Part shown: positions 1 through 64,000 of the stretch, piece after piece
Numbering within the stretch: position 1 is the first letter of the stretch
Layout of the letters: each line of letters begins with the position of its first letter
Assembly: GCA_964424195.1 (NCBI GenBank)
Contig: CAYRHT010000001.1
Location: 70,102-134,101, forward strand
DNA from: an uncultured Gammaproteobacteria bacterium
GTDB lineage: Bacteria; Patescibacteriota; Patescibacteriia; UBA1558; S5-K13
Direction: 5' to 3'
DNA length: 64,000 nt
Notes under the pieces: model-generated
The model's database searches: none
The model's input: the letters and a program-made list of their open reading frames with translations, nothing else
Told to the model about the DNA's origin: nothing
Made by a program: the position numbers and the translations under genes

Positions 1-780
1 TTTATCTAATTTATTTTTAGAGCTTTCTTTTTCATTAAGATTATTTTTAATATTCTTAATTTCTTTCTTTATTTTGGAAACTAAAAAACCATAGTAATCA
101 TACTGTAGTCCTTCTAGTTTTTCTTTAACTTCTTTTTGTTTAGCTAACTTATTTACCTGTCTAGTTAAATATTTTAAACGAGGAGATATTTCATGAAGAA
201 TAGCTTTGCTTTGAGTTAAGTTATTTTGAGTTCTAGTATATTTATGTTGAGCTTTATCTTTTTTAATCTGATAGGCTTTAACTCCAGTAGCTTCATCAAA
301 GAAAGATTTTCGAGAAGCAGCTGATTGACTTAAAACTTGATCAATCATACCCTGACCGATAATAGAGTAGTTATGTTGTCCAAAGCTAGCTTTAGCTAAA
401 AGTAATTGAATATCAATTAATCTAACTTTTGATTTATTAATAATGTATTCGCTTTCTCCAGTTCTAAAAACTCTTCTAGTAATTACTACTTCTTTGTAAT
501 CAATTGGTATTTTCCCATCAGAATTGTCTAAGTGAAGGCTAACTTCAGCCATACCCAAACGACTTTTTTTATCTGAACCAGCAAAAATAACTTCTTCGGC
601 TTTTTTAGTCCGAAGAATCTTTTGACTTTGTTCACCTGTAGCCCATCTAATGGCATCTGCTATATTTGATTTTCCAGAACCATTAGGCCCGACAATAGCA
701 GTTAGGTTTCTATTAAATTGTAGTTCAGTTTTATTTGCAAAAGACTTAAAGCCTTGCAATTCAATCTTTTTAAGAAACAT
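1..780 (-). CDS. smc: Chromosome segregation protein SMC, N-terminal part; the gene runs off the window start
   Basis: Reverse-strand translation from the ATG at 780 gives MFLKKIELQGFKSFANKTELQFNRNLTAIVGPNGSGKSNIADAIRWATGEQS (Walker A plus SMC head), then coiled-coil sequence. The ORF is truncated at the window edge, so it is absent from the ORF track. The rnc-smc order is typical. Confidence 0.8.
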   Translation of the reverse strand, partial: MFLKKIELQGFKSFANKTELQFNRNLTAIVGPNGSGKSNIADAIRWATGEQSQKILRTKKAEEVIFAGSDKKSRLGMAEVSLHLDNSDGKIPIDYKEVVITRRVFRTGESEYIINKSKVRLIDIQLLLAKASFGQHNYSIIGQGMIDQVLSQSAASRKSFFDEATGVKAYQIKKDKAQHKYTRTQNNLTQSKAILHEISPRLKYLTRQVNKLAKQKEVKEKLEGLQYDYYGFLVSKIKKEIKNIKNNLNEKESSKNKLDK

Positions 781-793
781 CTATTTTTTTGTT

Positions 794-1489
794 TTACCAA
801 TCTTTTTTTTCTAAACCTAATTTAGCGGCATTTACTTCAGCTTCCTGTTTAGAAGTTCCAGTAGCTTCAGTTATTAATTCTTTTTCTATATATAGTCCTA
901 CTGTAAATATTTTTTTGTGATCAGGTCCTTTTTCTCCGAGTAAGTTGTAGTGAGGAGTGATATTATACATTTCCTGAGACTTTTCTTGAAACTTTGTTTT
1001 TGGATCTAGATATAGTTCTTTTTCAACTATTTCATCAGCTTTGCATAGGAAATATTTTTCAATAAATTCAGTTGCTTTTTCATATCCTTGATCTAGATAG
1101 ATAGCTCCAATAATTGCTTCCATACAATTAGCTAAAATATATCTTCGAGCCTTAGTACTTTTGTCTCTAGATTCTCCATGACTTAAGTAGAGATATTTTT
1201 CAACTTCTAATTGTTCACCAGTATCTGCTAAACTGACAGAGTTTACAATACTAGCTCTAATATTTGTTAAATCACCCTCTGGTCTTTCCGGAAACTTATT
1301 AAAAAGATACTCGGTGGAGATTAATTCTAGAACAGCATCACCTAAAAATTCTAGTCTTTCATTGTGCCCTAGTTTAAAATTATGATTCTCGTTTAAAAAA
1401 GACCGATGCACAAAGGCTTGTCTTAATAGTTCCAGATTATTGAAGGGAAATTTAATTTTTTTAGAAAATTGTTCAATTTTGTCTTTCAT
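794..1489 (-). CDS. rnc: Ribonuclease III
   Basis: RNase III signature ERLEFLGDAVLELISTEYLF with a C-terminal dsRBD; 231 aa. Confidence 0.93.
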   Translation of the reverse strand: MKDKIEQFSKKIKFPFNNLELLRQAFVHRSFLNENHNFKLGHNERLEFLGDAVLELISTEYLFNKFPERPEGDLTNIRASIVNSVSLADTGEQLEVEKYLYLSHGESRDKSTKARRYILANCMEAIIGAIYLDQGYEKATEFIEKYFLCKADEIVEKELYLDPKTKFQEKSQEMYNITPHYNLLGEKGPDHKKIFTVGLYIEKELITEATGTSKQEAEVNAAKLGLEKKDW

Positions 1490-1506
1490 ATACCTATATT
1501 ATATCA

Positions 1507-1974
1507 TTATTTTTTAGTTTCGACATTAGATTTTTTAGTTTCAACTTCAACTTCTAATTCTTCACCAGTTATTTCTTTATAAATAGCTCCGAGAACGCCA
1601 TTAATGAATTTACTACTATTATCACCACCATATTTTTTAGCTAATTCAATAGCTTCATTGATAGCTACTTTAGGAGGGATAGTGTCATTATATTTTAATT
1701 CATAAATACCAATTCGAAGTATATTTCGGTCAACAATACTAATTTGCTTTAAAGGCCATTCTGGAGCATGTTCAGTTATTAGGTTATTTAGCTCTTTCCA
1801 TTTTTCAACTATATTTTTCAATAATTGAGAAGCAAAATCATCTTCATCATTACTAGGAGTGAATTCTTTTTTTGTATATTCTAATATTTTTTCTGGATTG
1901 TCTTGAGTTTTATTAAAATCCCAAGCAAAAAGACTTTGGAGAACTAATACTCTAGACATGTGACGATTTTGCAT
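1507..1974 (-). CDS. nusB: Transcription antitermination factor NusB
   Basis: [15 protein letters not shown]-terminus and NusB-like length (155 aa). Confidence 0.8.
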
Positions 1975-2024
1975 AAATTTTAGTTGTTTTATTATTAATT
2001 TTTGGGTAAAAAAAGAAGCACAGC

Positions 2025-2249
2025 TTATTGCTTTGCCTCTTTTTCTTTTTTGTCTTTTTTCTTATCCAAAGCTGTTTCAACTTTGATAATTTCTTCACCT
2101 TTGTAATAACCACAGTTCTTACAAACTTTATGAGGTAAAATCATTGTTTTACATTTAGAACATTTTACCAAACCTGTTTGTTTAAGTGCATGATGTGATC
2201 TTCTTCTATCTCTAGATGATGAAGTTCTTCGTTTTTTAGGTACGGACAT
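2025..2249 (-). CDS. rpmF: 50S ribosomal protein L32 with a Lys-rich C-terminal extension
   Basis: [23 protein letters not shown] plus a CxxC...CxxC zinc ribbon; 74 aa, longer than canonical L32. Confidence 0.85.
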
Positions 2250-2318
2250 ATAAATTCAATTTTAATTGATTATAAGAAGATTCTATACTATTTTAGAGGA
2301 TTTGTCAAAGATTAGTGC

Positions 2319-2347
2319 TTGACATTTTTGAATATATGTGCTATAAT
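2319..2347 (+). promoter_or_regulatory. Perfect-consensus sigma70-type promoter, TTGACA-17 nt-TATAAT
   Basis: TTGACA at 2319-2324, an exact 17-nt spacer, TATAAT at 2342-2347. A strong SD (AAAGGGAGGAAG) precedes the ATG at 2374. Confidence 0.5.
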
Positions 2348-2373
2348 TATATTAATTAGAAAAGGGAGGAAGT

Positions 2374-2844
2374 ATGAAAAAATTAGTATTAATCATGTTA
2401 TTGGTGTTAAGTATTGTTGGTCTCTTGGCTCGTCCAACTCCAACGAAATTATTGCCTCAAGCAATAATTGTTTATGGAGAAAGACTTCCGGAACATGCAA
2501 CTCTTACAACACTGCTTGACATTCAGATGGATAATGGAATGTATCCGGAAATAACATGGGGAGACACTGTATTAGTACTCTTGAGAAAAGCTCCGGAAAA
2601 GGGTTATAGAGATTTTGTCTTCCAAAAAATCACGACTCCGATTACTATGATGGAATTAGATTTGATGCCAGGACAGCTGACAAAAGAGATTGTTCTTGTT
2701 TGTTCGAAAGAGTATTACATTCTTTTGAAAGAAGAATTTCAAAGAATTGATGTTTGCCCGGATGCAATGGTATTGGGAGAAAGTTTCTATGCTATCTTTT
2801 TGGACGAGGGGGATTTAAAAATTCTCCTTCAGGAACATGGTTAG
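2374..2844 (+). CDS. Small secreted hypothetical protein; the gene has elevated GC
   Basis: N-terminal signal peptide MKKLVLIMLLVLSIVGLLA. Codons such as CCG, CGT, CTG and ACG are atypical for the surrounding AT-rich genes. No recognisable family. Confidence 0.55.
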   Translation: MKKLVLIMLLVLSIVGLLARPTPTKLLPQAIIVYGERLPEHATLTTLLDIQMDNGMYPEITWGDTVLVLLRKAPEKGYRDFVFQKITTPITMMELDLMPGQLTKEIVLVCSKEYYILLKEEFQRIDVCPDAMVLGESFYAIFLDEGDLKILLQEHG

Positions 2845-2867
2845 AAAGAATAAAACTTTAAAACGAA

Positions 2868-2900
2868 AAGCTACCGATGACAATTCATTGGTAGCTTTTT
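2868..2900. terminator. Intrinsic terminator hairpin between convergent genes
   Basis: AAAGCTACC-loop-GGTAGCTTT stem followed by a T-run, downstream of the 2374 gene and of valS. Confidence 0.5.
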
Positions 2901-2915
2901 AAATTGTTTAAAACT

Positions 2916-5900
2916 TTATTTACTCATCTTAGCTAATAATTCTTCAGCTTCGGCTAACTTTTTCTTTTCTTGTTCTACTATTTCAGTAGGAGCATTGTCT
3001 ACGAACTTTTCATTATTTAATTTATTCTCTAGGGACTTGATATATGATCTTAAATTAGCGATTTCTTTCTCATTAGATTTTTTAATATCTACATTTAGAT
3101 ATATTTTAATGTTTGGTAGATGAATTTTAGTATTTAACTTTTCTCCTGTTCTTAGATTTTTAACTCGAGCTAATTTTTCAATAATAGGTGATTGAGTATT
3201 AATTAATTTATCATATTTTTTACTAATAATTAAACATTCGATGAATTTTGCAGGATCAATTTTGTTTTCGTTCTTAAATTTTCTAATCTCAGCAATAATG
3301 TTTTTAATTATTTGAAACTCTTCTTGAGTTTTTTTATCTTCTTTGTATTTTTTAAGTTCTGGCCATCTTTGAATTAACAATAAATCTGTTTTAAAGTTTT
3401 TCCAGATCACTTCAGTGATGTAAGGAGTGAAAGGATGCCAGAGTTTAAGTAAGTTTTGAAGGATGTAGAGTAAAATTTCATCTTTGTCTCCTTCAACTTT
3501 AGCTATTTCTAAATACCAATCAGCTAATTTATTCCAAGTGAAGTCATATAGTTCTTCGCCAGCTGGAGAGAATTGGAATTTATCAATCTTATCAGTAATC
3601 CCAAAAGTAATTTTATCTAACTCATCTAAAATCCATTTATCAGCCAAAGTTTTAACTTTAGGTTTCTTTTCTATTAATTTAACTTCTTCAACGCTAGTTA
3701 ATATATATCTAGATATATTCCAAAGCTTGTTTACGAAGTTTCGATAACCAGCAATTTTTTCATCATAAAGTTTTACATCATTTCCAGGAGTAGAACCAAC
3801 TATCATAGAAAGTCTTAGAGCATCAGCTCCGTAATCTTTAATCATTTCTAGAGGATCAATACCATTACCTAAAGACTTTGACATCTTTCGTCCTTGTTTA
3901 TCTCTTACTAATCCATGTAAATATACGGTATCAAATGGTTTTTCATTTAAAGCATAGGTAGTCATTAAGATCATTCGAGCTACCCAGAAGAAGAGAATAT
4001 CATAACCAGTTTCCATTACAGAATTAGGGTGGAATTCTTTTAAATCTTTAGTTTTGTCTGGTCCACCAAGAGTACTGAAAGTCCATAAACCAGAAGAAAA
4101 CCAAGTATCTAGAGTGTCAGGATCTTGTTTTAATTCTTTGAGTTTATAATGATTGTCAGGAATATCAAAACTTATTGGTTTATCAAAACTAGTTTTATAT
4201 TCTGAAAGTTCAAGAGGACTTTCATTAACCATTAAGCTTCTAATATATCTTATTAAAGTACCATGACAAACTATTAAAATTTTCTTTCCTTTATTATTTT
4301 TAAGAGTTTCTTCTAGAAATATTTCAATTCTCTTTAAAACTTCAGCTGGACTCTCTTCTGAATCACCAGGAATATCATAATTTAATTTGTCTTTTGAATA
4401 ACCAGGATGTTGTTTTTTAAATTTTTCATCTTTTTTAACCCCTTCAAATTCTCCAAATCCTTTTTCAACTAATAGTTTATTTGTTTCTAAAGGTAATTTA
4501 AGGTTTTCGTTTAATATTTCAGCAGTTTGTTTAGCTCTTTTTAGAGGAGAACTTATTATTAAATCATAATTCTCTTTTTTAATTTTTGGTATTAAATCTT
4601 TGATAGCTTGAGTATTCATTTCGTCTAGAGGAGTGTCTTTTTTACCTTGGATTATTTTTTCTTTATTCCAATCAGTTATTCCATGTCTCATGAAAGAAAG
4701 CTTGGTAATATCTTTAGGAACAATTATTTCATCACCTTTATACCAAACTGGAATTCGATGTCCAAACCAAATTTGACGAGAAATACACCAATCTCTAAGA
4801 TTATCCATCCATTGGAAGTAAGTTTTATTAAATCGATCAGGAATAATTTCAATTTCTTTCTTTTTAACTACTTCGGAGGCTAATTGTTTCAGTGTTTTAT
4901 TCTTTCTTTTCTTAATTGGCTTATTTACATTTACAAACCATTGTTCAGAAGGAAGTGGTTCAATTGGAGTTCCACAACGATAGCAAACCGAGAGGTTATG
5001 AACATAATTTTCATCAATCTTTTCAACTAAGCCTTTAGATTTTAATATTTCTACTACTTTTTTACGAGCTTCTTTAACTGGTAAACCAGCTAAATCTCCA
5101 GCAGCTTCAGTCATCTGACCTTCTTTGTTAATAATTTCTTCAATTTTTAAATTATATTTTTGAGCTAATTCATAATCTATCATGGAATGAGCGGGAGTAA
5201 TTGTCATAGCACCAGTTCCCATTTCCATATCTGCAGACATATCAGCAATTACTTGAGTTTTAATTTTTCCGTCTATCCATTCTACTTCAAATTCTTTACC
5301 AACGATATCTTTATATCTCTTATCTTGAGGATGAACAATTATTACTTTATCAGAAAACTTTGTTTCCGGACGAGCTGTTCCAATAACTACTGGACCATAT
5401 TTAAAGTAATAAAAAGGTGATGTTTGTTCTTTGTATTCTACTTCATCGTCAGCTAAGGTTGATTGGCAGTGAGGGCACCAATTTACAACTCTTTTGCCTC
5501 GATAGATAAGAGCATCGTTATACATATCTATAAAAACTTTTTGAACTGCTTTAGTTGATCCTTCATCCATGGTATATCTTTCTCGAGACCAGTCTAAAGA
5601 AGAACCCATCTTTTGAAGTTGTTTTTTAATTACTGTTTTAGATTCGTTTACAAACTTGTCAACTTCTTCTAGAAATTTTTCTCTTCCAATTTGATGACGA
5701 TCAATCCCTTGAGCTTTTAATTTTTTATCCACCACAGTTTGAGTAGCAATCGCAGCATGATCCATTCCTGGTAGCCAAAGAGTCTTATCACCTTTCATTC
5801 GATGATATCGAACCATAAGGTCTTGATAGGCAAGCATAGCAGCGTGTCCAATATGGAGCTGTCCAGTTACATTAGGGGGAGGGAGGACAATAGAGAATGT

Positions 5901-6005
5901 TTCTTTATTTCTATTTGGTAAATTGTCAGGGTTAAAATATCCAGAATTTAACCATTCTGAATAAATGTCATCTTCAAATTTTTTAGCTTCGTATGCCTTT
6001 TTCAT
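2916..6005 (-). CDS. valS: Valyl-tRNA synthetase with an inserted histidine-phosphatase-like domain
   Basis: HIGH motif (PNVTGQLHIGHA), KMSKS motif, editing-domain region, WCISRQIWFGHRIPVWY and DTWFSSGLW blocks. At 1029 aa it is about 150 aa longer than typical ValRS. Confidence 0.93.
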   Translation of the reverse strand: MKKAYEAKKFEDDIYSEWLNSGYFNPDNLPNRNKETFSIVLPPPNVTGQLHIGHAAMLAYQDLMVRYHRMKGDKTLWLPGMDHAAIATQTVVDKKLKAQGIDRHQIGREKFLEEVDKFVNESKTVIKKQLQKMGSSLDWSRERYTMDEGSTKAVQKVFIDMYNDALIYRGKRVVNWCPHCQSTLADDEVEYKEQTSPFYYFKYGPVVIGTARPETKFSDKVIIVHPQDKRYKDIVGKEFEVEWIDGKIKTQVIADMSADMEMGTGAMTITPAHSMIDYELAQKYNLKIEEIINKEGQMTEAAGDLAGLPVKEARKKVVEILKSKGLVEKIDENYVHNLSVCYRCGTPIEPLPSEQWFVNVNKPIKKRKNKTLKQLASEVVKKKEIEIIPDRFNKTYFQWMDNLRDWCISRQIWFGHRIPVWYKGDEIIVPKDITKLSFMRHGITDWNKEKIIQGKKDTPLDEMNTQAIKDLIPKIKKENYDLIISSPLKRAKQTAEILNENLKLPLETNKLLVEKGFGEFEGVKKDEKFKKQHPGYSKDKLNYDIPGDSEESPAEVLKRIEIFLEETLKNNKGKKILIVCHGTLIRYIRSLMVNESPLELSEYKTSFDKPISFDIPDNHYKLKELKQDPDTLDTWFSSGLWTFSTLGGPDKTKDLKEFHPNSVMETGYDILFFWVARMILMTTYALNEKPFDTVYLHGLVRDKQGRKMSKSLGNGIDPLEMIKDYGADALRLSMIVGSTPGNDVKLYDEKIAGYRNFVNKLWNISRYILTSVEEVKLIEKKPKVKTLADKWILDELDKITFGITDKIDKFQFSPAGEELYDFTWNKLADWYLEIAKVEGDKDEILLYILQNLLKLWHPFTPYITEVIWKNFKTDLLLIQRWPELKKYKEDKKTQEEFQIIKNIIAEIRKFKNENKIDPAKFIECLIISKKYDKLINTQSPIIEKLARVKNLRTGEKLNTKIHLPNIKIYLNVDIKKSNEKEIANLRSYIKSLENKLNNEKFVDNAPTEIVEQEKKKLAEAEELLAKMSK
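4161..4712 (-). other. Histidine phosphatase (phosphoglycerate-mutase superfamily)-like domain inserted inside valS, about aa 432-615
   Basis: FMRHGITDWN (the RHG motif) and a downstream ILIVCHGTLIR (second catalytic His), about 180 aa, sit between the ValRS blocks WFGHRIPVWY and DPDTLDTWFSSGLW. Confidence 0.6.
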
Positions 6006-6074
6006 ATTATATATAATGATGAGATTAAAAGGTTACTATTTTAGTATAACAATAAATTTAAACTTAAAAAACTC

Positions 6075-6103
6075 TTGACAAAATAGTAAATATATTATAC
6101 TAT
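6075..6103 (+). promoter_or_regulatory. Candidate promoter for the 6145 gene (TTGACA, 15-17 nt spacer, TATACT/TACTAT)
   Basis: TTGACA at 6075-6080 with TATACT-like hexamers 15-17 nt downstream. An AT-rich background makes such matches common. Confidence 0.3.
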
Positions 6104-6144
6104 TAAGTGTTAGGTTTAATAAAAAAATGTGTTAAGGGGGAAAG

Positions 6145-6579
6145 ATGAAAAAGAGAACATTAAATTTGTTTTGGGGAATGATGATTTTGTTGAATGCTGG
6201 ATTAATACCAATGTTGATAATTAGTTTATTTTTAAAATCAGATTCGTTTGATTATCAATGGATGATGATTGCTTTTATCAATTCAGTTATTACCTTTTTT
6301 GTAAGTATTTTTGTTAAAAGGGTGTTGGTATTTGAATCTTGGGAATTTCTTCATTATTCTTTCAATATTTTGACAGGAATACTTTTGGGATTAGCTTTAG
6401 TGATGTGCAGGTTTTTCCCAGTTGTTAGACGAGCATTTGATGTTCATAGTAGCCAGGTTTTTGATCAAATGCCAATATTGATAATTTTTACCGCGATTGG
6501 AGGTGTAGCATATGTTATTTCGAATATTTTGAATATTATTTTTTATTTGAAATACATAAAATTATCGTTCAATGATTAA
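6145..6579 (+). CDS. Hypothetical polytopic membrane protein
   Basis: 144 aa with about four hydrophobic helices; no recognisable motif. Confidence 0.45.
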   Translation: MKKRTLNLFWGMMILLNAGLIPMLIISLFLKSDSFDYQWMMIAFINSVITFFVSIFVKRVLVFESWEFLHYSFNILTGILLGLALVMCRFFPVVRRAFDVHSSQVFDQMPILIIFTAIGGVAYVISNILNIIFYLKYIKLSFND

Positions 6580-6658
6580 ATTAGTTTTAAAAAATGAAGC
6601 TCACGGCAATCAGTTTGTTGTGAGTTTTTTTATTTTAAGAGCGTAAAATAAAATTTAT

Positions 6659-7081
6659 TTAAGTATCAATTATTCTTTCGTTTTCTTTCTTTCCTAATTT
6701 AAATTTAATGTATTTAGTTCTCTTAGGTAAGCTATCTTTAATTTTATCAGCCCATTCAATTAAAACAAGGCTTTGATCATCATTTAAATAATCTTTTATC
6801 CCAATATCTATTAAAGATTCATAATCTTCAAAGCGATAACAATCAATATGAACTAAATTAGTATATTTCTTATCACCTTTAATCTTATACACTTTCATTA
6901 CTACAAAAGTAGGGCTAGTGATATTTTTAATATTAAAATATTCTCCAACTCCTTTAGTAAAAGCTGTTTTACCAGAACCTAGGTCTCCAATTAAACCAAT
7001 TACATTAGTATCAAAAGAATTAACTAGTTTTTTGCCTAGTTTTAAGGTTTCATTTAATGATTTTGTAGTATATTTATTCAC
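6659..7081 (-). CDS. tsaE: tRNA threonylcarbamoyladenosine biosynthesis ATPase TsaE
   Basis: P-loop GLIGDLGSGKTAFTKG and TsaE/YjeE-like length. Confidence 0.8.
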   Translation of the reverse strand: MNKYTTKSLNETLKLGKKLVNSFDTNVIGLIGDLGSGKTAFTKGVGEYFNIKNITSPTFVVMKVYKIKGDKKYTNLVHIDCYRFEDYESLIDIGIKDYLNDDQSLVLIEWADKIKDSLPKRTKYIKFKLGKKENERIIDT

Positions 7082-7128
7082 TTGGATTTGAAGTATTAAG
7101 TAAGTTTATTTTTTTTCTGTGATTTTGA

Positions 7129-7365
7129 TTATAATCTGTATGTTTTTTCATTTCGTAAACGAATAGCATCAATAATTACTTCTTTTTCTTCTAAATGATA
7201 TATTATTCTAAATTTTCCAGACTTAACTCGATAAAAATTAGTATTTTTTATTTTAACAATGTTAAGATTTTTTTTGTTATTACTAATTAATTTTTGGATA
7301 ACAAAAAGAAGTCTCTGACGATCAGACTGACTGATTTTCATTAATAATTTTTGAATTTTATCCAT
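7129..7365 (-). CDS. RelE/ParE-family type II toxin
   Basis: 78 aa. FYRVKSGKFRIIYHLEEKEVIIDAIRLRNEKTY matches the RelE/ParE C-terminal pattern. It abuts the upstream antitoxin gene. Confidence 0.65.
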   Translation of the reverse strand: MDKIQKLLMKISQSDRQRLLFVIQKLISNNKKNLNIVKIKNTNFYRVKSGKFRIIYHLEEKEVIIDAIRLRNEKTYRL

Positions 7366-7605
7366 TTAAGTACTTTTCTTTAATATCTTAACGAGGTCTT
7401 TAGCTTTAATTCCTTTACCTTTATTATCACGAATAGCATCAAAAACAGTGTATTCTTTTTTTTCTAAGTCATCAAGAAAAAGAGGACGAATTTCTAAACT
7501 CTCTCCCTTGTCTTTAATTAAAAAACGATTAGTTTTAAAATTATTTCTCCAACTAGCTGGAATCGTAATTTGACCTTTGGTAGTTGTTTTAGCGATAGTG
7601 TTCAT
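7366..7605 (-). CDS. AbrB/MazE/SpoVT-type antitoxin
   Basis: 79 aa. TKGQITIPASWR looped-hinge swapped-hairpin motif. Its stop codon sits directly before the toxin start. Confidence 0.6.
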   Translation of the reverse strand: MNTIAKTTTKGQITIPASWRNNFKTNRFLIKDKGESLEIRPLFLDDLEKKEYTVFDAIRDNKGKGIKAKDLVKILKKST

Positions 7606-7675
7606 ATATTTTGTATTAATGTATTACTTTCTTACATTATTACTTTATCAAATAAAGAATAAATAGTCAAGACAT

Positions 7676-8686
7676 CTATAATTCTAAATTAGCATCAGCC
7701 ATTAAACTAAAATTATTCTTTTGGGCTTTGTTTCTGTTAAAATATCCAGTTATAGCAATCATCGCAGCATTATCTCCAGTGTGTTTTAGTTCTGGAAAGT
7801 AAGTTTTGATATTCAATTCACTAGCTTTATCTTTTAAAGTTTCTCTTAATTCCTGATTAGCACTAACTCCTCCACCTAGGAGAATATTCTTCACTTTATA
7901 TTTTTGAGCAGCTTTAATTATCTTAAAACTTAAAACATCTACTACTGCTTCTTGAAATGAAAAACAATATTCATTAATTTTTTCCTCAGTCCATTTATTT
8001 TCTGCTTGAGCTTTGTAGAGAACAGCAGTTTTTAATCCTGAAAAGGACATCTGAAAGTCTTTAGTATTTTTCATTGGTCTCGGAAAGTTTAAATTATCTA
8101 TTCCTTTGTATTTTTTAGCTCTCTGAGAGATAATTGGACCCCCAGGATATCCTAAGTTTAAGATTTTAGCTACTTTGTCATATGCTTCTCCTACAGCATC
8201 ATCTACTGTAGTTCCAATTAATTTGTATTTTCCATAATCTTTCATTAAAAATATCTGAGTATGACCACCAGATACTACTACTGCTAAAGCTGGAAAAGTT
8301 TTTTTAGAAAATAGTTCAGGATGACTAAGCCAATTGGAATAAATATGAGCTTCAATGTGATTTATTGGAATTAGAGGTTTTTGATGAACATAAGAGAGAG
8401 TTTTAGCTAATTCTACACCAGTCATTAAAGAAGTAATTAATCCCGGACCATAAGTTACAGCAATATTATCAATTTTTTTAAAATTAATTTTAGCTTGTTT
8501 TAGAATAGGAAAAAAATTCTCCGCATGATGTCGAGCAGCAATTTCTGGAACTATTCCGCCATATTGTTTGTGAATATTAATTTGTGATGAAATAATACTC
8601 TTTTTAATTCTAACTTTATTATTTTTTATTTCTAATAAAGCAATAGCACTCTCATCACAAGAAGATTCTATTCCGAGAATAAACAT
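7676..8686 (-). CDS. tsaD: tRNA N6-adenosine threonylcarbamoyltransferase TsaD
   Basis: MFILGIESSCDESAIAL N-terminus, HIEAHI metal site, 336 aa. Confidence 0.9.
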   Translation of the reverse strand: MFILGIESSCDESAIALLEIKNNKVRIKKSIISSQINIHKQYGGIVPEIAARHHAENFFPILKQAKINFKKIDNIAVTYGPGLITSLMTGVELAKTLSYVHQKPLIPINHIEAHIYSNWLSHPELFSKKTFPALAVVVSGGHTQIFLMKDYGKYKLIGTTVDDAVGEAYDKVAKILNLGYPGGPIISQRAKKYKGIDNLNFPRPMKNTKDFQMSFSGLKTAVLYKAQAENKWTEEKINEYCFSFQEAVVDVLSFKIIKAAQKYKVKNILLGGGVSANQELRETLKDKASELNIKTYFPELKHTGDNAAMIAITGYFNRNKAQKNNFSLMADANLEL

Positions 8687-8718
8687 ATATTATTTTAATT
8701 TGAGAATTTACTTGGAGT

Positions 8719-10002
8719 TTAAGAAGTACATTTCTTCTTTAAGAAATCCATGACTTTTTTATTGAGTAATCCTAATCTTAAATGTTCTTTATATTGAGGT
8801 GATTCTAAATTTTTAATCATTTCGTTATCATTACCATACATTTGTTTAGCCATAGCTATTTCATCATCAATTTCTTTATCCTTAATCTCCATCTTTTCTT
8901 GATCAATAACAGCTTTCATGATTAAAGAAGATTCTAGTCTTTTCTGAGCTTGTTCTTTAAAATCTTTTTCCATATCTTCTACTTTTTTACCAAGTTGTTG
9001 GATATAGTCTTCAAATTTTAATCCTTGTCTTTCAATATTTTGTTTAAGTTCTTCAATCATCTTTTGAGTTTCAAGTTTAATTAAATCTTCAGAAAATTCT
9101 CCAATTTCAGAATCTTTAAGGATCTTATCAATAATTTCTATTTCAGTTTTTCGGTCTTCTCCTTTAGATTTTTCAGCTTCGTAATTCTTTTTAATTTTTT
9201 CTTTCAAGTCTTTCAAATCTTTAGCTGCTAATATTGTTTTAGCCCAAGTATCATTAACTTTTGGTAGAGTTCTCTTGTAAACAGCTTTAATCTCTATTTT
9301 AAAGTCTGCCTCTTTACTAGCCATTTGTTTGTTATGGTACTTTTCTGGGAATTTTAACTTAAATTCAACCTTTTCTCCTTTTTTCTTACCCATGATATTC
9401 TCTTCAAAGCCAGGAATCATATGCCCTTTACCAATTACTAAAGGATAATTAGCCTCTTTACCTCCTTCAATAGGAACATTCTCAATACTTACTGTAAAAT
9501 CAATATCAGTTTTGTCACCTTCTTCAATTTTCTTGTCTTCTAGAACTTCTTGAGCTTGGTTTTCTCTTAAAGTTTCAATAGCTTTGTTAATTTCATCCTC
9601 ACTAACTTTAACTTCTGCTTTTTTGACTTTAATTTTTTCTAAATCACAAAGTTTAATACTTGGGATTAAATTAACAGTAGCTTTAAAAATTAATGGATTT
9701 CCAATAGCCATTTTTTCAATGTCTACTTTAGGATGAGAAATTGGTTCTAGTTTTTCTTTAGTTACTGCTTCGAAATAGAAGTTAGTTAGGATAGAGTCTA
9801 AAGCTTGTTCAAAGATCTTCATTTCTCCAAATTTCTTTTTAACAATATCATAGGGAGCTTTTCCAGGTCTAAAACCTTGAATTTTAGCATCCTTAGACAT
9901 TTGTTCAGCTGTTTTCTCTAAGAAACTTTGATATTCTTTTTCTTCAACTTCAATACTTAACTCTACTTGATTTTTAGGTAATTCTTTTTTAGTAATTTTC
10001 AT
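8719..10002 (-). CDS. tig: Trigger factor
   Basis: N-terminal ribosome-binding region GFRPGKAP, PPIase middle, 427 aa. Confidence 0.9.
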   Translation of the reverse strand: MKITKKELPKNQVELSIEVEEKEYQSFLEKTAEQMSKDAKIQGFRPGKAPYDIVKKKFGEMKIFEQALDSILTNFYFEAVTKEKLEPISHPKVDIEKMAIGNPLIFKATVNLIPSIKLCDLEKIKVKKAEVKVSEDEINKAIETLRENQAQEVLEDKKIEEGDKTDIDFTVSIENVPIEGGKEANYPLVIGKGHMIPGFEENIMGKKKGEKVEFKLKFPEKYHNKQMASKEADFKIEIKAVYKRTLPKVNDTWAKTILAAKDLKDLKEKIKKNYEAEKSKGEDRKTEIEIIDKILKDSEIGEFSEDLIKLETQKMIEELKQNIERQGLKFEDYIQQLGKKVEDMEKDFKEQAQKRLESSLIMKAVIDQEKMEIKDKEIDDEIAMAKQMYGNDNEMIKNLESPQYKEHLRLGLLNKKVMDFLKKKCTS

Positions 10003-10154
10003 AATTTTTCATAATTTTTATTATTAAGTAGTCTCTAATTTATCATAAATAAAGCATTAAATCAATGGTTTGAAGATATTATTTATTAATACAGAACTTT
10101 AAAACTATTATAATGAAGGGAAAAATAATAAATATCAGACGTTTAGCTTAAATT

Positions 10155-10384
10155 GCGCAATTTGACACTTTTTTATATAAAAAATATAGACTATTATAAT
10201 ATTGCCTATTATAGAGAGTTTTACTAATTTTAATTACTGCGCAATTTGACATTTTATAAGAATACCTATATTATTTAGATAGGCATCTATTCGCGCAATT
10301 TGACACTTTTTTATATAAAAAATATAGACTATTATAATATTGCCTATTATAGAGAGTTTTACTAATTTTAATTACTGCGCAATT
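10155..10384 (+). promoter_or_regulatory. Tandemly duplicated 92-bp promoter/operator module (period 138 bp) upstream of the RelA/SpoT-domain gene
   Basis: Copy A 10155-10246 and copy B 10293-10384 are near-identical. Each contains TTGACA-17 nt-TATAGA followed by TATAAT. The palindromic motif (AATT)GCGCAATT occurs four times (10151, 10239, 10293, 10377), overlapping the -35 hexamers. Confidence 0.6.
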
Positions 10385-10404
10385 GAGTAATAAATTTAAA
10401 AAAT

Positions 10405-11469
10405 ATGAAAACAATAAATCCAAAAGAATTTTCAAAATCTAAGACAAACCTAGCTGGAGATCTTTTACGTAATAGTAAAACTTCAGAAGAAGAAAAATAT
10501 AAAGCTTTAACAGTTTTAAGTAATTGGCGAGCCTCTCATAGCTATCCAATGCATGTCTTTAAAAAAAGATTAAAACGAGTTTCCGAAAAGATAGATAAAA
10601 ATTCATTATCCGCTCAAAGATTAAAACGAGTCCCCTCAATCATTAAAAAGTTGAATAGGAGATATAAAAACAATAAAGCAACAATGAAGCTTACTCAAAT
10701 GCAGGATATAGCTGGTTGTAGAGTTATAATGTCTAATATCAAATTAGCACGTGAACTTTATGAAGAGTCTTATATTAAAGGAGATTTAAAACATAAAAAA
10801 GTAAATGAGAAAGATTATATTTCTAAGCCTAAAAATGACGGTTACAGAAGTATTCACTTAGTTTATAGGTATTTAAGTGATAAAGGAAAAAAAGAATATA
10901 ATGGATTATTAGTTGAAATACAAATTAGATCAAAATTACAACACATTTGGGCTACGGCAGTTGAAACGGTTGGTTTTTTTACAGGACAAGCAATAAAATC
11001 AAATGAAGGGGAAAAGGAATGGAATGATTTTTTTAAATTAGTAAGTTCAGCTTTTGCTAAAATGGAGAAATGTCCAATTATATTAGGAACGCCTGATGAT
11101 GAAAAAGAATTATATTCTCTTATAAAAGAAAAAGAAAGAGAATTAAATGTAATTACTAAAATGGAGAGTTGGACTGAATCCATGAAGTTTATTGATAATC
11201 TAAAAAATAAAAAAAATCATCATTTCTTTTTACTTGAATTAGATACTATTCAAGAAAAATTGACCATTTCTACATATTCAAAAAGGCAAGAAGAAAAAGC
11301 AATAAATGCTTATGCTAAAGCAGAAAAAAAAATTTACGGAAGAAAAGAGTATGATGTTGTTTTAGTTGGTGCAGATACTACATCAGACTTAAAAAAAGCA
11401 TATCCTAATTATTTTATGGATACTAAAGAATTTATTAATTATCTCAATAAGATTTTAAATAAATATTAA
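10405..11469 (+). CDS. RelA/SpoT-domain (alarmone synthetase fold) protein with an unknown C-terminal domain of about 160 aa
   Basis: Synthetase-domain motifs DIAGCRVI, GYRSIHLVY and EIQIRSKLQHIWA in the first ~190 aa. No HD hydrolase and no TGS/ACT domains. 354 aa. Confidence 0.75.
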   Translation: MKTINPKEFSKSKTNLAGDLLRNSKTSEEEKYKALTVLSNWRASHSYPMHVFKKRLKRVSEKIDKNSLSAQRLKRVPSIIKKLNRRYKNNKATMKLTQMQDIAGCRVIMSNIKLARELYEESYIKGDLKHKKVNEKDYISKPKNDGYRSIHLVYRYLSDKGKKEYNGLLVEIQIRSKLQHIWATAVETVGFFTGQAIKSNEGEKEWNDFFKLVSSAFAKMEKCPIILGTPDDEKELYSLIKEKERELNVITKMESWTESMKFIDNLKNKKNHHFFLLELDTIQEKLTISTYSKRQEEKAINAYAKAEKKIYGRKEYDVVLVGADTTSDLKKAYPNYFMDTKEFINYLNKILNKY

Positions 11470-11496
11470 CCAAAAAAACGCTTTGAATAAAGCGTT
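11470..11496 (-). terminator. Intrinsic terminator for the minus-strand repeat-protein gene; it also caps the plus-strand gene
   Basis: AACGCTTT-GAAT-AAAGCGTT perfect hairpin. On the minus strand it is followed by a T7 run. Confidence 0.55.
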
Positions 11497-11572
11497 CTGA
11501 GATGGAGCTCCTTAGTAGAGGACGTTAGAACTATTGTGATTGAAGAGAGGGTTGGTTTTGAGTTTTAGATGT

Positions 11573-13708
11573 CTATTTTTTAGGTAGTTCAATTTCCATT
11601 TCAACAATTTTCCATAAATCATTTTCTTTCTTAAAAAAAAGATTGTTTTTCCCTGCTTGATCTATTGTTACGTCTTCACCATCTAAAAAAACTTGAATTT
11701 CACCAACATAGCGAAAATTTGTATCTAGATAATCATAACCTTTTTCAGCTCCTATTAAAAATAATTCTATATCTCTGCCATCTAAATACTCTTCTAATTC
11801 TTCTCTAACTTTTTCAGGATTTTCTTTTAAGGATGCTTGATTTTTCCAAAATTCTTCTCCAACTGATTGATAGAATAATTCTATGTCTCTGTTATTTAGA
11901 GCATCGCTAATAGCTCGAGTAGCCTCTTCTAGCGTTTGATAAGAATTATTTGGGTAATTTGAATTTAATTTACCAGAACCAAGTGGATTGTAACCATTCT
12001 CTACTTCTTCCCCGTCTATATAACCATCACCATCTGAATCAGGATTATTAATATCTGTCCCATAGACAGCTTCATCAGTATCAGATAAGCCATCATTATC
12101 AGTATCTATTGTTACTGCTTCATTTTCAATTTTACTTAAATTTTCATTAGTAATGCCTAGAGATAAACTAGTGAATAAATCCATTAAATTATCCCAGGTC
12201 ACTTCATGTCGTTTACCATTCATATTTACATACCAGATTCGACCATGATCTTCAACTTGTAAAAATAGTTTTCCTAGGTGTTCTTTGCCAAAGTTGTTTA
12301 TTATATTATCGGTTGATAAAGATATTTTATTCAGATTTTCATTGGTAATACCAACAGCTAATCTTTCGAAAAGATTTAGAGCATTAGCAAAAGTAACTTC
12401 ATATTTCTTAGTATCACTAGGATTAACATACCAAACCCGACCATGATCTTCTACGGCTAACAATAATTTACCTTTTAGATCATTAGATAAAATAGTATCT
12501 ATTTCTCCAATTTCGGGTGTAGGTTCAATTTCTATTATTGGTAAATTTATTAGACTATTTATTGTAGATCCAAAATTTTCATCAATTGAGCCATCTGGGT
12601 TAAATTTTATAATAGGGCTTACTATTGGATAAATACTTTTATCATGAACAATACCTCCTCTTAAGACGGCTATTATTTTATCATTTGAGTGCATTTTTAG
12701 ATTATGAATTGCACCATATACATCAATTAGTTTTTCAGCATTAAAACTCTCATCGAGAGAACCATCAACATTTAATCTCACAATGCCAGCTTGTGGAATA
12801 TCATTATGTAAATCAAAAAACCCACCTATTAGTATTTTTCCATCTGATTGAATAGTTATTGTTTCAATCCATTTATTAGTTAGACTCACATTAAAACTTT
12901 CATCAAGAGAACCATCTGAGTTTAGTCTTATAATTTTACCATCACCCATTGAGCCAGTTCCACCAAGTATTATTTTTCCATCTGATTGAACATGTGGAAG
13001 ATAACTGAAATCTTCTGTTTCTTCATAATTAAAACTTTCATCAAGAGAACCATCTGAGTTTATTCTTATAATATAATTTTTAAAAGAATCTCTATCTATC
13101 CAGCTTACTATTATTTTTCCATCTAATTGAAAATATGGGAAACACGCCATACCATTATTTATTGTGGAGTTAAAATTTGTATCAAAGGAGCCATCTGAGT
13201 TTAATCTTGCAATACAATTTTCATCATTTGGACCAACAAAGAATCCGCCCACGATTATTTTTTCATCTGACTGAATATTTAATTTTGTTATAGCACCAGA
13301 AAATCCTTCTCTAGAATTAAAACTTGTGTCAATTGAACCATTTGAATTGAGTCTCACAATCTTACCATGCATATTTTCAATAGTATTATCTGGGCTATCA
13401 TCGACTGATAATAAAATTTTCCCACCTGGTAAAACTATTAGATCATTTACGGAATTAATATCTATACTTGGATTAAATTCTTTATCAAGTGATCCGTCTG
13501 AATTTAATCTCAAAATACCTTTTCGTGCTATATCATTGTATGAAGTAAAAGAACCTCCAACTATTATTTTTCCGTCTGATTGAATGTCCATGGCTTCAAC
13601 ATAATTATCTGCTCCAATTATATCTGTTTCAGCGAAAGATTTATTTATAAAACAAAAAGAAATGAAGATAAGTAATGTAAAAAGTAAAAATACTTTTATT
13701 TTTTTCAT
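11573..13708 (-). CDS. Secreted multi-repeat protein: delta-60-like beta-propeller repeats, a duplicated ~70-aa domain, DxDxDG calcium-loop repeats
   Basis: Signal peptide. At least seven repeats of ...QSDGKIIVGG...I(V/I)RLNSDGSLDESFN... Two copies of L(L/F)L(A/Q)VEDHGR(V/I)WYVN...GITNENL(N/S)KI. TDNDGLSDTDE/DSDGDGYIDGEE loops. Confidence 0.6.
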   Translation of the reverse strand: MKKIKVFLLFTLLIFISFCFINKSFAETDIIGADNYVEAMDIQSDGKIIVGGSFTSYNDIARKGILRLNSDGSLDKEFNPSIDINSVNDLIVLPGGKILLSVDDSPDNTIENMHGKIVRLNSNGSIDTSFNSREGFSGAITKLNIQSDEKIIVGGFFVGPNDENCIARLNSDGSFDTNFNSTINNGMACFPYFQLDGKIIVSWIDRDSFKNYIIRINSDGSLDESFNYEETEDFSYLPHVQSDGKIILGGTGSMGDGKIIRLNSDGSLDESFNVSLTNKWIETITIQSDGKILIGGFFDLHNDIPQAGIVRLNVDGSLDESFNAEKLIDVYGAIHNLKMHSNDKIIAVLRGGIVHDKSIYPIVSPIIKFNPDGSIDENFGSTINSLINLPIIEIEPTPEIGEIDTILSNDLKGKLLLAVEDHGRVWYVNPSDTKKYEVTFANALNLFERLAVGITNENLNKISLSTDNIINNFGKEHLGKLFLQVEDHGRIWYVNMNGKRHEVTWDNLMDLFTSLSLGITNENLSKIENEAVTIDTDNDGLSDTDEAVYGTDINNPDSDGDGYIDGEEVENGYNPLGSGKLNSNYPNNSYQTLEEATRAISDALNNRDIELFYQSVGEEFWKNQASLKENPEKVREELEEYLDGRDIELFLIGAEKGYDYLDTNFRYVGEIQVFLDGEDVTIDQAGKNNLFFKKENDLWKIVEMEIELPKK

Positions 13709-13783
13709 ATTTTATAATTATTTTTTATAGTTTAATTATAACACCTCATTAAAATTTAGAATAGTTCGATTCCATTTACGGGT

Positions 13784-13812
13784 AAACAAAAAAACGCCTT
13801 GAATAAAGCGTT
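13784..13812 (-). terminator. Intrinsic terminator downstream of tRNA-Trp
   Basis: AACGCCTT-GAAT-AAAGCGTT hairpin with a T-run on the minus strand. Near-identical to the 11470 terminator. Confidence 0.5.
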
Positions 13813-13818
13813 CTGGAG

Positions 13819-13894
13819 TGGAGCGGGTAGGGGGAATCGAACCCCCGTATTCAGCTTGGAAGGCTGACGTAATAAGCCACTATACTATACCCGC
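13819..13894 (-). tRNA. tRNA-Trp (anticodon CCA)
   Basis: Manual cloverleaf: acceptor GCGGGTA/TACCCGC, anticodon stem TCAGC/GCTGA with loop CTTCCAA, T-arm GGGGG-TTCGATT-CCCCC, CCA encoded. Confidence 0.85.
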
Positions 13895-13929
13895 ATCAAT
13901 ATTCATTTAATCATATTTTAAAGGTCGAG

Positions 13930-14418
13930 TCAATATTTCTTACTATACAATGTAGTCAAAGCAATTGCTAAAGCATCACTAGCATCATCTCTCTTAGGTG
14001 CTTTTTTTAAATTAAGAGTTAGCATTACCATTTCTTCAACTTGTTTTTTACTAGCTCTACCATAGGAAGTAATAGTTTGTTTAATTTGGAGAGGAGTAAA
14101 TTCTCGAATAGGAATATTGTTTTGACCCAAGGTCATGATAATAACTCCGCGAGCATGACCAACACTCATAGCTGTTTTAACATTCTTACAAAAGAAGAGT
14201 TGTTCTACTCCACAGATATTTGGTTTGTACTTTTTAATTAATTGAGTTAATTCTTCATTGATAATACCTAACCTTTTATTAAATTCAGTTTTAGCAGCTG
14301 TTTCAATACAACCACAGGCTATGAATTGAGGTTCTTTTTCTAGAGTAATAAAACCATATCCTAGGGTAGCTAAACCAGGATCTATTCCCATGATAATTTT
14401 CTTTTTAGAACTCGGCAT
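13930..14418 (-). CDS. ruvC: Holliday junction resolvase RuvC; the start is probably Met12 of the tracked ORF
   Basis: IIMGIDPGLATLGYGFI catalytic N-terminus. The tracked ORF start (14451) would overlap yebC by 47 nt, so the internal ATG at 14418 is more plausible. Confidence 0.85.
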   Translation of the reverse strand: MPSSKKKIIMGIDPGLATLGYGFITLEKEPQFIACGCIETAAKTEFNKRLGIINEELTQLIKKYKPNICGVEQLFFCKNVKTAMSVGHARGVIIMTLGQNNIPIREFTPLQIKQTITSYGRASKKQVEEMVMLTLNLKKAPKRDDASDALAIALTTLYSKKY

Positions 14419-15103
14419 TAGAGTAGAAGTTATGTATATCATCATTTTCATCTAAAGCTTCAAACAATCTTTCAACTTTAGCTGGATTTTCAGGTTTGAC
14501 TTTGTTTTTAGCTAAATATTCTAATTCAGCATTTTCTATTTCAAAATCTTTATTTAATTTTTCTTGAACTTTCTGTAAATCTTCCATAGCAGTTATAACT
14601 CTAATACTATCTTCCTGTTTTTGAATATCCTCAGCACCAGCATCAATAATTTCTAATTCTTGTTCGTCTGTTAAATTTTCAGACTTTAAATAGATAACCC
14701 CTTTGTGATCAAATTGCCAGATTACAGAACCACCTAAAGAACCACCATGTTTAGTTAAGAGATGTCTAACTTCTGAAGCTGATCTATTCTTATTATCAGT
14801 AACCACTTCAATAATTACAGCTGTTCCTTCTGGTCCATAGCCTTCATAGGTGATTTCTTCTAAAGCTTGTCCTTCACCAGTACCTGAACCCTTGGCAACG
14901 GCTCTTTCAATATTGTCTTTAGGGAGAGAAAGACTCTTAGCTTTATCAATCGCCATTCTTAATTTAAAGTTCATATCAGGATCAGCACCCTCTCGAGCAG
15001 CAATTGTTATTACTTTAGTTAATTTAGTAAAAAGAGATGACCTTTTAGAGTCTTTAATAGCTTTTTTATGTTTAGTTGTGGCCCATTTGGAATGTCCAGA
15101 CAT
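14405..15103 (-). CDS. YebC/PmpR-family transcriptional regulator
   Basis: MSGHSKWATTKHKKAIKDSKRSSLFTKL... canonical YebC N-terminus, 232 aa. The yebC-ruvC order is conserved in many bacteria. Confidence 0.9.
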   Translation of the reverse strand: MSGHSKWATTKHKKAIKDSKRSSLFTKLTKVITIAAREGADPDMNFKLRMAIDKAKSLSLPKDNIERAVAKGSGTGEGQALEEITYEGYGPEGTAVIIEVVTDNKNRSASEVRHLLTKHGGSLGGSVIWQFDHKGVIYLKSENLTDEQELEIIDAGAEDIQKQEDSIRVITAMEDLQKVQEKLNKDFEIENAELEYLAKNKVKPENPAKVERLFEALDENDDIHNFYSNAEF

Positions 15104-15207
15104 ATTTTTTTATTATATTTAATATATTATTAATATCTTAGCAGGAGAAGAGAAAATGAGCAATATATATGTTATAATTAGGTTAATAATTATTAAGGAT
15201 ATGTTTT

Positions 15208-16230
15208 ATGAATAAAAAAGATTTGAAAAAATTTGATAAGGGGCAAGTTTTGAAGACTTATCAAGACATGTCAAAACAATTTGAACAGATTTTTACTGAT
15301 TTTAAAAAAGTAAAATTACCAAATAGTTTTAAGGGAGTTGATAAGATACTAGTTTGTGGTATGGGTGGTTCTGCTTTGGGTCCAGATTTAGTACGAAGTG
15401 TTTTTCAAAAGAATCTATTGGTTCCAATTAGTATTGTTAATGATTACAATTTACCAAAATGGGTTGATCAAAAAACTTTAATAGTAATTTCTAGCTTTTC
15501 AGGGAATACTGAAGAAATAATTAGTTGTTATAAACAAGCTCAACAGAAAAAGCTAAAGATTTTTGTTATTGCTAGTGGTGGTGAATTAGAAAAAGTAAAT
15601 TCACCAAAGTTTATTTATAATGCTCAGTATAATTATGCTCAGAATCCACGTTTTGCAGTTGGTTATTCAATAGCTATCTTCATTTCTCTATTAAAAAGTT
15701 TAAAGTTGTTAGATTCTTGTGGAAAGAATATTAGAAAAGATATTAATTATTTTAATAAAGGACAAAAAGTTGCTGAAACTATTGCTAGCAAGATGAAAAA
15801 GAAGATTCCAGTATTAATAGCTTCCGAGCATCTCTTAGGCAATATGCATGTTTGGCAAAATCAAATTAATGAAACTGGTAAGAATTTTGCTAGTTATTTT
15901 GCTGTTCCAGAAATTTGTCATCATCAGTTTGAAGGTTTAAGTAATCCGATCAATTTAAACAAAAATATTATTTATATCCTAGTTAATTCTAGATTGTATC
16001 ATCCTCGTAATCAGAAGCGTTATCAAATCATGAAAGAAATTTTAAAGAAAAAGAAAATTAATTTTGTAGAAGTAAATTCATTGGGAGATAATGTTTGGAA
16101 GCAAAGTATGTATCTTCTAGGAATTTCTTCATATAGTGCTTTCTATCTAGCTTATTACAACAAAATAGATCCTCAACCAAATCCTTGGGTTGATTTTCTT
16201 AAAGAAAAGATGAAGATTAAAAAATATTGA
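15208..16230 (+). CDS. SIS-domain bifunctional phosphoglucose/phosphomannose isomerase-like protein
   Basis: ILVCGMGGSALGPDLV SIS motif, 340 aa. Confidence 0.65.
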   Translation: MNKKDLKKFDKGQVLKTYQDMSKQFEQIFTDFKKVKLPNSFKGVDKILVCGMGGSALGPDLVRSVFQKNLLVPISIVNDYNLPKWVDQKTLIVISSFSGNTEEIISCYKQAQQKKLKIFVIASGGELEKVNSPKFIYNAQYNYAQNPRFAVGYSIAIFISLLKSLKLLDSCGKNIRKDINYFNKGQKVAETIASKMKKKIPVLIASEHLLGNMHVWQNQINETGKNFASYFAVPEICHHQFEGLSNPINLNKNIIYILVNSRLYHPRNQKRYQIMKEILKKKKINFVEVNSLGDNVWKQSMYLLGISSYSAFYLAYYNKIDPQPNPWVDFLKEKMKIKKY

Positions 16231-16247
16231 ATTAGATTATTAAAATT

Positions 16248-16943
16248 ATGATATATATAGTAATCCCTACATACAATGAAAGAAATAATGTTGTAGCTTT
16301 GATTAGAAAGATATTAAGTCTTCATATTGAAGATTTGAATATTCTAATTGTTGATGATAATTCTCCAGATGGTACTGCGGAAGCAGTGGAAGAAATGAAA
16401 ATAGATTTAGTAGAAGTAATGAAAAGACCAAAGAAACTAGGACTAGGTAGTGCTTATGTTGCTGGTTTTAAACATGCTTTATCTAAGGGAGCTAATTTAA
16501 TTTTAGAAATGGATGCAGACTTTTCTCATCAACCATACAAAATTCCAGAACTTATAGATTGTGTTAAAAGTGGGAATGATATGTGTTTAGGGTCTCGGAG
16601 AATTAAGGGCGGAGGTATTATTGGTTGGAATTTAATTAGGAAAATAATGTCTGCTTCAGCTATGGAATTTTCTCGTTGGCTTTTAAAGCTAAAAACTAAA
16701 GATGTTACTGGCGGTTTTAGATGTTTTCATAAAAGAGTTTTTGAGAAAATTAATTTAGATGATATTAGAAGTAATGGCTATGCTTTTCAAGAAGAAATGG
16801 TTTACTTGTTAGAAAAAAATAATTTTAAAATTAAAGAAATACCAATCACTTTTGTAGATCGACAAAGAGGTAAATCTAAGTTAGGTTTAAAAGAAGTAAT
16901 TGCATTTTTTGTAAGTATTTTAAAATTAAAGTTTAAAATATAA
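16248..16943 (+). CDS. GT2 glycosyltransferase, dolichyl/polyprenyl-phosphate mannose synthase-like
   Basis: IVIPTYNERNN...VDDNSPDGT and the DAD motif (EMDADFSH), 231 aa. Confidence 0.8.
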   Translation: MIYIVIPTYNERNNVVALIRKILSLHIEDLNILIVDDNSPDGTAEAVEEMKIDLVEVMKRPKKLGLGSAYVAGFKHALSKGANLILEMDADFSHQPYKIPELIDCVKSGNDMCLGSRRIKGGGIIGWNLIRKIMSASAMEFSRWLLKLKTKDVTGGFRCFHKRVFEKINLDDIRSNGYAFQEEMVYLLEKNNFKIKEIPITFVDRQRGKSKLGLKEVIAFFVSILKLKFKI

Positions 16944-16963
16944 TTAAATAGTATTTATTCCTT

Positions 16964-16995
16964 AGTCAATACTTTAAAAGCATTGACTTTTTTTG
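16964..16995 (+). terminator. Intrinsic terminator after the GT2 gene
   Basis: AGTCAAT-loop-ATTGACT stem followed by T7. Confidence 0.45.
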
Positions 16996-17057
16996 TTAAT
17001 TATGATATGGTTTAATATTAAAATTAAGTAAGAAAATAATACCAATAGGAGGATATT

Positions 17058-17606
17058 ATGAAAAAAATAGTGGTTTTGATGGTAGTAATAGTGGTTTTGA
17101 TGGGATGTACGGTTACAAAAGTAGTTATTATTCGTGATGGTAAAAAGATTGATTATCATGAAGACAGAAGTGTCCCTCACAATGTTGGTTTCAGTTTTGA
17201 TTATTCTGGTTTTCGAGCTCGGCTTACTAGCGATAACGTTATAGTAGCTGATTCTTGGGGATTGCCAGTAAGACTGGATAGAAGAATCTCTTCTGGATAC
17301 AAGGTTGTTCTAGATAGTCTATATCAAGGTCATTATAGTATTGATGTAGAGTTTTTACCTATCGAACAATATGAAGAGTTATTGAGTTCGGAAAAAGAGA
17401 AATTAAAGGGAAAAATTGATTTTGAAGTAGGACCAGAAGGAGATATTATTTCATTCTACGGTCAAAAAGTACAAAAAGTACTTAAGATTGAAGATGCAAT
17501 ACTTCTTAAGAGTGTTAAACCTAATCGAATAATATCTTTAGAAGAGTTGAGTAATGATCATGAAATCTGGATGAGAAGAATGCGTAAAAAAGCAGGTTTT
17601 CCTTAA
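17058..17606 (+). CDS. Hypothetical lipoprotein
   Basis: Lipobox-like MKKIVVLMVVIVVLMGC, 182 aa, no known domain. Confidence 0.5.
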   Translation: MKKIVVLMVVIVVLMGCTVTKVVIIRDGKKIDYHEDRSVPHNVGFSFDYSGFRARLTSDNVIVADSWGLPVRLDRRISSGYKVVLDSLYQGHYSIDVEFLPIEQYEELLSSEKEKLKGKIDFEVGPEGDIISFYGQKVQKVLKIEDAILLKSVKPNRIISLEELSNDHEIWMRRMRKKAGFP

Positions 17607-17617
17607 TTTTCATTAAA

Positions 17618-17660
17618 ACAAAAAAGCTCTGGTGTGTTAAACATGTCAGAGCTTTTTAAA
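17618..17660. terminator. Bidirectional terminator hairpin between convergent genes
   Basis: AAAAGCTCTG-loop-CAGAGCTTTT with A/T runs on both sides. Confidence 0.5.
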
Positions 17661-17689
17661 TTAAATAATTTAATTAAGATATTTGTCTT

Positions 17690-18136
17690 CTATATCGTAG
17701 GTTCCCATAAATTTCCATCGACTATTGGTTCACCTTGAATAAGTAACATAAGAGTATTACTAATAATCCAGGCTCCTAAGACGATGGCTAATCCAATAAT
17801 TGCACCAATTAATCTTTTTTTGGCCTTGGAAATTAATTCTTCATTACCACCAGAAGTCATCCATTGAAAGCCAGAAATAATAATCATGACTAGAAATAAT
17901 AAACCGACTAGAGTTAGAGCAATATTAATGATACCAATAATTCGATTAGGTAACGACTGTCCGTTATATAGGCCTGCTTGTTCAGCAAAATCTATTTGTT
18001 TTAAAGCTGCTTGTTCAGCAGCGGTCCATTCAATATCTTCACCTTCTTGAGCTAATAAATTATATCTCGGAACAACCAAAAAACTTAGAATTACGAAGGA
18101 TAAAATTAAAATTTGAAAGTTCTTTTTAGTTTTCAT
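17690..18136 (-). CDS. VirB2/TrbC-like pilin-like small secreted membrane protein, paralog 1 of 8
   Basis: Signal peptide, variable region, then helix-loop-helix ...LFLVMIIISGFQWMTSGGNEELISKAKKRLIGAIIGLAIVLGAW... Confidence 0.6.
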   Translation of the reverse strand: MKTKKNFQILILSFVILSFLVVPRYNLLAQEGEDIEWTAAEQAALKQIDFAEQAGLYNGQSLPNRIIGIINIALTLVGLLFLVMIIISGFQWMTSGGNEELISKAKKRLIGAIIGLAIVLGAWIISNTLMLLIQGEPIVDGNLWEPTI

Positions 18137-18153
18137 TTAATTTATTTATTTAA

Positions 18154-18636
18154 TTAAACTACCATCAATATATAGGTAACAAAACTAGCTAGTGAGTAAG
18201 ACAAAATTACAATTGCTAAACCAATGATAGCATTAGTTATATTCTTTTTAGCTTTACCAATAGTTTCTTCATTACCACCAGCAGTCATCCATTGAAAGCC
18301 AGAAATAATAATCATGATTAAGAACAAAATTCCTAGAAGACTAAGAATGGTTTTAACTATTCTAGCAATAATATCAATAATACCAGATTCTTCAGTTACA
18401 GGAGCATAACCAGCATACATAGTAGCAGTTGCATCAAGTTTTGCTTCAATAAGTTCTTTTGTTGATACTCCTTCTGGCGTTGTGTCTGGAACTGGAAGTG
18501 GTTCTATGCACTCTCCACCGATACATACTCCGCTACTGCTACAATCATTGTTAGATTCACATGCTTGAGCATTAGTAATACCAATGGCGGATAGACTGAG
18601 AAGTATAATTAAAGATATGAAGATTATTTTTTTCAT
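18154..18636 (-). CDS. Pilin-like paralog 2 (Cys-containing variable region)
   Basis: ...ILFLIMIIISGFQWMTAGGNEETIGKAKKNITNAIIGLAIV... A CxxxxCxxxxxCxxxxC cluster follows the signal peptide. Confidence 0.6.
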   Translation of the reverse strand: MKKIIFISLIILLSLSAIGITNAQACESNNDCSSSGVCIGGECIEPLPVPDTTPEGVSTKELIEAKLDATATMYAGYAPVTEESGIIDIIARIVKTILSLLGILFLIMIIISGFQWMTAGGNEETIGKAKKNITNAIIGLAIVILSYSLASFVTYILMVV

Positions 18637-18651
18637 TTTATAATGATTTAT

Positions 18652-19086
18652 TTATAAAGTTTGTCCTATTAAAATATCAACTACAAAGTAAGAAATAGCA
18701 TAGGCGGCAAGTACAATTACTAAACCAATAGTAGCATTTTTAATCCTATTTTTAGCTTTAGTAATGCTTTCTTCATTTCCTCCAGCAGTCATCCATTGAT
18801 AACCACCTATAATGATTAAAATTAAGAAGAATATACCAATTAAAGAAAGAGCAGTTTGAATAATACTACCAATAACAATTTCAACACTAGAGTTAGTATC
18901 ATAGCCAATACCACTGGCAGCATAATTAATTAACATTTCAGAATGTTTTAAATTAGGTAGAATTTCACTACTAGCTGGTTGAGAATTCTCAGTAGGTGTC
19001 ATTTGAGCTAAAACAGGACTGAATATTAAACTTAGTAAGAAAATTAACAGAAAAGAGAATACAATTCTTTTATTTTTTTTAAACAT
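18652..19086 (-). CDS. Pilin-like paralog 3
   Basis: ...FFLILIIIGGYQWMTAGGNEESITKAKNRIKNATIGLVIVLAAY... Confidence 0.6.
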   Translation of the reverse strand: MFKKNKRIVFSFLLIFLLSLIFSPVLAQMTPTENSQPASSEILPNLKHSEMLINYAASGIGYDTNSSVEIVIGSIIQTALSLIGIFFLILIIIGGYQWMTAGGNEESITKAKNRIKNATIGLVIVLAAYAISYFVVDILIGQTL

Positions 19087-19100
19087 ATTAATTTATTTTA

Positions 19101-19505
19101 TTAAACAGTAGATTTAAATAACATTTCTAATATGAAATAGGCTAGAATATAGGCTCCTAAAACAATAATTAATCCGTTAACAGCCATTCTAATTCTTTGT
19201 TTTGCTTTAGTTACTCGTTCTTCATTACCTCCGGAAAACATCCATTCATAACCACCCATAACAATTAAGATTAGAAATACAATTCCAGCAAAACCTAGAA
19301 TTGTACCAACAATTTTATTTCTAGTATCTTGAAGCATCCAAAAAGTTTGCTCTATGCTTTCAGTTGTAGCATATCCTAAATTATTAGCAGTTTCATTATA
19401 ATCTTTTCTAATAGTTTCAATAGCTTCTATAGCTTTAACAGGAACTACAAAGATATTAGATAGAATAATAGTTAATATAAATATTAGAAATATTTTTTTA
19501 AACAT
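19101..19505 (-). CDS. Pilin-like paralog 4
   Basis: ...VFLILIVMGGYEWMFSGGNEERVTKAKQRIRMAVNGLIIVLGAY... Confidence 0.6.
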   Translation of the reverse strand: MFKKIFLIFILTIILSNIFVVPVKAIEAIETIRKDYNETANNLGYATTESIEQTFWMLQDTRNKIVGTILGFAGIVFLILIVMGGYEWMFSGGNEERVTKAKQRIRMAVNGLIIVLGAYILAYFILEMLFKSTV

Positions 19506-19508
19506 AAT

Positions 19509-19964
19509 TTAACTTGTTACAGGAGGAGTTATTAATTCATTTAAAGTTATAAATATTAAATCAACTAAAATATAAGCAGCAACAATAATTATTAATCCAA
19601 TTATGGAACTTTTTATTTTATCTTTAGCTTTTTTAATAGCTTCTTCGTTTCCACCAGAATTCATCCAACCATAACCAGCAAATATTATATTCATTAATAA
19701 TATTATTCCAATAAAGGCTAGAATATAACCAATTAATCTAGCGATAATATCCTGAGGTTCCGCTGCTATTGTTCCTGTTTCATCTGTTAAGCTTGCTTCA
19801 CTAGCACTTTTTATTAAACCATCACGAGCTTCTTTTAAAGCTGAATTAGTCTCTTCTTGAGCATGAATACTGAGAATTGGTGTTAAAACAAAAGAAATAA
19901 TGATAAAACAAAATAGTATCTTTTTTATATTTAGATTCATTTTTTTATAGGTTATATAATTCAC
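19509..19964 (-). CDS. Pilin-like paralog 5
   Basis: ...ILLMNIIFAGYGWMNSGGNEEAIKKAKDKIKSSIIGLIIIVAAY... Confidence 0.6.
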   Translation of the reverse strand: MNYITYKKMNLNIKKILFCFIIISFVLTPILSIHAQEETNSALKEARDGLIKSASEASLTDETGTIAAEPQDIIARLIGYILAFIGIILLMNIIFAGYGWMNSGGNEEAIKKAKDKIKSSIIGLIIIVAAYILVDLIFITLNELITPPVTS

Positions 19965-20013
19965 ATCTCCTCGCTCTATATAATATAAAGCGAGAAATCT
20001 AAACTATATTTTT

Positions 20014-20409
20014 TTAAACACTATCACCTAAAGATCCGCCAATTGTACCAACAACATAGGTAGCAATTGCGTAAGCAGCTAGGATGATAATTAGACCAAC
20101 TACACCGGCTCCTAATAATTTTTTAGCTTCTCCAACTTTTTCTTCATTTCCACCAGAAGTCATCCATTTAAAACCACCAATTAGAATCATAACTAGAGCT
20201 ATCAAGCCTAATAATCCTAAAAGAGTGTTAATTAGATTAACAGCAGTACCTTCTAGGTCTCCTTCTGCTAGATTGGGAACCGTTGGGACCGTAATTCCAT
20301 CTCCAGAATCTGGTGGGGTATTACCGGTTTGAGCAAATACTCCTACAGCAGATACAGCGAAAACGAAAATTAAGACGAAACTAATAATGTTTTTAGTTAG
20401 TTTTGACAT
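20014..20409 (-). CDS. Pilin-like paralog 6
   Basis: ...IALVMILIGGFKWMTSGGNEEKVGEAKKLLGAGVVGLIIILAAY... Confidence 0.6.
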   Translation of the reverse strand: MSKLTKNIISFVLIFVFAVSAVGVFAQTGNTPPDSGDGITVPTVPNLAEGDLEGTAVNLINTLLGLLGLIALVMILIGGFKWMTSGGNEEKVGEAKKLLGAGVVGLIIILAAYAIATYVVGTIGGSLGDSV

Positions 20410-20523
20410 TTTGTTTTTCTTCCTTTCTTTTTCTCATTTAACTTAACGTTAAATGAGCTTAATGTCTCGTTATTTATACGAGCTTTTATTATTTATATAA
20501 ATTATATACAACTTAATATATCT

Positions 20524-20552
20524 ATTATACTATTTTTTATGAAAATTGTATA
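20524..20552 (-). promoter_or_regulatory. Candidate internal promoter (minus strand) in the 155-nt gap before paralog 6
   Basis: Minus-strand TATACA-17 nt-TATAAT. Weak -35 in an AT-rich background. Confidence 0.25.
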
Positions 20553-20564
20553 ATGTTTTAATTT

Positions 20565-20915
20565 CTATTGTTCACCACCCAGTATCTTAAATACTAGATT
20601 TAAGACAGAATAACTAGTAAAGATAGTTACTATTCCTAAAACTGCCCAAATTAAAATTCCCTTTCCCTTTTTAATCTTTTCTTCATTTCCACCAGAGGTC
20701 ATCCAAGTTAAGCCACCGAAAATAAACATTAATAGAGCTAGAGAACCAACTACACCTAGAGCACCTTTAATAATTCTACCAATTAAGTCTGGAATACTTG
20801 TAGTCCCTAGAGGATTTGTTAGTTCATTGTCAGCTGTCGTTGCATAGCATACTCCAATTGAAGAAACAAGTACTAGTGAGATTAGTAAAAAACTAATTAT
20901 TTTTTTGTTTTTCAT
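20565..20915 (-). CDS. Pilin-like paralog 7
   Basis: ...LALLMFIFGGLTWMTSGGNEEKIKKGKGILIWAVLGIVTIFTSY... Confidence 0.6.
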   Translation of the reverse strand: MKNKKIISFLLISLVLVSSIGVCYATTADNELTNPLGTTSIPDLIGRIIKGALGVVGSLALLMFIFGGLTWMTSGGNEEKIKKGKGILIWAVLGIVTIFTSYSVLNLVFKILGGEQ

Positions 20916-20928
20916 TTTAAATATTTTA

Positions 20929-21513
20929 TTATTTAAATTCTGTTGATTCTAATTTGAAGTTTTTATCTTCTTCAGCTTTTTCTATTAAAGTATCTTGAAC
21001 AAAACTTATTATCATATAAGCACCTAAGAAAATAACTAGTCCAATAATAGTTTGAACCATCATGGTTCGAGCACTTTTAATCTTTTCTTCACTGCCTCCA
21101 GAAAATATCATTTGAATACCAGCAATAATAAAGAATAGGAGAGCTACACTACCAACGATTCCTAATAATTGTTTAGAAATACTAATAGCTTTATATACTA
21201 GATCTTTCACATCATATTCACCATATTCTCTAAGGCATTCTTCTATGTTAATTTGTTTATAACATTGAGCACCTTTACACTTTCCATCTTCAAATAGTTC
21301 TTGGTCTTTACAATTTTCTTCTTTAGTTGTCTCCCAATATATTCCATCTTGATTCTTGTCTTTACCTTCTGCATCTCGACATTTAAGGTCTTTAGTGTCA
21401 AATGCTTTACATTCAAAGACATCCTTAGCATAAACAATCGGAATATTAACAACATTTAGAAGGATAGTTATTAAAAAGACTGTTAATATACTAAGTTTTA
21501 TTTTTCTAGACAT
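20929..21513 (-). CDS. Pilin-like paralog 8 (divergent; Cys-rich 90-aa exposed region)
   Basis: ...ALLFFIIAGIQMIFSGGSEEKIKSARTMMVQTIIGLVIFLGAY... The motif is degenerate (SGGSEE). Six Cys in the variable part. The start abuts the stop of the upstream SBP gene. Confidence 0.55.
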   Translation of the reverse strand: MSRKIKLSILTVFLITILLNVVNIPIVYAKDVFECKAFDTKDLKCRDAEGKDKNQDGIYWETTKEENCKDQELFEDGKCKGAQCYKQINIEECLREYGEYDVKDLVYKAISISKQLLGIVGSVALLFFIIAGIQMIFSGGSEEKIKSARTMMVQTIIGLVIFLGAYMIISFVQDTLIEKAEEDKNFKLESTEFK

Positions 21514-22896
21514 TTATTTAATGGTTTGATTTATTCTGGTAGCTGTATTTTTTAATAAGTTTCTAATTGCTTTATCTACTAAATTATCATTTTTTATCTT
21601 ATCAACTAATTCTATAATAGCTTTCTCAGCTTCAGCTAGTGATTCTCCTCGATACCATGATTGAGCAGTTAAGATTTGATCAACGAATGGTTTAATTTCT
21701 AGATTCTGAGCTTGGACATCTTTAAGAGATTTTAGAGCAGTTGGTTTATTAGTTTCTTCTAGATATATTTTAACATTTTCTTTCCTAGTAGCAAAATCAA
21801 TAAATCCCCAAGCAGCATCTCTATGTTTAGTTTTATGAGAAACTGTCATTAACCAATAATTAGCAAAGTTTGTTGGTCGAAGAGTATTAGAGATTTGAGG
21901 TACTGGAGCAGTTTTTAAATTAAACTTATCAGTAGTTCTGGATTTAATTTGTTTAAGATGGTAAGGATAGCCAAAAAAGAAAGCTACTTGTCCATTAATA
22001 AAGGCATCTAAAGCATTATCCTGATCTTTATTCCAAGAGTAAACTTCTTTAATTGGATTAGAATAATCATTGTAAAAGTTAATAGCTTCCATAACTAAAT
22101 CTTGATTTTCTGGATTTTCAAAATTAATTCTATTATTAGGAGTTAATAAGTCAACTCCATTTTGGAGCATTAAAAGTACTAAAATATCAACAGCATTAGT
22201 AATATTATTTGTTGTTCCCAGAGCAGTTCCAGATTGTTCAAAGCTATTATTCTCATTCAGGAGACTAATATTTTTAACCATGCTATTAAATTCAGTCCAA
22301 GTTTTTGGTGGATAGGAAATATTAGCATATCTTAACAAATCTTCGTTATAGAATAATCCCAGAGTATCTAAACTTAAGGGTAGTCCATAGATTTCATTTT
22401 CTTTGACCACATCTTCATAAACTACATTGGCATAATTTTGAACCAAGTCATTTAATGATGTTGTCCGAACCTCTTTAACGCTATCAATAATATCTGTCTT
22501 TTGAAAACCACCAATACCACTTGATTTTACTTCACGATAAGGGAGTATAATTTTAGCTGGGAGAGGAGTAATTTTACTCTTATACTCTGCTAACCAATCA
22601 TTCGGTAAGAAATAGATATCTGGACCACGATCTTCTGCCCAAGCTTCTAATAATTGTTGTTCGTATTCATCAATACCAAATTTTTTGTAATTAATAGAGA
22701 TAGTTGGGTGCAGTTTTTTGTAGCCATCAAATAATGGTTTCAAACTAGTACTATCTTCATAAACTGACCAGACATTTAGAGTTAGAGGTTTAAGTTGAAC
22801 AGCTTTTCTTTTAAAAGGATTATTAGTACATCCAAATCCAGAAGTAATTAAGATTACAAAAACAAAACCGAGGATAATTAGTTTATTTTTAGACAT
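21514..22896 (-). CDS. Extracellular solute-binding lipoprotein (ABC-type family 1, MalE-like), orphan
   Basis: Lipoprotein signal ...ITSGFGCTNN, 460 aa periplasmic-binding-protein-like sequence. No permease or ATPase genes nearby. Confidence 0.6.
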   Translation of the reverse strand: MSKNKLIILGFVFVILITSGFGCTNNPFKRKAVQLKPLTLNVWSVYEDSTSLKPLFDGYKKLHPTISINYKKFGIDEYEQQLLEAWAEDRGPDIYFLPNDWLAEYKSKITPLPAKIILPYREVKSSGIGGFQKTDIIDSVKEVRTTSLNDLVQNYANVVYEDVVKENEIYGLPLSLDTLGLFYNEDLLRYANISYPPKTWTEFNSMVKNISLLNENNSFEQSGTALGTTNNITNAVDILVLLMLQNGVDLLTPNNRINFENPENQDLVMEAINFYNDYSNPIKEVYSWNKDQDNALDAFINGQVAFFFGYPYHLKQIKSRTTDKFNLKTAPVPQISNTLRPTNFANYWLMTVSHKTKHRDAAWGFIDFATRKENVKIYLEETNKPTALKSLKDVQAQNLEIKPFVDQILTAQSWYRGESLAEAEKAIIELVDKIKNDNLVDKAIRNLLKNTATRINQTIK

Positions 22897-22915
22897 ATTT
22901 TAGATATTTAAATTA

Positions 22916-23791
22916 TTAAAAAGTCTTTTTTAAGTATTTTTTTAACTCTTTACCAATTTCTTTATGCTCTAAAGCAAAATCAATAGTAGCTTTAATAAAT
23001 TCTAACTTATTACCACAATCATAATATTTTCCATTTTCTATTTCACAAGCATAAAGAGGAACACCTTGTTTTTTTAGAGCATTAATAGCGTCTACTAACC
23101 AGACTTCTCCGCCTTTACCTCTTTTGGTTTTTTCTAAAACTTTAAATATTTCGGGAGGTAAAATATATGCTCCTAATAGAGCTAGGTTTGAAGGAGCGTT
23201 CTTAGGATTTGGTTTCTCTACTATATTCTTTATCTCGTAGACATTATCTTCTATTTTTTTAACATCAGCTACACCATATCTAGCTAAATCTTTCTTGTTT
23301 TTTATTCTTAATCCAGAAATAACCATCCCACCATATTTTTCATAAACTTTAATCATTTGTTTTAGTCTTGGTGGCTGAGAATGAATAAACTCATCGCCCC
23401 AAACAACAGCAAAAGCTTCGTCACCAACTACATCCTTAGCGTTTAAAACTGGAGTACCATTACCGTAAGGACCTTTTTGTCTAATATAAATAAAGTTAGC
23501 TAAATCAGCTATCTTTTTAATTTCTTGTCTTTGTTTATTCTTACCTTGTTTTTTAAGCCAGTTTTGTAATTCATAATTGTAATCAAAATGATCTTCAATG
23601 GCTCTTTTGCTACTGCCAGTAACTATAACCACATCTTTAATACCAGATGCTACCACTTCTTCAACAACATATTGAATGATAGGCTTATCTACTACGGGTA
23701 ACATTTCTTTAGGTTGGGCTTTAGTAGCAGGTAGAAATCTAGTTCCTAATCCAGCTGCCGGGATAACTACTTTTCTAATCTTATTTTTCAT
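22916..23791 (-). CDS. galU: UTP-glucose-1-phosphate uridylyltransferase
   Basis: KVVIPAAGLGTRFLPATKAQPKEMLPVVDKPIIQYVVEE, 291 aa. Confidence 0.85.
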   Translation of the reverse strand: MKNKIRKVVIPAAGLGTRFLPATKAQPKEMLPVVDKPIIQYVVEEVVASGIKDVVIVTGSSKRAIEDHFDYNYELQNWLKKQGKNKQRQEIKKIADLANFIYIRQKGPYGNGTPVLNAKDVVGDEAFAVVWGDEFIHSQPPRLKQMIKVYEKYGGMVISGLRIKNKKDLARYGVADVKKIEDNVYEIKNIVEKPNPKNAPSNLALLGAYILPPEIFKVLEKTKRGKGGEVWLVDAINALKKQGVPLYACEIENGKYYDCGNKLEFIKATIDFALEHKEIGKELKKYLKKTF

Positions 23792-23915
23792 ATAATTAAA
23801 AACTCAAATTTATTATTTAATTCGATATGTTTATTATACTAATAATTCCTAGTTTAGGTCAATCTAATTTTTTAATTTAATTTGTAGTTTTCCCTATTTA
23901 TTGTATTATTAACTT

Positions 23916-24833
23916 ATGAAAAAATTTATATGTCAGGAAAATAAAATTAGGTTAGATAAATTTTTAGTTGAAAGACTAAAGAGTTTGTCGCGTTCTAAAA
24001 TTCAACACCTAATTGAAGATGGGCAAGTAAAAGTTAATTCAGAAATTGTTAATAAAAAACACCATTGGTTGGATGAGAAGGATAAAGTTGAGATATTACT
24101 TGCACCTTCGGGTCCCGTTGCTAAGAAAAAAGCCTCTTGTTTTAAAAAAGATATTAAAGTCGTCAAGAAAGCTAAAGATTATGTAGTTATAGAAAAGCCT
24201 TCTGGTTTGATTGTTCATGGAACTAAAGAAATTCACGAATATTCTCTAGCTGATTGGTTGATTAAAAAATATCCTCAGATTAAAAAAGTAGGAGATGATA
24301 TTGAATTCAGACCAGGCATAGTTCATCGTTTGGATAAGAAAGTTTCTGGTCTAATGGTTGTAGCTTTAAATCAAGAATCTTTTGAAAACTTAAAAGAACA
24401 GTTTAAAGACCGGAGTGTAACTAAAAAATATTTAGCTTTAGTTCATGATCAGATGGAAGAGTATGATGGAAAAGTAGATTTTCCAATTGAGCGTTCTAAG
24501 AGAAGTGGTAAAATGGTAGCTAAGCCAAAGCATTTTGATGAAAAAGAAGCTTTAACTCTTTGGGAGACTAAAGAAAAATTTGCTCATCATACTTTATTAG
24601 ATGTTCAAATTAAAACTGGAAGAAATCATCAGATTAGAGCCCATATGCAAGCTATTAATCATCCAGTTGTTGGTGATGATTTGTATAATATTAAAGGGAA
24701 TAAGGATAAATTTAATTTAAAAAGAGTTTTTTTACACGCTTATCGTTTAGAGTTTAGAGATTTGAATGGTGAATTACAAAAATTTGAAATAGATTTGCCA
24801 GAAGATTTAAAAAATGTAATTGAAGAACTATGA
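23916..24833 (+). CDS. RluA-family 23S rRNA pseudouridine synthase (RluD-like)
   Basis: N-terminal S4 domain (IRLDKFLVERL) and catalytic HRLDKKVSGLMVVA, 305 aa. Confidence 0.85.
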   Translation: MKKFICQENKIRLDKFLVERLKSLSRSKIQHLIEDGQVKVNSEIVNKKHHWLDEKDKVEILLAPSGPVAKKKASCFKKDIKVVKKAKDYVVIEKPSGLIVHGTKEIHEYSLADWLIKKYPQIKKVGDDIEFRPGIVHRLDKKVSGLMVVALNQESFENLKEQFKDRSVTKKYLALVHDQMEEYDGKVDFPIERSKRSGKMVAKPKHFDEKEALTLWETKEKFAHHTLLDVQIKTGRNHQIRAHMQAINHPVVGDDLYNIKGNKDKFNLKRVFLHAYRLEFRDLNGELQKFEIDLPEDLKNVIEEL

Positions 24834-25336
24834 AAAAAGAAATAAATAATTTAGTATTCATAGATGGTCAAAATTTATATATGGGAACTAATTCAGAAAA
24901 ACCAAAATGGGAAGTTGATCTTTTTAAATTTAGAGAGTATTTATTAAAGAAATATAAAGTTAAGGATGCTTATTATTTTTTAGGTTTTGTAAATGAGGAA
25001 AATAATGATTTATATGAAATGATCCAGAAAGCTGGTTTTGTTTTAAAGTTTAGAGAACATAATTCTGTTATGATTGGAAAGAAGAAGGGAAATGTAGATT
25101 CAGATATAATTTTTGATATAATGAAGAGGATTTACAAAAAAGAGGAGTTTGATAAGATTATTTTAGTTTCTGGTGATGGAGATTATAAAATGTTAGTAGA
25201 TTTTTTAATCGAAGAGGAAAAATTTGAAAAGATACTTTTTCCGAATAAACAATTCGCTTCTTCCCTTTATAAAGGACTTAAACCAGAATATTTTGATTAT
25301 TTGGTAAATATTAAAAGTAAGATTGAACGGAAATAA
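24830..25336 (+). CDS. NYN-domain (LabA-like) protein
   Basis: VFIDGQNLY...ILVSGDGDY acidic-residue pattern of the NYN/PIN-like fold. 4-nt ATGA overlap with the upstream gene. Confidence 0.7.
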   Translation: MKKEINNLVFIDGQNLYMGTNSEKPKWEVDLFKFREYLLKKYKVKDAYYFLGFVNEENNDLYEMIQKAGFVLKFREHNSVMIGKKKGNVDSDIIFDIMKRIYKKEEFDKIILVSGDGDYKMLVDFLIEEEKFEKILFPNKQFASSLYKGLKPEYFDYLVNIKSKIERK

Positions 25337-25437
25337 AAAAGGGTCTCCTTAGGTAGTTAACCGTTCGGATTCCCTTCGTCTTAATATTTATATTATATAG
25401 ATTATATAGATAATGTCAAGTAAAAAAATAGAAAATT

Positions 25438-26004
25438 ATGAAGAATAAAATTTTTGCTATTGCTGGACCTTCGGGGGCTGGAAAAACAACAATTATTAAT
25501 TTAATTTTAGAGAGAAATAATAATTTACAAAAAGTTTTAACTTCCACTACTAGAATAATTCGAGAGGGAGAAAAAAATGGAGTAAATTATAATTTTTATA
25601 GCATAGAAGAATTTCAGGATAAACTTGCTAAGCAGGAATTTTTGGAAAATGAAAAAGTTCATTCAAATTATTATGGAGTTGAAAAGAGAGAAGTAGAAAA
25701 AATTATTGAGGATAGTAAGGTTCCCTTGTTTGAAGTTGATGTTCGAGGAGTAATGACAATTAAAAAAATAATACCAAATTTAAGAACTATTTTTATTCTA
25801 CCAGAGTCATCAGAACAAATAGAAAATCGTTTAAGAGAGCGTCCTAATATTACTGAAGAAGAAATTAAAACTAGATTAAAAACAGCTAAGGATGAATTAG
25901 AGATAGCTGATAGGTTTGATTATAGAGTTGTAAACGAAGAAGGAAAAATTGATAAAACCGTTCAAAAAATTGAAGATATTTTAAGAAAAGAAGAGTATAT
26001 TTAA
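25438..26004 (+). CDS. gmk: Guanylate kinase
   Basis: IFAIAGPSGAGKTTI P-loop, TTR...GE...G..Y.F, YYGV. Confidence 0.8.
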   Translation: MKNKIFAIAGPSGAGKTTIINLILERNNNLQKVLTSTTRIIREGEKNGVNYNFYSIEEFQDKLAKQEFLENEKVHSNYYGVEKREVEKIIEDSKVPLFEVDVRGVMTIKKIIPNLRTIFILPESSEQIENRLRERPNITEEEIKTRLKTAKDELEIADRFDYRVVNEEGKIDKTVQKIEDILRKEEYI

Positions 26005-26058
26005 TTAGATTGACAATAGACTATATTAATAGTAGAATTAGATGACAATTTATATTAT

Positions 26059-26135
26059 GCATCCGTAGCTCAACTGGATAGAGTGTCTGGCTTCGGACCA
26101 GAAGGTTGCAGGTTCGAATCCTGCCGGGTGTACCA
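26059..26135 (+). tRNA. tRNA-Arg (anticodon TCG)
   Basis: Manual cloverleaf: acceptor GCATCCG/CGGGTGT (two G-U pairs), anticodon loop CTTCGGA, T-loop TTCGAAT, CCA encoded. Confidence 0.85.
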
Positions 26136-26160
26136 TTTTGGTATTAAATTGTAATATTAT

Positions 26161-26236
26161 GCGCCGTTAGCTCAGTTGGTAGAGCAGTTGCCTCTTAAGC
26201 AAATGGTCGCAGGTTCAAATCCTGCACGGCGTACCA
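26161..26236 (+). tRNA. tRNA-Lys (anticodon CTT)
   Basis: Manual cloverleaf: acceptor GCGCCGT/ACGGCGT, anticodon loop CTCTTAA, T-loop TTCAAAT, CCA encoded. Confidence 0.85.
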
Positions 26237-26261
26237 AAACTTTGTTTTAAACAGAGTTTTT

Positions 26262-27431
26262 TTATTTTATATAACTTAAAGGGTTTTGTTTGTATCCATT
26301 AACTCTAACTTCAAAATGCAAATGTGATCCAGTTGACCAACCAGTTGATCCCATAGCCATAATAGTTTGTCCTCGTGATACTTTTTCTCCTTTTTTAACA
26401 TACAACTTAGAAGCATGAGCATAAAGAGTTTGCATCCCATTTCCATGATCAACAATTAGATAGTAACCATAACCACCTCTACTCCAACCAGCAGTAGTAA
26501 CTGTTCCAGATTCAGCAGCATAAATAGGGGTGCCTAAAGGAGCTCCAATATCAATAGCTGCATGTCTCCACCAATAGTATTGAGTAATTCTTCGAGCACT
26601 ACTTGGCCATAATAGTCTAGTATTAGTATTTACATTTTTAGGAGTATTAAATATTGAACTAGGTTTAGTATAGGTAGTAACAACTGCTGCTGGTTTAACA
26701 CCATCAGGAATTATTAAATTATTTCCAATAGCTACTTGATCAACAGAACTTAATTTATTAGCCTCCAATATCTTATCAACTTCAGATTTGTATTTTTTAG
26801 CGATAGTAGATAATGATTCTCCTTTTTTAACTTTATGCAAAAGCCCAGTAGTTGGAAGTATTTTTATACTTTTACCAGGTCTAATTACAGAATAGTAAGT
26901 TAAATTATTACTCCATAGTATAGTAGCAACACTAATATCAAATTTTTGAGCAATACCACTAATAGTATCTCCCTCTTCAACAACATAATCAATTACTTTG
27001 TTCCGTGGTCCTTGTTTAGCTGCTTCTTCAGATATAGTAGTAGCTACTAAAGCAGTTTCTTCATTAGCAGTCATAGCGGGAGTTGGAGTATTATCAGAAA
27101 TATTTACTACAGCTTGAGGTAGAGGAGCTTCAATGGTAGCCTGTTCTGCTTCAACATTTTTCTTAGCAATAACTGCTGGACCTTCCTCTTCAATAATTTC
27201 ATCGTTATTAAAAAATTCATCAGTTTCTCGAATAACTATTTTAGACATAATAGTATTTTTACCAAATTCTTCTGGTTCAGGTAATTTAGCAAATAGATTA
27301 TTAGCAATTGTTAAAAAACCAATTCCAATTAAAAGTACATAAGTTAAAGTTTTTTTAAATTTTAATTGATAGTATTGAATATGCTTGTTATTTTCAATAT
27401 CTTTTTTATTATTTTTTTCTTTTACTTTCAA
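26262..27431 (-). CDS. Membrane-anchored LysM-LysM-M23 peptidoglycan endopeptidase
   Basis: N-terminal TM, two LysM motifs (DTISGIAQKF..., ESLSTIAKKY...), M23 catalytic HAAIDIG...D...HLHFEV. Confidence 0.8.
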   Translation of the reverse strand: MKVKEKNNKKDIENNKHIQYYQLKFKKTLTYVLLIGIGFLTIANNLFAKLPEPEEFGKNTIMSKIVIRETDEFFNNDEIIEEEGPAVIAKKNVEAEQATIEAPLPQAVVNISDNTPTPAMTANEETALVATTISEEAAKQGPRNKVIDYVVEEGDTISGIAQKFDISVATILWSNNLTYYSVIRPGKSIKILPTTGLLHKVKKGESLSTIAKKYKSEVDKILEANKLSSVDQVAIGNNLIIPDGVKPAAVVTTYTKPSSIFNTPKNVNTNTRLLWPSSARRITQYYWWRHAAIDIGAPLGTPIYAAESGTVTTAGWSRGGYGYYLIVDHGNGMQTLYAHASKLYVKKGEKVSRGQTIMAMGSTGWSTGSHLHFEVRVNGYKQNPLSYIK

Positions 27432-27772
27432 TGATAATCTATATGTTTTAAAGATAATTGGTTTTAGTATCTTCTGAGGTAACCAAAAAATAATCTTGAA
27501 TAAGATTGTTAAAAATTTAGATAAATAAACAAAAACAAACTTAATTGTTTTGATTAAATAAAGTAAAGAAAGTAGGAAATATCTGGTAATTTTGGTTGAA
27601 ATAATCTTAGGATTATTAATTAGGTAACAGTTATTATAGTAGAATAGAATGCTTTGAAAAGCAAGAGTAGAGTGTATTTTTCTTGCTTAAGATTGATAAA
27701 ATGATAGAATAAAGATGTAAGACTTGGAGTATGAGTTTTATATTTTTGATTTATAAAATTAAGAGTTGAAAT

Positions 27773-30700
27773 ATGGATTTAGCATATAATCATCAAGATA
27801 TAGAGCCGAAATGGCAAAAAAAATGGGAAGATTCTCATGTTTTTAGAGCTAATGATAAATCTAAAAAAGAAAAAAAATATGTTTTAGATATGTTTCCTTA
27901 TCCTTCTGGAGCTGGATTACATGTTGGTCATCCCGAAGGCTATACAGCTACTGATATTTATTCTCGTTATTTAAGAATGAAGGGCTATGAAGTAATTCAT
28001 CCTTTAGGATGGGATGCTTTTGGTTTGCCTGCTGAAAACTATGCAATTAAGATTGGAGTTCATCCTCAAAAGAGCACTCAAGAAAATATTGCTAATTTTA
28101 CTAAACAAATAAAGAGTTTAGGTTTTTCCTATGATTGGGAAAGAGAAATAAATACTTCTGATCCAAGTTACTACAAGTGGTCTCAATGGTTTTTCTTACT
28201 CTTATACAAAAATAACTTAGCCTATCAGAAAAAAGCCCCAGTTAATTGGTGTGAATCTTGTCAGACTGTTTTAGCCAATGAACAAGTAGTCGATGGAAAA
28301 TGTGAGCGTTGTCAGAGTGAAGTTATTCAAAAAGATTTAAAACAATGGTTTTTTAAGGTAACTGAATATGCTGATGAGTTAATTAATGGTTTAGATAAAT
28401 TAGAATGGTCTCATGCTTTGAAAACTATGCAAAAAAATTGGATTGGAAAGTCAGAAGGAGCTGAAATTGATTTTCAAATTAAATCTACAAAATTAAAAGT
28501 CACAGAGTTTAAGAAAATATATTTTGCAACAGGGAATAAATCTAAATTAAAAAGATTACAAAAATTATTTAAAAAAATTAACCCCAAAATTAAAATTGAA
28601 CAAGTTCCTGATTATGTGGATGTAGTAGAAGATGGAAAAGATGCTTGGGAAAATTCATTAAAGAAAGCAAAGCCTTATCAAGGAAAATATGATCTACCAG
28701 TTTTGTCTATGGACACTGCTGTTTTCTTTAGTAATGAAGATAAGGTTGATCCTTTAGCTCCTAAAAGGTCTTGTTTAGGGGGAGTTGATGAAAAAGATTT
28801 AAGCCAAGAAGAAATTGCAGAAAAAGCCTTAGAATTTTACAAAAGCATTGCTCAGAAAAATGGTGGAGAAAAAGAATTCTATTATGAAGATTTCTGGACA
28901 ATTTTGTATCCTAATGGAGAATATCAACAAAGTAAAAATAGGAGAGAATATATTTTAACTGATCAGGAAGCTGGTGATTTAGATATCTATTTCCCAATGA
29001 AAAATTTATATTATTCAAAAGTTAGCGGAAAGAGATTTTTTGAAAATACTAATGAAGATTATTTTAAAGAATTTGCATCTCAGATTAATGCTTTGAAAGA
29101 ATTGGTTTTAGCAAAGACTATTAAAGTTTTTACAACTCGACCAGATACTTTGTATGGAGCAACGTATATGGTTTTAGCTCCGGAACATAAATTAGTTCAA
29201 GATTTAAAGAGTCAAATTGAGAATTTTGATGAAGTAGAAAAATATATTGAAACTACTAAGAAAAAAAGTGACTTAGAAAGAACAGATTTGAATAAAAATA
29301 AGAGTGGAGTGGAATTAAAAGGTTTAAAAGCTATTAATCCAGTTAATAATCAAGAATTACCAGTATATATTTCTGATTATGTTTTAGCTAGCTATGGAAC
29401 GGGAGCAATTATGTGTGTGCCAGCTCATGATCAGCGAGATTTTGAATTTGCTCAGAAATTTAAGCTACCAATTATTGATGTAGTTAAATCTGAACGAAAA
29501 ACTAAAGTTTTAATTGTTCATGGATTTATGGCAAATAGTAAGAGTGATTGGTTTCCGTGGCTTAAAAAAGAATTAGAGCAAAAGAATTACGAAGTTGTAA
29601 CTCCTGATATGCCAAATACAGAGCATCCAATTCGAAAAGATTGGCTAAAGAGTTTGGAGACTATAATTAATGATTTTACAGAAAATGATATTGTTATTGG
29701 TCATAGTATGGGAGCTTTTGCAGCTCAATATTTAGCTCAAAAAACTAAAATTAATAAATTATTTTTGATTGCTCCGGTTTCTGAATTCATGGTTAATGAT
29801 GAAACTAGAGTAGAGAGTATTAAAAATACTTTTACAGAAGAACAGATAGAAATATTAAGAAAGTTTACAGATTATAAATTAGATTATCAGAGTATTAATG
29901 CCAATGTAGAGAAAATTTATGCTTATTTCTCAGACGATGATCCATATACCTCTACTAAACAGCAAGAACAATTAACAAAAAAATTACCAGGTAAATATAT
30001 GGTTTTGAATAAAAAAGGTCATATTAATGTTAGTGATAGTAGAACCAGTGTTTCAGAATTACCAGAAATTATTCCAGACATCGAAGAAAAGATTAGAGCT
30101 ACAGAAGCTAATGGTTTAATGGAGAATTCCGAAGAATTCAGTGGTATGGACTCTGAAAAAGCCAAGAAAAAAATTACTAAAAAAGCTGACGGTGAATTAA
30201 CTACTCAATACAAGATTAGAGACTGGTTAGTTTCTCGACAAAGATATTGGGGAGCTCCAATTCCAATTATTCATTGTTCTAAATGTGGTTCAATTCCGGT
30301 TCCAGAAAAAGACTTACCAGTTCTTTTACCTAATGATGTAAAAGATTTTAGACCAACTGGACAACCACCACTAGCTTCATCCAAAGAATTTAATAAAAAT
30401 GTAAAATGCCCTAAATGTGGAGCTAATGCTACTCGAGAACATGATACTATGGATGGTTTTGTGGATAATTCTTGGTACTATTATCGTTATTTAGATCCTA
30501 AAAATGAAAAGGAATTTTGTTCTAAGAAATTAATTAAAGAATGGATGCCTGTAGAAACCTATGTAGGTGGAACTGAACATGCTGTTGGTCATTTAATCTA
30601 TTCTAGATTTTTTACTAAAGTTTTAAGGGATAATGGTTACTTAAAATTTGATGAACCATTTTTAAAATTAATTAATCAAGGATTAATTTTAGGAACTGAT

Positions 30701-31378
30701 GGACAAAAGATGAGTAAGAGTTTAGGAAATGTGGTAAATCCTGATGAAGTAGTTAAAGAATATGGAGCTGATAGTTTTAGAATGTATGAAATGTTTATGG
30801 GTCCTTTAGAAGATTCTAAACCTTGGAATACGGATGGCATTAAAGGTTTAAGAAGGTTTTTAGACAAGAATTGGAATTATTTTTCAAATATTAGTTATGG
30901 AGAAGACTCTAATAATCAAGTAAATTCAAGTTTGCATAAAACTATTAAAAAAGTTAGTGAAGATATTCAAAACTTTAGATTTAATACAGCTATTAGTTCT
31001 CTAATGGTTTGTTTTAAAGAGGTTAATTCTTTAACCAATCCTCGGCCGGAGTTAATAAATCCATATTTAATTATGCTTTCTACTCTAGCTCCTCATATTG
31101 GAGAGGAGATTTGGAGTAAGTTAGGAAATAAAGGGTTTATTTGTCAGCAAGAATGGCCTCAGTATGACGAGAAGTTAATTGTTGAAGATAAAATAAATTT
31201 ACCAATTCAAATCAATGGAAAATTACGAGCTACTCTAGAAATAGAAGTAGATATTTCTGAAGATGCTTTGAAAAAACAGATTTTAGAATTAGAAAATTTA
31301 AATAAATATATTGAAGGTAAGGAAATTATTAAATTTATTTATATTAAGAATAAAATTGTTAATATTGTTATAAAATAA
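27773..31378 (+). CDS. leuS: Leucyl-tRNA synthetase with two inserted enzyme-like domains
   Basis: HVGH (HIGH) motif, TTRPDT, HDQRDFEFA, RDWLVSRQRYWGAPIP, KMSKS (QKMSKSLGN). At 1201 aa it is about 350 aa longer than bacterial LeuRS. Confidence 0.93.
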   Translation: MDLAYNHQDIEPKWQKKWEDSHVFRANDKSKKEKKYVLDMFPYPSGAGLHVGHPEGYTATDIYSRYLRMKGYEVIHPLGWDAFGLPAENYAIKIGVHPQKSTQENIANFTKQIKSLGFSYDWEREINTSDPSYYKWSQWFFLLLYKNNLAYQKKAPVNWCESCQTVLANEQVVDGKCERCQSEVIQKDLKQWFFKVTEYADELINGLDKLEWSHALKTMQKNWIGKSEGAEIDFQIKSTKLKVTEFKKIYFATGNKSKLKRLQKLFKKINPKIKIEQVPDYVDVVEDGKDAWENSLKKAKPYQGKYDLPVLSMDTAVFFSNEDKVDPLAPKRSCLGGVDEKDLSQEEIAEKALEFYKSIAQKNGGEKEFYYEDFWTILYPNGEYQQSKNRREYILTDQEAGDLDIYFPMKNLYYSKVSGKRFFENTNEDYFKEFASQINALKELVLAKTIKVFTTRPDTLYGATYMVLAPEHKLVQDLKSQIENFDEVEKYIETTKKKSDLERTDLNKNKSGVELKGLKAINPVNNQELPVYISDYVLASYGTGAIMCVPAHDQRDFEFAQKFKLPIIDVVKSERKTKVLIVHGFMANSKSDWFPWLKKELEQKNYEVVTPDMPNTEHPIRKDWLKSLETIINDFTENDIVIGHSMGAFAAQYLAQKTKINKLFLIAPVSEFMVNDETRVESIKNTFTEEQIEILRKFTDYKLDYQSINANVEKIYAYFSDDDPYTSTKQQEQLTKKLPGKYMVLNKKGHINVSDSRTSVSELPEIIPDIEEKIRATEANGLMENSEEFSGMDSEKAKKKITKKADGELTTQYKIRDWLVSRQRYWGAPIPIIHCSKCGSIPVPEKDLPVLLPNDVKDFRPTGQPPLASSKEFNKNVKCPKCGANATREHDTMDGFVDNSWYYYRYLDPKNEKEFCSKKLIKEWMPVETYVGGTEHAVGHLIYSRFFTKVLRDNGYLKFDEPFLKLINQGLILGTDGQKMSKSLGNVVNPDEVVKEYGADSFRMYEMFMGPLEDSKPWNTDGIKGLRRFLDKNWNYFSNISYGEDSNNQVNSSLHKTIKKVSEDIQNFRFNTAISSLMVCFKEVNSLTNPRPELINPYLIMLSTLAPHIGEEIWSKLGNKGFICQQEWPQYDEKLIVEDKINLPIQINGKLRATLEIEVDISEDALKKQILELENLNKYIEGKEIIKFIYIKNKIVNIVIK
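28478..29119 (+). other. LeuRS insertion 1 (about aa 236-449) with a Ham1/RdgB-like ATGNxxK motif
   Basis: KKIYFATGNKSKLKRLQKLF...DLPVLSMDTAVFF lies between the LeuRS blocks SEGAEIDF and KVFTTRPDT. It resembles the N-terminus of non-canonical NTP pyrophosphatases. This assignment is tentative. Confidence 0.4.
29495..30067 (+). other. LeuRS insertion 2 (about aa 575-765): YdeN/RBBP9-type alpha/beta serine hydrolase domain
   Basis: KVLIVHGFMANSKSDWFPWLKKELE...IVIGHSMGA (GxSxG nucleophile elbow) lies between HDQRDFEFAQKFKLPIIDVV and YKIRDWLVSRQRYWG. Confidence 0.6.
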
Positions 31379-31389
31379 AAATAAAAAAT

Positions 31390-32616
31390 ATGCCAGAACA
31401 ACCAAAGCCAATTGAAACTAAGAAGAGGTTTCCTAAATTACCAAAGTTTATTAGAACCTTTTTACCTCATAAAATGAAAAGACAAGTAAAAGAATTATTT
31501 GTAGCAAGTATTATTGTTAATTTTGCTTTAGCAATGGTTCAAATCTTTGAACCAATCTATTTATATCAAATGGGCTATTCTTTAACTAAGATTGCTCTTT
31601 TTTATTTAGTAGTTTATGCTCTATATTTTTTCTTAATTCCTTTTGGAGCTAAATTTGCTAATCGTTATGGTTATGAAAATGGAATGCTTCTAGGTTCTGC
31701 CTTATACGTAGTTTTCTACATCTCTTTATTCTTAATTCCTCAATTCCCATTTTTGTTTTTTGTTTCTGCTGTAATTTACACTCTCCAAAAGATATTTTAT
31801 TGGCCAGCTTTTCATGCTGATTTTGCTCACAATTCAGAAGATAGTGAAGAAGCACGAGAAATTAGTTCCATTAGCGTTTCCAATGCTATTATGTTTATTT
31901 TAGGACCAATAATTGGTGGTTTAATTATTACTTACTTTGGTTTTGCAGCTTTGTTTTTAATAGTATCTGTTTTATGTTTAGTTTCTAATATCCCAATGCT
32001 CTTAACTAAAGAAGATTTTGATATTCGAACTTATGCCTATATCCGTGTTTTTGATATCTTTAGAAAGGGCAATATTAGAAGCCTTTTTGCTTGTATTGGT
32101 TATGCCGAGGAATTAATTGTGATGGTAATTTGGCCGATATTTATGTCAGTAGTGATTATTAGTTATTCAAGAATTGGTGCTCTAGTTGGTTTAGCTACTG
32201 GTATTACTTTGCTTGTTACTTTGTATGTTGGAAGAATGTGTGATCGAAGAGACAAAACAAAGATTTTGAAATTTGGTTCTATTATCTATGCTTTAAGTTG
32301 GTTAATTAGGATTTTTACTAAAGCTCTAACACCAATATTTTTGATTGATACTACTTCGAAGATTTCTAAAACTACTATTGATGTTCCAATCCGAGCTTTA
32401 TTTTACGAAAAAGCTAAAGCTGGTAGAAAGAAAAACAATAATGGTATTATGGAGAATGTTGTTAATTATGAAGCTGGTTTAGTTATTGGTAAAGTACTAG
32501 CTTGTCTATTTATAATTGGAACAATTGCAATCTTCTCTTTAGAAGATGCTGGAGGATTTACAGCTAGTTTTATTTTCGCTGCTCTAGCTTCCTTACTTTA
32601 TATGTTATACAAATAG
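31390..32616 (+). CDS. MFS-type polytopic membrane transporter (putative)
   Basis: 408 aa, about 12 hydrophobic helices. Loose MFS-like layout, no strong motif. Confidence 0.5.
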   Translation: MPEQPKPIETKKRFPKLPKFIRTFLPHKMKRQVKELFVASIIVNFALAMVQIFEPIYLYQMGYSLTKIALFYLVVYALYFFLIPFGAKFANRYGYENGMLLGSALYVVFYISLFLIPQFPFLFFVSAVIYTLQKIFYWPAFHADFAHNSEDSEEAREISSISVSNAIMFILGPIIGGLIITYFGFAALFLIVSVLCLVSNIPMLLTKEDFDIRTYAYIRVFDIFRKGNIRSLFACIGYAEELIVMVIWPIFMSVVIISYSRIGALVGLATGITLLVTLYVGRMCDRRDKTKILKFGSIIYALSWLIRIFTKALTPIFLIDTTSKISKTTIDVPIRALFYEKAKAGRKKNNNGIMENVVNYEAGLVIGKVLACLFIIGTIAIFSLEDAGGFTASFIFAALASLLYMLYK

Positions 32617-33432
32617 ATGTCTCTTTTAGAAGAAACAAAATTTTTCTTAAAACAGAATAATATTTTGCCTAGTAAATCAAGAGGGCAGAATTTTTTAATT
32701 TCTGAAGATGTTTTAGAAAATATTATATCTTCAGCAAATTTAAAGTCCGGAGAAAATGTTTTAGAGATTGGTCCCGGAATTGGAACATTGACCAGAGCTT
32801 TGATAAGAGAAAATGTAAATTTAAAAGTTATTGAATTGGATAAAGAATTAGTTAAAGTTTTGGAACCTCTAGCAAAATTAAATAATTTTGAAATAATTTT
32901 TAATGATGTTTTAAAGATTAATCTAGAAAAGATTTTAGCAATTGATTTTTTAAAAAATTACAAAATTGTTTCAAATTTACCATATAATATTACTTCTCGT
33001 TTTTTAAGAATTTTTTTAGAACATCAATATCCACCGCAAGAAATGGTGTTAATGTTACAAAAAGAAGTGGCGGAGAGGATAATAAACAAAGATGGTAAAT
33101 GGTCTAAATTATCAGTGATGTGTAATTTCTATGCTACTCCTGAATACCTATTTACAGTCTCTAAAAGTAGTTTTTTACCAGAACCTAAAGTAGAATCAGC
33201 AGTGATTAAATTTAAAATTAAAACTCCTCCTCAGATTGATCAGCAGAAATTCTGGCAATTGGTTAAGGTAGGTTTTTCTTCTAAACGAAGGACTTTAATT
33301 AATAATTTAGCTAGTGGTTTAAAAATTGAAAAAGAGAAAGCTAAAGAGATTTTAGAAAACGTTGGTCTAGATCAGAAAATTAGAGCGGAAAAGTTAGAAA
33401 TAGAGGATTGGATTAATTTGTCATCTGGATAA
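32617..33432 (+). CDS. rsmA: 16S rRNA (adenine1518/1519-N6)-dimethyltransferase KsgA/RsmA
   Basis: RGQNFLISEDVL...LEIGPGIGTLT SAM motif and NLPYNIT. Confidence 0.85.
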   Translation: MSLLEETKFFLKQNNILPSKSRGQNFLISEDVLENIISSANLKSGENVLEIGPGIGTLTRALIRENVNLKVIELDKELVKVLEPLAKLNNFEIIFNDVLKINLEKILAIDFLKNYKIVSNLPYNITSRFLRIFLEHQYPPQEMVLMLQKEVAERIINKDGKWSKLSVMCNFYATPEYLFTVSKSSFLPEPKVESAVIKFKIKTPPQIDQQKFWQLVKVGFSSKRRTLINNLASGLKIEKEKAKEILENVGLDQKIRAEKLEIEDWINLSSG

Positions 33433-33507
33433 AAAGTTAGTATAATTAATATACAATATTATTAAGTCTAACTTGGTTTGGAGTTATTTATTTAGTTAAA
33501 TTAATAT

Positions 33508-34314
33508 ATGAGTGATTCATTTTTTAAAAACGATTTAGAGTCAGAAGAAGCTTCTTTAGAAGAGAGTGTTGAGGGCCAGGATAAGAAATTATTTTCTAAA
33601 ATAAATAATCGTTTTTCTGATGATAAAAAGAATGCAAAAATAATAATTTTTGTTGGTGTTTTAGCTTTAGTTTTAGGTGCTTGGCATTTATTATCAGAAG
33701 TTAAAAATGCCTTTGTATTTTCACCACTTGTTTTAGAGGATAAGACAGATGTTATTGATGGTTTGAATAGAATTAAGGACACAGATGGTGATGGCATATC
33801 AGATTATGATGAAAAATATATTTATAGTACTAGTCCTTATTTAGCAGACACTGATAGTGATGGCATCTCAGACTATGATGAAATTATGGCTGGACAAGCT
33901 CCATTATGTGTAGGAAATACTTGTGCAGATAACTTAGAAGAGAACTTTAATTCAGAATCTTCTGAAGTTGAAAATGGAAAATTGATGAATTTAGAAGAAT
34001 TGAAAGATTATTTAGTTGAAGCTGGTTATCCAGAATCAGAAGTTAATAAATTAAGTGAAGAAGATTTAAAATTGATTTATGCAGAAGTAGAAAAATCAGT
34101 GGGTAATGAAGAATATACTTATTCTGATATAGAGACAGATCAATCTGCTAGTGGAGAATCTCCTTCAGCAGAACAATTAGAACAATTGCAGAATTTACCA
34201 ATTGAGCAAATTAAAGAACTTTTAGTTCAAGGTGGAGCAACAATGGAACAATTGAATTCTATCTCCGAAGGAGAATTAAGAGGATTATATTTAGAAGCTT
34301 TAAAAAGCTTATAG
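33508..34314 (+). CDS. Membrane-anchored acidic protein with DxDxDG calcium-loop repeats
   Basis: Single TM (IIIFVGVLALVLGAW), DTDGDGISDYDE and DTDSDGISDYDE loops, acidic C-terminus, 268 aa. Confidence 0.5.
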   Translation: MSDSFFKNDLESEEASLEESVEGQDKKLFSKINNRFSDDKKNAKIIIFVGVLALVLGAWHLLSEVKNAFVFSPLVLEDKTDVIDGLNRIKDTDGDGISDYDEKYIYSTSPYLADTDSDGISDYDEIMAGQAPLCVGNTCADNLEENFNSESSEVENGKLMNLEELKDYLVEAGYPESEVNKLSEEDLKLIYAEVEKSVGNEEYTYSDIETDQSASGESPSAEQLEQLQNLPIEQIKELLVQGGATMEQLNSISEGELRGLYLEALKSL

Positions 34315-34345
34315 TAAAGTTAGTCTTTAAAAATAAAAATTTAGT

Positions 34346-37300
34346 ATGACTCTAGCTAAAAACAAAAAGATATTTATTATTACATTTTTAATAGTTTTTT
34401 TATTTACAGCTAGTATTGGGGGTCTTACTTCTAAAAATGTTAAAGCTCAATTATTGCCAATGCCAGTTATAGATTGGACACCAGCAAAAGTAATAGTGGC
34501 AGATATTCCAGCAGAAACTCATTGGTGGGCAGATGTTGTTAGTTGGATCAAAGAAAAGAGTTTTACTAAAATTATAGCAAATGCTTTTAGTAGGACTTTT
34601 CAAAGGTATATGGAAACTTTGGCATATAATAGTGCTAGTTTTTTAGCAGGAGGTATTGAGGGTGGAAAAAGTGCTTGGAGTACTGATAATTGGAATTCAT
34701 ATATGGTGGATGCTAGGGATGCTGCTACAGCTGAATTTTTGGATTCTTTAGCTAGTGGTTATGATTTTGATATTTGTAAACCACCTGGTGGAATTAATAT
34801 CCAAAATAAAGTTAATTTGATTATATCAACTAATGAGGATAAAAGAGAACCAAGATGTTCTTTGAATGATATAAAAAAGAAATGGGGAGATTTAGGAGAG
34901 AAGCTTCAAAATGATCCTTTGACTTTAATGAAAATAAATAATCAATCTTTGAAAGAATTGGGTTTTGATAAGTTTACTTCTGGTTCAATGCCAACTCTTG
35001 ATGATTTTAATGAAGTTAGAGCTAAACTTTTACAAAGCAGTATTAATATCAAAGAATCAGATTTAGGATATATTCAAGAGGTTGAAAATGAACTTGCCCG
35101 ACAACAACAATTAAAAGAAGAAATGGCGGAAAAGGAAAGAATTAATCCAGACGGTTCAAAACCGAAGAGAAATCCAATAACCGGAGATGTAATTGTTCCA
35201 GCAGAGGTTGCTAAAGGTGACTTAGGAACAGTATGGAATACTTCTAAAGAATCAGCAGCGACTTTAAGTGATGATCCTGTAGTTAATATAGCAAATATAT
35301 TTTTAAATACCTTAGTAAGTAAAAGTTTAAGAGGCTTAATAAATAGATTATTTATTCCAAAGCCTCCTCAATATGATGAAGTTACTGAAGACAGAGGTTT
35401 AATATCTAATTTTAATAGAGAAGTTAATATTGTTGAAAAGACCTTTGCTCAAATTAAAAAGATTTCTTATAACATCAACTTGACTGATATAGATGTGATT
35501 GCTGAAATGGAAATGGATTTAGGTAATGATCTTCCTGGAATAATGAATAATAAGACTATTAGTTCTGATTTTGCTGAAGCTTTAAGAAAAGCTCAAGCTG
35601 GAGAAGTTCTTACTTTAAAAGAAGCTATTGAAGAAAATCTAGTAGATCAGAATAAATGGTTTGGATATATTGATGTAGCTAGTCAAAATCCTAAGCAACC
35701 TAGTGTAGTTGAAGGATTTTCGGCTGATAATATTAAAAAATTAGTTAAGAATAGGGTTGTTTCTGTGGGTTGGCTTTTTGCAGCTGAAAAAATAAAAGAA
35801 CTTAAGGGACAAATAATTAGAGGTTGTAGTTCCCAAGGATGTACCTTAGAAAATGTTTTAGAAGAATATGATAAATCTGGAACTTATAATGTTCTTGAGA
35901 ATGAAGGAGAAGACCCTCAAATTTATAAAAATGAATATTGTGGTTGGCGATCAATTAATGCTGAACCATATTTTATAGATATTAATAATGCTAATGATTG
36001 TGAATTAAATGAAGCTGGTCAGTTTAATGGAATTAGTGGTATAGAATTGAAATGGTCAGGGGCTAGTGATTCTATTTCTGGTAAATGTTACAGATATGAA
36101 GATCTTAATGGCGATAGTATTATTGATGAGATTAGTTTAGAGGCTGAAAATCGAGAAACTTGTGAAACTCTTGAGCCATCATTTGAACCAGAAGTTAATG
36201 GTTTAGGTGGATATTATTATTACGAATGGGAACCAGGTGGATGTCTAATTAAAGAATTAGACGAATCACCTTTATGTCATTTAGTTGATCCAAATACTGT
36301 TTTGAAAGCTCCGGCTCAACAATGTGGAGCAGAAGGTTATTATAGTATCCTAGAAACTAGAAATACTGGTAGTCGTCAGGAAGATTGTGCTGATGTTAAA
36401 CATTGTATTGAAGAAGATGATGATGGAAGATGTGTTGGTGGTTATGATTATTGTGTTAAAGAAGAAAACATTTGGCGTTTTAATGGCGATTCTTGTAGCA
36501 AGCAATTTAATTCTTGTACTACTTTAATTGATGATCAAGGACAACGAGAATCTTACTTAATAGATACTTTAAGAGATTGTCCTCAAGAAGAAGTGGGCTG
36601 TCGGGACTATATTTTTGAAAAAGAACTTATAGATGATCAATATGTTTGGGATAATGATGCTCCAAAAGCTTATTTCAATTCTTCAGTAGAAGAATGTAAT
36701 GACAATGCTTTAGGATGTAATGAATTTATCCAGATTAAACCGGGAGTTAATTTAATAGCTAACGGCAGTTTTGAAATTAATGAGGGACCAGAAGATGAGA
36801 AACCAGATTTTTGGAATTTAAATAATGGGAGGTTTAGTTTAGAAAGAGATGCTTATTTAGGAAACTATTCTTTAAAACATATTGGCGGAAATGAAGATTT
36901 ATTATCAAAAGAAAATCTTTTAATTCCTGATAAAGGTTTATACACTTTAAGTTATTATGTTCGAGCTGAAGATTCAGATGTTCAAGTAAAACCTAAGCTT
37001 TTAGTTGCTAACCAAAATGGTGTAACTATCCCATTGTCTAATGAAGATGCTATATTTAATCCTGGAGAAGTAATTAATAATTGGCAAAGAGTTTCTGGAC
37101 ATTTTTCAATTCCAGAAAATCAAAATGTTATTAGTGTTGATTTAATATTTCAAATTAAAGGTGATGTTTATTTAGACGGTGTTCAATTAGAATTGAATGA
37201 GCTGGTAGATAGTGATCTTAATGAAGGAGAAGGAGATACAACTACTTATCAAGAATATGGACAAGTATCTCAAGCTTATTTTAAAAAAGCTCCAGATTAT

Positions 37301-40300
37301 TTAAATTGTGAAGACTATAGTTTAGATTCATATAATTGTGATCAAGAATATCATCCTTGTTGTGACTATGTAAAATATTGTCCAGTTGAAGATTTATCTT
37401 GTTCAGCCTTTTATCCAATAAATGGAGATCCTTTTGTACCGGCTGTGATTAATAATGAGGATCAGTGTGTAGCAGAGTGTAATAATTATCAAACCTTTAG
37501 TGCTTTACCAAGTTATTTTGATAATCTAGAAGCCTTAGAAGAAAGTGGAGAGGAAGCTATTCCTAATGATAGTAATTTTATTGCTGAAAGTGCTGAAGAT
37601 TGTTCAGAACCATCTTGTGAATTATTTACAAATATTGATAAGTTAGAATTAGGTGCAGAGGCTAAAGAATATTACAGTGCTGTTCGTCAGTGTGTTAAAC
37701 CAGATGATTCAGGAGTAAGTAAAGAATTATACTATACTTGGGAAGGATCTGATACTTCTGCTTTCCAATTAAAAACTTGGGAATTATTAGCTAGTGATGA
37801 TGAAGATCATTTAAATGGTGAGGGTGGAAAGGCTCCTTGTACTAATGTATTAATTGGTAATACAAGTTGTTTAGATGATGTTAATAATGTAGAAGAATGT
37901 AATCCAGAAACTAATTTAGACTGTCGAACTTTCTATGATGAAGATGCTCTTCCCCATAACCGTTTACTTTCTAAAACTATTCCAATTACTGAAGAATGTA
38001 TAAATGTTCGAAGAGAAATTTCTAATCAAGTTTACAAAATAATTCCTTCAATGAGTAATGCTTGTGATGTATCTAATTTAGGATGTACTACTTATCAAGG
38101 AAATGATAGTAATAATGTTCGGAATATATTTAGAGAAGATTTTGAAAGTGGTTCTACTGCTGGTTGGATGGCTGATATAGATGGTGGAGGTAGTAGTATT
38201 AATTTAGTACATTCTTCAGAAGCTATTCATTATAATGGTAGTTCAATGAAAGTTTGGGTAGGAGATGATTCAGAAGCAATTTGGATTTCATATAATTTAA
38301 CTGAAGCTGGGGAAGTAGTTTTTCCAGGTAAACAATATTCTTTAAGTTTTTGGGCTAAATCTTTTGGAGATAATACTTCTGGTTTTTATCCAGCTCAAAA
38401 TTATGATGGTCTTGAGAATACTGGAGGCGTACTTTCTTTAAATTCTTTGTTATATAACAAAGCTCAAGCTAGTGATGACGATGCTTCATTAATTTTTGAT
38501 AATAATCTTTCAGTAATTAATCGAGAGTGGTTATTATACAACTATAATGTAACTGATTTTAAAACTGACCAAAATGGTGATGTTGTTTTGAGTTTTAAGA
38601 TTAATATTGATAATAGTATTTATGAATATGATGGTATTTATATCGACAACATTATCCTTAAAGCTTTGACTAGTAGTTTTGATAAGATTAAAGATTCTTG
38701 GCAAACTCCAAGAGTTTGTTTAGATAATGATTATTTAGGATGTCAGGCTTATCAAGATCCAAGTAATAATATCTCTTATCTATATCAATTTACTGATTTA
38801 TGTCCAGAAGAAAATATTGGTTGTCAGGCGATGATTGATACTCAAAATTCAAGTATGCCGGGACAACAAACCTTTAATGCCTATTGTTCAGAAGGTAGTT
38901 CAGAAGAAGAATGTAATTTAGGAAATTATTATTACCAGAATGATTCTAATGTTCCTGATGATAATATATTTGATAGTACAGTTATTGTTCCTAGTGATGA
39001 TTTAGTTTACATTGTGGCTGATAATGATCATAGTTGTTTATCTGGTAATAAAGGTTGTCAGGAGATGTCAATTATTGATAATGAGGGTGTTAATCAAGCT
39101 ATTAATATAGTAAGTAATCCAGATCATTATGTAGCTCATGATATGTATGGTGAAAATAATAATATTTTATGTTTAGATGAATATCAAAATTGTGTTTCCT
39201 TTAGTAACTTAGAGGGTTCTAAATTACATAAAATACATCCTCGAAATTTAACTTGTGAATATCAAGAGGAAGATACAGAGAGAAATATTCCAGCTGGTTT
39301 TTACAATCAAGATGGAGAAAATTGTGCTGGTTTAATTTATAGTAAAGCTTATGATGATTTTACCTTTAATATTGTAGAACAATGGAAACCTTATGATGAT
39401 TATCAAAATCAATATGCTGGAGTTTGTCCAACAGAAGAAAATTCTTGTTCAGGATTTATAGACCCTCTAGATAATTTAGATTTTAGTGATTATGTTTATT
39501 CTCATTTAGGAATTAATTTAAATTATAATCATCCTAGTGAATGGCGTCAGGCTTCTTGGTCTAAGGACAACGCTGTGATTGATAATTTTGGTCCCGAAGG
39601 AATTAGTTATCATCCGGCAAGTAATGAAGATGATTATGAGGGTCTTAATATAATTCTTAGCGGGGATCAAAACCTATTAATCTATCGAGGGCCAGATTAT
39701 ACAGATAATATTTTTAATTTTAATGTAGCAGCAGACACTACTTATCGTTTAAGTGCCCGAGTTAAACTAGAAGATGCTGATTCAGTAATGACTTTCTTAA
39801 GTTGTAAACCTAATTCTAGTAGTTCTCAGGATTCCTTTGAGGGTTATTTTGTAAATGAGGATTGGTATGAGGGTGAAAATAATATTCCTTATGCTTTCCC
39901 AGCTATTAAATCAAATTATTCAACTACAAATAATGATCAATGGCAATATATCTATGGTTTATATGAGATTTTACCGGGAGCTCAGTATTGTAATATGGCT
40001 TTCTATATCAATGGAGAATCTGGATCTAAGTTTACCATTGCTGATATGAATTTGGAGAAAGTAAGTGGAGATTATTATTACTTAGATAATGATTATCTTG
40101 ATTATGATTCTTGTAATTCAGCTAACTTAAAAGAGGGCTGTGTATTATTCCATGATATATCAGAAACAGAATTAAAATGGAATCATCAAGTAAGTTATGA
40201 AGAAAATAGATTAGCCCCAGGAGATTCTAGAAATCCTAGCGATGTTAATGCTTTATTAAAAGTAACTCGAGATAAGCAGTGTGCTGAATGGTTGACTTGT

Positions 40301-43300
40301 GGAGCTAGTTTAAAAACTATTGACCAAGCTAGTGGTCAAACTAAAGAGGCTTGTGTTTCTTTGATTGCTTGTGATGAATTATCAGAGGATAAGGCAGGAG
40401 TTTGTACTCATCCTTTCTTTAATGGAGCAACAGCTCAACCATTAACTTTAGATTACTATCATCAAATGAGAGGAAAGTCTGAATGGTCAGATTTAGATTA
40501 TAGTGGTTATTCAATTCCAGGACTATATCCTCTTGATTCTTTAACTCCTTTAGAAGTTGTTAATGATACTGGCACTAGTACAGTATTAGGACATTTAGTT
40601 CTTAAACAAAATAGTTTAGGACAGCCATTTGTATATAAATTAGGGGTAGGAGTAGACAATTATTTAACAAATATTTATACAGAAGATGTTTCTGGTTCAG
40701 AAGAAATAGGTATTAATTTGGGATCTAATTTAATAGATGGAGAAGGTTTTGCAGATAAAGCTTGTCGTTTGTATCCAGAAGTAAATTCTCCTTTCCCTCA
40801 AATACAATTTAGTAAGATTGCTCGAGGAGAATTCTCAGATAGTGATAGTATGTCTTCTGAAGCTCCTTATCTAGATATTCGAGATAAAGCGGCTAATTTT
40901 GCTAATGCTAATATTTGTCAGACTGGTAGTGGTTCTGCTTTAGAAGACGAAGAATATCCTTTTGCTCAAGGTACAGACTGTGAATGTCATTATACTAAGG
41001 CTACTTATGGTTCTGAAACTTTATACTTCCCTTATGACTATGATAATCATATTCCAGATTCAATAGAAATAGATTATGGTAGCGGGGGTAGTACTTTATC
41101 AATTAAAAATAAGACTAAATATTTAGGATGGAAAGGATTTTGTTTAGACAAAGAACAATCTTTGTTTATAAATAACACTGAATCTTTGACAGAAGATATG
41201 AAAGATTACCGATGTTTAACTTGGTATCCCATTGATTTATTAAGTGGAGAAATTGATGCTTATGGTGCTAGTGAAGAGGCAGAAGTTTCTTATAATAAAG
41301 TTGGTGATAATGATAAATTATGTGTAGTAGGGGAAGATTATGTAACTACTGAGGATCGAGTCTATTGTGGAAGAGTTGAACTAGGTTATTGTAATGTTTT
41401 ATTATATATCCCAGAAGGATCTAAAGTTAATCCAGATAAAGTTGCTCAATATACTAGCGAGGTGCTTAATTATGATAATGAAGGTAATCAAGTGGGAATG
41501 TTAGATACAGGGTGGTTACCAGCTAATAAATTTGAATATCATGATGGTACAGTTCCTTATTGCGAAGGATCTTCTTGTGTTGGTAATCCTGTAATATTTT
41601 CATCAATAGCTGCCAATAGATTAGAAGCAACTCCTGGAGTTCCTAATAATGGAAAATTTCCAGCAGCAGATTTTGGAATATTAATGTCTGATTGTAGTTT
41701 TATTGGTGGAACATGTACTAGTATAGATGGTACTTCTAGTGATGTATTTGCTGGACAATATGTATTTAATGAGTTATTTGATCCTCCTGTTGATTCAGAA
41801 ATAAAATATTTTTTCCTTGATGAAGGAGTAAATAAAGATGGTGATAAAAATATTAATACTCATACAAGCGGTTCTAGTAAATATCAAACTGGAAGTAAAA
41901 TAGTTCTCGAGGGTTATTCACGACCTTCTGATAGAGACTGTGAAGATGGTTTAGCTGCTACTGAAAGTTTGGCCCAGAAATATGCCGCAGGCAGTACTAC
42001 TTGGTGCAGAAGTCAAGGAAAACATCTTGTTGATTGGAAATGTCACAGTGAAGGATGGTGTAGTTGGGCAAATAGATGGGATGCTTGTAAGGTTTGGTGT
42101 AATCCTTTGGAATTTAATTATTATGTTTATGCTGATCCAGTAGCAAATGATATTTGTACTAATACAGATTGTTCAGGGAATGATAAGGGATTACAGTGTT
42201 TAGAAACTAAAAATGATATTTATGTTAATTTAGCTAGTTATGTTGATGAAGATTTAGATTTTGATATTACGGAATGTAAGATACAAGAAGTTAACGATTT
42301 TGACTGTGATTTTGTACAATGTGTTCAAAGCCAAAATAATTCTCCATATTATTGTGAACAATATAATGATTGTTTGATTTATAATTATAATGCAGGTGAA
42401 GACTTTACAGATGAAAATGAGAATGGAATGTGGGATGAAGGTGATGGAACATTTATGGATCCAAGTGAACCTTTGGTAGACACTGGTTATGATACGGTTG
42501 ATGGTGAGGGTAATCCAATAACAGTAGGTGCTGACAATGAAATATGGGATGGACCAATTATTATATCGAATGATTTGTATTATGAAGCTTATGGTGAAGC
42601 TAATGATGATGGTGACATAGTTCAAGAGTCATGTCTTAATTCTGAAATAGAGGTTAATTGTACTTCAGATAATGGTTATGATACAGGTAGTGAAGGTACT
42701 GACTGTGGAGATGATTGTATTAAGACATGTAAAACTTATGTAGATTTAGATAATGTTGTGTATAATTCAAATAATTTTTATTTGAATCGGTTAGATTTAG
42801 ATAAACTTGGTGATGATGTTTGTATTGTTAATGGAGAATCTATTTGTGCTAAAACCTTATCTGGTAATGTTAATGAATATAACGAGCAAAGAGCAATTAG
42901 ATTTGATGAAATTTATGAACTTTCTGGAATAGATGGAGCAGAATGGTCAACAGTTAATTCTCCTTTTTCAGCTAATTCTGTAGAAGATTTTCAGCCGTTG
43001 GATTTAAGAAATTTAATTAATGTTGTAGATAGATCATTTACTAGTAATGATATTTTTAATGATTATTATTCTGATTTAAATGCTTCCCCAGCAGAAGATT
43101 TAGGAGATGCTAAGTATAGATTAGAAAATGTAGTTATTGAAATACCAAATAATAATTTTCAACAATATGATGCCAATGTAAAAAATTGGTCGCGCCCAGA
43201 GGATTGGTCTGGTAATTATTGGAAGATAGCTAAGAGTTCTGAGTCAGAAATTAGACAAACTAATTATGATGAAAATAATGGATTCTCTGAAGGAGATTCA

Positions 43301-43915
43301 GGAATAAGTGTTAATAGTACTCATAATCAACATATTATTAAAGAAGATGGTAATTTATATGCTTATTTAATGTTCTATGCTTACACTTCTCCAGGTGCTA
43401 CTCCTATTCAAGAAATTAGTATTGATTGGACTGGAGTAAATGTTGATAAATTGGTATTAAGAGGTCCTTTTAAGAATCATAAACAAGATTGTGTTCGAAA
43501 ATGTGGAGTGGTTTATGGTGAAGATTATGATGCTATTGAGAATTATGAAGCTATTAATTGGGATTCAGAAGACAATAATTGTGTTGTTAATTCAGATTGT
43601 AGTCCCTATGATGATGAGAATGAGAGATATTGTTTCTCTAAGACCTGGGGAGATCATCCAGATGCTTGTATTGAAGATAATCAGGATCAATCTCAAGATG
43701 GTTATTTCTCTTACAGCTTTATATACGCTTGTGATGCTTTGAATGATTATTGGAAAGAAGATTGTACTGGTTATGATGCTAATATTCAAGGTGGTTGCTG
43801 TGTTTATACTCCAACAGTTACTATTACTGATAATTGGGGAAAGCAAAAGACAGAAAATCTAGGTGATTGTAATAATGGTGATAATATTTGTTCAGTAATT
43901 GTAATTCCTAAATAA
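34346..43915 (+). CDS. Giant (3189 aa) secreted cysteine-rich multidomain protein; candidate adhesin or surface apparatus
   Basis: Signal peptide. Very high Cys content with CxxC/CxC spacings. Three CenC/CBM4_9-like jelly-roll modules (NGSFEINEG... around 36761-37200; REDFESGSTAGW... around 38131-38650; a third around 39590-40060). No internal stop across 9.5 kb. Confidence 0.6.
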   Translation: MTLAKNKKIFIITFLIVFLFTASIGGLTSKNVKAQLLPMPVIDWTPAKVIVADIPAETHWWADVVSWIKEKSFTKIIANAFSRTFQRYMETLAYNSASFLAGGIEGGKSAWSTDNWNSYMVDARDAATAEFLDSLASGYDFDICKPPGGINIQNKVNLIISTNEDKREPRCSLNDIKKKWGDLGEKLQNDPLTLMKINNQSLKELGFDKFTSGSMPTLDDFNEVRAKLLQSSINIKESDLGYIQEVENELARQQQLKEEMAEKERINPDGSKPKRNPITGDVIVPAEVAKGDLGTVWNTSKESAATLSDDPVVNIANIFLNTLVSKSLRGLINRLFIPKPPQYDEVTEDRGLISNFNREVNIVEKTFAQIKKISYNINLTDIDVIAEMEMDLGNDLPGIMNNKTISSDFAEALRKAQAGEVLTLKEAIEENLVDQNKWFGYIDVASQNPKQPSVVEGFSADNIKKLVKNRVVSVGWLFAAEKIKELKGQIIRGCSSQGCTLENVLEEYDKSGTYNVLENEGEDPQIYKNEYCGWRSINAEPYFIDINNANDCELNEAGQFNGISGIELKWSGASDSISGKCYRYEDLNGDSIIDEISLEAENRETCETLEPSFEPEVNGLGGYYYYEWEPGGCLIKELDESPLCHLVDPNTVLKAPAQQCGAEGYYSILETRNTGSRQEDCADVKHCIEEDDDGRCVGGYDYCVKEENIWRFNGDSCSKQFNSCTTLIDDQGQRESYLIDTLRDCPQEEVGCRDYIFEKELIDDQYVWDNDAPKAYFNSSVEECNDNALGCNEFIQIKPGVNLIANGSFEINEGPEDEKPDFWNLNNGRFSLERDAYLGNYSLKHIGGNEDLLSKENLLIPDKGLYTLSYYVRAEDSDVQVKPKLLVANQNGVTIPLSNEDAIFNPGEVINNWQRVSGHFSIPENQNVISVDLIFQIKGDVYLDGVQLELNELVDSDLNEGEGDTTTYQEYGQVSQAYFKKAPDYLNCEDYSLDSYNCDQEYHPCCDYVKYCPVEDLSCSAFYPINGDPFVPAVINNEDQCVAECNNYQTFSALPSYFDNLEALEESGEEAIPNDSNFIAESAEDCSEPSCELFTNIDKLELGAEAKEYYSAVRQCVKPDDSGVSKELYYTWEGSDTSAFQLKTWELLASDDEDHLNGEGGKAPCTNVLIGNTSCLDDVNNVEECNPETNLDCRTFYDEDALPHNRLLSKTIPITEECINVRREISNQVYKIIPSMSNACDVSNLGCTTYQGNDSNNVRNIFREDFESGSTAGWMADIDGGGSSINLVHSSEAIHYNGSSMKVWVGDDSEAIWISYNLTEAGEVVFPGKQYSLSFWAKSFGDNTSGFYPAQNYDGLENTGGVLSLNSLLYNKAQASDDDASLIFDNNLSVINREWLLYNYNVTDFKTDQNGDVVLSFKINIDNSIYEYDGIYIDNIILKALTSSFDKIKDSWQTPRVCLDNDYLGCQAYQDPSNNISYLYQFTDLCPEENIGCQAMIDTQNSSMPGQQTFNAYCSEGSSEEECNLGNYYYQNDSNVPDDNIFDSTVIVPSDDLVYIVADNDHSCLSGNKGCQEMSIIDNEGVNQAINIVSNPDHYVAHDMYGENNNILCLDEYQNCVSFSNLEGSKLHKIHPRNLTCEYQEEDTERNIPAGFYNQDGENCAGLIYSKAYDDFTFNIVEQWKPYDDYQNQYAGVCPTEENSCSGFIDPLDNLDFSDYVYSHLGINLNYNHPSEWRQASWSKDNAVIDNFGPEGISYHPASNEDDYEGLNIILSGDQNLLIYRGPDYTDNIFNFNVAADTTYRLSARVKLEDADSVMTFLSCKPNSSSSQDSFEGYFVNEDWYEGENNIPYAFPAIKSNYSTTNNDQWQYIYGLYEILPGAQYCNMAFYINGESGSKFTIADMNLEKVSGDYYYLDNDYLDYDSCNSANLKEGCVLFHDISETELKWNHQVSYEENRLAPGDSRNPSDVNALLKVTRDKQCAEWLTCGASLKTIDQASGQTKEACVSLIACDELSEDKAGVCTHPFFNGATAQPLTLDYYHQMRGKSEWSDLDYSGYSIPGLYPLDSLTPLEVVNDTGTSTVLGHLVLKQNSLGQPFVYKLGVGVDNYLTNIYTEDVSGSEEIGINLGSNLIDGEGFADKACRLYPEVNSPFPQIQFSKIARGEFSDSDSMSSEAPYLDIRDKAANFANANICQTGSGSALEDEEYPFAQGTDCECHYTKATYGSETLYFPYDYDNHIPDSIEIDYGSGGSTLSIKNKTKYLGWKGFCLDKEQSLFINNTESLTEDMKDYRCLTWYPIDLLSGEIDAYGASEEAEVSYNKVGDNDKLCVVGEDYVTTEDRVYCGRVELGYCNVLLYIPEGSKVNPDKVAQYTSEVLNYDNEGNQVGMLDTGWLPANKFEYHDGTVPYCEGSSCVGNPVIFSSIAANRLEATPGVPNNGKFPAADFGILMSDCSFIGGTCTSIDGTSSDVFAGQYVFNELFDPPVDSEIKYFFLDEGVNKDGDKNINTHTSGSSKYQTGSKIVLEGYSRPSDRDCEDGLAATESLAQKYAAGSTTWCRSQGKHLVDWKCHSEGWCSWANRWDACKVWCNPLEFNYYVYADPVANDICTNTDCSGNDKGLQCLETKNDIYVNLASYVDEDLDFDITECKIQEVNDFDCDFVQCVQSQNNSPYYCEQYNDCLIYNYNAGEDFTDENENGMWDEGDGTFMDPSEPLVDTGYDTVDGEGNPITVGADNEIWDGPIIISNDLYYEAYGEANDDGDIVQESCLNSEIEVNCTSDNGYDTGSEGTDCGDDCIKTCKTYVDLDNVVYNSNNFYLNRLDLDKLGDDVCIVNGESICAKTLSGNVNEYNEQRAIRFDEIYELSGIDGAEWSTVNSPFSANSVEDFQPLDLRNLINVVDRSFTSNDIFNDYYSDLNASPAEDLGDAKYRLENVVIEIPNNNFQQYDANVKNWSRPEDWSGNYWKIAKSSESEIRQTNYDENNGFSEGDSGISVNSTHNQHIIKEDGNLYAYLMFYAYTSPGATPIQEISIDWTGVNVDKLVLRGPFKNHKQDCVRKCGVVYGEDYDAIENYEAINWDSEDNNCVVNSDCSPYDDENERYCFSKTWGDHPDACIEDNQDQSQDGYFSYSFIYACDALNDYWKEDCTGYDANIQGGCCVYTPTVTITDNWGKQKTENLGDCNNGDNICSVIVIPK

Positions 43916-43921
43916 TTTAAT

Positions 43922-46831
43922 ATGTTTAGTAGATTATATAAAAAATTAGTTCAGAAATGGTTAAATCTTTCTCGAAAAAGAAGGGCATTTTATACTACTC
44001 TTTTTTCTGTAGTGTTATTAATCATAATAATACCGTTTTCAGCGAAAGCAACTGTTGGGGCATCTATAGCTAGTTTTTTAGCTTCAATTATTGGTATAAT
44101 CCTTGGTTGGTTAGCTCCAGTTATAACTCTAGAAATTAATATGTTTGTTAAATTTGCGCAGTTTAATAATTTCTTAGATGTCACTGCTGTTAAAGAAGGT
44201 TGGAAATTAGTCCGAGATGTTTGTAATATGTTTTTTATTATTATCCTTTTAATAATTTCTTTTGCTACTATTCTAAGAATAGAGTCCTATGCTTACAAGA
44301 AGTGGTTAGGTAAATTAGTAATCGCTGCTATTTTAATAAATTTTTCTAAGACTATTACTGGACTTTTAATTGGATTTTCTCAGATTATAATGTTAACCTT
44401 TGTATCTGCTTTTAGAAGCGCAGTAGCTGGTAATTTAGGTGCTGGTTTACATTTAAATGAAATGTTAGCCGCTAGTAAGTCAGGAGAATTAGGAAAATTT
44501 TCAGATAACAAGGATGATAAATTAGATGCTTTTGCTGTCTTTGGAGCTTTGTTGTTAGCTCTAGCTTTGTTAACAGTTTTTGTAGTAGTAATGATAGTGA
44601 TGATAGTCGTTTTAGTAGGTAGGATAGTAACCCTCTGGGTTCTAGTTATTCTATCACCAGTAGCTTATCTATTACAGGCTTCTCCTTTTGGAGAGAAATA
44701 TGCTAAACAATGGTGGCAAGAATTAGGTAAAAACTTAATTGCTGGTCCTGTTTTAGCATTCTTTTTATGGCTAGCTTTTTTAACAGTTCAAAGAAGTGGG
44801 GGAAAAGTTGTTGAACATATGGAGAATCCAATTGATGTTTCTGGTAGTTCAGGAGTGGGAGTTGCAGCTAGTGCTCCAGTGTTTATTTCAGGGATTAGTG
44901 AAACTTCGGCTTTAATGGATTATATTATTACCATTGCTTTATTAATAGCTGCTTTAAAGATTACTCAAGATTTAGGAGTAATTGGTTCTAGTTTTGCTGG
45001 TAAAATGCAACAGAATTTAGGTAAGATGGGTAAGAAAGCAGCTAAGGCAGGTACTTGGGGTTTAGCTAAGTATACCGATAGAAAAATTGGTTCTGCTAAA
45101 GGGAATAAATTTGGAATTAGCGCTCATAATATTGTTGATAAGGCTAAAGGAATTAAGGAATCATGGGCAAAATCAGCAGATAAAGAAAGATCTAAAATTA
45201 GAAGAAGAGGTGCTGATAATGCAAGTCATAGTTCTGGTCTCGTAAGAGCTGTTCTTGGTTCAGGTAAAGATTGGGCTGATCGATATGGTCCAGTTGGAAC
45301 CCTTGGAGTTAAGGGTGCTAAAAATATAATTAGAGATACCTTTAGTAAGGGTTTAAACACTCATGCTAAAACATCTGAAAAGGCCGAAGAAGAGAAGAAA
45401 AAATATGATGAAGAAATGGCAAGAAGAGAGACTATTGAATTAGAAATCATTGCTAAACCAAATGCTGCCCAAGAAAATTTTGATAAAGCAAAAGCAGATC
45501 AAGAAACACATAAACTTGAATTAACAGAACTTACTGAGGAAATGGAAAAAGCAGAAAAAGATGGAGATTTAGACGAGGAGACAAAAAAAGAATTCAAAAA
45601 GAGATTAAAGAAGAAGAAAAAACAAATAGAGGATGACAAAACTAAAGTAGTCGCAGCTGGAACAGTAAAAGAAGAATGGGATAATTTACCACAAGAAGAA
45701 AAAGACAAAGTTGAAGCTGATAAGGAATATGTAAAATCTATAAGGAGGGATAGAGAAGATATAAAAGGACTTGAATATGAAATGGGACTACACAAGAAAG
45801 GTTCAAAAGAATATGAAGATTTGAAAGATCAAAAAGAAACTGCGGAAATGTCTTTAATAGATAAGGAACATAAACATGGTTTAGATATTTATGGTTCAGA
45901 AGGAGAATTTAAAAATCAATCTTCAATAGAATTGAATACTAATTTAAAGAAACAAACAGGAATAAAACAAAAAGCAGATAAAAAATTATCTAAACTTTCT
46001 ATGGGAAGATCACTGGCTGCTAGAGTAGAAGAAAGATCTCAAATAGAAGAAAGTAAAAAGAAATATAAGCATCTTAAGGGTCATCCAGAATTAATCCAAT
46101 ATTTAGATTCAGCTCTTCAAAAGGGTGAAGAATTTGATGCTATAGGTCTTATGGAAAAATTAGCTGAAGATGGTAATGAAAACGAATTTTTAAAACATTA
46201 TGGATATGAAAGTGGTCCAATAGGCCTACATAAATTTGTTCAAGAAAAATTAATAAAAGAGCAAGGTATAGATGAGCAGTTGGCATTGGGACTTCAGAAT
46301 GATATTGGTGAAATAGCTAAAGAAACAGGGCATTGGGAACTTGCCGAAACAACGGATATTAGTAAAACTGGAAAACTTAGAAGTATTATTACTGAACAGA
46401 AAGATGAAAATGGAAATATTGAATATGACCTTAAAGAGCATACTATCCGCGCCCATGTTGAATTTTCTAAAAGAGATAATAGAAGAATGATGCAGAATAC
46501 AAATAGATTAGGTATTGGATCAGAAAATGGTGAAACTGGAGAATTTGAAATAAGTGACCTTGGTCGTTTAATTCTTTTAAATCTTAGTAAAAATCATGAA
46601 TTTATAACTAAAAGAATCAATGAGTTAAATCCAAATCTTTTATCTACTATTACTAGACCAAAAGTGAGAAAACAAGTTGAGAAAATTATCGGTAAAAATT
46701 CTGTCTTATATCAAAAACTTGATGACATGGTTGGTGAGAGAGGAGCTATTAAAGATACAGGTGCTGCTACAGAAAGTCTTATTGGATATGATGAGATCCA
46801 AGAAGCTAAGAAGAAAAAGATTGGAAAATGA
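43922..46831 (+). CDS. Polytopic membrane protein (7-8 TM) with a ~600-aa Lys/Glu-rich coiled-coil tail; VirB6/TrbL-like candidate
   Basis: Hydrophobic helices in the first ~340 aa, then a charged low-complexity tail (EEKKKYDEEMARRE...KKKKKQIEDDK...). Starts 7 nt after the giant gene. Confidence 0.45.
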   Translation: MFSRLYKKLVQKWLNLSRKRRAFYTTLFSVVLLIIIIPFSAKATVGASIASFLASIIGIILGWLAPVITLEINMFVKFAQFNNFLDVTAVKEGWKLVRDVCNMFFIIILLIISFATILRIESYAYKKWLGKLVIAAILINFSKTITGLLIGFSQIIMLTFVSAFRSAVAGNLGAGLHLNEMLAASKSGELGKFSDNKDDKLDAFAVFGALLLALALLTVFVVVMIVMIVVLVGRIVTLWVLVILSPVAYLLQASPFGEKYAKQWWQELGKNLIAGPVLAFFLWLAFLTVQRSGGKVVEHMENPIDVSGSSGVGVAASAPVFISGISETSALMDYIITIALLIAALKITQDLGVIGSSFAGKMQQNLGKMGKKAAKAGTWGLAKYTDRKIGSAKGNKFGISAHNIVDKAKGIKESWAKSADKERSKIRRRGADNASHSSGLVRAVLGSGKDWADRYGPVGTLGVKGAKNIIRDTFSKGLNTHAKTSEKAEEEKKKYDEEMARRETIELEIIAKPNAAQENFDKAKADQETHKLELTELTEEMEKAEKDGDLDEETKKEFKKRLKKKKKQIEDDKTKVVAAGTVKEEWDNLPQEEKDKVEADKEYVKSIRRDREDIKGLEYEMGLHKKGSKEYEDLKDQKETAEMSLIDKEHKHGLDIYGSEGEFKNQSSIELNTNLKKQTGIKQKADKKLSKLSMGRSLAARVEERSQIEESKKKYKHLKGHPELIQYLDSALQKGEEFDAIGLMEKLAEDGNENEFLKHYGYESGPIGLHKFVQEKLIKEQGIDEQLALGLQNDIGEIAKETGHWELAETTDISKTGKLRSIITEQKDENGNIEYDLKEHTIRAHVEFSKRDNRRMMQNTNRLGIGSENGETGEFEISDLGRLILLNLSKNHEFITKRINELNPNLLSTITRPKVRKQVEKIIGKNSVLYQKLDDMVGERGAIKDTGAATESLIGYDEIQEAKKKKIGK

Positions 46832-46863
46832 AAATATTTTGTTTAAATTTATAATTAGTATAT

Positions 46864-48249
46864 ATGATATATAATCCCGATACTAAAAAAACAATAGAAA
46901 TATTGAAGAATGATTTGAAAAGAATAACATTGTCAGACAACCACCATGAAGCTTTTTTGTTTTTTACTAAATTAGAAAAATTAATGAATACAGACTATTC
47001 TGCTACTTTAGATAAATCTGATCTTTCATTGCATGAAGATATGGTTATAAAGGCTAAATTTATAGCTTTATATAGATTAGGGGAAGATGAGGTTATTGAA
47101 CTAATAAATACAAAATTCAATTATATTAATAAAATCGAAGGATATAATATTTTAGATAAAATAGATTTCTTTTTAAAAACAAATTTTTATTTTTTTAATG
47201 ATCGAAACGATTTTAAAGAAAAGCTTAGAAATGTCTTATCTGAAAGCAAAATAAAAATAGGTTCAGAAAACATATCTATCAATAATGAAAAAGTAGATTC
47301 TAATATAGCTAACTGGTTAAGAGATTTTAGAAATAGTAATTTAGAAGAAGGTTTCTTAGATGCTTTAAAAGTTAGTGAATATATTGCAAGAGTTCAAAAT
47401 ATTAAATCTTTATCAAAAAAAGAAAAAAAAAGAATAGAAGTTTTAATTAAGTTGTATGCCCATTTAAAGTTAGATTCTAATAACGAGGGAATGGAAGAAT
47501 CATTTCTTTTTGAAAATGAAAATAGAGAATTAATGAGGTTAGAAAGAGGTGTTTTTAGTAAGATTGAAGATAGTGTTTTAAAGGATACATATGATTTATA
47601 TAATGAAGTTCAGAAAAAAACAGGAGGGGAATTATATAATTCTGATAAAAAGATAGATAAAGAGCCTGTTAAAAAAGTTTTTGAAACTCCAACAAAAGAA
47701 CAAGCTCAAGTTGAAAAAGTAGAAGAAAAGAAGTCTGTAGAAAAGCTATTAGAATCATACAAAGCTTTTGAAATAGATTTAAAGAGTATGGATGTTATTA
47801 TTAAGGAGCTAGAAAGATATAAGAATAATCCTAATGGTCTTTTTGAAAAATTTAATCAAGATTTAGAAAAAGAAAATAGAGACAGTCTTCTAGCTACTTT
47901 AGTCTTTATTTGTCAGAATAAGTTATTAGATAAATTCTTAAAAGAAAATGAAAATTTACTAATTGAATTTAAGAAATATTTGAGTTTTAAATTATCTGAT
48001 GATGTTGTTAAAAGTATAATTAACAAATCTACTAGTTTGGAAACAGTTAGTTTGTATTTACAATTTTTACTATTTAAGAAGATTAAACTCTCTGCAAAGA
48101 ATGCTGGTCTGTTTGGTATGCATTTAGCTAATATTTTAAAGCAGAATGGTCAAGAAAAATATTTTCCTATGGTTTATGGAGATGTTAATTTAGAACAATT
48201 TGTTTGGCGAGAAGTAATTGAGGAAAATGGTTTAGTAAAATTTAAATAA
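46864..48249 (+). CDS. Hypothetical soluble protein (461 aa)
   Basis: Long ORF with a Lys/Glu-rich middle and no recognisable motif. Probably co-transcribed with the two upstream genes. Confidence 0.4.
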   Translation: MIYNPDTKKTIEILKNDLKRITLSDNHHEAFLFFTKLEKLMNTDYSATLDKSDLSLHEDMVIKAKFIALYRLGEDEVIELINTKFNYINKIEGYNILDKIDFFLKTNFYFFNDRNDFKEKLRNVLSESKIKIGSENISINNEKVDSNIANWLRDFRNSNLEEGFLDALKVSEYIARVQNIKSLSKKEKKRIEVLIKLYAHLKLDSNNEGMEESFLFENENRELMRLERGVFSKIEDSVLKDTYDLYNEVQKKTGGELYNSDKKIDKEPVKKVFETPTKEQAQVEKVEEKKSVEKLLESYKAFEIDLKSMDVIIKELERYKNNPNGLFEKFNQDLEKENRDSLLATLVFICQNKLLDKFLKENENLLIEFKKYLSFKLSDDVVKSIINKSTSLETVSLYLQFLLFKKIKLSAKNAGLFGMHLANILKQNGQEKYFPMVYGDVNLEQFVWREVIEENGLVKFK

Positions 48250-48344
48250 TTAGATTTTAGCGGAGTTGAATTAGACTCTTTTTTAGTTGATTTTATTTTA
48301 TTAAACTGATATAATCTGATATAGTTAATATATCAGATAAATAT

Positions 48345-49409
48345 ATGTTAAAAAATATCAATTTTGATCAGAGATTGCAAAATATTCCTGATAAAATTTG
48401 GTCTATTATAGTGCAAATCGATCAATTACAAGGACAGTGGATTGCAGGGGCAAAATTGAGCTCCCAAGTTTTAGGTCGTCTCAAACGATCTGTTTTAATT
48501 ACTTCTACTGGTGCCTCTACTCGTATTGAGGGGTCGAGACTTTCAGATGAAGATATTGAAAAAATGATGAAAGGTATTGATATTCAAAAATTTATAGACA
48601 GAGATAAACAAGAGGTTCAGGGTTATTACGAATTACTAGAGAATGTTTTTAATTCTTGGAGAACACTTCGTTTTAATGAAAGTATTATTAAGCACTTTCA
48701 TAATGAATTGCTTAAATATGTGGATAAAGATCAGGAACATAAAGGTAAATACAAGAAACAGGAGAATAAAGTTCATATGATTAATGAGGCTGGTGAATCA
48801 GTGGGTATATTATTTGATACTACTCCTGCTTATCTTACTCCTAAAGAAATGATGGAATTAATCGAGTGGACTGATAAAACTTTAGAAGAAAGAAAATATC
48901 ATCCACTTTTAATTGTTGCTAATTTTATTGTTGAATTTTTGAAAATTCATCCATTCCAAGATGGTAATGGTCGTGTTTCTCGTGTCTTAACGAATCTTTT
49001 ATTACTTAAAGAGGGCTATGAATATATGCCCTATGTGTCTCATGAAAAATTAGTAGAAGATAATAAGCCAGATTATTATATTGCATTACGTAAGAGTCAA
49101 AAAACAATCGGCTCTAAAAAAGAAGATATTATTTTATGGCTTGAGTTTTTTTTCACTGTTTTTTTAAAGCAATCTCAGATGGCGGTCGATTTGCTTTCAA
49201 AAGAAAATGTGGAAAAGCTTCTAACTCCTAAGCAAATGGCAGTTTGGCAGTATTTGCAGGAAAGTGATAAAATAACTACTCCTATGGAAATTGCTCAAAA
49301 AACTAAAGTTGCTCAGCCAACTGTTAGACAGGCTTTGGATAAATTGATGCGACTTAAAAAAATTGAACGAATTGGTCAAGGACGTAGTACTGGTTACAGA
49401 ACATTTTAA
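48345..49409 (+). CDS. Fic-family protein (AMPylator-type) with C-terminal wHTH
   Basis: Canonical Fic motif HPFQDGNGRVSR. A C-terminal winged-helix-like segment. Confidence 0.85.
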   Translation: MLKNINFDQRLQNIPDKIWSIIVQIDQLQGQWIAGAKLSSQVLGRLKRSVLITSTGASTRIEGSRLSDEDIEKMMKGIDIQKFIDRDKQEVQGYYELLENVFNSWRTLRFNESIIKHFHNELLKYVDKDQEHKGKYKKQENKVHMINEAGESVGILFDTTPAYLTPKEMMELIEWTDKTLEERKYHPLLIVANFIVEFLKIHPFQDGNGRVSRVLTNLLLLKEGYEYMPYVSHEKLVEDNKPDYYIALRKSQKTIGSKKEDIILWLEFFFTVFLKQSQMAVDLLSKENVEKLLTPKQMAVWQYLQESDKITTPMEIAQKTKVAQPTVRQALDKLMRLKKIERIGQGRSTGYRTF

Positions 49410-49524
49410 ACTAAAAGATAAAAATATATAGCTGGAATCTATTTTTTTATTATTTATCTTGTTAATTGGAATTAGGTATGTTATAATGTTTCTGTAAGTA
49501 CTAAATTAATTAGTAACTATAGAA

Positions 49525-50148
49525 ATGATAGAAAATATTAAAAATTTGCCATATTTGTCTAAAACAGCTTTAGTTAATTTTTTGGATAAAAATTCTAATA
49601 CTTTAAGAAACTTAATAAGTTATTGGGTAAAAAATAAATCTTTGATCCGTTTAAAGAGGGGTTTTTTTGTATTTAAAAAATTTTTAGAAAAAAAAGATAA
49701 TTCTTTATATTATTCTCGATTTTTAGCAACCAAAATGATTGAACCCAGCTATTTAAGTAAAGAATTTATATTACAAGATTATCAAATGTTAACAGATGTA
49801 GTTTATAATTATTCAATAGTAACTACTAAAAAGACAAATTCTATTAGTAATGAGTTTGGTGTATTTAATTATCAATCAATCAAAAAAAATCTTTTCACTG
49901 GATTTTCCATGAAATCCTATGGTTCTATGGAATGGAATGTTGCTAGTAAGGCTAAAGCGTTATTTGATTATATTTATTTTAATCAGAATAAATTCAGTAA
50001 AATTAGCCAGAATGAATTATTAGGTTTGAGATTGGATTTAGATGTTATGAATAAACAAGATTGGAAGAAATATGAAAGATATTTATCAGTAGCACCATTT
50101 AAAATGATGGATATTTATAAAATAATGAAAAATTATGTTACCAAATAG
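49525..50148 (+). CDS. AbiEi-like antitoxin/transcriptional regulator (type IV TA) candidate
   Basis: 207 aa. N-terminal LSKTALVNFL...LIRLKRGFFVF resembles the AbiEi wHTH pattern. 14-nt overlap with the AbiEii gene. Confidence 0.5.
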   Translation: MIENIKNLPYLSKTALVNFLDKNSNTLRNLISYWVKNKSLIRLKRGFFVFKKFLEKKDNSLYYSRFLATKMIEPSYLSKEFILQDYQMLTDVVYNYSIVTTKKTNSISNEFGVFNYQSIKKNLFTGFSMKSYGSMEWNVASKAKALFDYIYFNQNKFSKISQNELLGLRLDLDVMNKQDWKKYERYLSVAPFKMMDIYKIMKNYVTK

Positions 50149-50980
50149 TTTAAAAAATATAGTTCAATCAGGTAGAGATAGGAATGCTTCTGTTGAATAT
50201 ATAAAAATAGAGTTAAAAGAGGTGTTAATTTATTATACTCTTAATTTTATTTATAATTCCCCTAAGTGGAATGGGTTAATTTTTGGTGGCGGGACAGCTT
50301 TGAAAATAATTGGTGAGACGTCGCGCTTGTCTGAGGATCTAGATATGGATTATATTGAGGGAAAATTTGATTCAGATTCATTCTTACGCGAGTTAATTGA
50401 GTATTTTAAACAACTAGGATTTGATAATATCAATTATACTTCTAGACAAAAGGGTAAGATTATTACTCTAAAATTTCCAATATTACAGGAATTGGGTTTA
50501 GTGAATAATATAAAATCAGAAAGTAATTTATTGTATTTAAAAATAGAAATAGAAAAAAATAAATATTCTGTTTATGGGATAAAAGCTACACCTATTATGA
50601 AAAGTAATTTGTTTTTTGTAGTAAAAAATTATGATTTAGAAACATTATTTGCGAATAAAATAGGTGCAATATTAGGAAGGAAAGAAAAAGTTTTTCAAGA
50701 TAAATTTGATTTTAAAGGACGGGATTTTTATGATTTAATTTGGTTTTTAGAGAAAGGTATTAAGCCGAATTTAAAAAGAGTACAGCAAATTGTTAAGGCT
50801 GAACAAGGTGAGGTAATAAAAGATTATGATGGTATTTGGAAACTAATAGAAAAGAGAATAAATAAAATTAATTCCAAAGGGATTTATACAGATATGAAGA
50901 ATTTAGTAGAGTCGCCAGAAGGAATAAAGCAGTTAGCGGATAATTTTCTAGATATTTATAGAGACTTGATAAAAAAATAA
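50135..50980 (+). CDS. AbiEii-family nucleotidyltransferase toxin (DUF1814-like)
   Basis: LIFGGGTALKIIGETSRLSEDLDMDY matches the GGTAL...R.SEDLD nucleotidyltransferase motif of AbiEii. Confidence 0.7.
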   Translation: MLPNSLKNIVQSGRDRNASVEYIKIELKEVLIYYTLNFIYNSPKWNGLIFGGGTALKIIGETSRLSEDLDMDYIEGKFDSDSFLRELIEYFKQLGFDNINYTSRQKGKIITLKFPILQELGLVNNIKSESNLLYLKIEIEKNKYSVYGIKATPIMKSNLFFVVKNYDLETLFANKIGAILGRKEKVFQDKFDFKGRDFYDLIWFLEKGIKPNLKRVQQIVKAEQGEVIKDYDGIWKLIEKRINKINSKGIYTDMKNLVESPEGIKQLADNFLDIYRDLIKK

Positions 50981-51037
50981 GGAATGTTGTATTTTAAATA
51001 CAGTACTCCTTATTATTATAAGAATATAAATAAATAT

Positions 51038-51595
51038 TTAAACTCTTTCTACGTATTCTCCAGTTTCAGTATTGATTCTAATAGTATCACCATCTTTAAC
51101 AAAGAGGGGGCATTTTACTTGAGCATCAGTTTCAATAGTAACTTGTTTAGAAGCAGTACCAGCAGTATCTCCTTTAATCCCAGGAGGGGCAGAAGTTACT
51201 TTAAAATCCATTTTAGTAGGTAGACTAATTGAAACAGCATCACCATTAAATTTTAATACATCTACTATAGTTCCTTCAATTAAATAGATAGATTGTTCAC
51301 CAACTATTTTTTCTGATAGAGAAAATTGTTCAAAACTTTCTTGATCCATGAAATAGAAATTATCTGAATCATTGTAGAGAAAACTAGCTTTAGTTCTTTC
51401 TAAATCAGCTTCTTCAGCTTTATCACTACCATTAAATGTTTTTTCTAGAACGTCACCAGTGATTAAATTCTTTAGTTTAGTTCTTAAAACAGCACTACTC
51501 CGAGCTTGCTTAGAGTGTTGAGCAGCTACAATCTTATATGGTTGATTATTAAGAGAAATAATCTTATTTAATTTTAAGTCACTAAATTCTAACAT
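51038..51595 (-). CDS. efp: Elongation factor P
   Basis: 185 aa. The KOW-like N-terminus and OB domains align to EF-P. Confidence 0.9.
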   Translation of the reverse strand: MLEFSDLKLNKIISLNNQPYKIVAAQHSKQARSSAVLRTKLKNLITGDVLEKTFNGSDKAEEADLERTKASFLYNDSDNFYFMDQESFEQFSLSEKIVGEQSIYLIEGTIVDVLKFNGDAVSISLPTKMDFKVTSAPPGIKGDTAGTASKQVTIETDAQVKCPLFVKDGDTIRINTETGEYVERV

Positions 51596-51600
51596 ACTTT

Positions 51601-51855
51601 TTATTTAGTATATGGTAAAAGACCCATAAATCTTGCTCTTTTGATAGCTTTAGAAAGTTTTCTTTGGTGTTTAGAACAAATTCCACTTCTTTTCTTAGGT
51701 ACTATCTTAGAGTAAGAACTAATGAATCTTTGTAAGATTTGAGTATCTTTGAAATCAATATAATCTGCTTTTTTAAAGCAAAAATAACAATACTTCTTTT
51801 TAGCTAAAGGATTCTTATTATTTCTATTATTGATTTTTCTGGTTTTCTTCTTCAT
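51601..51855 (-). CDS. rpsR: 30S ribosomal protein S18
   Basis: YCYFCFKKADYIDFKD...SGICSKHQRKLSKAIKRARFMGLLPYT. Confidence 0.9.
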   Translation of the reverse strand: MKKKTRKINNRNNKNPLAKKKYCYFCFKKADYIDFKDTQILQRFISSYSKIVPKKRSGICSKHQRKLSKAIKRARFMGLLPYTK

Positions 51856-51919
51856 AGGTTTAATTTTATTCTCACTGGCGGGTTTTTAAACCCCTGGGTT
51901 TGCCAATAAGGTTAATAAT

Positions 51920-52366
51920 TTAAAATGGGATATCTTCAATATTAATTTCTTCTTCAGAGTCTTCACTTGGTTTTTGTGGTGTAGAGTCTTCGCTAGGAGC
52001 AGCAGGAGCGCTATTAGAAGTATTACTTGACTTACTATCCAACATAATCATATTATCAGCTACAATCTCTGTTCGGTACTTTTTAACTCCGTTTTGATCC
52101 TCCCAAGATCTAGTTTGTAATCTACCTTCTAAATAGATTCGACTACCTTTTTTTAGATATTGAGTGATAATTTCAGCTAATTTTCTCCAAGCTACTATAT
52201 TATGAAATTCTGTTTTTTCTTGTTTTTCACCATTTCCATCTTTCCATACTAGATTAGTAGCTAATGAAAATGAAACAACAGTTTGTCCAGTAGGAGTAGT
52301 TCTTGATTCTGGATCAGCTGTTAATCTTCCAATAATTGTTGCTTTGTTTAAATCCATATATTTCAA
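51920..52366 (-). CDS. ssb: Single-stranded DNA-binding protein
   Basis: OB fold (MDLNKATIIGRLTADPE...), acidic tail ending DIPF. In the rpsF-ssb-rpsR arrangement. Confidence 0.9.
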   Translation of the reverse strand: MKYMDLNKATIIGRLTADPESRTTPTGQTVVSFSLATNLVWKDGNGEKQEKTEFHNIVAWRKLAEIITQYLKKGSRIYLEGRLQTRSWEDQNGVKKYRTEIVADNMIMLDSKSSNTSNSAPAAPSEDSTPQKPSEDSEEEINIEDIPF

Positions 52367-52378
52367 ATTAAAGATTAT

Positions 52379-52885
52379 TTAATTAATTATATCATCATTT
52401 AATATCTCATCTAACTTTTTATCTAAATCCTTAAGATCTTTTTTACCAGCATCTTTATCTTCTTTCTTTTCTTCTTCAGGAGCTTCTTCTTTAATTTCTT
52501 TTTCTTTCTTTTCTTCAACTTTGTCTTTAGCGGGAGTAGAATCTTTAGATTTAGCTTTTTTAACCTCTTCCATGTCGATTACTTTTACATTCTCAGGTTT
52601 TTTAACAACTAGATATCTAATTATAGTTTTATCTAATTTTAATTCCTTTTCAATAGCTTTTAAGGTTTTAGGTTCTAGATTAAATTCTAGACAAATAAAA
52701 ACACCCTTTAATAGTTTTTCAATAGGGTAGCTTAGTTTTTTTCTTCCTAAATTTTCTTCAGAAGTAATTTCACCTTTATTATCAGTTATTAATCCTTTGA
52801 CCTTCTCAATAATTTCAGAAAGTTCATTATCAGGAATATTGGGATTGATAATAGTGGTTAATTCATAATGTGTAATATTGCTCAT
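52379..52885 (-). CDS. rpsF: 30S ribosomal protein S6 with a Lys/Glu-rich C-terminal extension
   Basis: MSNITHYELTTIINPNIPDNEL... N-terminus. First gene of rpsF-ssb-rpsR. Confidence 0.85.
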   Translation of the reverse strand: MSNITHYELTTIINPNIPDNELSEIIEKVKGLITDNKGEITSEENLGRKKLSYPIEKLLKGVFICLEFNLEPKTLKAIEKELKLDKTIIRYLVVKKPENVKVIDMEEVKKAKSKDSTPAKDKVEEKKEKEIKEEAPEEEKKEDKDAGKKDLKDLDKKLDEILNDDIIN

Positions 52886-53027
52886 GTTTTTTGTAATTTA
52901 ATATAAAAACATATATAAATATGTTGTAATAGAAAGTTATCATTTATTTTAAATTAAGTCAAGAACATTTCTGCTCCTGAAGCGTAAATATGTTATAATT
53001 AAGGCATCATAATTAATATATAAAAAT

Positions 53028-53291
53028 ATGGGAGATGATATTCAACAAAAATCTGTAGAAGCATATTTTATAGAATTAGAAGTGCCAGAAGATAAGAAGG
53101 AAAAGGTTTTAATGTCCATTACTAATATGGTTTACAGTAGAAATCAAAGAATTATTGAATTAGAAAAAGAAACAGACACTGATCAAAGAACTGATTTATT
53201 AAAAATCATAGAAGAGAAAGAACTTTTGATTAAAGAAAAAATTAATAAAGTTTTAGCGGGTGAAGAGGAAAAAATAACTTATGACTACTAA
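53028..53291 (+). CDS. Hypothetical acidic protein (87 aa)
   Basis: ORF only. 11-nt overlap with the gpmI start. Confidence 0.3.
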   Translation: MGDDIQQKSVEAYFIELEVPEDKKEKVLMSITNMVYSRNQRIIELEKETDTDQRTDLLKIIEEKELLIKEKINKVLAGEEEKITYDY

Positions 53292-54861
53292 TCCAGTTGC
53301 TTTAATCATTCTAGATGGTTGGGGAGTGTGTTCGTCATCTATTGGTAATGCTATCTCTTTAGCCAAACTTGAATATTGGGACTATTTACTTAAAAATTAT
53401 CCTAGTTTTCTATTACAAGCTTCTGGAGAAGCAGTAGGCTTACCCTATGGTGAAGTAGGTAATTCAGAAGTTGGACATTTAACTATTGGTTCAGGACAAA
53501 TAGTTCTTCAAAGTTTAAATAGAATTAATAAAGCTATCTTAGATGGTAGTTTTTTTAAGAACCAAGAATTAATTAATTCTATTCAACATGCTCAAAAGAA
53601 TGATTCAGCTCTACACTTAGTAGGTCTTCTAGGAACAGGAGGAATTCATGCTTACCAGGCTCATTTAGAAGCTCTAGTTAAAATGGCAGCAGAGTATAAA
53701 TTGAAAAAAGTATATTTGCATTTATTTTTGGATGGACGAGATACTGGAAAAGATAAAGGGAGTGAATTTTTACAAAATTTACAAAAAACTTTAGAAGAAT
53801 TTCAATGTGGAAAAATTGCTAGTTTAAGTGGTCGTTTTTATGGTATGGATCGGAATAATAATTGGGATAGAATTAAACTCAGTTATGATAGTATTGTTAA
53901 TGGAAAAGCAGAAGAAGCTTTTGAAGACCCTCTATTAGCAATTAGAGATTCCTATGCACATAATATTTTTGATGAGGCAATGAAACCAATAGTAATTGAA
54001 AAAGATGGGAAAGCTGTCGGAGAAATAAATGATAATGATGCTGTAATATTTTTTAATTTTAGAGCTGATCGAGCTCGTCAATTAACTAAGGCTTTAGTTG
54101 GAGATGATTTTACAGAATTTGATCGTCCGAAGAAGTTTAATAATCTTTTAATGACTACTTTTACTGAGTATGAGCATGATTTACCAGTTAAAATAGCTTT
54201 TGGTCGACCAGAGATACATGAAACATTAGCTAGCGTTATTAGTAAGGCTAATCTAAATCAATTACATTTAGCAGAAACTGAAAAATATGCTCATGTTACT
54301 TTCTTTTTTAATGGTTTAAAAGAAGATAAATTTACAAATGAAGAAAGAATTTTAGTTCCATCTCCAAATGTAGAAACTTATGATTTACAACCAGAAATGT
54401 CAGCCCCTTTAATTACCGAACAATTAATTGGAGCAGTGAATAGTAAAAAACATGATTTCTATGTTATTAATTATGCTAATCCAGACATGGTTGGCCATAC
54501 TGGTAATTTACCGGCTTCAATTCAAGCTGTAAAAGCAATAGACAGTTATTTATCTCAAGTTATTCCTGCAATTTTACAACAGAATGGAACAGTTCTAATT
54601 ACAGCTGACCATGGTAATGCTGAAGAAATTGTTAATTTAAAGACTGGTGAAATTGACAAGGAACATAGTAATTTTCCAGTTCCTTTAGTTGTTGTTAATA
54701 ATGCTTTAAAGAACAAAACTCAAGCCATTAACAATGATATTTTACATCAACAACAAATATCTGGAGTTTTATCTGATATTGCTCCTACAGTCTTAGCATT
54801 TTTAAAATTACAACCTAGTGAGCATATGAAGGGGATTAATTTGGCTAGGAAGTTTTTTTGA
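53281..54861 (+). CDS. gpmI: 2,3-bisphosphoglycerate-independent phosphoglycerate mutase
   Basis: ALIILDGWG N-terminus, metal-binding DGRD and ADHGN motifs, 526 aa. Confidence 0.9.
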   Translation: MTTNPVALIILDGWGVCSSSIGNAISLAKLEYWDYLLKNYPSFLLQASGEAVGLPYGEVGNSEVGHLTIGSGQIVLQSLNRINKAILDGSFFKNQELINSIQHAQKNDSALHLVGLLGTGGIHAYQAHLEALVKMAAEYKLKKVYLHLFLDGRDTGKDKGSEFLQNLQKTLEEFQCGKIASLSGRFYGMDRNNNWDRIKLSYDSIVNGKAEEAFEDPLLAIRDSYAHNIFDEAMKPIVIEKDGKAVGEINDNDAVIFFNFRADRARQLTKALVGDDFTEFDRPKKFNNLLMTTFTEYEHDLPVKIAFGRPEIHETLASVISKANLNQLHLAETEKYAHVTFFFNGLKEDKFTNEERILVPSPNVETYDLQPEMSAPLITEQLIGAVNSKKHDFYVINYANPDMVGHTGNLPASIQAVKAIDSYLSQVIPAILQQNGTVLITADHGNAEEIVNLKTGEIDKEHSNFPVPLVVVNNALKNKTQAINNDILHQQQISGVLSDIAPTVLAFLKLQPSEHMKGINLARKFF

Positions 54862-54878
54862 AAAGAGTAAACACATTT

Positions 54879-54907
54879 AAGAAAGGATTTTTAATTCTTT
54901 CTTTTTT
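54879..54907 (+). terminator. Intrinsic terminator after gpmI
   Basis: AAGAAAG-loop-CTTTCTT stem followed by a T-run. Confidence 0.4.
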
Positions 54908-54912
54908 AGTCC

Positions 54913-54941
54913 TTGACAAAATATAGTTATGGGTATATACT
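54913..54941 (+). promoter_or_regulatory. Candidate promoter TTGACA-17 nt-TATACT upstream of the DUF5320-like gene
   Basis: TTGACA at 54913-54918, 17-nt spacer, TATACT at 54936-54941. Confidence 0.35.
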
Positions 54942-55009
54942 TATAATGTAAGTAATAATTTTTATTAGAGATTAATTTATTTCTAGTAAAAAAAGAAAGG
55001 AATAAATAT

Positions 55010-55222
55010 ATGCCAAATTTTGATAGAAAAGGGCCCAGAGGAGAAGGCTCAGGAACTGGTAGAGGAATGGGTCGTTGTGGTGCTAAAAGAGATCGGAGTC
55101 AAGGTTTTAGATTTCAAAGATTTTCTTCTCAAAAAGAAGAGATTAAAGATCTAAAATCTTATCAAGAAGATTTAAATAATGAATTGAAGGCCGTAAAGGA
55201 AAAGCTTAAAAATGATAAATAA
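55010..55222 (+). CDS. DUF5320-like small Gly/Arg-rich protein
   Basis: MPNFDRKGPRGEGSGTGRGMGRCGAKRD N-terminus resembles DUF5320 proteins, which commonly neighbour DUF134 genes. Confidence 0.45.
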   Translation: MPNFDRKGPRGEGSGTGRGMGRCGAKRDRSQGFRFQRFSSQKEEIKDLKSYQEDLNNELKAVKEKLKNDK

Positions 55223-55330
55223 TTTATTTTAAAGAAGGGAGTTGAAGTTAATCATCTCTTTTCTTTTTTTCTGTTTTCGATTATTATAAGTATATACCTT
55301 AAATCATTTTTTAATTATTAATTATGATAT

Positions 55331-55606
55331 ATGCCTAGGCCAAAGTTATTTAGAAAAATTTGTTTAAAAATAAAGTCAGATTATTTTAAACCTCGAGGAA
55401 TTCCAATGAAAAAATTGGATGTTATTTTTCTTTCTAAAGAAGAATTAGAGGCTTTACGTTTAAAAAATGTTAAAGATTTAGACCAAAATGAAGCTGCCCA
55501 GAAAATGAATACTTCTCAAAGTACTTTTCAAAGAATTTTGAGCTCGGCTTATAAGAAAGTAAGTGAAGCTTTAGTTAAAGGCAAAGCAATTAAAATTGAT
55601 AAATGA
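55331..55606 (+). CDS. DUF134 (UPF0251) predicted DNA-binding protein
   Basis: MPRPKLFRKICLKIKSDYFKPRGIP... matches the DUF134 N-terminal signature. A sigma-70 region-4-like HTH follows (EAAQKMNTSQSTFQRIL). Confidence 0.7.
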   Translation: MPRPKLFRKICLKIKSDYFKPRGIPMKKLDVIFLSKEELEALRLKNVKDLDQNEAAQKMNTSQSTFQRILSSAYKKVSEALVKGKAIKIDK

Positions 55607-55619
55607 TAATAATTAATAT

Positions 55620-56357
55620 ATGAGTACATTTTGGATTGTGATCTTGAGTTCGGTGGTTATGAGTTTATTAGCTCTAGTAGGTTTATTTACTTTGATATTA
55701 AAGGAAAAAACTTTGAAGAAAATTATTTTACCTTTGGTTGCTTTTTCAGCTGGCGCTTTGTTAGGGGGAGCTTTTTTACATATGATTCCAGAGAGTATTG
55801 GAAAATTTAAGACTAATCAAGAAGTTTTTATTTTAGTATTAATTGGTTTTGCAATATTTTTTTTATTAGAGCAATTTATTCATTGGCATCATTGTCATCG
55901 TCTTCCTTCGGAACATAAACAACCAGTAACTTATTTAATATTAATAGCAGATGCTATTCATAATTTTATTGGTGGCTTAGCTATTGCTAGTGCTTTTATT
56001 ATTGATTTGAGAATAGGAGTTGTTACCTGGATTGCTGCTGCTGCTCATGAGATTCCTCAAGAATTGGGGGATTTTGGGATTTTGATTCACGGTGGTTGGA
56101 GCAAAAAGAAAGCTTTGATTTTTAATTTTATTTCAGCATCGACAATCATTCTCGGAGCTTTATTAGCTTATTTTTTATCTAATCATATTAATATTGCTTT
56201 TTTAATTCCTTTAGCAGCTGGTAATTTTATTTATATTGCTTGTTCAGATTTAATTCCGGAAATAAAACATGGGTGTAGTGTTAAAAACAATATTATTCAT
56301 TTTATATTTTTTATATTAGGAATTTTATTAATATATTTAGTAAGTTTTATTCATTAA
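55620..56357 (+). CDS. ZIP-family divalent metal transporter (ZupT-like)
   Basis: HEIPQELGDFGIL and HNFIGGLAIA ZIP signature helices, 245 aa. Confidence 0.8.
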   Translation: MSTFWIVILSSVVMSLLALVGLFTLILKEKTLKKIILPLVAFSAGALLGGAFLHMIPESIGKFKTNQEVFILVLIGFAIFFLLEQFIHWHHCHRLPSEHKQPVTYLILIADAIHNFIGGLAIASAFIIDLRIGVVTWIAAAAHEIPQELGDFGILIHGGWSKKKALIFNFISASTIILGALLAYFLSNHINIAFLIPLAAGNFIYIACSDLIPEIKHGCSVKNNIIHFIFFILGILLIYLVSFIH

Positions 56358-56438
56358 TATTTTTTGTTTTTAGGTAGAAATTTGTCAATAATATTTGGAT
56401 TGAGTTTTATATAATTTTAAAAATAAGTTTTAAGTACT

Positions 56439-57137
56439 ATGGTAAAGAAGAAAAAAAATACAAAGAATGGACCATCACTAAAATCATTAATTTTAGTTGT
56501 TGCTTCAGTTTTAGTTATTGTAATATTAGGTATATCAATTATCTATAATATCTATCAACAAGGAATAGTAGGGGAAAAAGAAGAAAAAATTAGCAATCTC
56601 CAAGAAAAGATAGGTGATTTAAATAATCAAGTTGAAGAAATAGAAATAAGTCTTCAAGAGGAAAAAGAAAAAGAGTTAGTGATTGAGAAAATAGAGTATT
56701 CTAATGAAGAATATAATTTTAATTTATCCTTACCGGATAGTTGGTCTAATTATGAAATTGAAAAAAGAACTTTGAAATTTGGAGGGAATGGTAGTGCAGA
56801 TTCTATAGATTTCTATTTTGAAGAAGATAAATTAATATTTAATCTTGGTTTTATTGAAAAAGATAAATGGGATATTGTTAAAGATTTGTCATATTATCAG
56901 GCAAGTAAGATTGGTGAGAATGAGAAGTATGTTTTTGGATATATCGTTCCCAAAAAAGCAGATATTGATTTGGTAGAATCTTTAGAAAGTGAAATTGATA
57001 GTATCAAAGAGAGTTTTCAAGTTACTACTCTTTTAGAAATAGATGATATGGGTGATGATTCTAGTGATGATACTTTTTCTGATGAAGAAGATTTAAATAA
57101 TAATGATTCTTTGGAAGAAGATTCTAGTTTAGAATAA
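56439..57137 (+). CDS. N-terminally anchored acidic hypothetical protein
   Basis: Single TM, coiled-coil segment, Asp/Glu/Ser-rich C-terminal tail. Confidence 0.4.
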   Translation: MVKKKKNTKNGPSLKSLILVVASVLVIVILGISIIYNIYQQGIVGEKEEKISNLQEKIGDLNNQVEEIEISLQEEKEKELVIEKIEYSNEEYNFNLSLPDSWSNYEIEKRTLKFGGNGSADSIDFYFEEDKLIFNLGFIEKDKWDIVKDLSYYQASKIGENEKYVFGYIVPKKADIDLVESLESEIDSIKESFQVTTLLEIDDMGDDSSDDTFSDEEDLNNNDSLEEDSSLE

Positions 57138-57138
57138 T

Positions 57139-58446
57139 ATGAAAGAAAAAAAATACATTGTTAGTTATCAGACAGGAATTAAAATATTTATAGCTCTAGT
57201 TATTGTAGCTATGATGGTATTCAGTACTTTTTATTTAATTCAAAATAAAAAAGATAAAGAATTTCAAAATAGTCGTTTGAGTATTGAAGGCTTTACTAAT
57301 AATCAAGAAGAAAAAGTAGAAATTAATTATTTCTATAAAGTTGGTTGTCATTTTTGTGCTCAAGAGAAGCTATTCTTAGATGAAATGGAAGAGAAGTATC
57401 CAAATTTAGTGATTAATAGGTTTGATGTTTTAAAGGAAAATAAATTATTGAAAGAATATTACCTTAGGTACAATGTTCCCAATAAATATTGGGGAGCAAC
57501 TCCAATTACATTTACAGATGAAGAGTACTTCTTAGGTTTTAATAAGGAAACTACTGGAATTAAAATAGAAAATTGTATTGTTAATTGTTTAGAGAATGTA
57601 AAAACAGACTCAGAAGAAGTTTGTTTAGATTGTATTTCCGAAATAGAGGATTCAGGAATAGGAGAGCGAGATTTAAAAAATGATTTTAAAATACCTTTTA
57701 TTGGTCAAGTAGATATCACTAATTACTCACCATTATTATTAAGTATAGTTGTTGGTGGTTTAGATGGTTTTAATGCTTGTGCTATGGTAGCTCTAGGCTT
57801 TTTATTAGCAGTATTAGTTGCTACTAAGCTTAGGAAAAGAGTATTTTTAATTGGGGGAACATTTATTTTAGTATCTGGTATTGTCTATTTCATATTCATT
57901 TCTACTTGGTTAAATATCTTTATGTTTTTAGGATATTTGAAGATAATTTCCTTAATAGTGTCGGTTATTATTATCTTTTTTGCCCTCTTTTTGTTAAGAG
58001 ATTATTATATGGGAGTAGTATGTAAAGTTTGTGAAGTAGATCCTAATAAGACTAGTATTTTTACTAAGATGCAAAAAAAGTTATTTGTAAAGATGTCTAA
58101 TTTATCTACTGCAGAAATGTCTTTATGGGCAACTCTGGTAGGAGTTTCAGTAGTAGCAGCTGGAATTAATATGGTGGAGTTGGTTTGTTCTTTAGGATTT
58201 CCTTTAGCCTATACTAAGGTTTTAACTTCTTATAATTTACCAACTTGGCAGTATTATTCTTATCTCCTAGTATATGTAATATTCTATATGATTGATGATT
58301 TTATAATCTTTACTATTGCTGTAGTTACTATGAGAATTACTAAAGTCTCGGATAAATATTTGAAGGCAGTTAAATTAATTAGTGGAATTATACTTTTAGC
58401 CCTAGGTTTATTAATGTTATTTAAACCAGAATTATTATCTTTTTAA
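57139..58446 (+). CDS. Thioredoxin-like CxxC domain fused to a polytopic membrane domain; putative membrane thiol-disulfide oxidoreductase
   Basis: N-terminal TM, then YFYKVGCHFCAQEK (thioredoxin/glutaredoxin-like CxxC) and about six C-terminal helices containing the Cys pairs CKVCE and CAM. Confidence 0.4.
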   Translation: MKEKKYIVSYQTGIKIFIALVIVAMMVFSTFYLIQNKKDKEFQNSRLSIEGFTNNQEEKVEINYFYKVGCHFCAQEKLFLDEMEEKYPNLVINRFDVLKENKLLKEYYLRYNVPNKYWGATPITFTDEEYFLGFNKETTGIKIENCIVNCLENVKTDSEEVCLDCISEIEDSGIGERDLKNDFKIPFIGQVDITNYSPLLLSIVVGGLDGFNACAMVALGFLLAVLVATKLRKRVFLIGGTFILVSGIVYFIFISTWLNIFMFLGYLKIISLIVSVIIIFFALFLLRDYYMGVVCKVCEVDPNKTSIFTKMQKKLFVKMSNLSTAEMSLWATLVGVSVVAAGINMVELVCSLGFPLAYTKVLTSYNLPTWQYYSYLLVYVIFYMIDDFIIFTIAVVTMRITKVSDKYLKAVKLISGIILLALGLLMLFKPELLSF

Positions 58447-58452
58447 AGATCT

Positions 58453-59601
58453 ATGAATTGGAATAAAAAAATATTATTTATATTATTAGGAATCATTTTA
58501 ATGCTTCCTAATTTAGTTTTAGCACAAGAAATAAATCTTTATCAAAATGTAACTCCTAATTCAGAAGATCTTATCTTGGAAGATGATAATTATCAGAATA
58601 ATTCTGAGGTTTTTAGAGCTCAAGTGATTGAGATTTTAGAAGAGATAGAATTTAATGGTCAAAAACAACAGAATCTAAAACTAAGGGGATTATCAGGAAG
58701 TTTTAAAAAACAAGAATTTGAATTTCAAGGAATAGATGATTTTCAAGTTGATTTGACTCAAGAATATAAAACAGGAGATAAGGTAATAATTTCAGTTGAT
58801 AAAAGTTTATTGGGCGAGAATGTTTTTTACATCATTGATTCTGTAAGAAACGGTGCTATTTATCTTTTAATAGTTATTTTTTGTTTATTAATATTATTAA
58901 TTGCTAAGTGGAAAGGTTTGAGGGCTTTAATTAGTTTATTGCTTACTTTTCTAATCATTATCAAGTTCATCTTACCGGGAATTTTGAATGGTTATAATCC
59001 AATATTGATAAGTATTGGTGGTGGATTTTTAATATTGTTATTTATTATCTATATTACTGAAGGAATAAATAAGAAAAGTCATTTAGCAGTTTTAAGTATT
59101 TTTATTAGCTTATCTATTACCGGAGTATTAGCAATAATATTTTCAGATTTAATGAGTTTAAGTGGAATGTCTGAAGATAGTACTTATTTAATAACTCTTC
59201 TAGGTCAGGAAATAAATTTTAAAGGAATTTTACTAGCTAGTGTAATTATTGGTACCTTGGGAGTTTTAGATGATATGGTGATTAGTCAGATTTCAACGGT
59301 TTGGGAAATTAAAAAAGCCAGTCTTAATTTAGATCATCAAGATATTCTTCGGAAAGCATATCGAGTTGGAGTTTCCCATATTAGTTCTATGACTAATACT
59401 TTATTCTTAGCTTATGCTGGTTCTTCTATCACTATTTTGCTACTATTCTCAGTAGGAGGTATGAATTTTAGTGATATCCTAAATAACCATTTAATTGCTA
59501 CTGAAATCTTTAGAAGCTTTATTGGTGCGATTGGAATTGTTTTAGCTATGCCTATTAGTACATTTTTAGCAGTAAAATATTTAAAAAATAAAATAAAATA
59601 A
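58453..59601 (+). CDS. YibE/F-like polytopic membrane protein (tentative)
   Basis: Signal/TM, ~120-aa exposed domain, then 7-8 helices. The architecture resembles YibE/F; no strong motif. Confidence 0.4.
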   Translation: MNWNKKILFILLGIILMLPNLVLAQEINLYQNVTPNSEDLILEDDNYQNNSEVFRAQVIEILEEIEFNGQKQQNLKLRGLSGSFKKQEFEFQGIDDFQVDLTQEYKTGDKVIISVDKSLLGENVFYIIDSVRNGAIYLLIVIFCLLILLIAKWKGLRALISLLLTFLIIIKFILPGILNGYNPILISIGGGFLILLFIIYITEGINKKSHLAVLSIFISLSITGVLAIIFSDLMSLSGMSEDSTYLITLLGQEINFKGILLASVIIGTLGVLDDMVISQISTVWEIKKASLNLDHQDILRKAYRVGVSHISSMTNTLFLAYAGSSITILLLFSVGGMNFSDILNNHLIATEIFRSFIGAIGIVLAMPISTFLAVKYLKNKIK

Positions 59602-59605
59602 AATT

Positions 59606-60220
59606 ATGCATAAACACAAAGATCAAAGAGTTGGAGTTTTCGTAGATGTTCAGAATATGTATTATTCTGCTAAGAATCTTTACAATTCCTATGTAAATTT
59701 TGGAAAAGTTTTGGAAGAGGCAGTAGCAGGTCGGAAATTAATTAGAGCTAATGCTTATGTTGTGGAAGCTGGTTTGCCAGATGAGGAAAAGTTTTTTAAA
59801 GCTCTCCAAGAACAAGGTTTTAGAACTGAATCTAAAGAATTACAAATATTTGCTGGTGGCCATAAAAAGGCAGATTGGGATGTTGGTATTTCAGTAGATG
59901 CTATTAAAATGTCTAAGCAATTAGATGTAGTTATTTTAGTAACTGGTGACGGAGATTTCATACCATTAGTTGAATATTTACAATATCATGGAGTATTAGT
60001 AGAAGTAATTGCTTTTGGAAAAACTAGTTCTTCTAAATTGATAGAAAAAGTAGATGATTTTATTGATCTTTCTTCTAATATGAAGAAATTCTTAATTAAA
60101 GCTAGAGAACCAAGAAGAACTCCGGTCAGAAGAACACAAACTAGAAGAACTCCGGTAAGTAGACCAATATCAAGTCGGAGAGTCACTCCAGGAAGAGCTC
60201 CAGCAAGAAGGACAAGATAA
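59606..60220 (+). CDS. NYN-domain (LabA-like) protein with an Arg-rich tandem-repeat tail
   Basis: VGVFVDVQNMYY...ILVTGDGDFIPLV NYN pattern. C-terminal RRTPVRRTQTRRTPVSRP... repeats. Confidence 0.7.
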   Translation: MHKHKDQRVGVFVDVQNMYYSAKNLYNSYVNFGKVLEEAVAGRKLIRANAYVVEAGLPDEEKFFKALQEQGFRTESKELQIFAGGHKKADWDVGISVDAIKMSKQLDVVILVTGDGDFIPLVEYLQYHGVLVEVIAFGKTSSSKLIEKVDDFIDLSSNMKKFLIKAREPRRTPVRRTQTRRTPVSRPISSRRVTPGRAPARRTR

Positions 60221-60491
60221 TTTGATATAAAAACTCTTCAGCTATTTTTTATGAAACTAGTATTAATGATTGTTTAAAAAATATTGCTAAGGTTATTAAA
60301 AAAATTGGCAAACATCATAGTAGTGATGTTAAGAAACCTATTGCCGTTAAAATGGTTCAAGATATGTTGGAAGAATTTGAAAAATATCCGGAGTTATTTA
60401 ACATAATTAATGCTATTCTTCCAGAGTAAGATTTAAGTATGAAACAAACAGTTCATCGTTTAATGAGCTGTTTTTCTTTTAAAGCATTAGT

Positions 60492-61580
60492 TTATAAAAA
60501 GTCTCCACGATAGTTGGGGGCTTTTTTAATTGATTGTAGGTTGTGAGGATGACTTTCTTGTAATCCAGCATTAGAGATTTTAATAAATTCAGCTTTTTTG
60601 TATAATTCTTTGATATCTTTAGCACCACAATAACCTAGTCCTTGTTTTAATCCACCAATTAGTTGGTAGATTATTTTATTTACTGCACCTTTGTAATTAA
60701 CATAAGAAACTACTCCTTCAGCAATCATTTCATTATCAGATTTTTTATCAGATTGTAAATATCTATCTTTAGAACCCATTTTCATAGCATCAATGGATCC
60801 CATACCTCGATAGATCTTCATTTTTTGTTTATCTATAGTGACAATTTTTCCAGGAGACTCATCTGTACCAGCAAAAAGTCCACCCATCATTACTGCTGAA
60901 GCACCAACTGCCAAAGCCTTAACAACATCTCCAGAGTATCTAATTCCACCATCAGCAATAATTGGAGTTTTAGTTTTAGCGGCAGCTTGAACAGCATCCA
61001 TCACAGCAGTTAACTGAGGAACACCAATACCAGCTATAATTCTAGTTGTACAAATTGATCCAGGACCAACTCCTACTTTAACCACATCAGCACCAGCTTT
61101 AATTAAATCTAAAGTTGCTTGGGCAGTAGCGACATTACCACCTACTAAAACTACTTTTTTACCAATTTCTTTCTTTAATATTTTAATTGTTTCAGCTACT
61201 TTATAGTAATGACCATGAGCTACATCAATTACAATTAAATCAACACCAGCTTTAGCTAAGGACTTAGCCCTAGTTATAGCTTTTTCTCCCACGGAAGTAG
61301 AAGCTCCACAGAGTAAGTTTAATTTTTTAACTTTTTTAACTTCAGCTACTTGTTGCTCAATAGTCATATTCTTATGAATAATCCCTAATCCGCCTAATTT
61401 GGCCATAGCAATAGCCATTTTAGATTCAGTAACTGTGTCCATAGCTGCTGAAATTAAAGGAATTTCCAGTTTAATTCTTTTGGTAAGTTCAATTTTAGTA
61501 TTTACTTTTTCTGGTGGATTAAAAGATTTTTGAGGTATTAATAGAACATCATCAAATGTTAAAGATTCTTTTATTTTCAT
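60492..61580 (-). CDS. IMP dehydrogenase-family protein lacking the CBS subdomain (IMPDH or GMP reductase)
   Basis: [14 protein letters not shown]-terminus and catalytic-loop [11 protein letters not shown]. At 362 aa there is no room for a CBS pair. Confidence 0.75.
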
Positions 61581-61631
61581 AAAGTTATTAGTTTAAAATT
61601 TAAAAGATATGATAATTATAATCTGTAGTTG

Positions 61632-62162
61632 TTATTTTAGCAAATATCCATTTTCTTTCAGCCATTTTCGATGTATTTTGTAATCTGGCATTATCTTAGC
61701 CACTTCATTCCAGAAATTAGAAGAATGATTCTTTTCTTTAATATGACAGAGTTCATGAATTACTACATAATCAATTACTTGGTTTGGAGCTAGAGCTAGT
61801 CTCTGAGGAAAATTTAAATTATTTCTAGCACTACAAGAGCCCCAACGTTTTTGAGCAGAAGTAATTCTAATATTCTGATATTTAAATCCAGAAAGAGAGG
61901 AGTAATATTTAACCCGTTTAGTAATTTTTTCTAAAGCTTGTTCTTTGGTAATTTTGAAAGTTGGAATTTGAGATTTTTTTTGATTTCTAATCTTAATCAA
62001 CTCTTGTTTCTTAGTGATCCAGTTTTGTTTTTGTTTGATAAAGTTTTTAATTAAGAAAAGAGGCATTAATCTTGGTGCTCTGATAATTAAAGAAGCATCA
62101 GAAGATATTTCTAATGCTAGAGTTTTTCTTTTACTTCTTATTATTTTCATGTATTTATTCAA
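61632..62162 (-). CDS. YgjP/DUF45-type (M48-like) zinc metallohydrolase
   Basis: HELCHIKEKNHSSNFW HExxH motif in the DUF45 context, 176 aa. Confidence 0.7.
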   Translation of the reverse strand: MNKYMKIIRSKRKTLALEISSDASLIIRAPRLMPLFLIKNFIKQKQNWITKKQELIKIRNQKKSQIPTFKITKEQALEKITKRVKYYSSLSGFKYQNIRITSAQKRWGSCSARNNLNFPQRLALAPNQVIDYVVIHELCHIKEKNHSSNFWNEVAKIMPDYKIHRKWLKENGYLLK

Positions 62163-63333
62163 TCACTACTTTAGTACCAATATCTGTAAACCAATAGAGT
62201 GATTCCATATTATCATAATGAACATTAACACAACCATGGCTCATTTTGTTTCCAAAATTATTATGCCAGTAAGCACCATGGATATAGTAACGATATTGAC
62301 CAGTGTAAAAATGAAGATTCCATCTAGTGTCTGGATAATCAAAATCATATCCAGGACCACCATACCTTTTTGGGTCTTCTTTTCCTAAAATACTAAACTC
62401 ACCCAGAGGAGTATCCATTCCTTTAACACCACTAGAAATTAAGAAACTATCAATTAATTTATTATCAAAATAATATTCTAATCTTTGATTCGCTATATTT
62501 ACTTTAATTAACTTCTCTACTTTGTTCTCTGGATCTGAATTTAAAGGATTGTAACTAGCAGCTACTTCAGTTCCATCTAAGTAAAGATCTCCATCAGAAT
62601 CAGTATTCATCAGATCTGTACCAATTTTTAATTCAAAAAAATCACTTAAATAATCTTGATCAGTATCAACCTCCATTAAACTTTTGTTTGAAAGAGGAGA
62701 TTGTTGGTTGTTTATTTCTTCTCCATCATTCACACCATCCTGGTCAGTATCAGCATTATTTACCTCTGTATGATAGAAGTATTTTTCATCATAATCATTT
62801 AAACCATCAGCATCATAATCATTATTCTTAGTAAAAGGTTCTAGAAATTTAGAATTAGCTAGGATATTTTCTTCAACATTACTAATAGTTGGACCCCAAG
62901 GGTAATTAGAAATGTCAGTAGTTAGAGCTTGATCAGCTGTCAGACCATTAGCTTCTAAGACAACCATATTAGTAAAAACTCTTTTTTGTCCGTTTTCGAT
63001 ATAGAAGATTCCGAGACTATCTTTTTCTTTAACTAAAGCACCGTCAATTAAAATATATTCTAAATTTTCATAATTTTGTGGTCGGTATTTAATGTCTCCT
63101 TGATATTCATATTTCTCTAATTCAGAAGATTCTATATTTTGAACATGATCAAAATTATCAAACCAAGAAAAATATATTTTTTCATGAGAAAAAGAATAGC
63201 TTTGTCGATCAGCAGAGATATAGTAAACAGCGGAAGAATCTTCCGGAGAAACTAATTGTCCTTTAAAACCTTCTTCAGCAGAAGTAAAAAGAGGAATTAG
63301 TAAGATTGTAAATATTAAAAGTGTGTATTTCAT
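62155..63333 (-). CDS. Secreted L,D-transpeptidase (YkuD domain) with DxDxDG calcium-loop repeats
   Basis: Signal peptide, DADGLNDYDE/DTDQDGVNDGEE/DSDGDLYLDGTE loops, and a C-terminal catalytic HG...SHGCVNV motif. Confidence 0.8.
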   Translation of the reverse strand: MKYTLLIFTILLIPLFTSAEEGFKGQLVSPEDSSAVYYISADRQSYSFSHEKIYFSWFDNFDHVQNIESSELEKYEYQGDIKYRPQNYENLEYILIDGALVKEKDSLGIFYIENGQKRVFTNMVVLEANGLTADQALTTDISNYPWGPTISNVEENILANSKFLEPFTKNNDYDADGLNDYDEKYFYHTEVNNADTDQDGVNDGEEINNQQSPLSNKSLMEVDTDQDYLSDFFELKIGTDLMNTDSDGDLYLDGTEVAASYNPLNSDPENKVEKLIKVNIANQRLEYYFDNKLIDSFLISSGVKGMDTPLGEFSILGKEDPKRYGGPGYDFDYPDTRWNLHFYTGQYRYYIHGAYWHNNFGNKMSHGCVNVHYDNMESLYWFTDIGTKVVIE

Positions 63334-63522
63334 ATATATATTGTATCATATATTTTAAATAAAAAAGTTCCAATAGAGATTAGGACTGAATTTCAATCAT
63401 TTATTATTGAAAACTTAGAATGAACGGTAAATGTTAGATTAAAATTTGTAAATTCTAATCACTGTGTTATAATTTACACGTTTTACAACTTGTGAACATA
63501 TCTGAATAATAATTTTAGAGCA

Positions 63523-64000
63523 ATGATAGTAGATGGTAAAAAAATTGCAGAAAAGATATTTACCAGACTTCAAGGTGAAGTTAGTGTTTTAAAGCAGCAA
63601 GGTATTAACCCCAAATTAGGGGTTTTTTTAATTGGAAATGATCAACCTTCTCATACTTATGTTGGAAAAAAAGGTAAAGCTTGTGAACGAATTGGAGTTG
63701 AATTTTTGTTAAAAAAGTATGAAGAAAGTATTACTGAAGAAGAATTGATAAAAGCTATTGAAGATACTCAGAGGAATGAAAATTTAACAGGTTTGATTGT
63801 TCAACTACCTTTACCGAAACATATTGATGCTAGCCGAGTTATTAAACATATCAAGCCAGAAATAGATGTAGATTGTTTAACTAGTGCTAATCTAGGTAAA
63901 TTAATAACCGGTGACTATTGTATTGAACCACCAACTCCTGGAGCAATTTTAGAGATTTTAAAGAATCACGATATTGAATTAAAAGGTAAGAATGTAGTTT
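63523..64000 (+). CDS. folD: Bifunctional methylene-THF dehydrogenase/cyclohydrolase FolD, N-terminal part; continues beyond the window
   Basis: MIVDGKKIAEKI...SHTYVGKKGKACERIG...LTGLIVQLPLP canonical FolD blocks. Confidence 0.85.
   Translation, partial: MIVDGKKIAEKIFTRLQGEVSVLKQQGINPKLGVFLIGNDQPSHTYVGKKGKACERIGVEFLLKKYEESITEEELIKAIEDTQRNENLTGLIVQLPLPKHIDASRVIKHIKPEIDVDCLTSANLGKLITGDYCIEPPTPGAILEILKNHDIELKGKNVV

Follow-up and report, generated by a model that had tools for sequence, protein, structure and literature searches.

Ancient nested editing domains are known in aminoacyl-tRNA synthetases (aaRSs), namely CP1 and the INS domain of ProRS, and eukaryotic aaRSs carry appended domains. 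CP1 itself is the precedent for nested insertions being tolerated by class Ia synthetases. The canonical bacterial LeuRS of T. thermophilus (1H3N, 2BYT, 2BTE) and E. coli (4AQ7, 4ARC) shares motifs, domain order and the bacterial-type placement of CP1 with the leuS product described here, which is longer by about 400 aa and has its CP1 broken by two whole enzyme domains. We know of no solved LeuRS with anything inserted in the two loops concerned (sites A and B). The gene lies in a stretch of 64,000 nucleotides (the window), the features of which are listed in Table 1.

Table 1. Position of the two synthetase genes and their parts in the window (Tt, T. thermophilus LeuRS).
Feature	Residues (aa)	Position (nt)	Strand	Basis
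leuS, LeuRS with two nested enzyme domains		27773..31378	+	single ORF, 1,201 aa, TIGR00396
LeuRS N-terminal catalytic part	1-242	27773..28498	+	aligned with Tt residues 4-242
Insert A, Ham1/ITPase-fold domain	243-449	28499..29119	+	PF01725, AF2 model, residue conservation
Native CP1 editing-domain core	450-572	29120..29488	+	aligned with Tt residues 243-363
Insert B, YdeN/RBBP9-type alpha/beta serine hydrolase	573-772	29489..30088	+	PF06821, 1UXO/2QS9 matches, triad
Rest of LeuRS	773-1201	30089..31378	+	aligned with Tt residues 373-877
valS, ValRS with nested enzyme		2916..6005	-	1,029 aa; PF00300 between two PF00133 stretches
His_Phos_1 histidine phosphatase in ValRS	437-600	4206-4697	-	PF00300, E = 2.9e-37

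LeuRS core and its two guests

The leuS reading frame is unbroken over its entire length, and its product is a bacterial-type LeuRS, which matched the profile TIGR00396 (leuS_bact) in three stretches with 1005 bits (cut-off 548) and aligned to 1H3N with 743 bits. As stated in the original prediction, the LeuRS landmarks are all present and in order; here they were traced from HVGH through KMSKS. The N-terminal part includes the HIGH motif HVGH (50-53), the ZN-1 region and the first CP1 beta-strand (SEGAEIDF, 227-234); the native CP1 core holds TTRPDT (454-459), GTGAIM (542-547) and HDQRD (552-556); and GHSMG (643-647) is followed by YKIRDWLVSRQRYWG (813-827) and KMSKS (979-983). Besides KMSKS, the last LeuRS segment comprises the C-terminal end of CP1, the RDWLVSRQRYWG motif and a CxxC...CxxC zinc module (site C, empty in this protein), and ends with the anticodon-binding domain and then the C-terminal tRNA-binding domain. 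In the alignment of LeuRS homologs HVGH was found in 120 of 121 sequences, and TTRPDT, GTGAIM and HDQRD are kept in essentially all 121, insert-bearing or insert-free. The AF2 model of the whole protein (pLDDT 90.2) matched with its core the LeuRS of E. coli and T. thermophilus (TM 0.77-0.84, normalised to target). HIGH, KMSKS and all editing motifs are intact, and the enzyme presumably charges and proofreads tRNA-Leu normally.

Alignment to 1H3N mapped both insertion points to loops of CP1. Insert A falls between Tt residues 242 and 243, in the hairpin directly preceding the T-rich editing motif (site A); the interval between SEGAEIDF and KVFTTRPDT, originally put at about 214 aa, measures 216 aa and contains a net insert of 207 aa. 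The excised insert scored above the Pfam curated cut-off for PF01725 Ham1p_like (35.2 bits vs 22.5, E = 1.5e-8), and at the sequence level no more than profile positions 1-71 (of 186) are recognised. Its AF2 model (pLDDT 92.6) superimposed over about 205 columns on 4BNQ, 1VP2, 1K7K and 2CAR (TM 0.68-0.78; Foldseek vs 4BNQ, E = 5e-11). Hence, the predicted assignment to the Ham1/RdgB-like proteins holds, whereas the restriction to an N-terminal half of the fold does not: as judged by the model, insert A is a complete, though divergent, Ham1/ITPase fold. The whole fold and the N-terminal catalytic set are shared with the Ham1/RdgB/ITPA NTP pyrophosphatases, the invariant N255, K258, E286, K298 and D314 aligning with ITPA N16, K19, E44, K56 and D72. 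Unlike these enzymes, insert A remains far under the RdgB/Ham1 equivalog cut-offs (TIGR00042, 27.8 bits vs 145) and its C-terminal SHR/Phe specificity motifs are unrecognisable, their place being taken by the family-specific residues R90, E98, Y114, R149, P166 and L170 (insert A numbering). The group forms a subfamily of its own with 41 clusters at E < 1e-30.

Insert B stands in place of the loop Tt 364-372 (site B). The original estimate of about 190 aa after IIDVV was too low for the interval, in which 241 aa up to YKIRDW consist of about 200 aa of insert and about 40 aa of native C-terminal CP1. Its proposed membership in the YdeN/RBBP9 family was confirmed by PF06821 Ser_hydrolase (76.4 bits vs a cut-off of 22 for the excised insert, E = 3e-21) and by the PDB matches to YdeN of B. 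subtilis (1UXO, E = 3e-13) and human RBBP9 (2QS9, E = 5e-12; another structure is 7OEX), in which the triad is aligned. Like these proteins of about 190 aa, insert B is a lid-less alpha/beta hydrolase, and it matches them residue for residue in the HG oxyanion motif (H583-G584), the GxSxG elbow with nucleophile S645 (GHSMG) and the triad Ser645-Asp723-His750. Among 51 copies of the hydrolase, the serine and the histidine are kept in 51 each and the aspartate in 49. In contrast to YdeN and RBBP9, insert B is nested in another enzyme, and its nearest free-standing forms are 30-36% identical. The alpha-amine anchor Glu108 of RBBP9 is a Glu in insert B as well, in a region that varies among the other embedded copies or is missing from them.

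The identical 1,201-aa protein recurs in independent JGI, ENA, NCBI and Logan assemblies, on 24 or more contigs (41 index blocks), some of about 950 kb. The two-insert architecture is common to 11 orthologs (67-81% identity), and the same syntenic locus holds a 797-aa ortholog free of inserts and a 990-aa ortholog with insert B only. In same-allele ortholog comparisons dN/dS was 0.145 for insert A and 0.099 for insert B, with 0.113 and 0.095 for the core, so that purifying selection on the inserts is as strong as on the LeuRS core. That both domains are genuine in-frame acquisitions of an essential enzyme, as originally claimed, is fully borne out by the unbroken frame, independent assemblies, orthologs, synteny, catalytic conservation and core-like dN/dS.

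Cassette-like exchange in Patescibacteria

The original prediction overlooked that the nested LeuRS does not stand alone: cassette-like nesting of this kind is lineage-wide in Patescibacteria and is seen again in the ValRS of the window. The ValRS insert, located directly after WCISRQIWFGHRIPVWY in a position equivalent to LeuRS site C, scored 132.8 bits with PF00300 when excised and carries the RHG and CHG motifs of a histidine phosphatase.

LeuRS of Patescibacteria has no fewer than three insertion hot-spots (sites A, B and C), in which at least six families occur: hydrolase, NUDIX, Ham1-like, HAD, nucleotidyltransferase-like and Y1-transposase. A further, fourth position lies near the anticodon-binding domain, and the Ham1-like module occurs at four LeuRS positions. 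The same module is nested in AlaRS, a class II aaRS, topoisomerase I and a thioredoxin-reductase-like enzyme; the last two stand as non-aaRS hosts for Ham1-like and NUDIX modules taken jointly. At least three lineages independently acquired the PF06821 hydrolase in their LeuRS, with three different sites occupied, and it is found inside AlaRS as well. Four of the six nested-host types are aaRSs, three of them with editing domains, in a tally biased toward LeuRS because every search began from LeuRS-embedded copies. Free-standing Ham1-like proteins (about 205 aa, up to 63% identity to insert A) and PF06821 proteins (about 190 aa) are abundant; embedded and free copies are interleaved in the module tree, and P0251 is a stand-alone Ham1-like and Ser_hydrolase fusion outside any aaRS.

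The insert architecture is patchy on the LeuRS core tree, including among close relatives, and identities of core, insert A and insert B are mutually incongruent across orthologs; between our LeuRS and P0004 they amount to 88%, 37% and 86%, respectively. The inserts are exchanged like cassettes, discrete alleles having replaced one another at site A independently of site B. Their identity, architecture, conservation, selection, distribution and mosaicism are established by these observations. Literature searches returned no description of such nested enzymes, and the nesting of swappable small enzymes in large housekeeping proteins, which is widespread in these bacteria, is apparently undescribed.

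Possible function of the nested modules

We take leuS to be the genuine, functional LeuRS, from a single-copy locus, of an ultra-small Patescibacteria (CPR) bacterium; on balance, we consider it somewhat probable that its guests in two surface loops of CP1 are autonomous house-cleaning enzymes. Both the chemistry of the modules and their independence from LeuRS we infer. The inserts are whole domains that would fold independently and, by prediction, be catalytically competent small enzymes, each acting on its own like its free-standing relatives, taking no part in leucylation or editing, with the host supplying constitutive expression and a stable scaffold. As the phosphate- and metal-binding residues are kept, insert A would most likely hydrolyse an NTP-like substrate to NMP plus PPi; because the canonical purine-specificity motif is missing, this substrate is probably other than ITP or XTP. 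Insert B would cleave a small ester or amide. They belong to a recurring toolkit of small, predicted house-cleaning or nucleotide-handling enzymes (Ham1-like, NUDIX, YdeN-type hydrolase, HAD, histidine phosphatase, guanylate kinase), free-standing and nested in Patescibacteria, which come, go and replace one another as cassettes at a few permissive loops. Of the functions proposed originally, moonlighting and nucleotide sanitising appear to fit best, given that the modules occur in topoisomerase I, a thioredoxin-reductase-like enzyme and class II aaRSs as well as free-standing.

Coupling of the modules to aminoacylation chemistry, by deacylation and proofreading or by destruction of nucleotide by-products, is a tentative reading that we regard as rather unlikely. 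The hydrolase might act on mischarged aminoacyl-tRNA, aminoacyl-adenylate or N-blocked aminoacyl-tRNA, and the Ham1-like and NUDIX modules on Ap4A, non-cognate adenylates or adenylate-mimicking antibiotics (agrocin 84, microcin C), to which fast allele turnover would be suited as part of an arms race. Both inserts lie within the CP1 editing domain, and RBBP9, the sole characterised member of the hydrolase family, cuts aminoacyl-X bonds with need of a free alpha-amine, a reaction chemically close to aminoacyl-ester hydrolysis. NCBIfam holds a precedent for fusion of an aaRS with an enzyme (IleRS with a GNAT domain, NF040702), and the repeated entry of PF06821 into LeuRS, besides AlaRS, looks like selection for LeuRS association. 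This repeated entry and the RBBP9 chemistry, together with the predominance of aaRSs and foremost LeuRS among the hosts (in part a sampling bias, inflated by the search design), weigh against autonomy; furthermore, scaffold and expression alone do not account for loop insertion over terminal fusion, nor for the fast allele turnover. Against coupling, the topoisomerase and thioredoxin-reductase-like hosts perform no aminoacyl chemistry, and the insertion position is not fixed, so that a precise geometry to the LeuRS active site seems not required. The editing motifs are the same with or without inserts, hence nothing is being replaced, and orthologs of about 70% identity at the same syntenic locus have no insert.

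It is distinctly improbable that the inserts are semi-selfish, conflict-driven mobile cassettes resembling inteins, or defence and counter-defence modules, with patchiness and rapid replacement reflecting horizontal spread and not a service to the enzyme that hosts them. Such spread would agree with the patchy differences between close relatives, the independent allele swapping and the free copy 63% identical to insert A, which lies in an archaeal (DPANN-like) gene context and resembles it more closely than do many of the bacterial copies that are embedded. LeuRS of other lineages has, at the same sites, a Y1 (IS200-like) transposase domain and an ANT(2'')-like nucleotidyltransferase, and the topoisomerase host P0263 bears a true intein. 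Against this, mobility machinery is absent from the hydrolase and Ham1 modules, in which no intein splicing or homing-endonuclease motifs were found either; no direct repeats were found flanking the inserts; their GC3 (0.17-0.18 vs 0.15-0.19 in the core) shows no compositional shift; the strong purifying selection acts on catalytic residues unrelated to mobility; and neither insert matched PADLOC defence models. An artefact or decay (assembly chimera, frameshift or neighbour-gene fusion, or inert spacer remnants) is effectively refuted by the independent assemblies, the 11 orthologs with both inserts, the unbroken frame, the confidently modelled folds of both inserts and the kept catalytic residues with dN/dS of 0.10-0.15.

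Comparison with known acquired domains and inteins

As in aaRSs with acquired domains (CP1, ProRS INS, IleRS-GNAT and the eukaryotic appended domains), the host of the additional domains is a translation enzyme. Unlike those domains, the guests are unrelated, complete small-molecule hydrolases inside the already nested CP1; they belong to several families at several sites, are frequently gained, lost and swapped between close relatives, and occur in non-aaRS hosts too. With inteins the inserts share their in-frame location within essential housekeeping proteins and a patchy distribution. They differ from inteins in being free of splicing and homing-endonuclease motifs and in occupying variable surface loops rather than conserved active-site motifs; and since the hydrolase catalytic residues are kept, the inserts, unlike inteins, presumably stay in the mature protein.

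Integrity of the host synthetase and nature of its inserts

The leuS gene under study comprises 1,201 codons in one unbroken open reading frame, and its product scored 1005.2 bits against TIGR00396 (leuS_bact, the NCBIfam equivalog of bacterial LeuRS; cut-off 548.4), in a match divided into three separate stretches because of the two inserts. The class I catalytic, LeuRS editing (PF13603, 201.8 bits) and anticodon-binding domains of Pfam were identified together with two foreign ones, PF06821 (aa 579-755) and PF01725 Ham1p_like (aa 249-319). The class I signatures HVGH (aa 50-53, the HIGH motif) and KMSKS (aa 979-983) and the motifs TTRPDT (aa 454-459, T-rich), GTGAIM (aa 542-547) and HDQRD (aa 552-556, HDxRD with the universal Asp) of CP1, the editing domain, are all present in the correct order, as the original prediction had stated for the landmarks of the enzyme. 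HVGH, TTRPDT, GTGAIM, HDxRD and KMSKS are kept in essentially all 121 compared sequences, with or without inserts. The AlphaFold2 model of the full-length protein reached pLDDT 90.2 and pTM 0.73, with confidence dropping only in a CP1 loop of known flexibility and in another loop close to where insert B ends. The LeuRS core of the model matched the structures 4AQ7, 5OMW and 2BTE with target-normalised TM scores of 0.77-0.84, the closest fit being E. coli LeuRS in its aminoacylation conformation.

Alignment to the LeuRS structure of T. thermophilus (1H3N) placed both insertion points within the CP1 editing domain, where they had been expected. Insert A falls exactly between T. thermophilus residues 242 and 243, in the hairpin ahead of the T-rich TTRPDT motif, and insert B substitutes a short loop (T. 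thermophilus residues 364-372) after the HDxRD...PI..V segment. The insert sizes first proposed needed small corrections, to net values of 207 aa and about 200 aa, the span from IIDVV to YKIRDW being 241 aa including about 40 aa of native CP1.

By fold family and by residues, insert B is predicted to be a standard YdeN/RBBP9-type alpha/beta hydrolase, which bears out the family assignment of the original prediction. The excised domain scored 76.4 bits against PF06821 Ser_hydrolase (curated cut-off 22) over profile positions 1-158 of 172, and two proteins of solved structure were matched, YdeN from B. subtilis (1UXO, E = 3e-13) and human RBBP9 (2QS9, E = 5e-12). Its nucleophile, acid and base align with S75, D138 and H165 of RBBP9. 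The conservation expected of the catalytic triad was found among the LeuRS-embedded copies, with Ser645 and His750 each present in 51/51 and Asp723 in 49/51 (the other two carry Glu), and the oxyanion HG motif is kept to the same degree (His583 51/51, Gly584 49/51). RBBP9, the sole characterised member of the YdeN/RBBP9 family, is an aminopeptidase that acts on aminoacyl-X bonds and requires a free alpha-amine (PMC8866121).

Insert A is a complete yet divergent member of the ITPase-like superfamily. The excised domain scored 35.2 bits against PF01725 Ham1p_like (cut-off 22.5), in agreement with the family proposed for it; the sequence match is confined to the first 71 of the 186 profile positions, which explains why the module had been described as an N-terminal half. 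This part of the description did not hold, as the whole fold was matched by an AlphaFold2 model of the insert (pLDDT 92.6, pTM 0.86) built with 18 embedded and free-standing relatives. Foldseek aligned the model to 27 Ham1/RdgB/ITPA chains (E = 5e-11 to 3e-7, TM 0.6-0.78, about 205 columns) and ranked Ham1/RdgB/ITPA first, Maf proteins second and the rest far behind. Residues N255, K258, E286, K298 and D314 are invariant in 18/18 sequences and align to N16, K19, E44, K56 and D72 of ITPA (human reference sequence, identical to 2CAR), its phosphate- and metal (Mg2+)-binding set. The C-terminal half has invariant residues of its own and shows no visible SHR-like motif, in a region where sequence/profile alignment to ITPA is unreliable past about residue 80; base specificity of the canonical Ham1/RdgB/ITPA enzymes relies on an aromatic stacking residue and on K172 and S-H-R of this C-terminal part. 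Insert A scored far below the RdgB/Ham1 equivalog cut-offs (TIGR00042, 27.8 vs 145.35 bits; NF011397, 32.3 vs 234) and therefore represents a divergent subfamily of the superfamily and no RdgB equivalog. It is probably still a pyrophosphohydrolase, with a substrate that probably differs from the canonical Ham1/ITPA ones.

Several trivial origins of this architecture were considered. An assembly chimera or frameshift was rejected, since the exact 1,201-aa protein was recovered on at least 24 contigs (41 index blocks) of JGI, ENA, NCBI and Logan assemblies, many of these contigs being about 950 kb long, and since the architecture is common to orthologs: both inserts recur in eleven of them at 67-81% identity. 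The loci of the nearest insert-free LeuRS (P0019, 797 aa) and of a LeuRS with one insert (P0012, 990 aa) share the gene order M23/LysM peptidase, leuS, MFS, KsgA, TSP3 protein and giant protein with the window, which makes the three genes positional orthologs in which the inserts arose in situ. A merger of leuS with an adjacent gene was rejected, as the insert-free and one-insert orthologs keep the same neighbours and no free-standing module gene was found near them. GC and GC3 are uniform between inserts and core, leaving recent foreign DNA unsupported as the insert source. The four insert junctions bear no transposon-like insertion scars, the search for direct and inverted repeats having returned nothing meaningful, only low-complexity AT-rich chance matches. 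An intein or other splicing element was likewise rejected, because intein, Hint, LAGLIDADG and splicing blocks gave no match in the protein or in the excised inserts at E <= 1; P0263, an intein-bearing topoisomerase I, was by contrast clearly positive with the same tool. Custom HMMs run on the six-frame translation of the window detected no extra copies of the insert modules. PADLOC-DB models matched neither insert, nor the phosphatase nested in ValRS, at E <= 0.01, which speaks against membership of the inserts in a known defence system; among PHROGs, insert B gave a generic esterase match only and insert A no match.

Selection on the inserts was evaluated by the Nei-Gojobori method against two orthologs. 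With the same insert allele on both sides, dN/dS was 0.145 for insert A and 0.099 for insert B, as compared to 0.113 and 0.095 for the core; the inserts are constrained as strongly as the essential LeuRS core where the allele is common to both proteins. The gene is securely predicted to encode a functional bacterial-type LeuRS that hosts two nested, complete and selected-for hydrolase domains.

Insertion hot-spots and exchange of guests in LeuRS

The best 120 LeuRS homologs of the query, all of them Patescibacteria-like, were aligned to an insert-free reference, and the 106 inserts of at least 40 aa were clustered. Three hot-spots were revealed: site A before TTRPDT, site B after HDxRD, and site C in the zinc module just past RQRYWG..IP. 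Within this set of 106, PF06821 hydrolases occur at site A (24), site B (24) and site C (6), with two copies in one protein, while the 23 NUDIX inserts are confined to site B and the 19 Ham1-like inserts to site A. Further families include an ANT(2'')-like nucleotidyltransferase and several unclassified modules. The ANT(2'')-like domain (PF10706) was above the cut-off at site B of the homolog P0083 (23.7 bits) and weak at site A of P0038, and P0045, P0053 and P0073 have in common a site B module of about 110 aa that is unclassified. An IS200-like Y1 transposase domain (PF01797, E = 4e-17) lies in-frame at site A of three LeuRS (P0044, P0045 and P0057).

In a scan of species-representative genomes, leuS genes outside the CPR were uniformly about 2,400 nt long, and the long versions belonged to Patescibacteria MAGs. 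Insert-bearing proteins made up 61% of the listed LeuRS matches, an overestimate because the ranking favours proteins with the inserts of the query itself. Among the 62 listed matches without an insert homologous to these modules, 46 were insert-free; in the other 16, NUDIX was the sole insert in 10 (about 16% of the 62) and a Y1-transposase or unclassified insert was present in 6.

Architectures are patchy on the tree of the LeuRS core, with insert-bearing and insert-free proteins appearing as sister tips. In the clade of the query, where core identity is 75-88%, discrete allele groups can be distinguished for the inserts, and their relationships agree neither with those of the core nor between the two inserts. 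The query and P0002 share 86% identity in the core, 84% in insert A and 56% in insert B, and the query and P0004 share 88%, 37% and 86%, respectively; in comparisons of mismatched alleles dN is raised 4-9-fold. A rough tree of the Ham1-like family interleaves embedded and free-standing copies and places the insert A allele of P0004, P0010 and P0011 distant from that of the query, despite the sister relationship of the host genes. Three or more lineages can be told apart among the hydrolase inserts; two of them cover more than one site and one is nearest to free-standing proteins. The query exemplifies a toolkit of exchangeable guest enzymes that extends across the lineage.

Guests in other hosts and neighbouring genes

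With the insert A family as the profile, an exhaustive search retrieved 41 clusters at E < 1e-30 and 454 at E < 1e-10. The domain was represented as free-standing proteins of about 205 aa, at LeuRS site A, at two further LeuRS positions and in other hosts. The small recurring set of guests occupied defined loops in LeuRS, ValRS, AlaRS, a class II aaRS, topoisomerase I and a thioredoxin-reductase-like enzyme, the last being another host of a nested Ham1-like domain. The presence of NUDIX and Ham1-like guests in the topoisomerase I P0263 indicates that the toolkit is not restricted to synthetases. A fourth insertion position in LeuRS is represented by P0267 and P0123, where the Ham1-like domain immediately precedes the C-terminal tRNA-binding domain; P0123 probably corresponds to a piece of a P0267-type gene. 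A LeuRS of 1,610 aa carries two NUDIX, one Ham1-like and one HAD domain, and end-to-end fusions join Ham1-like domains to RNase PH, NUDIX, a DNA-alkylation-repair enzyme and a kinase. The module pair of P0251 hints that the Ham1-like and hydrolase enzymes act in one pathway.

Coordinates of genes, nested domains and related proteins (nt, positions in the window; aa, positions in the named protein)
Feature	Coordinates	Strand	Description
leuS	nt 27773..31378	+	LeuRS, 1,201 aa
Insert A	aa 243-449; nt 28499-29119	+	Ham1/ITPase-fold domain, LeuRS site A
Insert B	aa 573-772; nt 29489-30088	+	YdeN/RBBP9-type hydrolase (PF06821), LeuRS site B
valS	nt 2916..6005	-	ValRS, 1,029 aa
Phosphatase nested in ValRS	aa 437-600; nt 4206-4697	-	His_Phos_1 histidine phosphatase, E = 2.9e-37
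RelA/SpoT-domain protein (small)	nt 10405-11469	+	ordinary single-domain architecture
NYN-domain nuclease	nt 24830-25336	+	ordinary single-domain architecture
Giant ORF	nt 34346-43915	+	3,189 aa, downstream of leuS; syntenic in L007 and L008 (loci of relatives)
ORF after giant ORF	nt 43922-46831	+	969 aa
Fic/DOC protein	nt 48345-49409	+	ordinary single-domain architecture
P0263 guests	NUDIX aa 286-402; Ham1-like aa 441-641		DNA topoisomerase I, 1,621 aa (ENA, 271-kb contig); between Toprim and Topoisom_bac segments
P0263 intein	aa 942-1369		true intein with LAGLIDADG domain
P0330 guests	aa 534-1112		class II AlaRS, 1,287 aa; guanylate kinase, Ham1-like and PF06821 hydrolase in tandem
P0358 guest	aa 126-323		class II tRNA-synt_2b synthetase, 682 aa; Ham1-like
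P0267 guest	aa 734-936		LeuRS, 1,021 aa; Ham1-like inside or after anticodon-binding domain
P0123			302 aa (2.1-kb contig); Ham1-like and LeuRS C-terminal tRNA-binding domain
P0251	Ham1-like aa 19-221; Ser_hydrolase aa 232-396		stand-alone, 413 aa; same module pair as the query, outside any synthetase
P0121	L001 5162-5770		NCBI GCA_030640395.1; closest free-standing relative of insert A, 63% identity

The free-standing protein P0121 is encoded among archaeal genes (ribosomal protein S17e, tRNA-intron endonuclease and TrmB), and this context suggests exchange of the insert A module between DPANN-like archaea and CPR bacteria. A gene for a HIT-family hydrolase was observed less than about 5 kb from the free-standing Ham1-like gene in both of the loci L001 and L003.

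The histidine phosphatase nested in the ValRS of the window possesses the RHG and CHG motifs and is located directly after WCISRQIWFGHRIPVWY, the equivalent of LeuRS site C; when excised, it matched the phage protein family phrog_12933, of unknown function (E = 1e-29). The remaining mid-size genes of the window have ordinary architectures. The genome is very small, and the RelA/SpoT, Fic/DOC and NYN proteins may have toxin-type or nucleotide-signalling roles in it. The giant ORF probably encodes a CPR surface or adhesion protein. Its precomputed Pfam record holds a faint CBM_4_9 match only, and the 969-aa ORF that follows it gave no Pfam match.

Possible roles of the guests and relation to known systems

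We infer, with a modest degree of confidence, that the guest modules would act autonomously, like their free-standing relatives, with LeuRS serving for expression and as a scaffold. This reading is favoured because the same guests occur in hosts without aminoacyl chemistry, the insertion position varies, the editing apparatus of LeuRS itself is unaltered and close orthologs manage without inserts. The same observations make it rather unlikely that the guests are coupled to the chemistry of the synthetase, the main rival explanation, which draws on the repeated and independent capture of PF06821 hydrolases by LeuRS at three sites, on the predominance of editing-type synthetases among the hosts and on the specificity of RBBP9 for aminoacyl-X bonds with a free alpha-amine (PMC8866121). 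Coupling of this kind would represent a novel level of quality control in translation or of resistance to antibiotics. More doubtful still is a hitherto unrecognised 'enzyme-in-enzyme' cassette system of Patescibacteria, with small hydrolases from a common pool being recombined into fixed loops of aaRSs and further essential proteins and acting in functional coupling with their hosts. In such a system the YdeN-type hydrolase could be an exchangeable second site at which aminoacyl esters or mimics of aminoacyl-adenylates are proofread or detoxified, the Ham1 and NUDIX modules could clear synthetase-derived or synthetase-targeting nucleotides, and the allele turnover would stem from an arms race in episymbiotic communities, with antibiotics or the fidelity of translation at stake. 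Selfish or conflict-driven cassettes would fit the allele turnover and the company of transposases and inteins, but are improbable given that the inserts lack mobility machinery, that the catalytic residues of the hydrolases are under selection and that no PADLOC defence model was matched.

In the LeuRS studied here, the mobile CP1 proofreading domain accommodates whole enzymes and all catalytic motifs are undisturbed. If the guests are autonomous, as we favour, they would represent a striking genome economy in ultra-small cells and a natural map of permissive insertion sites for synthetase engineering. Such proteins have been present in public databases since 2016 as 'leucine--tRNA ligase' or 'hypothetical protein' (e.g., UniProt A0A1G2FBJ3 of Candidatus Portnoybacteria). 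Labelled as 'leucine--tRNA ligase' only, they keep their embedded enzymes invisible to CPR metabolic reconstructions, and house-cleaning functions may be scored as absent in CPR genomes.

Aminoacyl-tRNA synthetases are among the most conserved proteins, and a gain of additional domains in them is usually presented as a trend of eukaryotes; as a kind of event, domain insertion into synthetases is already known from CP1 and from the INS domain of ProRS. An IleRS with a GNAT domain, listed in NCBIfam, combines a synthetase with an extra domain and represents the same kind of event as the query. No description of nested enzymes in CPR synthetases was found in searches of a full-text library with few subscription journals, nor in a 2026 review of the phylum, where only rRNA introns are mentioned. 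Set against these systems, what appears to be new is the nesting of whole unrelated enzymes within CP1, the involvement of several guest families and several sites, the cassette-like exchange of guests among close relatives, and the use of one toolkit common to synthetase and non-synthetase hosts.

Follow-up and report, generated by a model that had tools for sequence, protein, structure and literature searches.

To which system do four adjacent genes belong, one of which encodes a giant Cys-rich protein, in a Patescibacteria (CPR) relative of Komeilibacteria and Falkowbacteria? The genes lie in a window of 64 kb, the whole stretch of DNA analyzed here, which is part of a ~952-kb contig. The ORF listing displays them as four co-directional ORFs, all on the + strand, at the positions given by the original prediction: an anchor protein (g1), the giant, a VirB6-like protein of 969 aa and g4. 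Spacers of 31, 6 and 32 nt, in that order, agree with the operon-like set that had been proposed, although the distance between the giant and the VirB6-like gene is 6 nt and not 7 nt. A candidate operon promoter, TTGTCA-17-TATAAT (33418..33446, + strand), is located 5' of the first gene; judged by consensus match alone, it is the top match of the region, with agreement at 11 of 12 positions. Terminator-like matches were not above chance (9 observed vs 5.5 expected).

Interruption of the giant ORF by frameshifts had been considered as a possible objection; the ORF is intact, as are orthologues of 2200-3300 aa in dozens of genomes. Moreover, an identical 969-aa protein and a 3188/3189-aa giant recur on many independent contigs, and this recurrence, along with the intact orthologues, excludes an assembly artefact.

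The VirB6/TrbL-like protein and g4

The membrane domain (aa 1-350; 43922..44971, + strand) of the 969-aa protein (ORF 43922-46831, + strand) comprises about 8 TM helices according to hydrophobicity, the polytopic criterion for VirB6/TrbL being at least 5. The AF2 model of aa 1-400 is all-helical (pLDDT 82.5), and a Foldseek search against PDB returned TrwI/VirB6 chains of the R388 stalk as the top four matches, with a probability of 1.0 and low TM-scores to TrwI (0.35-0.47). Comparison with the TrbL profiles gave a divided answer: the protein of the window itself displays no match to Pfam TrbL even at E <= 1, whereas a match was obtained in 6 of 32 scanned homologues (best E 1.1e-5), and TrbL_3 (PF19590) and/or TrbL (PF04610) is precomputed on 15 of 120 homologues among the matches listed (E down to 1e-100). 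Taken together, the fold match, the Pfam matches on homologues and the synteny with PrgI/VirB4 (see below) identify it as an extended subunit of VirB6/TrbL type, in line with its first description as VirB6/TrbL-like. It shares the polytopic helical membrane fold with R388 TrwI and Agrobacterium VirB6 (Pfam TrbL, PF04610), from which it differs by a sequence identity of about 10-16%, by about 620 more C-terminal residues and by a monoderm context without VirB7/9/10. "Extended VirB6" proteins with an extra C-terminus of this kind are the subject of a discussion in PMC12857230.

This C-terminal tail (44972..46831, + strand) had been read as an extended surface domain made of ~600 aa of coiled coil, a description that neither part of the analysis supports. 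Net charge is +8 at the N-terminus and +17 at aa 349-480; because of this distribution both ends of the protein are predicted to be cytoplasmic under the positive-inside rule, and the tail is thus unlikely to face the cell surface. Instead of a uniform coiled coil it is composed of a basic juxtamembrane stretch, then a charged K/E-rich linker (aa ~480-700) and finally a C-terminal domain of ~270 aa that is conserved (aa ~700-969). The gene that follows, g4 (461 aa, K/L/E/N-rich; 46864..48249, + strand), is conserved directly 3' of VirB6, being present in 72 of 85 loci; its product, with no TM helix and no signal peptide, is also predicted to be cytoplasmic, and a family assignment was sought for it and none obtained. 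The VirB6 tail and g4 would thus have a cytoplasmic role, perhaps as docking sites for ATPases or substrates.

Gene order in relatives and T4SS membership

Across 83 loci of relatives the usual order is g1, giant, VirB6, g4, a ~500-aa protein, PrgI/VirB3, a TraC-like protein, VirB4, a ~200-aa protein and sometimes a pilin; single loci with T4SS gene synteny are L003, L004 and L005. Of 57 related, VirB6-centred loci with 8.5 kb or more of upstream sequence, 45 have the giant directly 5' of VirB6, and PrgI/VirB4 is found 3-9 kb downstream of VirB6 in 44 of the 57 loci whose downstream sequence reaches 7 kb or more. The pairing of giant and VirB6, on the same strand, is seen across Komeili-, Falkow-, Kerfeld- and Buchananbacteria-type genomes. 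Orthologues of g1 lie directly 5' of the giant in related loci, and 67 of 75 giant loci from metagenomes have the two genes side by side.

The pilin-like array that had been connected with the cluster is functionally linked and belongs to the same T4SS: it consists of eight VirB2-like T4SS_pilin (PF18895) paralogues (17690..21513, - strand; E between 2e-7 and 2e-12 for each ORF), 12-16 kb upstream of the cluster on the opposite strand. No VirB4, PrgI or VirD4 is present in the 64-kb window; the operon is split in this lineage, its VirB4 half being absent from the window. From the relatives we infer a complete T4SS in this genome.

Because of the gene order in related genomes, we assign the cluster to a described system, the monoderm-type T4SS of Patescibacteria, a type IV secretion system on which these ultra-small bacteria depend for life on other cells. 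The statement that it was "not assignable" to one was wrong, since it represents the 5' part of the MPF-FATA-like T4SS, for which Wang et al. 2023 gave a description (PMC10633639; S. epibionticum SEML1_0006-0019) and Quinonero-Coronel et al. 2025 a survey (PMC12102498). This system is a described one and is essential in Saccharibacteria (PMC10633639, PMC12102498, PMC12857230). Features shared with the Patescibacteria systems are an extended, roughly 1000-aa VirB6 whose C-terminal domain is large, divergent VirB2-like PF18895 pilins in tandem arrays (8 in the window, 2-11 in the arrays described in PMC12102498), a chromosomal location with no relaxase nearby and, in loci orthologous to the window, PrgI/VirB3, TraC/TrsD-like and VirB4 in the same order. 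In contrast to those clusters, here the VirB4 half lies outside the window and the pilins are 12-16 kb off on the other strand; moreover, the Saccharibacteria cluster (PMC10633639) has neither the giant Cys-rich protein nor the TSP3 anchor. The 2025 survey states that adhesins were not detected and leaves a giant-like protein unmentioned (PMC12102498). A conserved lectin-like giant with its anchor is apparently new, the published descriptions of Patescibacteria T4SS consulted here making no mention of it (PMC10633639, PMC12102498).

The giant protein and its anchor

The first gene, g1 (268 aa; 33508..34314, + strand), had been described as a Ca-loop anchor, and it is indeed a membrane-anchored TSP3 protein of type-II topology (TSP3_bac, E 1.4e-6), with an acidic N-terminus, a single TM helix (aa 45-63), two helical repeats and two TSP3-type Ca-binding loops, DTDGDGISDYDE and DTDSDGISDYDE, predicted to be extracellular.

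For the giant (3189 aa; 34346..43915, + strand) the most likely function, which we infer, is that of an adhesin for host recognition, exported by Sec and stabilised by disulfides, that would work with the T4SS. It is predicted to be secreted and is very acidic (net about -320); its 108 Cys make up 3.39% of the residues, compared with 0.1-0.75% in its three neighbours, and almost all of them are kept across 10 orthologues. The signal peptide that had been predicted is of Sec type (aa 1-34; 34346..34447, + strand), with a hydrophobic segment at aa 9-27 and a predicted cleavage between VKA and Q. A34 and Q35 are invariant in a 7-sequence alignment and A34 is nearly invariant over the wider family; the site fits that of a signal peptidase, which would cleave here.

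The conserved N-terminal domain (aa ~35-510; 34448..35875, + strand), mostly helical, defines by profile matches (positions 1-175 and 213-475) a family of 1309 representative clusters at 50% identity. The AF2 model of aa 1-520 reached a pLDDT of 63 and a pTM of 0.33, being confident at aa ~390-510 only, and a PDB fold search with this low-confidence model gave no significant match, VirB5 included. The domain is central to another reading of the giant, as a functional counterpart of VirB5 (pilus-tip/stalk), in which it docks on VirB6 while a VirB2-like pilus carries the giant outward. In R388, VirB6 is the platform for VirB5 and pilus assembly, and it is from that stalk complex that the fold matches of the 969-aa protein come; the position immediately 5' of virB6 and the family-defining helical domain would also agree. 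Likewise, Patescibacteria have VirB2-like pilins and no VirB5 in the survey's VirB4-neighbourhood component groupings, VirB5 being mentioned in just one genome, with a Gram-negative-type system (PMC12102498). However, the poor model (pLDDT 63) resembles neither VirB5 nor any other fold. A tip subunit of 350 kDa has, to our knowledge, no precedent, and we regard this role as improbable.

Of the CenC/CBM4_9-like modules, three had been announced; two were recovered, and the third (near 39590) is weak, yet plausible. The whole giant scores 38.3 bits against CBM_4_9 (PF02018), summed over two stretches and above the Pfam gathering score of 25.9 bits used as cut-off. Taken singly, both stretches fall below it: module 1 (aa 802-937, starting NGSFE; 36749..37156, + strand) with 24.8 bits (E 3.1e-5), and module 2 (aa ~1261-1440, REDFESGSTAGW; 38126..38665, + strand) with 20.4 bits (E 7e-4), the latter match spanning positions 1-76 of a profile that has 136. 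Module 3, poor in Cys (aa ~1728-1908; 39527..40069, + strand), is possibly a third jelly roll: hhalign aligns it to module 1 with 78.6% probability (E 1.7e-5). It has no Pfam match and no PDB sequence support, and the same region in 8 orthologues gave a weak CBM_4_9 match in one (E 0.068). Judged from sequence, a jelly-roll fold and sugar binding are presumed for the CBM_4_9-like segments; two of them resemble CenC-type CBM4_9 modules (PF02018) in matching the profile, but the giant has no catalytic partner domain. Besides CBM_4_9, no Pfam or PDB sequence match was obtained for the giant.

Towards the C-terminus an orthologue alignment reveals a hypervariable, indel-rich region (aa ~2400-2800; 41543..42745, + strand), with identity of 0.24-0.32 and coverage of 0.55-0.64, compared with an identity of 0.5-0.67 in the Cys-rich scaffold; it is followed by a conserved Cys-rich C-terminal domain (aa ~3000-3189; 43343..43915, + strand) with the family consensus end ...DNWG.C.... 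The jelly-roll modules and aa 2400-2800 are the most variable parts of the giant, as expected for specificity determinants.

CBM4_9 modules are usually found with glycoside hydrolases, and this, together with the hypervariable C-proximal region, would suit a secreted enzyme or toxin, e.g. a CBM-targeted effector degrading cell wall or glycans, in place of an adhesin. Moreover, a wall hydrolase is normally encoded in monoderm T4SS operons (PMC12102498). Nevertheless, no catalytic domain was found over all 3189 aa (Pfam, NCBIfam, PDB sequence search), the conserved parts of the giant are its Cys-rich scaffold, and a separate Peptidase_M23+LysM hydrolase is encoded close by (26262-27431), making such an effector highly improbable.

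Proposed role of the four genes

We propose that the four genes probably constitute the envelope/surface module of a chromosomal monoderm-type (MPF-FATA-like) T4SS, with the giant as the host-recognition adhesin working with it. The giant would be exported by Sec, its signal peptide removed, and would fold oxidatively into a disulfide-stapled, very acidic scaffold on which two or three jelly rolls of CBM4_9-like type are displayed together with the hypervariable region. Held on the cell surface by the TSP3 Ca-binding anchor g1 and/or the extracellular face of VirB6, it may recognise a host or partner cell by the glycans or other structures at that cell's surface.

In the pCF10-type enterococcal T4SS operon, the surface adhesins PrgA/PrgB/PrgC are encoded upstream of prgH/VirB6, prgI/VirB3 and prgJ/VirB4. 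By analogy, the giant would occupy the operon position of these adhesins: in both cases an operon with VirB6, VirB3 and VirB4 has one or more large secreted surface proteins encoded at its 5' end, with target-cell contact as the presumed common role. The giant differs in its size (about 2.5 times larger), its richness in Cys and its CBM4_9-like modules, and presumably in being anchored through a separate TSP3 membrane protein. A PrgB-type adhesin by homology was rejected, as there is no sequence similarity to PrgB or the other pCF10 adhesins and no LPXTG-like sorting signal in the giant; the resemblance is positional and functional only.

How tightly the giant is bound to the T4SS bears on a further reading, that g1 and the giant form an autonomous surface adhesin/envelope pair with no mechanistic T4SS role, often parked beside the T4SS operon because both are surface/host-interaction genes. 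The g1-giant pairing (67/75) is tighter than that of giant and VirB6 when sampled from the giant, where about 20 of 42 loci from metagenomes show a VirB6-like gene within the 1.5-4 kb available downstream, so that the pair may also work alone; an upstream giant is missing from 12 of 57 VirB6 loci, the T4SS of Saccharibacteria is essential yet lacks it, and the giant carries a Sec signal peptide of its own. On the other hand, 45 of 57 VirB6-centred loci, from several Patescibacteria types, keep the giant directly 5' on the same strand, the giant-VirB6 spacer measures just 6 nt in the window (2 nt in L001), and where the operon is split, as here, the giant remains with VirB6 and g4. We consider an autonomous pair rather unlikely.

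Returning to the T4SS module, we advance a broader view tentatively: the TSP3 anchor and the giant may be an unrecognised, widespread extracellular T4SS component of Patescibacteria, the giant being a host-recognition "head" docked on the extended VirB6 or on a VirB2-like pilus, possibly replacing VirB5. If so, the component would be widespread, the giant N-terminal-domain family counting >1300 clusters at 50% identity, and the jelly-roll modules together with the hypervariable region would set the host range in ABY1-type CPR bacteria.

The four-gene cluster and its surroundings

ORF calling confirmed the four co-directional genes of the original prediction, all on the forward strand: g1 (33508-34314), coding for a 268-aa TSP3 Ca-loop membrane anchor; the gene of a giant protein (34346-43915, 3189 aa); a VirB6-like gene (43922-46831, 969 aa); and g4 (46864-48249, 461 aa). 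The ORFs are separated by 31, 6 and 32 nt, in that order, in a window of ~29% G+C. The best sigma-70-like promoter match of the region (33418-33446, forward strand, 11/12 positions) is located just 5' of g1, and terminator-like matches in the region were not above chance. Identical or near-identical copies of the giant were found on many independent contigs, one of them ~952 kb long, a recurrence that rules out an assembly artefact; together with uninterrupted orthologues of 2200-3300 aa in dozens of genomes, they establish the integrity of this ORF.

Upstream, what had been described as a pilin-like array proved to be eight tandem VirB2-like paralogues of the T4SS_pilin family (PF18895; 17690-21513, reverse strand). 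Between this array and the giant cluster lies a gene for a Peptidase_M23 protein with LysM repeats (26262-27431, reverse strand); both kinds of domain occur as additions to some VirB1 homologues encoded in the T4SS loci of Patescibacteria (PMC12102498). The same interval contains a strand switch at ~23800-23900, genes being mostly on the reverse strand from ~17.7 kb to 23791 and mostly on the forward strand from 23916 to ~51 kb; GC skew passes from negative to strongly positive, with a cumulative minimum near 22-24 kb. The pattern resembles the strand switch of a replication origin, but the window showed no dnaA.

Two aminoacyl-tRNA synthetases of the window carry foreign inserted domains. The leucyl-tRNA synthetase (27773-31378, forward strand, 1201 aa), of unusual architecture for this enzyme, appears to hold two insertions, a Ham1p-like fragment at aa 249-319 and, at aa 579-755, a Ser_hydrolase / alpha-beta hydrolase (E 7e-20), while a class-I synthetase with a Val_tRNA-synt_C arm (ValRS-type, 2916-6005, reverse strand, 1029 aa) contains a histidine phosphatase, His_Phos_1 (aa 438-601, E 2.9e-37).

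Gene order was studied in related genomes. A relative (L001, 47% identity) has the same four genes in the same order, followed directly by EF-P; in the window a Fic protein with a C-terminal HTH and an AbiEi/AbiEii type IV toxin-antitoxin pair (48345-50980, forward strand) lie between g4 and EF-P, and their absence at that position in L001 indicates a lineage-specific insertion. GTDB genomes, one for each species, were scanned with the VirB6 membrane domain, and at least 575 loci were obtained; Komeilibacteria gave the best matches (73%), followed by Falkow-, Kerfeld- and Buchananbacteria-type genomes. ORFs were called on 83 loci and searched with iterated HMMs: a giant homologue is found immediately 5' of VirB6 in 45 of the 57 loci having at least 8.5 kb upstream, PrgI/VirB4 are located 3-9 kb downstream of VirB6 in 44 of the 57 having at least 7 kb on that side, and g4 follows VirB6 in 72/85. 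Loci of more distant relatives continue past the four genes with a ~450-600-aa protein, then PrgI (VirB3), a TraC-like protein, a VirB4 ATPase matching DUF87/AAA_10, a conserved ~200-aa protein and sometimes a pilin. The ~450-600-aa protein, which could not be assigned to a family, occupies the position between g4 and PrgI in most relatives (L003-L085; for example 15629-17467 in L004). Neither VirB4 nor PrgI was detected in the 64-kb window by HMM search and Pfam annotation, and its nearest relatives are among the 13 loci with no nearby VirB4, which points to a split operon in this lineage. Many records with this Patescibacteria-type operon (L007, L009, L010 and others, TPA assemblies) are titled "uncultured Gammaproteobacteria bacterium", most likely a mislabel.

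Linkage was also evaluated from the giant side, searching JGI metagenomes with a conserved giant-core motif (497 relatives, 80 loci). A g1-like TSP3 anchor lies directly 5' of the giant in 67/75 loci, and a VirB6-like gene was detected 3' of it in only ~20/42, the sequence available on that side being 1.5-4 kb; the anchor-giant pair is thus the tightest unit. Giant-virB6 adjacency is frequent and kept across candidate phyla, though not universal. That the giant is an independent adhesin which only happens to be encoded next to the T4SS is a reading that we consider rather unlikely.

An extended VirB6 and the g4 protein

The 969-aa protein itself has no Pfam match and no usable direct NCBIfam assignment. 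Its 756 homologues come, as far as they are named, exclusively from Patescibacteria; PF19590 (TrbL_3) and/or PF04610 (TrbL) are precomputed on 15 among the 120 homologues listed, and six of 32 scanned family members matched TrbL (best E 1.1e-5). A PDB sequence-profile search with the full family alignment was swamped by charged/coiled-coil matches to the tail, so that a fold search was needed instead. When the AF2 model of aa 1-400 (mean pLDDT 82.5, 119 sequences in the alignment) was compared with the PDB by Foldseek, the four highest-ranking matches were TrwI/VirB6 chains from the stalk complex of R388 (probability 1.0, E 5e-3 to 8e-3, TM 0.35-0.47). Fold and synteny reject an unrelated transporter and, with the TrbL matches of the homologues, bear out the VirB6 assignment: the protein is an extended VirB6.

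Its tail had been read as a surface domain, a reading that the charge distribution makes unlikely. The N-terminus has a charge of +8 and aa 349-480, after the last TM helix, of +17, which by the positive-inside rule places both ends in the cytoplasm, so that the K/E-rich tail, as judged from sequence, most likely lies inside the cell. In the tail, a charged linker of low conservation (aa ~480-700) precedes a conserved C-terminal domain of ~270 aa.

For g4 no usable direct Pfam or NCBIfam assignment was obtained. It has in common with the ~450-600-aa protein an N-terminal region of ~100 aa by HMM (E ~1e-13), but hhalign did not support this. A paralogy of g4 with the next gene family or with the VirB6 C-terminal domain was discarded, since it rested on iterated profiles and shrank with cleaner, position-defined alignments.

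Composition, modules and conservation of the giant protein

The giant has a hydrophobic N-terminal signal, a net charge of ~-320, no LPXTG motif and 108 cysteines (3.39%, versus 0.1-0.75% in the neighbouring cluster proteins), almost all of whose positions are kept in an alignment with 10 orthologues. At 57139-58446 (forward strand) lies the gene of a 435-aa membrane protein that, as a putative extracytoplasmic disulfide oxidoreductase, could act on the giant. It combines a TM helix at the N-terminus and a multi-TM domain at the C-terminus with a thioredoxin/glutaredoxin-like CHFC motif and two more CxxC motifs; its family matches are only weak.

CBM_4_9 is the sole Pfam family detected in the giant (38.3 bits for the whole protein, cut-off 25.9), with stretches at aa 802-937 (24.8 bits) and from aa 1261 (20.4 bits). 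Of the three modules proposed, two are thus recovered by Pfam; the third, Cys-poor (aa ~1728-1908), gained support neither from Pfam scans, which included eight orthologues, nor from a PDB profile search, and its candidacy comes only from its alignment with module 1 of the giant by hhalign (78.6%, E 1.7e-5). That the giant is an enzyme or a toxin appears very improbable to us. The motif C-x(3-9)-G-C-x(2,3)-[YFMLI], which flanks the jelly-roll-like modules, occurs 8 times against 0.68 expected. Across orthologues the Cys-rich scaffold is the best conserved part (identity 0.5-0.67); the CBM-like modules come next (0.37-0.44), and aa 2400-2800, where indels also occur, are the least conserved (0.24-0.32).

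The family to which the giant belongs by its N-terminal ~475 residues is large: an exhaustive search of representatives (E <= 1e-3) gave 1309 clusters at 50% identity, mostly of 2000-3600 aa. The N-terminal domain gave no usable direct Pfam or NCBIfam assignment, and its AF2 model, which was poor (pLDDT 63), matched no known fold, VirB5-like folds included; a sequence search of the whole giant against the PDB gave no matches either. A tip or stalk role in replacement of VirB5 seems improbable.

The window encodes another candidate surface protein (11573-13708, reverse strand), secreted, 711 aa long, with six DUF5122 beta-propeller repeats and, like g1, a Ca-binding repeat of the TSP3_bac type.

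Relation to the Patescibacteria T4SS and proposed role

The observations of the original prediction stood, and so did its interpretation as to VirB6; its view that the cluster was not assignable to a described system did not, since the cluster is part of the already described Patescibacteria T4SS. This is the first T4SS found essential to its own carrier bacterium (PMC10633639; PMC12857230), having been shown essential in S. epibionticum (PMC10633639). The cluster of that species encodes a ~1088-aa VirB6, PrgI, VirB4, lysozymes and six pilins, and lacks a giant Cys-rich protein (PMC10633639). VirB4, TrsD, VirB3, VirB6 and VirB2 arrays are reported in a survey whose authors say that they detected no adhesins, and which makes no mention of a giant, cysteine-rich or CBM-containing protein (PMC12102498); a T4SS review gives the same picture (PMC12857230). 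The TSP3 anchor and giant lectin-like module at the operon's 5' end thus appears to be undescribed in the limited literature checked. The giant is analogous to PrgA/B/C of pCF10 in operon position and presumed role, although there is no sequence homology between them.

We lean towards the giant being a T4SS-associated adhesin. It would be exported by Sec, lose its signal peptide at a conserved VKA|Q site and fold oxidatively into an acidic scaffold stapled by disulfides, and the Ca-binding anchor g1, VirB6 or both would keep it on the cell surface; its variable jelly rolls would touch host-cell glycans, while the VirB6 tail and g4 would act on the cytoplasmic side.

These results correct the annotation of the ~1000-aa "hypothetical" membrane proteins of these genomes, which are extended VirB6 subunits, and the four-gene cluster can be used as a marker of a split T4SS locus. 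As a conserved, presumably Sec-exported lectin-like protein encoded directly 5' of virB6, the giant is a candidate for the host-contact part of the Patescibacteria T4SS in a large, uncultivated share of the radiation, namely Komeili-, Falkow-, Kerfeld- and Buchananbacteria-type lineages. Host range may be set by its most variable segments, which lend themselves to comparison between genomes and could be matched with the hosts that co-occur.
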